Assembly: GCF_034471385.1 (NCBI RefSeq)
Contig: NZ_JARGYU010000002.1
Location: forward strand, 163,793-187,792
Reading direction: 5' to 3'
Source: Lyticum sinuosum
GTDB lineage: Bacteria; Pseudomonadota; Alphaproteobacteria; Rickettsiales; Midichloriaceae
DNA: 24,000 nucleotides
Every line of letters begins with the position of its first letter. Position 1 is the first letter of the stretch. Position numbers and translations under genes: made by a program. Positions 1 through 24,000 of this stretch are shown here, one piece after another. The notes under the pieces were generated by a model. The model was not told the origin of the DNA. It made no database searches and worked only from the letters and a program-made list of their open reading frames with translations.

Positions 1-230
1 CCTAAATTTTCTATAAGGTTAAAAGATTTAGTTTCGCAAAAATCTCTAACTATTTTTGCTATTGAAGCATAGCAAACTGTATCCTCTAATCTATCTGTAT
101 CCGCTCCTAATAAAGAAATATCAAATGATAAATCTATATTGATAGATATCATTTGAGGATTCGATCTTTCTTCTTGAGTACATCCTATATATACTAAAAC
201 TCTCAAATCTAGAATTGATATCTTTAACAT
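1..230 (-). CDS. folB: dihydroneopterin aldolase-like protein, N-terminal part (C-terminus lies beyond the window start)
   Basis: Manual reverse-strand translation from the ATG at 230..228 gives MLKISILDLRVLVYIGCTQEERSNPQMISINIDLSFDISLLGADTDRLEDTVCYASIAKIVRDFCETKSFNLIENLG. The pattern IG-x4-ER, then D-x-L-x-DTV-x-Y, then F-x-LIE-x-L is typical of FolB-family aldolases. The frame is open to the window edge. It is absent from the ORF track because it is truncated. Confidence 0.6.
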   Translation of the reverse strand, partial: MLKISILDLRVLVYIGCTQEERSNPQMISINIDLSFDISLLGADTDRLEDTVCYASIAKIVRDFCETKSFNLIENL

Positions 231-265
231 ACTTTAAAGTTTTTTGCTATTTTTTAATACTTAAA

Positions 266-660
266 AATAAAAATATAAATAAGTAAAGTAAAGTAATTTA
301 TTCAAATATTTATTCAAATAAACAAATAAAAATAAACTTTAAAAATATAAATTAATAAATATAAACTTTAAAATCAAATTTAAAAAAATATTCTATTTAA
401 AAAGACTCCGTAGTACCATTTATATGTTCATCATATTTTTCAGAAAGCTCTTTATTTTTAATAAAAATATAAATAAGTAAAGTAATTTATTCAAATATTT
501 ATTCAAATAAACAAATAAATATAGACTTTAAAAATATAAATTAATAAATAAATATTAACTTTAAAAATAAACTTTAAAATCAAATTTAAAAAAATATTCT
601 ATTTAAAAAGATTCCGTAGTACCATTTATATGTTCATCATATTTTTCAGAAAGCTCTTTA
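266..660. repeat. imperfect tandem duplication (copy A 266..455, copy B 460..660) of the rpoA-folB spacer plus the last 18 codons and stop codon of rpoA
   Basis: Direct alignment of the two copies shows long identical runs, for example aataaaaatataaataagtaaag and tattcaaatatttattcaaataaacaaataaa. The block aaatcaaatttaaaaaaatattctatttaaaaaga[c/t]tccgtagtaccatttatatgttcatcatatttttcagaaagctcttta is also shared. The differences are one 5-nt indel, one indel of about 17 nt and a few substitutions. Confidence 0.9.
397..455 (-). pseudogene. displaced, non-translatable duplicate of the rpoA 3' end (would encode ..[18 protein letters not shown]-stop)
   Basis: 59 nt match 602..660, the true rpoA terminus, with one mismatch (c at 405 versus t at 610). 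There is no in-frame start codon, and it lies downstream of the real rpoA stop. Confidence 0.85.
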
Positions 661-1646
661 ATATTTTTAGGAGGCCATTGTGGTACATCCATACCAAAAC
701 GTAATCCCATTTTGTTTAATACATCTTTTATTTCATTTAAAGATTTTTTCCCGAAATTTGGAGTATGAAGCATTTTGACTTCACTTTTAGTAACTAAATC
801 TCCAATATATATTATATTTTCATTTTTGAGACAATTATGAGATCTAACTGATAATTCAAGATGAGAAACTTTAGTTAAAAGCTTTGGATCAAATGGAAGT
901 TCATTTTTTTCTTTATTATTTTTTTCTGTAACTTCACAATCACCGACAAACATTTTGAATTGTTCTTGTAGAATACGTGCAGCGTAAGATAAAGCAATAT
1001 CAGGTGTTATAGTTCCATTTGTTTGAACTGTTAAATCTAAACTATCATAATTTGATTCTTTACCCACTTTTGCAACATCTACACTGTATGTACATGTTTT
1101 TACTGGTGAAAAAATGGCATCCATTAAAATATATCTACCAGAAGCAGAAACAGGAGAATTTACTGAAATACTACCTGCTTGTTTATAACCACTGCCTTTT
1201 AATATAATAAGTGATAAATCTAACTCAGCATTTTTGTCAAGATGACATATAATATAATCTAAATCCGGTATTATGAGTATCTGATCATTATTATCTTTTC
1301 TAGGCATTTCATTTATCTCTTCTATTTGTAACATTCTTGCTGTGACAATTGCTGGACCTTTCATTTTTATCTTTGCCTTGATTCTATTTACACCACTTTT
1401 TAATCCCACAGGCATACTTTTAAGATTCAGTATTATATCTAAAAAGTCTTCTTTTATTCCATGAATTGAAGAATATTCATGTTCTGCGTCATTAATTCTT
1501 ACAGCAACAACAGCTGCACCAGGAATTGAAGAAAGTAGTACCCTCCTCAATGCATTCCCTAATGTTGTACCAAAACCTCTTTCTAGTGGTTCTGTTCTAA
1601 ATGTAACACTATTGGGATTTTTTATTTCTGTTATATAGTATGCCAT
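603..1646 (-). CDS. rpoA: DNA-directed RNA polymerase subunit alpha
   Basis: 347-aa ORF. The N-terminal domain ([28 protein letters not shown] and [28 protein letters not shown]) and the C-terminal domain ([23 protein letters not shown] and [18 protein letters not shown]) are classic RpoA signatures. Confidence 0.97.
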
Positions 1647-1858
1647 TAAGCAAATAAATCTATTTTATTATTAATAATAATCATATAAATGTAGAACTGC
1701 GCTATATTATATATTTTTTATTTTATATATTCAATAACAAAATATTAAAAATTTTATATTATAAATTTTTATATATTATAAAAATACAAAATATAATTTA
1801 TCTAAAATTTATTATAATAGTATTATTATTGAATATTACATATTTAGTAGTTTATCAT

Positions 1859-2938
1859 TTATATATTATTATAGTTAGCAAGCATAGCCATTTGATTTTC
1901 TGTTATTAATTTTTCTATAAATTGATCAATATCACCATCATTTATAACAGATTCTAAATTATAAGATGTTACATTTATACGATGATCAGTAACTCTATTT
2001 TGCGGATAATTATATGTTCTTATTCTTTCTGATCTATCTCCACTGCCTACCATAATTCTTCTTGCTTCAGATCTTTCATCTTCTACAGATTGTCTTTGCA
2101 TATCATATATTCTTGCACGTAATATTTTTAAAGCTTTGGCTTTATTCTTATGTTGTGATTTTTCATCTTGTTGGCATACTACAGTACCTGTAGGTATATG
2201 TGTTATACGTACTGCACTATCTGTTGTATTTACATGTTGTCCTCCAGCTCCAGAAGATCGATAAACATCTATTTTAATTTCACTTTCTTTTATTTCTACT
2301 TCAAAATCTTCAGCTTCAGGAAGAATTGCTACTGTTGCAGTAGAAGTATGAATTCTTCCATTTGATTCAGTATCAGGTACTCTTTGCACTCTATGCACCC
2401 CAGATTCAAATTTTAAATGAGCATAAACAGATTCTCCATTGATTGATACTGATGCTTCCTTGCATCCATCTAATCCTGTATTTTGATATTCTAATATTTC
2501 AAATTTCCATCTTTTTTTTTCTGAATATCTTTTATACATTCTAAATAAAACTGCGCAAAAAAGTGCAGCTTCCTCTCCACCAGTTCCACATCTTAATTCT
2601 AATATAACACCTTTATCATCTGCTTTATCTTTGGGTAACAAAAGATATCTTAGTTGTAAATCCAAATTTTTAACATCTTCCTTTAAAATTAAAAGCTCAG
2701 AGTTGAACATATCAACCATTTCTTTATCATCTTTTTGAGTATTCTCTAATATTTCATTTATTTCGCTTATTTCTTTATTTCTTTCAAGATATGCTTTTGC
2801 ATATGGAATAATATTTTCTATTTCTGATACATCTTTAGCATTCTGTTGATACTCATTTGATGAAGTAATTTCAAGCATTTTTTGATTTAATTCTTCATAC
2901 TTTTTTACAATTGCTTGAAGTTTTTCTATTAAGCTCAT
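1859..2938 (-). CDS. prfA: peptide chain release factor 1
   Basis: 359-aa ORF with the GGQ motif (RSSGAGGQHVNTTDSAVRITHIPTG). It has an RF1-type PxT tripeptide context (RVPDTESNGRIHTSTATVAILPE) and a conserved C-terminus (DRSERIRTYNYPQNRVTDHRI). Confidence 0.95.
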   Translation of the reverse strand: MSLIEKLQAIVKKYEELNQKMLEITSSNEYQQNAKDVSEIENIIPYAKAYLERNKEISEINEILENTQKDDKEMVDMFNSELLILKEDVKNLDLQLRYLLLPKDKADDKGVILELRCGTGGEEAALFCAVLFRMYKRYSEKKRWKFEILEYQNTGLDGCKEASVSINGESVYAHLKFESGVHRVQRVPDTESNGRIHTSTATVAILPEAEDFEVEIKESEIKIDVYRSSGAGGQHVNTTDSAVRITHIPTGTVVCQQDEKSQHKNKAKALKILRARIYDMQRQSVEDERSEARRIMVGSGDRSERIRTYNYPQNRVTDHRINVTSYNLESVINDGDIDQFIEKLITENQMAMLANYNNI

Positions 2939-3256
2939 TTTTGTATATTTTAAATTTATATAAATGATCCGCGAATCTAAAAATTATAACGATAAAGTAT
3001 GTTTTGTATTAACCTATAATTTGGTTATTCTATTTATATTTAAAACAAAAAATAATTATTCTTTCAATCATCAGTTGATTTTATAACTAAAAGTTGCTAT
3101 ATATCAACTACACTAATATTAAATAATCCAATTAATAAGTTAAATTCATAAAACATCTGCAATGTAATATATATTTAATATATATTTTACCTAATAAATA
3201 AGTATAAAGCTTTTCAAATTCTAAGATAAGATAACATTATCAAAATATTATAAAAT

Positions 3257-3421
3257 ATGTCAAACAATAATAAACAAGTATCGAATGTTTTTATGAATTT
3301 TTCGTATATTTCTACTATAAATAATGAAGTAGATGAAGAAATAGATCTGAATTATCAAAATTGTCTTATTGATCAAGGAAATAAAGTTCCTCAATTTTTT
3401 TATAAAAAACACAAAATTTGA
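3257..3421 (+). CDS. hypothetical small ORF (54 aa, TGA stop), possibly only a gene relic
   Basis: Manual translation gives MSNNNKQVSNVFMNFSYISTINNEVDEEIDLNYQNCLIDQGNKVPQFFYKKHKI. It is the only ORF of any length inside the 678-bp prfA/ORF-930 spacer. I see no recognisable family and no Shine-Dalgarno sequence. Confidence 0.15.
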   Translation: MSNNNKQVSNVFMNFSYISTINNEVDEEIDLNYQNCLIDQGNKVPQFFYKKHKI

Positions 3422-3616
3422 TAAAATATTTTAATATTAAGCTAAAATATACAAAAATCTGATATAAAAAAATATAATTTGTAAATATCAAATATATATT
3501 TTAAATATAAAATATTATACTAATAAATCATATTAATAGTCAAATAATTAAATTAATGTATTAATTTTTAAAAAAATATTAAAATATAAATAAATTATAT
3601 TTATTTTTAGTATTTT

Positions 3617-6409
3617 ATGAATAATAAGGAAATTCTAACAGAAGAAGATCAAAAAACAAAAAAACTAGAGGAAAAAAAACAACAAGAGGAAGAAAAACAA
3701 AAAATTGTAAAAGAAAAAAAACAAAAACAAGCTGAAGATAAGATTGCAAAAAAACAAGCTGAAGATAAAATTGCAAAAGAAAAAAAACAAGAAAAACAGA
3801 ATAGAAAGAATAAAAAAGAAAAAAAACAAGCAACAGCTAATGAGATAATTGAGGAATTTAATAAATTACAAATTCCTAAAAAACCAAAGGATCCTAAAAA
3901 ACCAGAAAAACTCAAGGATCCTAAAAAACCAGAAAAACTCAAGGATCCTAAAAAACCAGAAAAACTCAAGGATCCTAAAAAACCAAAAGCTATAACTAGT
4001 GTAAATCAAATAACAAAAGATGATATTAAAGAAATTAAAGATGAAAAATTTTTAGAAAAAATTGCTGATTTTATAGTAGAAGATAAACAAGATATAGAAA
4101 AAGCTTTACAAGGTTATAAAAAAAATAAGAAAACAGCTATAAGTATCATTAAAGGTGCAATGGTTCATGTTCTTAAAGCTCCAGGTATATTAATTCTTTC
4201 TGTTGCGCATTTTCTTGGTGGAATTGGATATTCTATTGCCGGAATGAAAGAGAAGTTCTTATCTCATAATTATGAGAAAGAAATAAAAAAAGTTAAAAAT
4301 AATATTGCTAATGTTATTTTAGATAATTCAAAGGATATTACTCCTAATCCTATAAAAAAATATCAATTAGAAGAATTGCAAGCAAGTTTAGAAAAACTTG
4401 AACAAAAATCAAAAAATTCTAAAGAAAAATCTAAAGAATTTAAGAAAATATCAGTCTCTCAGTTTACTGAATCTGCTAAAGTTCTGGTATTATTAATTCT
4501 TGATATGACGACTGTTATTTTAGGTATAGTAATCAATATCGCAAATATGGTAGGTTTTGACAAAATCAAGAATAAACTTAGTAAATTTAAAGATAAAATC
4601 AAGAGTGTTTTCAGTAAAAAAAAGGAGATACAAAAGAATACTCAAGAACATGAAGATCCACATAAAAAAGAAGAAGAAAGAAATGAGAAGATAGCAAACA
4701 TAGTAGATAGCAGTCTAACAATATCGAGCAAATTATTGGAAGTATTAGGAAAAATATCTATAGTCCCGGAGCCAAATTTATATGCAATTACTGCAGGTGT
4801 TACTGTAGGTATTGTAGCTGGATCAACCATGGCTGCAATTTATAATCATACACAAGAAAAGTTAGCAAAAAAGACGTTAAAATCTTATGATAAATTAAAT
4901 GAAGCTATTTCTGAATATACTTCTAAAACAAATCCACAAGTACAAAATCTACAATCTGAAGAAGATAAAAAAGCTCAAAAAGAAAAAATTCAACAAGAAA
5001 AACAAGATGTTATAAAAGAAAATGCTCCAAAAATACCAACTAAAATTATAAATACTTTTGAAATATATAAAGAAAATTTATCTAAAAGTAGTGAAATTTT
5101 AGAATTAATTGAAAAAAATAAAAAATTAATTGGTGATATCAGTGCACAACAAAAGAGTAATGCAGAATTAAAAATTAAAACAGAAGAACAAAAAAATCGA
5201 AATGATGATAAAGATAACAAAGAAAAATTAAATGATAACATAAATAAACAATTCAATAAGGAATCACAGGAGATAATTCAGAAAACAGTGAAAGGATTTG
5301 CTGAATTCAGTGAAAATTTAATGAAAATACAAGATTTACAAAAAGAATTAGACCATGAATTGAGTAAAGCTTATAAAATTCATGGAATTGAAAATCCTAT
5401 TGATCCTAGAATTTTTGATAAATCTATTAGTAGTTTAAAAGAATATCAATATAATGGATTTGATCCAAAAAAAGAATTTAATATTGAAGAAAATATTACT
5501 GATATTCAAACTAGTATAGAAAATGGTCAAAAAATATTTTTTAATGAAAAATTAAATGAAATTAAAAAATTAGATGAAGAATTTGTAAAAATAGAAAATG
5601 GTAAAGAATTTTCAGAAGAATCTTATCAAAATCATATTAATAATATAACAGAGAAAATAGAAAAAGATCTTAAAATAGAAGTAAAAACAGAGGCAGTAAA
5701 TATACTTTATGATGATCTTAATAAGATACTGAATAATCATGGATATCAATATAATAATTATAATCAAGGAATTGAAGCTCTAAGTCATAATCATAATGCA
5801 CATACTGTAAATAACACAGTAACACCTCCACAAACAACATCACATGGAACAACTCAACCACAAGGACATAATTCTAATACACAACAAAATACACATTCAC
5901 AACCCACTGTTAATTCTGCTAATCATAATACAGTCAAAGGTAATACAACTCATACTACGAACCCTGTTAAAACTAAGGGGTTTTTAGACTATATCAAGTC
6001 TGGATTAAATTCTATTACAGATTTTATATTGTCTTTCAAATTATTTCCAGATGTTGATGGACATAAAAATCATGAAAGACATAATAACAAAAATGGTCAT
6101 CCTACATCTTCATATTTAACAGATGTAAGTAAAAAGTTGAATTTAGTTCAGGAAATGAAAAATGATCTTAAGAAGGATGATCAACATAATAATGAACATC
6201 CTCAAAACAAATCTTTCCAGCGTAGTAATAGTTTTTCTGAAGGAGTAAAAAATAATAAAATTAAGGAAATAATAAATAAACATGATGAGAAAGGTGGTGT
6301 TACAAAATTAACGCAGTATTCTCAACAGCAAGATTTTTCAAAGAGTTTTGTTGAAAAAATAAAAGAACAAAAGATTAATGAGAGTAATCGGAGGAATTCT
6401 ATTTCTTAA
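3617..6409 (+). CDS. hypothetical 930-aa Lys/Glu/Asn-rich coiled-coil protein with three internal hydrophobic segments and a His/Asn/Thr/Gln-rich tail (orphan)
   Basis: An uninterrupted 930-codon ORF in DNA where stop codons are very frequent by chance. There is no N-terminal signal peptide. Hydrophobic segments lie at about aa 173-210 (nt 4133-4246), 287-314 (nt 4475-4558) and 381-409 (nt 4757-4843). It carries in-frame tandem repeats. I recognise no known family motif. Confidence 0.85.
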   Translation: MNNKEILTEEDQKTKKLEEKKQQEEEKQKIVKEKKQKQAEDKIAKKQAEDKIAKEKKQEKQNRKNKKEKKQATANEIIEEFNKLQIPKKPKDPKKPEKLKDPKKPEKLKDPKKPEKLKDPKKPKAITSVNQITKDDIKEIKDEKFLEKIADFIVEDKQDIEKALQGYKKNKKTAISIIKGAMVHVLKAPGILILSVAHFLGGIGYSIAGMKEKFLSHNYEKEIKKVKNNIANVILDNSKDITPNPIKKYQLEELQASLEKLEQKSKNSKEKSKEFKKISVSQFTESAKVLVLLILDMTTVILGIVINIANMVGFDKIKNKLSKFKDKIKSVFSKKKEIQKNTQEHEDPHKKEEERNEKIANIVDSSLTISSKLLEVLGKISIVPEPNLYAITAGVTVGIVAGSTMAAIYNHTQEKLAKKTLKSYDKLNEAISEYTSKTNPQVQNLQSEEDKKAQKEKIQQEKQDVIKENAPKIPTKIINTFEIYKENLSKSSEILELIEKNKKLIGDISAQQKSNAELKIKTEEQKNRNDDKDNKEKLNDNINKQFNKESQEIIQKTVKGFAEFSENLMKIQDLQKELDHELSKAYKIHGIENPIDPRIFDKSISSLKEYQYNGFDPKKEFNIEENITDIQTSIENGQKIFFNEKLNEIKKLDEEFVKIENGKEFSEESYQNHINNITEKIEKDLKIEVKTEAVNILYDDLNKILNNHGYQYNNYNQGIEALSHNHNAHTVNNTVTPPQTTSHGTTQPQGHNSNTQQNTHSQPTVNSANHNTVKGNTTHTTNPVKTKGFLDYIKSGLNSITDFILSFKLFPDVDGHKNHERHNNKNGHPTSSYLTDVSKKLNLVQEMKNDLKKDDQHNNEHPQNKSFQRSNSFSEGVKNNKIKEIINKHDEKGGVTKLTQYSQQQDFSKSFVEKIKEQKINESNRRNSIS
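3725..3778 (+). repeat. 27-bp in-frame tandem repeat x2 (KQAEDKIAK KQAEDKIAK)
   Basis: The unit aaacaagctgaagataa[g/a]attgcaaaa occurs twice back to back with one mismatch. Confidence 0.9.
3875..3987 (+). repeat. perfect 27-bp in-frame tandem repeat, three full copies plus flanking partial copies (PKKPEKLKD units)
   Basis: The unit ggatcctaaaaaaccagaaaaactcaa is identical at 3889-3915, 3916-3942 and 3943-3969. A partial copy runs from 3970 to about 3985, and a related cctaaaaaaccaaa precedes the array at 3875-3888. Confidence 0.95.
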
Positions 6410-6499
6410 TTCTATTCCCGGGGTATTAAAAGTAGAAAAATAAAAGATTAATCATTAATAAGAGTAATTCTCTGGGGAAGTAATAATATTTTTAATAAA

Positions 6500-6523
6500 A
6501 TTGCATATTTAAGAATATGCAAT
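6500..6523 (+). terminator. possible hairpin downstream of the 930-aa ORF
   Basis: Perfect 10-bp inverted repeat attgcatatt / aatatgcaat with a 4-nt loop (taag), about 90 nt after the stop at 6409. The trailing T-tract is poor (ataagtatttat), so terminator function is uncertain. Confidence 0.3.
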
Positions 6524-6720
6524 ATAAGTATTTATAAATTTAATTTACAAAAAAAAATTATATAAATTTTTGTAAAATCAAGATAATTCCTTGAATAATT
6601 TTAATATTAAATAAAATATGATTAAATTTTGAATATTTTGATAATTATAAAGTATTTACAAGATTATTTTAATGTAATAAAATTTTATTATATAAAAATA
6701 TTATAAAAATAGGATTTTCT

Positions 6721-8916
6721 ATGAAAAATAACAATGATACTCAATCTTTAACATCAAAATCACAATCTTTAAAAGAAGAAATTATAAAACTTCAAGAAAT
6801 AGCTAAAAATCATCAAGAAAAATTAACAACACCTTCAAAAGAAGAGTTACAAAAAAAGATAAAATCTTTAGAAAACGAAATACAAGAAGAACAAAAAAAC
6901 TTTCATAAGCAAAAAATAGAAGTAAAAAAATCTAAAGAAGAATTAGTAACAAAAAACAAAGAACTAGAAAATAAACGAAAAGTAGTGCAATTAAAAAGAA
7001 ATGAAGCTGCAAAAAAACCCAATGAAGAGGCAAAAAAACTCAATGAAGAAGCAAATAACATTGAATCAAATATATATAAAGCACAGAAAAAAAATTTTAA
7101 TAAATTATATGCCGAAGCTAAAGTATATTTGAAACAACGTTTTAACAAATCTCACATAAGAGATATTGAATTTGGTTCTGAAAATTTGACAGAACAGGAT
7201 TTAGAAAATCTAAAACTTGTTGTAGAACATAAATATGGAAAAATAGGAGAACGTCTAGAAAATAATGAGAAAATTCATCAAATATCAAAAAGTTTAACAA
7301 AAGGACTTTTCTCACATTCATTAGGTCCAGTAAAATATTTTGGTGTTTTTACTAATCTTTTAAAATTATCTAAAGGACTTACAGATAAAGAAAAACAGAA
7401 AGAAAAAGAAATAACGCAAGAAATTAATGAATTGAACAATAATGTAATAGAAATAAGAGATAAAATTTTTTCTGGTAAGTTTAATGAAAATGATCAAAAA
7501 GAATTATTAAGTAAATATCAAGAATATGTAGAGAAAAATCTAGAAATTGGACAAGAACCAAAAAAAATAAACGATCTTCAAAAGAGTAAAGATATAGTAG
7601 GAAATGTCAAACATTCTATCTCTACAATATTTACAAAATTTTCTTTAAAAAAAATAATTGCAAAAAAAACCATCGAAAATATTAATCCAATAGCAGGAGG
7701 AGTTTCTAATCTTATAGATGGAGCATACAATAATAAATCAGGAAAAATAGTTTCAGGTACACTTAAAGTAGTTGAATCTGTAGCTCCTGTAACAATACCA
7801 GCTTTAAAACTAACATCTACTACTTTTGCAGGAGTATTTTTAATAGTTAATCGTCTTAATAATTATAATGCTATTACTAATATGAAAGAACATAAATATT
7901 TAAAAGAGATGATGAATCAAATAATAGCTCAACAATCAAATATAAATATAGATAATCATTATGAAATACCTACTGAAGCAAAAAATGGATTACCTAAATT
8001 TTTATATGAAGATTATTCAAATGATGGAAACCATTTTTTTTCTGAAATTGATAAACTTAAAAATTTATCACAAAGTTTTGTTGATCAAAAAAGTAATTTT
8101 GATTTCTTAATAAAAGAACATACTGAAATAAAAATGGATAAAAACGCAGTTGAAAAGAAAATAGTAAAGTTCACAGACGAACAAAGAAAAGAAAAATTCC
8201 AGAATATGTTCAATAAATATTCTAAAATTACATCACAGGTAGATTTTATAATAAAATGTATTGAGGATACAGAAAGATCTCTTGTATTACAATCTTTTAA
8301 GCCTAAAGATCTTGAAACAATAAAAGATTTAGCAAAAAAAATATCTGATAATACAAATAAATTATTTAAGAATTATGCAAATAATCAAGATAACCCTAAG
8401 TTAAATCAAGATTTAAGTAAAAATATACAAGAATTCCAGGATTTATCAAAAAACCTGAAAGAAAAATTTTTAGAAAAATCAATAAAAATTGAAGGCATAG
8501 TTCACAAATTTGATATTGAGAAAATTGAAGCAATGGGCAACATTCAAAAAAAAGATTATGAAGAATATGATAATATTAAAAAAGAACTAAATGGAGAAGA
8601 TAAAGCAGATAAATTTCTTAGGGGGAGAAATCATAATGCAAACAGTAATACAAATATGGTAAAATACTCTGAACACACAGTTAAAACAATTGAAAGTGTA
8701 TTAAATCAGGATTTAGAACACAATAATAAGATTCATTTAGACTTTGATAAAGAAGCAATTAAATTAGCTATACAAAATACAGAAAACACAATATCATGGA
8801 AAAATACAAATGATAAAGTAACTGATATAAAGAAAATGACTGAATTACACAGTGAAGTGAATACTTTAAAGAGAATGTTACATCAAGATAATAACCATAG
8901 TGCAATTTCACACTAA
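6721..8916 (+). CDS. hypothetical 731-aa Lys/Glu/Asn-rich coiled-coil protein with internal hydrophobic/Gly-rich segments (orphan, probably a diverged paralogue of the 930-aa ORF)
   Basis: An uninterrupted 731-codon ORF preceded by agga 8-11 nt upstream of the ATG. Its domain order matches the upstream ORF: a charged repeat-bearing N-terminus, hydrophobic segments at about aa 191-216 (nt 7291-7368) and aa 321-378 (nt 7681-7854), then a long heptad-like C-terminal half and an Asn/His-rich patch (RGRNHNANSNTN). Confidence 0.85.
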   Translation: MKNNNDTQSLTSKSQSLKEEIIKLQEIAKNHQEKLTTPSKEELQKKIKSLENEIQEEQKNFHKQKIEVKKSKEELVTKNKELENKRKVVQLKRNEAAKKPNEEAKKLNEEANNIESNIYKAQKKNFNKLYAEAKVYLKQRFNKSHIRDIEFGSENLTEQDLENLKLVVEHKYGKIGERLENNEKIHQISKSLTKGLFSHSLGPVKYFGVFTNLLKLSKGLTDKEKQKEKEITQEINELNNNVIEIRDKIFSGKFNENDQKELLSKYQEYVEKNLEIGQEPKKINDLQKSKDIVGNVKHSISTIFTKFSLKKIIAKKTIENINPIAGGVSNLIDGAYNNKSGKIVSGTLKVVESVAPVTIPALKLTSTTFAGVFLIVNRLNNYNAITNMKEHKYLKEMMNQIIAQQSNINIDNHYEIPTEAKNGLPKFLYEDYSNDGNHFFSEIDKLKNLSQSFVDQKSNFDFLIKEHTEIKMDKNAVEKKIVKFTDEQRKEKFQNMFNKYSKITSQVDFIIKCIEDTERSLVLQSFKPKDLETIKDLAKKISDNTNKLFKNYANNQDNPKLNQDLSKNIQEFQDLSKNLKEKFLEKSIKIEGIVHKFDIEKIEAMGNIQKKDYEEYDNIKKELNGEDKADKFLRGRNHNANSNTNMVKYSEHTVKTIESVLNQDLEHNNKIHLDFDKEAIKLAIQNTENTISWKNTNDKVTDIKKMTELHSEVNTLKRMLHQDNNHSAISH

Positions 8917-8944
8917 AAATTATATTAATTATTATATTTTTTTT

Positions 8945-9108
8945 ATTTTTCTATTATTAAATAATTTTTTTACATAAAATATTCTACTTATTATTTGTTT
9001 AATATTAATATTTAATATATTTTTATTTATTTTTCTATTATTAAATAATTTTTTTACATAAAATATTCTACTTATTATTTGTTAATATTAATATTTAATA
9101 TATTTTTA
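8945..9108. repeat. tandem duplication (about 84 bp x2) filling the convergent spacer between the 731-aa ORF and pepA, ending exactly at the pepA stop codon
   Basis: The block atttttctattattaaataatttttttacataaaatattctacttattatttgtt(t)aatattaatatttaatatattttta occurs at 8945-9025 and 9029-9108. The only difference is a 1-nt indel. Confidence 0.9.
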
Positions 9109-10728
9109 ATTATTTTCAAAATACTCTTTTATAAGTCGATCAAGTAATATTACACCAAATCCTGTTGCACCTTTTTGTATAAATTTATCACCAGATTTAT
9201 TCCAAGAAACTCCTGCTATATCAATATGCGCCCATTTTCTATTACTTTGAATAAACCTCTTTAAAAATTGAGCAGCAGTTATGCTGCCTCCACCATATCC
9301 TTGTCCTACATTTTTTATATCTGCTATAGATGAATTAATCTGTTCATCATATCTTGTACCCATAGGTAATCTCCATATAAATTCACCAATTTTATCTCCT
9401 ATATCGGATATTTTTTTAGCTAAATCATCATCATTACTAAATAATCCAGCACAATTATTACCAAGAGCAACTTTAACGGCACCTGTTAATGTAGCTAAAT
9501 CTATTATTGTATTAGGTTGATATTTTTCTTGTACATACCACAAAACATCTGCAAGTACTAATCTTCCTTCTGCATCTGTATTATCAACTTCTATAGTTTG
9601 TCCTGACATTGATGTTATAACATCACCAGGTCGTTGTGCTTTACCTGAAGGCATATTCTCTACTAATCCTAAAACACCTATAGCATTAATTTTAGCTTTT
9701 CTTTTAGCTAAAGAATACATCAAACCAGTTACAACTCCTGCTCCACCCATATCATATTTCATTTCTGCTATATGGTCACTTCCTTTTAGATTTATACCTC
9801 CTGTATCAAAAGTTACTCCTTTTCCAACAAAAGAAATTAAATTATTTTGATAATTGTTATCTTTATTATTATCTTTATTATTATCTTTACCCCACCATTC
9901 TAAAATAACAAGATATGGGGGTTTATCACTACCTTGAGCAACTCCTAATAAAGCATTCATTCCTAAAGACTCCATTTCTTCTTTATCGATAATTTTTGCA
10001 ACAAGACCTACCTCTTTAGCTATTGCATTACAATAATTTGCGAAACTTTCAGGATATATAACATTTGCTGGCTCATTGATTAAATTTCTAGTTATATTCA
10101 TTCCATCAATCATTGCTTTTGTATCCTTAAATAATTCTTTTGTTTTTTCTAATATTTTATCAGAAACATATATATTAAGGTTTGAAAAATATATTTTATT
10201 ATCATCAGCTTTAGCTTTATAATATTTTGTAAAACTATAAGATTTTATTGCAACTCCTATAGCAATTTGATTGATAATATGCGGTATTTCTTCTTCTATA
10301 TCATCTATAATTAAATCAGCATTTTGATGACAAATATAATCAACTTTATCAAAGATACATGAGCCTACTAACTTCCATTTAGTTGATTGATCACCATCTT
10401 TTCCAATTAAAATAATGATTTTGTCTTTGCATATTCCACTTAATATTACACCTTTTCCAGAATTAGGTTTAAAATCATATCGTAAATTCAATGCATCTTT
10501 TATTGATTCAATATAGGTTGTTGATTCTAAATAATCTGAAAATTCATAATTTTTGACATCAGAATTAGTATAATTACTATCTTTATTTTGATAAAAATCT
10601 TTTGTATTTACAATATCATTTTGTATATCAGATTTATCTAAAGTTGATAAATTACTTCCAATCAAATGAATTGATGCTTTATTTTGACTATTTTTTAATA
10701 AATTTAAAGGAAAAATATTTATTTGCAT
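9106..10728 (-). CDS. pepA: leucyl (M17 family) aminopeptidase
   Basis: 540-aa ORF with the M17 signature NTDAEGRLVLAD. It also has VGKGVTFDTGGINLK and the MKYDMGGAG metal/active-site blocks. Confidence 0.95.
   Translation of the reverse strand: MQINIFPLNLLKNSQNKASIHLIGSNLSTLDKSDIQNDIVNTKDFYQNKDSNYTNSDVKNYEFSDYLESTTYIESIKDALNLRYDFKPNSGKGVILSGICKDKIIILIGKDGDQSTKWKLVGSCIFDKVDYICHQNADLIIDDIEEEIPHIINQIAIGVAIKSYSFTKYYKAKADDNKIYFSNLNIYVSDKILEKTKELFKDTKAMIDGMNITRNLINEPANVIYPESFANYCNAIAKEVGLVAKIIDKEEMESLGMNALLGVAQGSDKPPYLVILEWWGKDNNKDNNKDNNYQNNLISFVGKGVTFDTGGINLKGSDHIAEMKYDMGGAGVVTGLMYSLAKRKAKINAIGVLGLVENMPSGKAQRPGDVITSMSGQTIEVDNTDAEGRLVLADVLWYVQEKYQPNTIIDLATLTGAVKVALGNNCAGLFSNDDDLAKKISDIGDKIGEFIWRLPMGTRYDEQINSSIADIKNVGQGYGGGSITAAQFLKRFIQSNRKWAHIDIAGVSWNKSGDKFIQKGATGFGVILLDRLIKEYFENN
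9853..9888 (-). repeat. 12-nt in-frame tandem repeat x3 encoding (KDNN)3 inside pepA
   Basis: The plus strand reads attgttatcttt attattatcttt attattatcttt. The protein reads WWGKDNNKDNNKDNNYQNN, between conserved M17 blocks. Confidence 0.9.
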
Positions 10729-10899
10729 GAGATTAAATAATAAAAAATATTTGAAACTTGTTTAAAAATATTGTGCTTATAAATAATATAAACAGTTGAA
10801 TATACTTAAATATACTTATTTTAAATTTTACGGAAGTATATAAAAAAAATAAAAAAATAAAAAAATTTAAATAGTAGAAGAATTTGAACTAAAGATACA

Positions 10900-10969
10900 T
10901 AAAAATACGTTAAAAAATATATTCAAAAGTATATCAAAAAGTATATTAAAAAGTATATTTAATGTATAT
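10900..10969 (+). repeat. about six degenerate tandem 12-mers (yAAAAAGTATAT) in the pepA/rpmF divergent spacer
   Basis: Exact AAGTATAT occurs at 10927-10934, 10939-10946 and 10951-10958, with a degenerate ATGTATAT at 10962-10969. Weaker units lie upstream from about 10900. Confidence 0.7.
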
Positions 10970-11160
10970 TAATTTATGAAGTAAAATGATCTATTATATA
11001 TTTTAAAAAATTTTAATTTTAAGAAATTTTATACTAAAAAAAAATATCTAAATAGCTAAGTGAAATTTTTATAAAAAAATCATATTATTATCATATTATT
11101 ATTTATTAAAACTAGCAGTAGTAATTTATATTAATTAATAAGAACTAAATTTAGATAATA

Positions 11161-11188
11161 TTGACATATGAAGATTCATATATATAAT
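11161..11188 (+). promoter_or_regulatory. candidate sigma-70 type promoter upstream of rpmF
   Basis: TTGACA (11161-11166), a 16-nt spacer, then TATAAT (11183-11188), about 135 nt upstream of the rpmF ATG. TATAAT is common by chance in such AT-rich DNA, whereas TTGACA is not. Confidence 0.35.
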
Positions 11189-11323
11189 AATGAAGTGATT
11201 TATTCATTAAAAAGTTATTAGATATTTCTTTGATAAAAAATTATAATTTAATATAATTTTGTGTTTTTTTATCTTAGACAACTAAATTGATTGATAATAG
11301 ATAATTATTAATAATATAATAAT

Positions 11324-11539
11324 ATGGCAGTACCAAAAAAGAAAACTAGTAAAAGTAAAGGAGCAAAAAGAAGAAATCAAAATAATGCAACAAAATTAAG
11401 ATTACAAAGTAATAATATTATATTGAATAAAAGAGGGGAACCAGTTTTAAGACATCATATATCTGCTAAGGGTTTTTTTAAAAATAAAAGAGTTCTTCCT
11501 TTACCAAAAGAGGAAAATATTGATGATGCAACATTATAA
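11324..11539 (+). CDS. rpmF: 50S ribosomal protein L32
   Basis: The MAVPKKKTSKSKGAKRRNQ N-terminus and GEPVLRHHISAKGFFKNKRV match the cysteine-less L32 type (compare E. coli [20 protein letters not shown]). The gene lies upstream of plsX-fabH, as in many bacteria. Confidence 0.9.
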   Translation: MAVPKKKTSKSKGAKRRNQNNATKLRLQSNNIILNKRGEPVLRHHISAKGFFKNKRVLPLPKEENIDDATL

Positions 11540-11574
11540 ATTAAATATAATATAAATATAACAATAAATATTTT

Positions 11575-11592
11575 ATAGATTTTTTAATCTAT
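11575..11592 (+). terminator. weak hairpin plus T-rich tail after rpmF
   Basis: The arms atagatt and aatctat (7 bp, mostly A/T) flank a tttt loop and are followed by tttatattttt, 36 nt after the rpmF stop. Confidence 0.2.
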
Positions 11593-11950
11593 TTTATATT
11601 TTTATCTAAAATTAGTATTTTATAATCTTATACTTTCATATTTTTGCATAATTTTTTTGCTTAGTAATTTTAATATATAAAAAAAATAAATTATTTATAT
11701 TGGTTCTTAATACCTTAAGAAATAAAGTAAGAAATAAAGTTATAATATAAAAAAATACTTGAATATTGTATAAATATATAAATTAAAAATCACTTTAATT
11801 TTAAAATATTTAAATAAATTTGCAAAAATTATAAAAACTTCATAAAAATAGTTTTTTTACATAAATTTATATAAATTATTTAACTTTATTAAACAATTAT
11901 ATTTTCTCTAAATTATATAGAGTATTTGATATTATTTTTTATAAAATTTA

Positions 11951-13159
11951 ATGAATAATAAAATAGTTGTAAGTATCGACTTAATGGGTGGTGATTATTC
12001 TCCACTAGCCCCAGTTAAAGCTCTTGAATTGATACAAGAAACCTTACATTATTCTAATTGCTCATTTATTTTACATGGAAATAGTGATGCAAAAAAACTT
12101 TTGGAATCTAGCAATATTTCAAAAGATCTCTATATATTTAATCTAACTAACACTGAAGTATCAGCAGATGATAATCCATTAGATATTATGAGAGGGAAAA
12201 AAAATAATAGTAGTATGCAACTTTCCATTGAAGATGTTTCCCAAAAAAGAGCACATGTTGCTGTCTCATCAGGAAACACAGGCGCATTAATGGCATTATC
12301 AATAAGAATATTAGGCTGTATTAATGGTATAAAACGTCCTGCAATAGTTGGTACAATTCCTACAAAAAGAGGTAAATGTGTAATGCTAGATTTAGGAGGG
12401 AATTTAGAATGCGATGAAAAAATGTTACTTCAATTTGCTCTGATGGGTTCATGCTTTGCAAAGATCATATTAAGTCAGGAAAATACAAAAAATATAAACG
12501 ATAATTTATTAAATTCACATAAAATATTAAATAAAAATAACTTTCATGATAAAAATGAAGAACATCTTATTTATAATATAAAACAAAATAATGATATATC
12601 TGATTATAATCCAACTGTTGCTTTGTTAAATGTTGGAGTAGAATCAAATAAAGGTAGAAACACAGAGAAAAAAGCTTTTGATCTACTACAAAAATCAAAT
12701 CTTAATTTTATTGGATGTATTGAAGGACATCATATAATAGAAGGAAATGCGGATGTTATAGTAACAGATGGATATACAGGAAATGTTGTGCTTAAATCTG
12801 CAGAAGGTGTATCTAATTATATTAGAGATATACTAAAATTATCAGTAGAGAAAAATTTGATTAGTAAAATAGGAGGATTTTTTCTAAGTTCTAGTATAAA
12901 ACAAAACATGGAAAAAATAAGACCAGATAAAAACAATGGTGCAATGTTTGTTGGATTAAATGGAATAATTGTTAAGAGTCATGGTGGTTCCAAATCAGAA
13001 GGAATTGCTAATGCAATAAAAACAGCTATAATGCTTGCAGAAAATCATGTAAATGAAAGAATAATTAATGAAATAAATTGTATTGATTTTATCGATAAAA
13101 TTAAAAATAGTTCAGTAAAATTATTGAATATGCTACGTTTTAATGACACACCCAATTGA
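11951..13159 (+). CDS. plsX: phosphate acyltransferase PlsX
   Basis: The blocks SIDLMGGDYSP, AVSSGNTGALMA, ALLNVGVESNKG, VTDGYTGNVVLKSAEG and IVKSHGGS are PlsX blocks. The gene ends in TGA and overlaps the fabH start by 17 nt. Confidence 0.93.
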   Translation: MNNKIVVSIDLMGGDYSPLAPVKALELIQETLHYSNCSFILHGNSDAKKLLESSNISKDLYIFNLTNTEVSADDNPLDIMRGKKNNSSMQLSIEDVSQKRAHVAVSSGNTGALMALSIRILGCINGIKRPAIVGTIPTKRGKCVMLDLGGNLECDEKMLLQFALMGSCFAKIILSQENTKNINDNLLNSHKILNKNNFHDKNEEHLIYNIKQNNDISDYNPTVALLNVGVESNKGRNTEKKAFDLLQKSNLNFIGCIEGHHIIEGNADVIVTDGYTGNVVLKSAEGVSNYIRDILKLSVEKNLISKIGGFFLSSSIKQNMEKIRPDKNNGAMFVGLNGIIVKSHGGSKSEGIANAIKTAIMLAENHVNERIINEINCIDFIDKIKNSSVKLLNMLRFNDTPN

Positions 13160-14324
13160 ACATCAAAGAATTTATATATCTGGAGTAGGAGCTTCTCATC
13201 CTAAAAAATGCGTTCTAAATGAAGATTTACCTCTTCATCTTAATACTAGTGATGAATGGATTCAACAAAGAACAGGAATTAAACAACGTTATATTATAGA
13301 CGAAGGAGAGGATATTGTTTCAATAGCTTCTGAAGCTCTATTAAAAGCGCTTAAAATGGCTGGTATTAATCCATTAGATCTTGATGCGATAATATTAGCA
13401 ACAACAACTCCTGCTATGCGAATGCCATCAACTGCATCTTTAATACAAAATATTATAGGAAATTATAGATGTACAGCATTTGATATACAAGTTGCATGTG
13501 CTGGTTTTGTTACAGCTATACAAATAGCCTATGGGTTTATATTTAGTGGACAATTCAGTAAAATTGCTGTGATAGGTGCCGATTTAATGTCAAAAATCAT
13601 AGATTGGAATGATAGGAGTACATGTGTTCTTTTTGGTGATGGTGCAGGAGCAATTATTATAGAAAATAAAATGGAGGCTGAACTCGTTTATAATGCACAA
13701 AATTTAATGAATAATATAGATATAGATAATTTTAGTAAAAATTCATTTTATGAAAAAAATTTAACAGTTGATTATACAAATTATAATATAAATTCTTTAA
13801 ATAATAAGATAATTTCTTTCAATTCAGAAAAAGTTCAAGATTTAAACGAAAAAAAATATTTATTTGATAGTAGTGGTAATATTCCACAATCTGGAAATAT
13901 AATAGATCTTGTAAGTTATTCTCATGCAGATTTAAAAGATATACTATATGCCAATTGTGATGGTTTTATTACTATGAAAGGTATTAATGTATTTAAACAT
14001 GCTGTTCAAGAATTGACATTTATATCAAGATTATTAGTAAAAAGAAATAACTTAGATATATCTGATATATCCTGGGTAATTCCACATCAAGCAAATAAAA
14101 GAATTTTAGATGCTATAGCTTCTAATTTAGATATATCTATAGACAAATTTGTTATTACAGTTAATAAGTATGCGAATACATCTGCTGCTTCTATACCAAT
14201 GGCATTAGATTTTTTATATCATAATGGAGATAGTTTTTATAAAAGATTATCTAGTGGAGATTTAATAATAATGCTTGGTGTAGGATCTGGTATGATTTTC
14301 AATGGAATATTATTAAGGTGGTAA
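13143..14324 (+). CDS. fabH: 3-oxoacyl-ACP synthase III (FabH) with a large low-complexity insertion
   Basis: TSDEWIQQRTGIKQR is present. The catalytic Cys context is AFDIQVACAGFV, the His context is PHQANKRIL, and the Asn context is YANTSAASIP. At 393 aa it is about 70 aa longer than typical FabH. Confidence 0.93.
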   Translation: MTHPIEHQRIYISGVGASHPKKCVLNEDLPLHLNTSDEWIQQRTGIKQRYIIDEGEDIVSIASEALLKALKMAGINPLDLDAIILATTTPAMRMPSTASLIQNIIGNYRCTAFDIQVACAGFVTAIQIAYGFIFSGQFSKIAVIGADLMSKIIDWNDRSTCVLFGDGAGAIIIENKMEAELVYNAQNLMNNIDIDNFSKNSFYEKNLTVDYTNYNINSLNNKIISFNSEKVQDLNEKKYLFDSSGNIPQSGNIIDLVSYSHADLKDILYANCDGFITMKGINVFKHAVQELTFISRLLVKRNNLDISDISWVIPHQANKRILDAIASNLDISIDKFVITVNKYANTSAASIPMALDFLYHNGDSFYKRLSSGDLIIMLGVGSGMIFNGILLRW

Positions 14325-14327
14325 AAT

Positions 14328-14767
14328 AAAACAGTATAATGAAAAAAAATATTTTTATTTATTTTAATATTTTATAATTATTTTAATATTTTATAATTAC
14401 TAATTGATATTAATTAAATTTATTTTTTTTAATAGAATTACTTATTTTGTAATAAAAAATACATAAAATATATGAAATTAAACCAGATATTACTGTATAA
14501 GATGGTATATAAAATCCTCTAATTCCAATTAATTGAGATAATATACTAAAAACAGTATAATGAAAAAAAATATTTTTATTTATTTTAATATTTTATAATT
14601 ATTTTAATATTTTATAATTACTAATTGATATTAATTAAATTTATTTTTTTTAATAGAATTACTTATTTTATAATAAAAAATACATAAAATATATGAAATT
14701 AAACCAGATATTACTGTATAAGATGGTATATAAAACCCTCTAATTCCAATTAATTGAGATAATATAC
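14328..14767. repeat. near-perfect tandem duplication (about 221-bp period: 14328-14546 and 14549-14767) of the fabH/symporter spacer plus the last 45 codons and stop codon of the symporter gene
   Basis: Base-by-base alignment at an offset of 221 shows only two mismatches (g14449/a14670 and t14515/c14736). Copy A starts 4 nt after the fabH stop. Confidence 0.95.
14410..14546 (-). pseudogene. displaced duplicate of the symporter 3' end (last 45 codons plus stop)
   Basis: Equivalent to 14631-14767 of the intact gene with 2 substitutions. It has no upstream coding continuation or start codon. Confidence 0.85.
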
Positions 14768-16100
14768 AAACACTAAGAGTTGTAATAGATGGAATATAAA
14801 AACTATAAGTTGGATTTGGCATTTTTATAGTTGCACCAACAATTGGAATAATTATACCGCTTCCCCAAACAGAAAAACCTATTAGCATTAATTCTATAAT
14901 ATCAAGATCATACAAAGAAATAAACATTGCTATTGATCCTATAATTATAGTGAACAAACGCATTAAAATTAAGCTTCTTATATCATTTTCATTTATTTTT
15001 TCTTTTGTGTTTATTTGATGATTTTCATTTATTTCATCATTTGTTCCATGATTATTATATTTTTTAATTTTATTTCTATGAATAATATTACGAACTAATA
15101 ATATACTTGCAGCATTAAGTGCAGAATCTGCTGTTGATATACTTGCAGATAGTACAGCAATAATAAAAAGACCACGTAATCCTATTGGTAAAGATTCTTT
15201 AATAACTGCTGATATTATATTCTTACTATTAATATCAGGGAATAGATATGATGAACATAATCCAGTTATAGTAATTGCTATAGAAAAGCATATTCTAACA
15301 AAAAACATTATATTATACATTGATTTTATATTATTTTTGTTTTTTGTCATTAAAAACCTTTGTATAACAGATGGTTGTAACCATAAAAATGGTAACCAGC
15401 TACAAAAAAACAAAAAACTATACTCTTTAAATTTAGAATGTGTAAGAATAGCAAGTTTTTGAGGATTTGTATTAATAATGACATTACTAATGCCACCACA
15501 TTTATTAACTAACCACATTGCTATTATAGGTATAACGCTAAGAATAATCGCAGATTGTACTATAGATATCATAGCAATAGATTTTACACCACCAATGCTG
15601 ACATATATAATTATTAACAATGATGATAATATAACTATTTTATCATAGCTATTTTCAAAAAAATTACTAAAAAGATGACCAACAGCAGTTAATTGACCTC
15701 CAATTGATGTAGAACTTATTAAAATTCCAAATATTGCTGTAATTTGTTCTGCTTTTCTTCCATAAAAGTAACGAGATAAATCTCCAGCTGATATCATATT
15801 ATCAAATCTACTATCAAAAAATTTATCTGCAAAAAAATGAACATAAGCTGTCATAGACAATGCACTAGTCATACTGACTATAAATATTATACCATCACTT
15901 GAGACTTTAGCTGCATCTCCAACAATTGATCCAGCTCCAAAAACAGTTGCAATTAAAGTTAATGAAAGAACAATTTTATTAGATTTTTTATTTGCAACTG
16001 TATAATCTAAAATAGTTTTTGTATTTTTACCATAATACAATCCTATAAAAAAAATACTTATTATATATGATATTATTATTAATAAGTCTAAATTTATCAT
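14631..16100 (-). CDS. sodium:solute symporter (SSF) family transporter
   Basis: 489-aa polytopic membrane protein. The N-terminal pattern (FFIGLYYGKNTKTILDYTVANKK, LIATVFGAGSIVG) and overall topology are typical of SSF (PutP/PanF-like) carriers. It carries a hydrophilic insertion, HRNKIKKYNNHGTNDEINENHQINTKEKINENDIRS (nt 14973-15080). The substrate is not inferable. Confidence 0.8.
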   Translation of the reverse strand: MINLDLLIIISYIISIFFIGLYYGKNTKTILDYTVANKKSNKIVLSLTLIATVFGAGSIVGDAAKVSSDGIIFIVSMTSALSMTAYVHFFADKFFDSRFDNMISAGDLSRYFYGRKAEQITAIFGILISSTSIGGQLTAVGHLFSNFFENSYDKIVILSSLLIIIYVSIGGVKSIAMISIVQSAIILSVIPIIAMWLVNKCGGISNVIINTNPQKLAILTHSKFKEYSFLFFCSWLPFLWLQPSVIQRFLMTKNKNNIKSMYNIMFFVRICFSIAITITGLCSSYLFPDINSKNIISAVIKESLPIGLRGLFIIAVLSASISTADSALNAASILLVRNIIHRNKIKKYNNHGTNDEINENHQINTKEKINENDIRSLILMRLFTIIIGSIAMFISLYDLDIIELMLIGFSVWGSGIIIPIVGATIKMPNPTYSFYIPSITTLSVCILSQLIGIRGFYIPSYTVISGLISYILCIFYYKISNSIKKNKFN

Positions 16101-16130
16101 TATAATATAATAAAATCTAATATAATTTTC

Positions 16131-16718
16131 TTATTTTTTTTTCATAATAATATTTTTTCTTCCATTTTGATACATTTCTTCAAAATTTATTATATTTAAT
16201 ATAACTGGTGGATATCCAGATTTACTACTTAAATCAATGATAATATCTCTCAGAGATGGAAAAAGTATTTTTGGACATTCAACGAAAAGTGTACGTTCTG
16301 CTAATTCATTTCCACTAATATCATCAGGATTTAATCCTTGTATTGTGAATAATCCACTATATTTAATATCAATAATAAATACTATATCTTTACTGTTTCC
16401 TAGAATATTATCTTTGTTATCTTTATTATCTTGTTTATTATAATAATTATCTTCTTTATTATTGTGTTCATTAACATTAAATGCTTTGATTTCAGCACGT
16501 ATAGTATTTTCATATATATAATTATGGATATGTTTTATATCTATACTGATACCAACTCCTATTTCTGGCTTTTCACTAGCAAAAAATGAAAATGGAGAAT
16601 TCGGATTTTCAACAGATAAATCTTTTATATATTGAGCATCAGATTTAAAATCGAGATAATCACTCCCTTTAATAATATTCACACTTTCAATAATTTTTTC
16701 TTTATTTTTTTTTGTCAT
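16131..16718 (-). CDS. secB: protein-export chaperone SecB
   Basis: YIKDLSVENPNSP near the N-terminus, then GLFTIQGL, FVECPKILFPSLRDIIIDLSSKSGYPPVILNIINFEEMY, align by eye with the SecB core. An Asn/Asp/Lys-rich insertion lies at nt 16386-16478. Confidence 0.9.
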   Translation of the reverse strand: MTKKNKEKIIESVNIIKGSDYLDFKSDAQYIKDLSVENPNSPFSFFASEKPEIGVGISIDIKHIHNYIYENTIRAEIKAFNVNEHNNKEDNYYNKQDNKDNKDNILGNSKDIVFIIDIKYSGLFTIQGLNPDDISGNELAERTLFVECPKILFPSLRDIIIDLSSKSGYPPVILNIINFEEMYQNGRKNIIMKKK

Positions 16719-16817
16719 TTCAATCTGTATTTATAATGAATTAATTAATAAAAAAAATTGTTATATGCAATATAACAGTTACATGAAATAAATAGCATAA
16801 AAAATTTAGTTTGTAAG

Positions 16818-16843
16818 AAAATTATAGCATGTGCTATAATTTT
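16818..16843. promoter_or_regulatory. perfect 12-bp inverted repeat (operator-like) overlapping a TATAAT hexamer in the secB / Tim44-like divergent spacer
   Basis: The arms aaaattatagca and tgctataatttt are separated by tg. TATAAT lies at 16835-16840, with TTGTAA at 16811-16816 (18-nt spacing). Confidence 0.3.
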
Positions 16844-16931
16844 GTTGCATGATAATTACATTGTAATAGCAATTTGTTTGCTAATTTTTTCAATAAAAAT
16901 CAAATAAAAAATAAAAAAATAATAAATTTAT

Positions 16932-17633
16932 ATGATAGATTTAATAATATTATGTGTTGCTACTTTTTTCATAATTAATAAATTTATTGATGTATTAGGA
17001 AAAACAGATAGTAATGACCAAAATAGAAGAGGTACATGTGATATAAAATGGCAAAATTTTTTTAAAGTAAATGATGCACAAAATACAAATAATACATCAG
17101 AAACTTCTGAAATTAAAGATCCAGAACCTATTAACGCAGAGATAATTAGTGTACATGAGGCAAATTTACCGTATCCTATACGTAATATTATAAAAGAAAT
17201 TATGGAATTAGATAAATCATTTACTTTAGATTCTTTTATAAGAGGTGTAAATAGAGCATTTATTACTATTATAAATGCTTTTACTAATGGTGATTGTGAT
17301 ACTTTAAAAGAATTACTTGAAGATAATGTTTATCAATCTTTTAGTAATCAAATTAATAATTTTAAAATTATGCATCAGACTGTAGAACAAAAAGTTATTA
17401 ATATTAGACAAATTAATATAGATAATGCTTTTATTGACCAAGATAATAAAGATAATAAAATTAAAATTAATGTTACAATAATAAGTGATCAAATATATGT
17501 TTTACGTAATAGCGATGGTAATATTATGGATGGAAATCCAGTACAAACAGAAAGAATAACAGATACTTGGTCATTTATTAAAAGAATTGATGTAAATTCT
17601 ATAAATATTTGGAAATTAGCTAATACTAAATGA
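16932..17633 (+). CDS. Tim44-like domain membrane protein (alphaproteobacterial type)
   Basis: An N-terminal transmembrane helix (MIDLIILCVATFFIINKFI) is followed by a C-terminal domain (FIRGVNRAFITIINAFTNGDCDTLKELLEDNVYQSFSNQI and TDTWSFIK). This resembles the Tim44-like domain that sits next to secB in alphaproteobacteria. Confidence 0.75.
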   Translation: MIDLIILCVATFFIINKFIDVLGKTDSNDQNRRGTCDIKWQNFFKVNDAQNTNNTSETSEIKDPEPINAEIISVHEANLPYPIRNIIKEIMELDKSFTLDSFIRGVNRAFITIINAFTNGDCDTLKELLEDNVYQSFSNQINNFKIMHQTVEQKVINIRQINIDNAFIDQDNKDNKIKINVTIISDQIYVLRNSDGNIMDGNPVQTERITDTWSFIKRIDVNSINIWKLANTK

Positions 17634-17892
17634 TATTTTGCTAATATTAAATTTTTTTTATTATAAAATATATAATTTTTAAATTTTTTAAATATAAATA
17701 AAATTTTATAATATATATTATATATTCTGTAAATTAATATTAATATAGTTAATATAATAAAATAAAAAATATTTATATAAAATAAATTAGAATTGATTAT
17801 TTGATTCTTATGTAATAAGAAGTCATTATACAAAATAAATATTATAGTAAATAATATAAATTATTGTTTAATTTGCTGAATACCTGATTTTA

Positions 17893-18630
17893 TTGTCTAT
17901 TATGCTCACATTATCAAATATTCGCTATATTTCTCTAAAAAATGCTCCTAGAATGTTAAGTATGACAATAGGACCCAGAGCATGTTTATTAATAGCAGGA
18001 AATAATTCTGAATATAGAACAAGAATATTATTAGAAATAGCCAGGCTTAATAATTATAAAAAAGAAAAAATAAATCAACGTTTAATTGATTTGATTCCTA
18101 AGAAAAAATTACCTACAGAAATATTTTATAATAAAGTTAATGTCGATCTTTTTATTGATGAATGGAGAGATCAAGTAGGTTACCTACCAGAACATCCCAA
18201 TGGGATATGCTTTCAAAGAATGACACTTTTAGATAATTTAATATTATGGGCTAAATTATATAATGTTGAACCTGCCTTAGATCTTATTATTAACATGTGT
18301 GGTTTAGATCGCTATATAGATTATATTTATCGTGATTTAACTGTTTTAATAAGAAGAATTTCATGTATTGCTATTGGATTAATAATGCCTAATCCTACAA
18401 TATGGCTTATGGATAATCCTTTGGGTGATGTTTTTTTAGATAATATAAGAGGAACATTAAGTATAGCTCAAATTATATGTTACAAATGTAATCAAAATGG
18501 AATAGTAATACTTACTTCAACTTTAACTCAATTAAATAAATTGACTAAATTTCTAAATGATAATTCAGTTGATCCTATAATTGCTAATATGGATAATGAA
18601 TCTCCTGATATAGAATTTTATGAATTGTAA
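17893..18630 (+). CDS. ccmA: CcmA-like ABC ATPase subunit of the heme exporter, with degenerate catalytic motifs
   Basis: ABC-ATPase fold order is recognisable and the gene lies directly upstream of a CcmB-like membrane protein. The Walker A position reads GNNSEYRT, the signature position reads LTVLI, the Walker B position reads WLMDN, and the H-loop position reads LTSTL. The start is either TTG at 17893 or ATG at 17902. Confidence 0.65.
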   Translation: MSIMLTLSNIRYISLKNAPRMLSMTIGPRACLLIAGNNSEYRTRILLEIARLNNYKKEKINQRLIDLIPKKKLPTEIFYNKVNVDLFIDEWRDQVGYLPEHPNGICFQRMTLLDNLILWAKLYNVEPALDLIINMCGLDRYIDYIYRDLTVLIRRISCIAIGLIMPNPTIWLMDNPLGDVFLDNIRGTLSIAQIICYKCNQNGIVILTSTLTQLNKLTKFLNDNSVDPIIANMDNESPDIEFYEL

Positions 18631-18723
18631 AATATTAATAAATAATTAAATTAATATTAAATTAATATTAAATAATATAGAAATTTTAATAAAATAATAA
18701 AAAATAATAAAATAATAAGAATC

Positions 18724-19440
18724 GTGAATAATGTTTTAAATCGCAGGACAACTTTTACATCACAGTTTCAAGCAATGCTTTTTTTCTATAAAAGATTTAT
18801 TATTGCTAAATCTCCTTGGATAGATATATTTGCAAAGCAGATATTATGGATAGTTTTTTGTTTTATATTAAGAAAAATGCCAGATCCTCCAAAATTTATA
18901 TTAAATCATTATTTTATTGTTAATATTATATTATTTGTTACTAATTTCTATTTTATGATACCTATGAGGATATATAGATTCATGAATTATAACTTTCATA
19001 TGCAATTAACTTTATCAAATACAAAACTTAAATACTTTTTAACAATGCGATTAGGTTTTAATTTTATTCTTTTTATACTTATTAATTTATTTTCTATTCC
19101 TGCAGCTATTTATTTTTCTAAATTATCAGATAATTTATGGCTAGTATCAATAATAAATGCTATGATGGTATCTGGTTTTCTTATAGTTATTTTTGATCTT
19201 ATAGATCTTTTCTCATTTATAAAAATTAAACCTCCATTGTGGTTTTTAGTGGATCATTTTGCAATTGCGATTTTTCTTATAATATTTTTTGTAATAATAA
19301 TTCAATTGGATGGTTTATATTATAATATTAATTTAAGTCTAATATTTTTATTTTTAAGTATCATTTCTATAGTAACAGAAATGAAATTATTAGATAATAT
19401 GCAATTTAAAGATATTATAGAAGTAAATTACTTTCTTTAA
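18724..19440 (+). CDS. ccmB: probable heme exporter membrane protein CcmB (highly divergent)
   Basis: A polytopic hydrophobic protein of about 220-238 aa immediately downstream of ccmA. The assignment rests mainly on synteny and size. The start is uncertain: GTG at 18724, or the first in-frame ATG at 18775. Confidence 0.5.
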   Translation: MNNVLNRRTTFTSQFQAMLFFYKRFIIAKSPWIDIFAKQILWIVFCFILRKMPDPPKFILNHYFIVNIILFVTNFYFMIPMRIYRFMNYNFHMQLTLSNTKLKYFLTMRLGFNFILFILINLFSIPAAIYFSKLSDNLWLVSIINAMMVSGFLIVIFDLIDLFSFIKIKPPLWFLVDHFAIAIFLIIFFVIIIQLDGLYYNINLSLIFLFLSIISIVTEMKLLDNMQFKDIIEVNYFL

Positions 19441-19457
19441 AAATTAAAAAAAATACT

Positions 19458-19612
19458 CTTAATAAATCTATAATACTACTATAATACTATCTATTTTACG
19501 ATTCTCCATTTTTTGAATACTAATATTTATATCTTATAATTTTGATAATCAATAAAACTTATAATTTTAATAATAAATGAAATTTTGATAATTCTTTATT
19601 AAAATTAATCTT
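19458..19612 (-). pseudogene. degenerate displaced copy of the flgK 3' end
   Basis: Aligns to 21968-22085, the true flgK terminus, with about 5 substitutions. It has two internal micro-duplications, 11 nt (actataatact) and about 25 nt (caataaaacttataattttaataat). The flgK reading frame is broken by stops. Confidence 0.8.
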
Positions 19613-19633
19613 AATTAATGATATAATTTTAAA

Positions 19634-20326
19634 TTAAATACCATTATCATTAATATAAGAATCATATATCATTATTAAAATATTTCCACCTGATTTTACT
19701 TCTATAATAACATTTTGACTATCTGATCTATTTAAAGCGGAGTTCATTCCAGGAAAATTTAACCAATGATTTAAATTCCATTTTAATCCTGATGTTTTGA
19801 CAAATGTTTTAACAAATCCAAAAATTGATATCTTTGATTTTATAGGTATATTAAATTCAGCTATTTCACCTTTTTTTATAATATATCCCCAAATTGGTGG
19901 ATCATAAAATGAGTAATTAAATGGGATTTTAATCATAATATTTAAATTATTAACTATATGATCAATATATCCACCATTAATTCCGAGAATAATAATATTT
20001 TTTTGAATTTTTATTTTTTTAGAATGAGAATTTATTAAAAATTCTATTACTTTTTCAAAATCTGTTTTATTTTGATTTAAATCTTTAATAATTTTTATAT
20101 TATTTAATATATCAGTGCTAAAAATGTTTGTATCTAAACTATCTAGATCACCTATGATTATATTAGGTATTATACCAGATTTATATAAAGTATTAGCTGC
20201 TCCATCTGCTGCAATAATTTTAATATTTTTAAATTCTTGATTTTGTTTTAGAAAAAAATTTCTGTCTGGTAGATTTCCATTTAGACAAATAATAATTAAA
20301 TCATTTTTATTTTTTCCTTTTTTCAT
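19634..20326 (-). CDS. thiN: thiamine pyrophosphokinase
   Basis: IIAADGAANTLYKSGIIPNIIIGDLDSL, NKTDFEKVIEF, ILGINGGYIDHIVNNLN and SGLKWNL match the TPK catalytic and thiamine-binding domain pattern. Confidence 0.8.
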   Translation of the reverse strand: MKKGKNKNDLIIICLNGNLPDRNFFLKQNQEFKNIKIIAADGAANTLYKSGIIPNIIIGDLDSLDTNIFSTDILNNIKIIKDLNQNKTDFEKVIEFLINSHSKKIKIQKNIIILGINGGYIDHIVNNLNIMIKIPFNYSFYDPPIWGYIIKKGEIAEFNIPIKSKISIFGFVKTFVKTSGLKWNLNHWLNFPGMNSALNRSDSQNVIIEVKSGGNILIMIYDSYINDNGI

Positions 20327-20442
20327 ATTCTTTTTTCATATATAAAATAAAAAATATTGAATTAAGTATATTTTTACATAAAATATAATAATTTAATTAA
20401 AATATATGATATTTTTATTTATAATATAATTTATAATGTAGA

Positions 20443-21828
20443 TTATAATATATTCTTTAAATATTCATATAACTCTTCTAATGCTAATTCTTTTTGTTCA
20501 CCAGTAATCATATTTTTAACAAAAACGATATTTTTTATTTTCTCATCATTTCTAGCTATAATCACAATTTTTACACCAATTTTATTACAATATTCTAATT
20601 GTTTTTTTAAATTAGATCTCTTCCAATAATGTTGGACTTTGAGACCACAATCTCTAATTATTTGTGCTATTTTAGAATGATATGATACCAGTAGATTATC
20701 TTCATTTATAATGCTATTTATTTCCTTATTCTCTTCCAAATGATTCTCAAACCCAATTATTATCACATCATTAATTGATACTTTATCTATCATTTGTTTA
20801 TTTATCATTTCTGGTATCAATCTAGAAATTCCAATAGACATCCCAACTCCTGGAAATTTTTCTTTGGTATGAAATGATGATACAAGGTTATCGTAACGAC
20901 CACCAGCACATATACTGCCTAGGTTTTTAAATGAATTACTTACAATTTCAAAGATTATTCCACTATAGTAGCTCAAACCCCTAGCTAATGATAAATCAAA
21001 AAAAAGTTGTGATTTTGAAATTCCTAATAATTCAACTTTATGAATAATATTATATAATTTATTATATCCTTCAATTAATTTAGAATTAAATTCTAATATC
21101 TGGCTTAAATTATTAAATACATCATATATTTGATCTTTTCCATTTGGAGAATTTTCGATATTTTTATTATAAAATAAAATATATTTTATAGCTTCTAAAT
21201 TAAAAGAACAATTTAATAATTTTAGATCATTTATTATTTGATCTTGACTTACTTTAGTTGATTTATCTAAAATTTTTATTGCATCAAAGACTATATCTTC
21301 ATTAAATCCACATAATATCATCAGTGGAATAAGAATATCTCTACTACTAAATTTGACTACAAAATCATTTAATCCTAAAGCATTAAGTGTTTTACATCCA
21401 ATTGATAAAATTTCAGCATCATATTCTTCTTCCAAATTCTGTTTTCCTATAATATCAATATCACATTGATAAAATTGTCTATATCTACCAGACTGAGCCC
21501 GTTCTCCACGCCATACTGGAGCTATATGATATCTACGATAGGGAAATATAAGTTGACCATAGTTCTGTGCCACATAACGCGCTAAAGGTACAGTCAGATC
21601 AAATCTTAAAGCTAAATTCTTTTTTTCTTCACCATTCAATCTATATAATCCGTATATCTCATGATCATTACCTTTTGAGAGTAATGTATCTATAAGTTCT
21701 ACAGCAGCTGTATCCATAGGTATAAAGCTCTCCTGTTCAAATAACAACTGTAACTTTCGTATAACATATGAAAAGATCATTTGATCTTGTGGAAGATATT
21801 CTGGGAATCCAGATATTTTTTTTATCAT
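20443..21828 (-). CDS. hisS: histidine--tRNA ligase
   Basis: GFPEYLPQD, a class II motif 2 region (RRYHIAPVWRGERAQSGRYRQFYQCDIDIIG) and a motif 3 region (AGGRYDNLVSSF, FPGVGMSIGISRL) are present. There is also a C-terminal anticodon-binding-like domain. Confidence 0.92.
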   Translation of the reverse strand: MIKKISGFPEYLPQDQMIFSYVIRKLQLLFEQESFIPMDTAAVELIDTLLSKGNDHEIYGLYRLNGEEKKNLALRFDLTVPLARYVAQNYGQLIFPYRRYHIAPVWRGERAQSGRYRQFYQCDIDIIGKQNLEEEYDAEILSIGCKTLNALGLNDFVVKFSSRDILIPLMILCGFNEDIVFDAIKILDKSTKVSQDQIINDLKLLNCSFNLEAIKYILFYNKNIENSPNGKDQIYDVFNNLSQILEFNSKLIEGYNKLYNIIHKVELLGISKSQLFFDLSLARGLSYYSGIIFEIVSNSFKNLGSICAGGRYDNLVSSFHTKEKFPGVGMSIGISRLIPEMINKQMIDKVSINDVIIIGFENHLEENKEINSIINEDNLLVSYHSKIAQIIRDCGLKVQHYWKRSNLKKQLEYCNKIGVKIVIIARNDEKIKNIVFVKNMITGEQKELALEELYEYLKNIL

Positions 21829-21957
21829 AAGGATAAATGATATAAATAAAAAGTTTAATATTTATTTTTAATATTTATTTAATAAAAATTATATTTAAAA
21901 TTTTACAGTAAAAATATTATTGTAGTGAAATAAATTAAAATAAATCTAATTTATTCT

Positions 21958-24000
21958 TTATCTAAACCTTAATAAATCTATAATACTATCTATTTTACGA
22001 TTCTCCATTTTTTGAATACTAATATTTACATCTTGTAATTTTGATAATAAATGAAATTTTGATAATTCTTCATTAAAATCAATACCAGTTTGATTTTGCA
22101 AATCATCATCTATTTGTATATATATTTTTAATTTTCTATCATAAGAACCTTTTGTTGATGCTGCTGTTTTAGTTATAGATGAATTAAAAAAAATGATATT
22201 ATCAAATAATGTCCCACTGTTAAGATATGGAACTCCAGTATCAAAGAGCCGTTTTTGATACATTTTATTGTAAACTTCTATCATATCATCATCTTCGATA
22301 TCGCTATCTGTATAAAAAAATACATTTGAATTATTAGTACTTGAAGCTTTAGCTAATGCGAACATATTTGGATTTTTTTTAATATCATCACGAATTCTGA
22401 TATTTTTTGCAGAAAATTTCATAATTTCATCAATAGAGTTAAATTTCTCAGCTTTTTGACTAGGATCATTAATTAAGAAGAGATCATTTAAACCAAAAAA
22501 ATCACTAAAATTTCTATCTTTTTTATTTATCTTACCATCAGTATACCCATTCAATAAGCTATTATCAGAATTTATAATTATTCCAGAATTAGAAGATAAA
22601 GATTTAATTTGTAAGAATCCAAAGTTATTTGCAGGATAATCATCACTATCAACTAAATTAACTTCAATCATATTTTCATTATCATTATCTAAAATTATTG
22701 AGTTTTGATTACTTTTTTTAAGATTTCCATCTTTATCAATAACATTAGTTGCATAAAATCTATCATTTCTTCTACCATTTATACTTAATTCTGAATCTTC
22801 CTTAAATGGTATTTCAAATATAATATCATTTTTTTTGTTAATTCTATTTTCAATTAAATTAGTTTTTACTTCAACTTTTAGTGGATAATTAGATTCATTC
22901 AATTGATTTACTGCTAGATTATCAATTACAATTTTTGGTCCATTAATAAATGAACTACGTTGTCTCCCACCTTGAAGTTTCATTTCACATAAACCATTAA
23001 CATATGATGGAATTATATTTCCATTTTTATCATATATTATAGCAGACTCTAAAATAAAAGATGGATTTTCATTATAATTTAAATTATTAGTAATACTTTC
23101 TTGAGGATCTTCAATAAAAACAGTGATATCTAGATCAAATTCAGATATTTTTTGTGTGAGAGATGCTAGCTGGAGGTCGTATATAGTATCTCCATATGAT
23201 ATACAACTTTCCTTATTCCCAAGAGATTTTATCTCATCAATAATTGACTGAATATTTACAATATTAGAGCTAGACTCAGCTATAGTTTCAAACTGTAAAT
23301 CTATAGTAGGAATTTTTCCAATATTTCTAGATTCTTCAGTAACACCAAATTTATCAACTAAAGATATGTAAGCAACTCCTTTAGCATGTATTAATTCATC
23401 TAAAGAAATATTATGTGTACCAGTCAATGTTGGGTTATTAATTAAAGATGTACCTTTATTATGACAACTATTGATAGAATCAGATAAAATATAAGCTAAA
23501 TTATCTAATTTTGATAAAATTGAAGGAATAATATCATCACGGAGATCAAGAAGACCAGATATTTTTCCTTGACTTACTTTAGAAGAACACTGATCTCCAT
23601 ATCCACTATTAACAAGGATAATTTCTCCTTCTCCTAATTTATTTACGTTAATTGGAACAATACTAATTTTGGAGAATTCTATACTTTTGTTAGAATTCAT
23701 CATATCTATTGCTGATTCATTCTTATATTTTATAAAATATTCCTGTTCCCCTACTATTTTATATCCACCATTATTAATTATAATATTTAGAAATCCTTTT
23801 GAATCCTCATATGTACTGAAAGAAAAAAATTCTGATAATTTTATCAACTTTTGATTGATACTTTCTTCTATACTAGTATAACTAAGACTATTTTTTTCAA
23901 CCATTAGTTTTTGAACATTCATCTCATATATTTCATGAATTATATTATTTACTTGATTTATAGAAGTTTCTAAATCTGATGAGACTTCATCTATAATATT
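21958..24000 (-). CDS. flgK: flagellar hook-associated protein 1 (FlgK), N-terminus beyond the window end
   Basis: The frame stays open from the ATG at 23922 to nt 24000 (26 further codons, NIIDEVSSDLETSINQVNNIIHEIYE). This resembles the FlgK N-terminal helical region, so the true start lies outside the window. The C-terminus (GIDFNEELSKFHLLSKLQDVNISIQKMENRKIDSIIDLL) matches the conserved flagellar hook-associated C-terminal helix. The size, over 680 aa, fits FlgK rather than FlgL. Confidence 0.7.
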   Translation of the reverse strand, partial: NIIDEVSSDLETSINQVNNIIHEIYEMNVQKLMVEKNSLSYTSIEESINQKLIKLSEFFSFSTYEDSKGFLNIIINNGGYKIVGEQEYFIKYKNESAIDMMNSNKSIEFSKISIVPINVNKLGEGEIILVNSGYGDQCSSKVSQGKISGLLDLRDDIIPSILSKLDNLAYILSDSINSCHNKGTSLINNPTLTGTHNISLDELIHAKGVAYISLVDKFGVTEESRNIGKIPTIDLQFETIAESSSNIVNIQSIIDEIKSLGNKESCISYGDTIYDLQLASLTQKISEFDLDITVFIEDPQESITNNLNYNENPSFILESAIIYDKNGNIIPSYVNGLCEMKLQGGRQRSSFINGPKIVIDNLAVNQLNESNYPLKVEVKTNLIENRINKKNDIIFEIPFKEDSELSINGRRNDRFYATNVIDKDGNLKKSNQNSIILDNDNENMIEVNLVDSDDYPANNFGFLQIKSLSSNSGIIINSDNSLLNGYTDGKINKKDRNFSDFFGLNDLFLINDPSQKAEKFNSIDEIMKFSAKNIRIRDDIKKNPNMFALAKASSTNNSNVFFYTDSDIEDDDMIEVYNKMYQKRLFDTGVPYLNSGTLFDNIIFFNSSITKTAASTKGSYDRKLKIYIQIDDDLQNQTGIDFNEELSKFHLLSKLQDVNISIQKMENRKIDSIIDLLRFR

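Follow-up and report, generated by a model that had tools for sequence, protein, structure and literature searches.

Conservation of sequence is slight or absent among the chlamydial Inc proteins, which are lineage-specific, have no Sec signal and, apart from the membrane part, are often rich in helices (PMC3048545). The bacterium lives in a host-derived vacuole, and the hydrophobic domain is hairpin-like, in most Incs a single bilobed hairpin; the bilobed domain has a length of 40-60 aa, its helices are 15-32 aa long and its loop is free of charged residues (PMC3048545). In the Rickettsiales, where a type IV system is typical (PMC10847448), the type IV transmembrane effectors are also to be considered. 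Transmembrane domains occur in roughly a third of type IV effectors; the transmembrane effectors (the LegC/Ylf coiled-coil effectors in Legionella, others predicted in Rickettsia) are helical, with one or a few hydrophobic segments and no signal peptide, and are delivered into host membranes, the more hydrophobic ones via an inner-membrane intermediate (PMC12981334, PMC11602083). A further comparison is with scaffolds such as TipN, EzrA, TolA and those of the crescentin type, which are long, helical and poorly conserved, have roles in shape or polarity, and in some cases are membrane-anchored (N-terminally in TolA, TipN and EzrA).

Lyticum sinuosum is a member of the Rickettsiales and an endosymbiont of Paramecium. 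The stretch of its DNA analysed here (24,000 nucleotides, the window) carries two long plus-strand ORFs between prfA and pepA:

1859-2938, minus strand: prfA, flanking ORF1 and divergent from it
2939-3616: prfA/ORF1 spacer, 678 bp, 14.9% GC
3617-6409, plus strand: ORF1, 930 aa, NCBI name "hypothetical protein [Lyticum sinuosum]"
6410-6720: ORF1/ORF2 spacer, 311 bp, 14.1% GC
6721-8916, plus strand: ORF2, 731 aa, NCBI name "coiled-coil domain-containing protein [Lyticum sinuosum]"
9106-10728, minus strand: pepA, flanking ORF2

These coordinates, and the spacers of 678 and 311 bp, agree with the original prediction, which also held that such ORFs do not arise by chance in AT-rich DNA. If stops occur with a probability of 0.092 per codon, the chance of frames this long is 1e-39 for ORF1 and 2e-31 for ORF2, and both have gene-like codon-position GC (GC1>GC2>GC3, with GC3 about 0.12), the same as the housekeeping genes of the window. 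Moreover, an independent Logan assembly contains the locus too, with 99.9% identity, and breaks at window position 3956, inside an array of four 27-bp repeats. ORF1 and ORF2 are real genes. The ORF1 promoter presumably lies within the 678-bp spacer, although promoter-like matches are not commoner than in shuffled sequence; no Shine-Dalgarno-like sequence precedes the ORF1 ATG, and AGGA stands 9 nt upstream of that of ORF2. No terminator-like site was found after ORF1, and the ORF1/ORF2 spacer holds a promoter-like TTTACA-17-TAAAAT at 6655-6683.

Both are orphan proteins. Among 5.8 billion protein clusters each matched only itself; the same holds for the 1.84 billion representatives that a full HMMER scan covered for ORF1 alone. 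Metagenomes, plasmids and phages yielded no relatives, the Pfam, NCBIfam, PHROGs and PADLOC libraries contained nothing for either protein (no match in Pfam or NCBIfam at E<=0.01), and a check of the prfA neighbourhood in 72 related genomes, as the original prediction had proposed, found no counterpart beside prfA. Its statement that no known family is recognisable thus stands, and the searches support large, lineage-specific proteins. The nearest sequenced relative has only 59% identity in prfA, and other genes of the window are diverged as well. Its ccmA scores 42.9 bits against a cutoff of 200 (12.7 bits with Pfam ABC_tran), the membrane protein adjoining ccmA matches nothing, and both fabH and plsX contain insertions, about 50-75 aa long, that are rich in Asn, Ile and Lys; most housekeeping proteins of the window are still detected, with E below 1e-17. 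Because the neighbouring ccmA is itself barely recognisable, the orphan status of the pair may in part reflect extreme divergence.

As modelled by AF2, both proteins are predicted to be almost entirely alpha-helical, at low confidence (pLDDT 40.7 for ORF1 and 42.2 for ORF2); the fold search gave nothing (best E = 1.0). A hydrophobic N-terminal signal sequence is absent from both, as originally noted, and the net charge of the last 30 residues is +2 in ORF1 and 0 in ORF2. The parts of ORF1 are as follows:

3641-3859, plus strand: aa 9-81, E/K-rich helix (AF2 helix 9-81; pLDDT about 64-75 over aa 11-70)
3723-3778, plus strand: KQAEDKIAK repeat, 27-bp unit, 2.1 copies
3879-3985, plus strand: PKKPEKLKD repeat, 27-bp unit, 4 copies, 97% matches
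4133-4246, plus strand: H1, aa 173-210, TAISIIKGAMVHVL-KAPG-ILILSVAHFLGGIGYSIAGM, candidate helical hairpin
4376-4852, plus strand: aa 254-412, Asp1-like stretch (resembling PDB 5vae_A residues 305-466), overlapping H2 and H3
4475-4558, plus strand: H2, aa 287-314, AKVLVLLILDMTTVILGIVINIANMVGF, strongest membrane-like segment
4778-4843, plus strand: H3, aa 388-409, LYAITAGVTVGIVAGSTMAAIY, small-xxx-small run
4844-5734, plus strand: aa 410-706, long charged region, predicted helical
5210-5404, plus strand: aa 532-596, patch 38% identical to ORF2 aa 535-598
5735-6406, plus strand: aa 707-930, Asn/Thr/His/Ser/Gln-rich tail, mostly without predicted structure

The composition of aa 9-81 (74% E/K/R/D/Q, 11% hydrophobic, no heptad signal) suggests a charged single helix and not a coiled coil, and this region is likely a single stable helix. 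In the PKKPEKLKD zone that follows, aa 86-126 have a net charge of +11 and no helix predicted by AF2. Several hundred heptad-like residues had been proposed for ORF1; in the heptad-register test, a crude one, only aa 314-344 passed, within the range of shuffled sequences, and the idea of ORF1 as a heptad coiled coil is not supported.

The hydrophobic segments of ORF1 hold up better. Kyte-Doolittle 19-residue peaks are 1.73 for H1 (aa 185-203), 2.48 for H2 (aa 290-308) and 1.73 for H3 (aa 390-408), and the top peak was equalled in 2 of 1000 shuffles. The Hessa sums are +5.3, +0.5 and +2.3, respectively; those of H2 and H3 fall inside the range of the symporter transmembrane segments in the window, and that of H1 slightly above it. 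H1 has small-xxx-small motifs and a Pro/Gly turn dividing two hydrophobic lobes, a weak PDB match aligns H2 as a helix-turn-helix, and H3 has a glycine-zipper-like pattern of small residues (A390, G394, G398, G402 and A406). The analysis thus supports segments strong enough for membrane embedding, and ORF1 is probably located in a membrane. Its topology is another matter: the positive-inside rule yields none, since all the extramembrane segments are rich in lysine.

For ORF2, the features are:

6742-7104, plus strand: aa 8-128, N-terminal heptad region (AF2 helices, pLDDT up to 78)
6993-7059, plus strand: repeat, 21-bp unit, 3 copies
7681-7854, plus strand: aa 321-378, Gly/Ala/Val-rich, weakly hydrophobic, collinear with the surroundings of ORF1 H3
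8323-8514, plus strand: aa 535-598, best-conserved stretch in common with ORF1 aa 532-596

The heptad-like sequence attributed to this protein is real in several stretches (aa 8-37, 41-70, 101-128, 222-251 and 487-522). The hydrophobic segments attributed to it fared otherwise: there is no convincing membrane segment, because the Kyte-Doolittle 19-residue maximum of 1.50 was reached by 176 of 1000 shuffles, and ORF2 as a membrane protein is not supported.

The two genes had been proposed to be a diverged paralogous pair with a common order of parts. The short in-frame tandem repeats were confirmed at the DNA level in both, and both proteins contain KG-x3-H-x-L (ORF1 aa 179, ORF2 aa 194). An uncorrected Smith-Waterman alignment is collinear end to end, stopping at ORF1 aa 724, and the ORF1 tail (aa 707-930) has no ORF2 counterpart; against shuffles of local composition the Gumbel P is about 0.003-0.03. 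With hhalign one patch was obtained at nearly equal coordinates (63 columns, 38% identity, pairwise E = 0.048), and cross-correlation of the hydropathy profiles is highest at an offset of +11. On the other side, composition-adjusted BLASTP gave E = 1.4 and phmmer no match. The paralogy is marginal, and these comparisons are no more than suggestive of it.

How, then, does the locus compare with the described systems? With the Incs, both proteins have in common the lineage-restricted sequence, the lack of a Sec signal and the helix-rich character, and ORF1 H1, with a Pro/Gly turn between its two lobes, recalls the hairpin. Moreover, a symbiosomal membrane of host origin surrounds Lyticum in Paramecium (PMC3837311). 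However, Chlamydia is of another phylum, no virulence type III system is known in Lyticum, ORF1 has three separated segments starting at aa 173, and ORF2 is without any such domain. For the NCBIfam CT529 Inc model, the score is 17.6 bits (cutoff 360). A strict Inc-type bilobed domain is not supported for ORF1: H1, at 38 aa, is too short, its two lobes measure 14 and 20 aa, and its turn contains a Lys. By analogy in the looser sense, a putative Inc-like effector role for the pair is plausible. ORF1 is also like the type IV transmembrane effectors in its helices, its few hydrophobic segments and its missing signal peptide, but neither protein has sequence similarity to them. As for the scaffolds, the ORF2 heptads are alike, whereas ORF1 shows almost no heptad signal and has three hydrophobic segments, the first of them starting at aa 173 and not at the N-terminus; no profile match links either protein to TipN, EzrA, TolA or the crescentin type.

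The resemblance of ORF1 aa 254-412 to Asp1 stands out as an oddity. Searched by phmmer against PDB, this stretch gave E = 7.8e-5 and 2.2e-5 at about 25% identity, with reversed and shuffled controls at E >= 0.24; the match scores 25.9 bits, the maximum in 1500 local shuffles being 14.0. The Pfam Asp1 profile (PF16993) finds the same columns with E = 0.0015 and 18.3 bits, below its threshold of 26 and covering 27% of the model, alongside equally weak matches to unrelated membrane families. The likeness is to the C-terminal Rossmann-like half of Asp1, the rest of which has no counterpart in ORF1, and the aligned segments of ORF1 are much more hydrophobic, H2 far more so than the Asp1 stretch. 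Asp1 is a cytosolic Firmicute protein of the accessory Sec system; no secA2, secY2, asp2 or asp3 is present in the window. If the similarity is real, H2 and H3 would be core elements of a soluble alpha/beta domain.

Such a domain figures in one rival account, in which the pair would belong to a known family, hyper-diverged, inflated by insertions and hidden by AT bias, with aa 254-412 of ORF1 possibly a degenerate Asp1-like or GT-B-like alpha/beta domain. The Asp1 match, well above its controls, the profile hit to the same columns, the barely detectable ccmA with its matchless neighbour, and the fabH and plsX insertions are all what this account would expect. But the profile score stays below threshold with unrelated hits beside it, general glycosyltransferase families do not match ORF1, ORF2 scores -6.7 bits against Asp1 (no match), no strands are predicted in ORF1 by AF2 (at low confidence), the accessory Sec system is a Firmicute trait, and most housekeeping proteins of the window remain readily detected; we regard it as improbable. 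Decay fares worse. That the ORFs are dispensable or decaying, open by chance or weak selection and without specific function, would agree with the lack of homologues anywhere searched, the abundance of low-complexity, repeat-expanded sequence, the missing Shine-Dalgarno-like sequence of ORF1 and the readiness of this genome to gain AT-rich insertions and duplications. However, at 9.2% stops per codon, it takes selection to keep frames of 930 and 731 codons open, the codon-position GC is gene-like, the alternation of hydrophobic and charged helices in ORF1 is unexpected from random AT-rich sequence, and a reduced genome would be unlikely to keep 5 kb of junk. This makes decay a very improbable explanation.

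The remaining rivals grant both proteins a function. To our knowledge, the toxin behind the Lyticum killer trait has not been identified, and by analogy with binary alpha-helical pore-forming toxins the pair could be a two-component membrane-damaging toxin, with the glycine-zipper helices of ORF1 inserting and ORF2 as the helical partner. The adjacency of two helical proteins and the hairpin-like segments and small-xxx-small run of ORF1 would fit, and early reports describe sensitive strains as killed by Lyticum-bearing paramecia in 10-40 minutes, by rapid lysis (PMC3837311, PMC13134042). But the effect was not reproduced with the strains of PMC3837311, including an L. sinuosum host strain, no toxin family in Pfam or PDB is similar, the known binary alpha-pore-forming toxins are far smaller than either protein, ORF1 is largely low-complexity, and nothing in the sequence is specific to pore formation; a toxin is thus highly improbable. 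A stronger case can be made for resident cell-biology proteins, ORF1 as an inner-membrane helical scaffold and ORF2 as a cytoplasmic coiled-coil-rich protein, which by analogy with TipN, EzrA or crescentin-type proteins would act in the shape or size of the cell, in its division or in the placement of flagella. L. sinuosum has curved, heavily flagellated cells of unusually large size. The dimensions of up to 1.1 x 7.8 um and the curvature, which the straight cells of L. flagellatum lack (PMC3837311), count for such a role. The hydrophobicity of H2 is that of ordinary inner-membrane helices of this genome, H2 and H3 equalling the symporter segments, so a resident bacterial membrane protein fits equally well; the lack of a signal peptide and the long charged N-terminus before H1 are compatible with an N-in inner-membrane protein, the ORF2 heptads are real, and coiled-coil scaffolds evolve fast, with the nearest sequenced relative at 59% prfA identity. 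Against this, no known cytoskeletal or division family matches, the near-identical repeats and long disordered His/Asn tail would be more typical of surface or secreted proteins, and lysine-rich loops on both sides of H2 are awkward for a simple multi-span inner-membrane topology. We consider this reading possible, if unlikely.

The explanation that we put forward, tentatively and with clear reservations as to the whole, is a membrane scaffold (ORF1) with a partner (ORF2) at the interface of symbiont and symbiosome. The genes would be Lyticum-specific and have probably arisen by a tandem duplication of great age, followed by functional divergence. ORF1 would be embedded in the membrane by H1, H2 and H3, probably as helical hairpins or short spans with lysine-rich helices of about 75 aa between them; this length speaks against the proposal, the loops of published multipass type IV effectors being mostly shorter than 30 aa. 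Projecting from the membrane would be an N-terminal arm of about 125 aa (the charged single helix and the Pro/Lys repeats), some 300 aa of helical sequence and the disordered Asn/His/Thr-rich tail of 224 aa. ORF2 would have lost its membrane segments and become a soluble or peripheral coiled-coil partner. Because ORF1 has no signal peptide, its export would take a non-Sec route, for which type IV secretion is one candidate, possibly via an inner-membrane intermediate. We infer this topology, partnership, export and target membrane from sequence and analogy. The likeliest site of action would be the zone where the symbiont meets the host-derived symbiosome membrane, and since Lyticum lives within that membrane, a vacuole-membrane protein encoded by these ORFs is at least biologically possible.

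ORF1 (3617..6409, 930 aa) and ORF2 (6721..8916, 731 aa), the two large reading frames between prfA and pepA, lie on the same strand at exactly the coordinates of the original prediction, and the long, AT-rich 5′ spacers that it described measure 678 bp with 14.9% GC for ORF1 and 311 bp with 14.1% GC for ORF2, in a window of ~23% GC. The source organism, according to the protein database, is Lyticum sinuosum, a Rickettsiales (Midichloriaceae) endosymbiont of Paramecium. Besides secB, a Tim44-like gene, and genes for thiamin pyrophosphokinase, hisS and flgK, the window holds the following genes.

603-1646, minus strand, rpoA
1859-2938, minus strand, prfA
9106-10728, minus strand, pepA
11324-11539, plus strand, rpmF (71 aa)
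11951-13159, plsX
13143-14324, fabH
14631-16100, minus strand, sodium/solute symporter

The claim that frames this long do not arise by chance is upheld. At a per-codon stop probability of 0.092, the chance probability of such frames is 1e-39 for ORF1 and 2e-31 for ORF2; both follow the order GC1>GC2>GC3 with a GC3 of ~0.12, as do housekeeping genes. The locus also appears, with 99.9% identity, in an independently built (Logan) assembly of run SRR19346781. The Logan contig begins within the 27-bp repeat array of ORF1, and its ORF2 translation is identical to ours. ORF1 and ORF2 are both real genes. No Rfam family or tRNA was found in the window, promoter-like sites were no more frequent there than in shuffles, and no terminator was found 3′ of either gene. 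A synteny scan anchored on prfA covered 72 related loci, Lyticum itself not being among them, and the best relatives (59% prfA identity) were Midichloriaceae MAGs and Midichloria. In none of the 72 does rpoA or pepA lie within 10 kb of prfA, and none carries a relative of ORF1 or ORF2. Hence the local gene order is rearranged in Lyticum and specific to it, and the prfA-pepA interval is not comparable across genomes; the cross-genome comparison of this interval suggested in the original prediction found no counterpart at these loci. In the window itself, prfA directly precedes rpoA, both genes being read from the minus strand (603-2938).

Several spacers in the window have features of their own. 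The convergent ORF2-pepA spacer (8929-9116, 5.3% GC) is filled by an 84-bp tandem repeat in 2.3 copies with 96% matches, and the Logan version is exactly 84 bp shorter (105 versus 189 bp), which reflects either a variable copy number or a copy collapsed by short-read assembly. At 14328-14767, a 221-bp tandem duplication (2.0 copies, 99% identical) spans the fabH-symporter spacer and overlaps the last part of the symporter gene at its 3′ end, and here the Logan spacer is 221 bp shorter. The prfA-ORF1 spacer contains a plus-strand 54-aa ORF (3257-3421, MSNNNKQVSNVF...) in a patch that seems lower in AT than the sequence around it; no family matches this ORF, which may represent a small gene or what is left of one. 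Between pepA and plsX (10729-11950, ~1.2 kb), rpmF is the sole gene, the GC content outside it is 10-13%, and noncoding stretches as long as those on either side of it (595 and 411 bp) are unusual in a reduced genome.

The original prediction recognized no known family in either protein, and this was borne out. Word-indexed searches of 5.8 billion protein clusters returned only self-matches for ORF1 and ORF2, as did a search of the same clusters at E<=1 with ORF2 aa 130-731, from which the low-complexity N-terminus had been removed. ORF1 aa 125-930, compared exhaustively by HMMER with 1.84 billion representatives, likewise matched only itself. Metagenome contigs gave no match to either protein, tblastn against plasmids and phages gave none, and no meaningful match came from PHROGs, PADLOC, NCBIfam, or Pfam at E<=10. 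A tblastn match of ORF2 to locus L043 (E = 0.031) falls on the adenylation domain of an NAD-dependent DNA ligase, with an alignment gap that spans the ligase catalytic-site region CEPKIDGVS, and was judged to be chance. The orphan status is thus established, and yet, because this genome is extremely divergent, it is weaker evidence of novelty than usual. The ccmA gene (17902-18630) is barely recognizable, reaching 42.9 bits on its best NCBIfam model, for which the cutoff is 200, and just 12.7 bits with the Pfam model ABC_tran, and the 238-aa polytopic hydrophobic protein that follows it (18724-19440), probably ccmB, has no family match; the pair illustrates the extent of drift among conserved proteins in this genome. 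Moreover, low-complexity insertions rich in Asn, Ile, Lys, and Asp occur after about aa 176 in both fabH (~75 aa) and plsX (~50 aa), bringing them to 393 and 402 aa, respectively, versus profile lengths of ~320-340, and the genome appears prone to AT-driven insertions inside proteins.

ORF1 begins without a hydrophobic N-terminus. Its aa 9-81 are modeled by AF2 as one long helix (pLDDT ~64-75 across aa 11-70) in which E, K, R, D, and Q make up 74% of residues and hydrophobic residues only 11%, with no heptad signal; in the light of what is generally known of ER/K helices, we read this stretch as a charged single helix rather than a coiled coil. There follow, at aa 86-126 and with a net charge of +11, the PKKPEKLKD repeats that the original prediction had picked out, which are present in the DNA as a 27-bp array of 4 copies with 97% matches. 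The hydrophobic segments, with their peaks in a Kyte-Doolittle window of 19 residues, are as follows.

aa 173-210, H1: 38 aa, lobes of 14 and 20 aa flanking the turn KAPG; peak 1.73
aa 287-314, H2: peak 2.48; Hessa sum +0.5
aa 388-409, H3: peak 1.73; small-xxx-small motifs at A390, G394, G398, G402, and A406

The top peak of ORF1 was matched in only 2 of 1000 shuffles, the H2 and H3 values are within the range of the transmembrane helices of the symporter encoded in the same window, and pepA and prfA from that window peak at <=1.25. These segments are an established feature of ORF1, and a membrane protein is a credible reading of it. The loops between them (76 and 73 aa) are lysine-rich, as is every extramembrane part, and so the positive-inside rule is uninformative on topology; we infer, as the favored arrangement, that the segments insert as hairpins or are re-entrant. 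Beyond them, aa 410-706 are predicted to be helical, and aa 707-930 form an Asn/Thr/His-rich tail largely without predicted structure. The AF2 single-sequence models are poor overall (pLDDT 40.7 for ORF1 and 42.2 for ORF2), and Foldseek of the low-pLDDT ORF1 model against the PDB returned only generic long-helix proteins, the best at E 1.0.

A further result is the resemblance of ORF1 aa 254-412 (4376-4852), a stretch that includes H2 and H3, to the accessory-Sec protein Asp1 of Streptococcus (PDB 5vae_A, residues 305-466), in a region that we take to be the C-terminal Rossmann-like half of a GT-B-like fold. The PDB match has an E value of 7.8e-5 with full-length ORF1 and 2.2e-5 with a 286-aa query, versus best values of 0.24, 0.41, and >1 for reversed and window-shuffled controls, and in a direct comparison the 2 sequences reach 25.9 bits, with none of 1500 local shuffles exceeding 14.0. 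The Pfam Asp1 profile (PF16993), on the other hand, gives 18.3 bits against a gathering threshold of 26 (E 0.0015), covers positions 320-462 of 522 (27% of its length), and sits amid equally weak matches to unrelated membrane families. The ORF1 segments aligned are far more hydrophobic than Asp1's own, general glycosyltransferase families do not match ORF1, Asp1 does not match ORF2, and the 24-kb window contains no secA2, secY2, asp2, asp3, or serine-rich adhesin gene. Given this weak and partial profile match, the gap in hydrophobicity, and the lack of glycosyltransferase or accessory-Sec support, ORF1 was not filed under Asp1. Judged from the alignments, the likeness is statistically robust though biologically unexplained, and it is unlikely that H2 and H3 are parts of a degenerate alpha/beta domain and not membrane helices.

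ORF2 presents a different picture, and it is here that the original description of the pair, partly right, has to be divided between the 2 proteins. It had assigned hydrophobic segments to both, but the best ORF2 window (aa 358-376) has a Kyte-Doolittle value of 1.50, a peak equaled in 176 of 1000 shuffles, and a membrane protein was rejected for ORF2, so that this part stands for ORF1 only. Heptad-like sequence, likewise assigned to both, exceeded the shuffle baseline in ORF2 but not in ORF1 in a crude register test: 2.7% of ORF2 windows passed versus 0.2 +/- 0.4% in shuffles, in 5 segments (aa 8-37, 41-70, 101-128, 222-251, and 487-522), while the 0.4% of ORF1 equals the shuffle maximum. The NCBI name of ORF2, "coiled-coil domain-containing protein," agrees with these windows, and AF2 predicts ORF2 as all-alpha; a helix-rich prediction is established for both proteins.

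Whether the 2 genes are diverged paralogues, as had been proposed, receives a divided answer. Neither composition-adjusted BLASTP (E = 1.4) nor bias-corrected phmmer yields a significant match. The best uncorrected Smith-Waterman alignment, by contrast, is collinear over ORF1 aa 2-724 and ORF2 aa 5-731 with a score of 225, whereas reversed controls reach 144 and local-composition shuffles 167-175 +/- 21 (Gumbel P 0.014-0.027), and with the N-termini removed, the score is 173 versus 107 +/- 16 (P ~0.003). The best hhalign patch aligns ORF1 aa 532-596 with ORF2 aa 535-598 (63 columns, 38% identity, pairwise E 0.048), and the shared KG-x3-H-x-L motif noticed in the original prediction is indeed present at ORF1 aa 179 and ORF2 aa 194. 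Hydropathy cross-correlation has its maximum close to the diagonal (r = 0.31, offset +11), but its magnitude was rejected as evidence of paralogy, since the reversed control gives r = 0.30. From these comparisons, an ancient tandem duplication is plausible, at roughly even odds.

The closest working analogies are the chlamydial Inc proteins and the type IV transmembrane effectors. Inc proteins are defined by a domain of 40-60 aa whose helices are 15-32 aa long and whose loop is free of charged residues (PMC3048545); H1 of ORF1 spans 38 aa, its lobes measure 14 and 20 aa, and its KAPG turn contains a Lys, which makes it a borderline near-miss, and ORF2 has no significant hydrophobic domain. The only Inc model to match ORF1 was the NCBIfam CT529 model, at 17.6 bits against a cutoff of 360, and Inc proteins are restricted to Chlamydiae, whereas L. 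sinuosum belongs to the Rickettsiales. Membership in the Inc family was rejected on the dimensions and charged turn of H1, the phylum, and the CT529 score. The sole type III-related gene in the window is flagellar flgK, a minus-strand gene (21958-23922) whose 654-aa product contains a FlgK hook-associated helical domain (E = 5e-11), which is consistent with the heavy flagellation of Lyticum, a bacterium nonetheless non-motile (PMC3837311). Type IV transmembrane effectors carry hydrophobic segments without a Sec signal peptide, a pattern that ORF1 fits (Kyte-Doolittle peaks of 1.73, 2.48, and 1.73) and ORF2 does not. Membrane effectors without a Sec signal are common among type IV substrates, and hydrophobic ones can pass via an inner-membrane intermediate (PMC12981334, PMC11602083). 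Proteins of the TolA/TonB type combine an N-terminal anchor, a Lys/Glu/Pro-rich extended spacer, and a conserved C-terminal domain; ORF1 and ORF2 lack the anchor and share only the charged and Pro/Lys-rich character of the spacer. A TolA-type profile match, which the original prediction had said would count against it, was looked for, and Pfam and NCBIfam gave no TolA/TonB-type match to either protein even at E<=10. Toxin families were rejected along with TolA/TonB and Asp1.

What, then, might the pair do? In the reading we favor, tentatively, ORF1 would be a helical scaffold embedded in a membrane, with the charged arm at its N-terminus, the long helical region, and the disordered tail extending outward, and ORF2, its coiled-coil relative or partner, would be soluble or peripheral. 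The preferred site of action would be the symbiont-symbiosome interface: Lyticum, unlike Rickettsiaceae, lives within a membrane derived from the host (PMC3837311). A Sec signal is absent from both proteins, and an effector interpretation is plausible by analogy; topology, partnership, export, and target are all things that we infer. Rather improbable is the bolder version, in which ORF1 and ORF2 would insert into or attach to the host-derived symbiosome membrane, the first proteins of a ciliate-dwelling Rickettsiales symbiont identified in such a role, Inc-like by analogy, with an origin independent of Chlamydiae and a distinct three-hairpin architecture, or alternatively, and less likely, would be the membrane-lytic factor long sought behind the Lyticum killer trait.

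The same hydrophobic segments would also suit a resident inner-membrane or cytoskeletal scaffold, a possible though doubtful role for which the unusually large and curved cells of L. sinuosum (PMC3837311) can be cited. A hyper-diverged member of a known family, the Asp1-like reading included, is unlikely. Dispensable or decaying ORFs are very unlikely, and hard to square with open frames of 930 and 731 codons, and a membrane-lytic killer factor is highly improbable, the killer effect not having been reproduced in PMC3837311.

Obligate intracellular bacteria commonly encode large helical proteins specific to their lineage, and orphan status in the Lyticum genome is weak evidence of novelty. At present, ORF1 and ORF2 are mainly a catalogue entry, 2 large orphan genes in a very divergent genome, and their practical value is as a candidate shortlist for proteomics or localization. 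Our literature search found no paper on how Rickettsiales symbionts of Paramecium build or maintain their vacuole, none on the basis of the classical Lyticum killer phenotype, and none describing orphan proteins of the Lyticum genome, and knowledge of both the vacuole and the killer trait appears scarce. If ORF1 and ORF2 do act at the symbiosome membrane, they would provide a molecular handle on the symbiont-host interface and exemplify evolutionary convergence with chlamydial Inc proteins.
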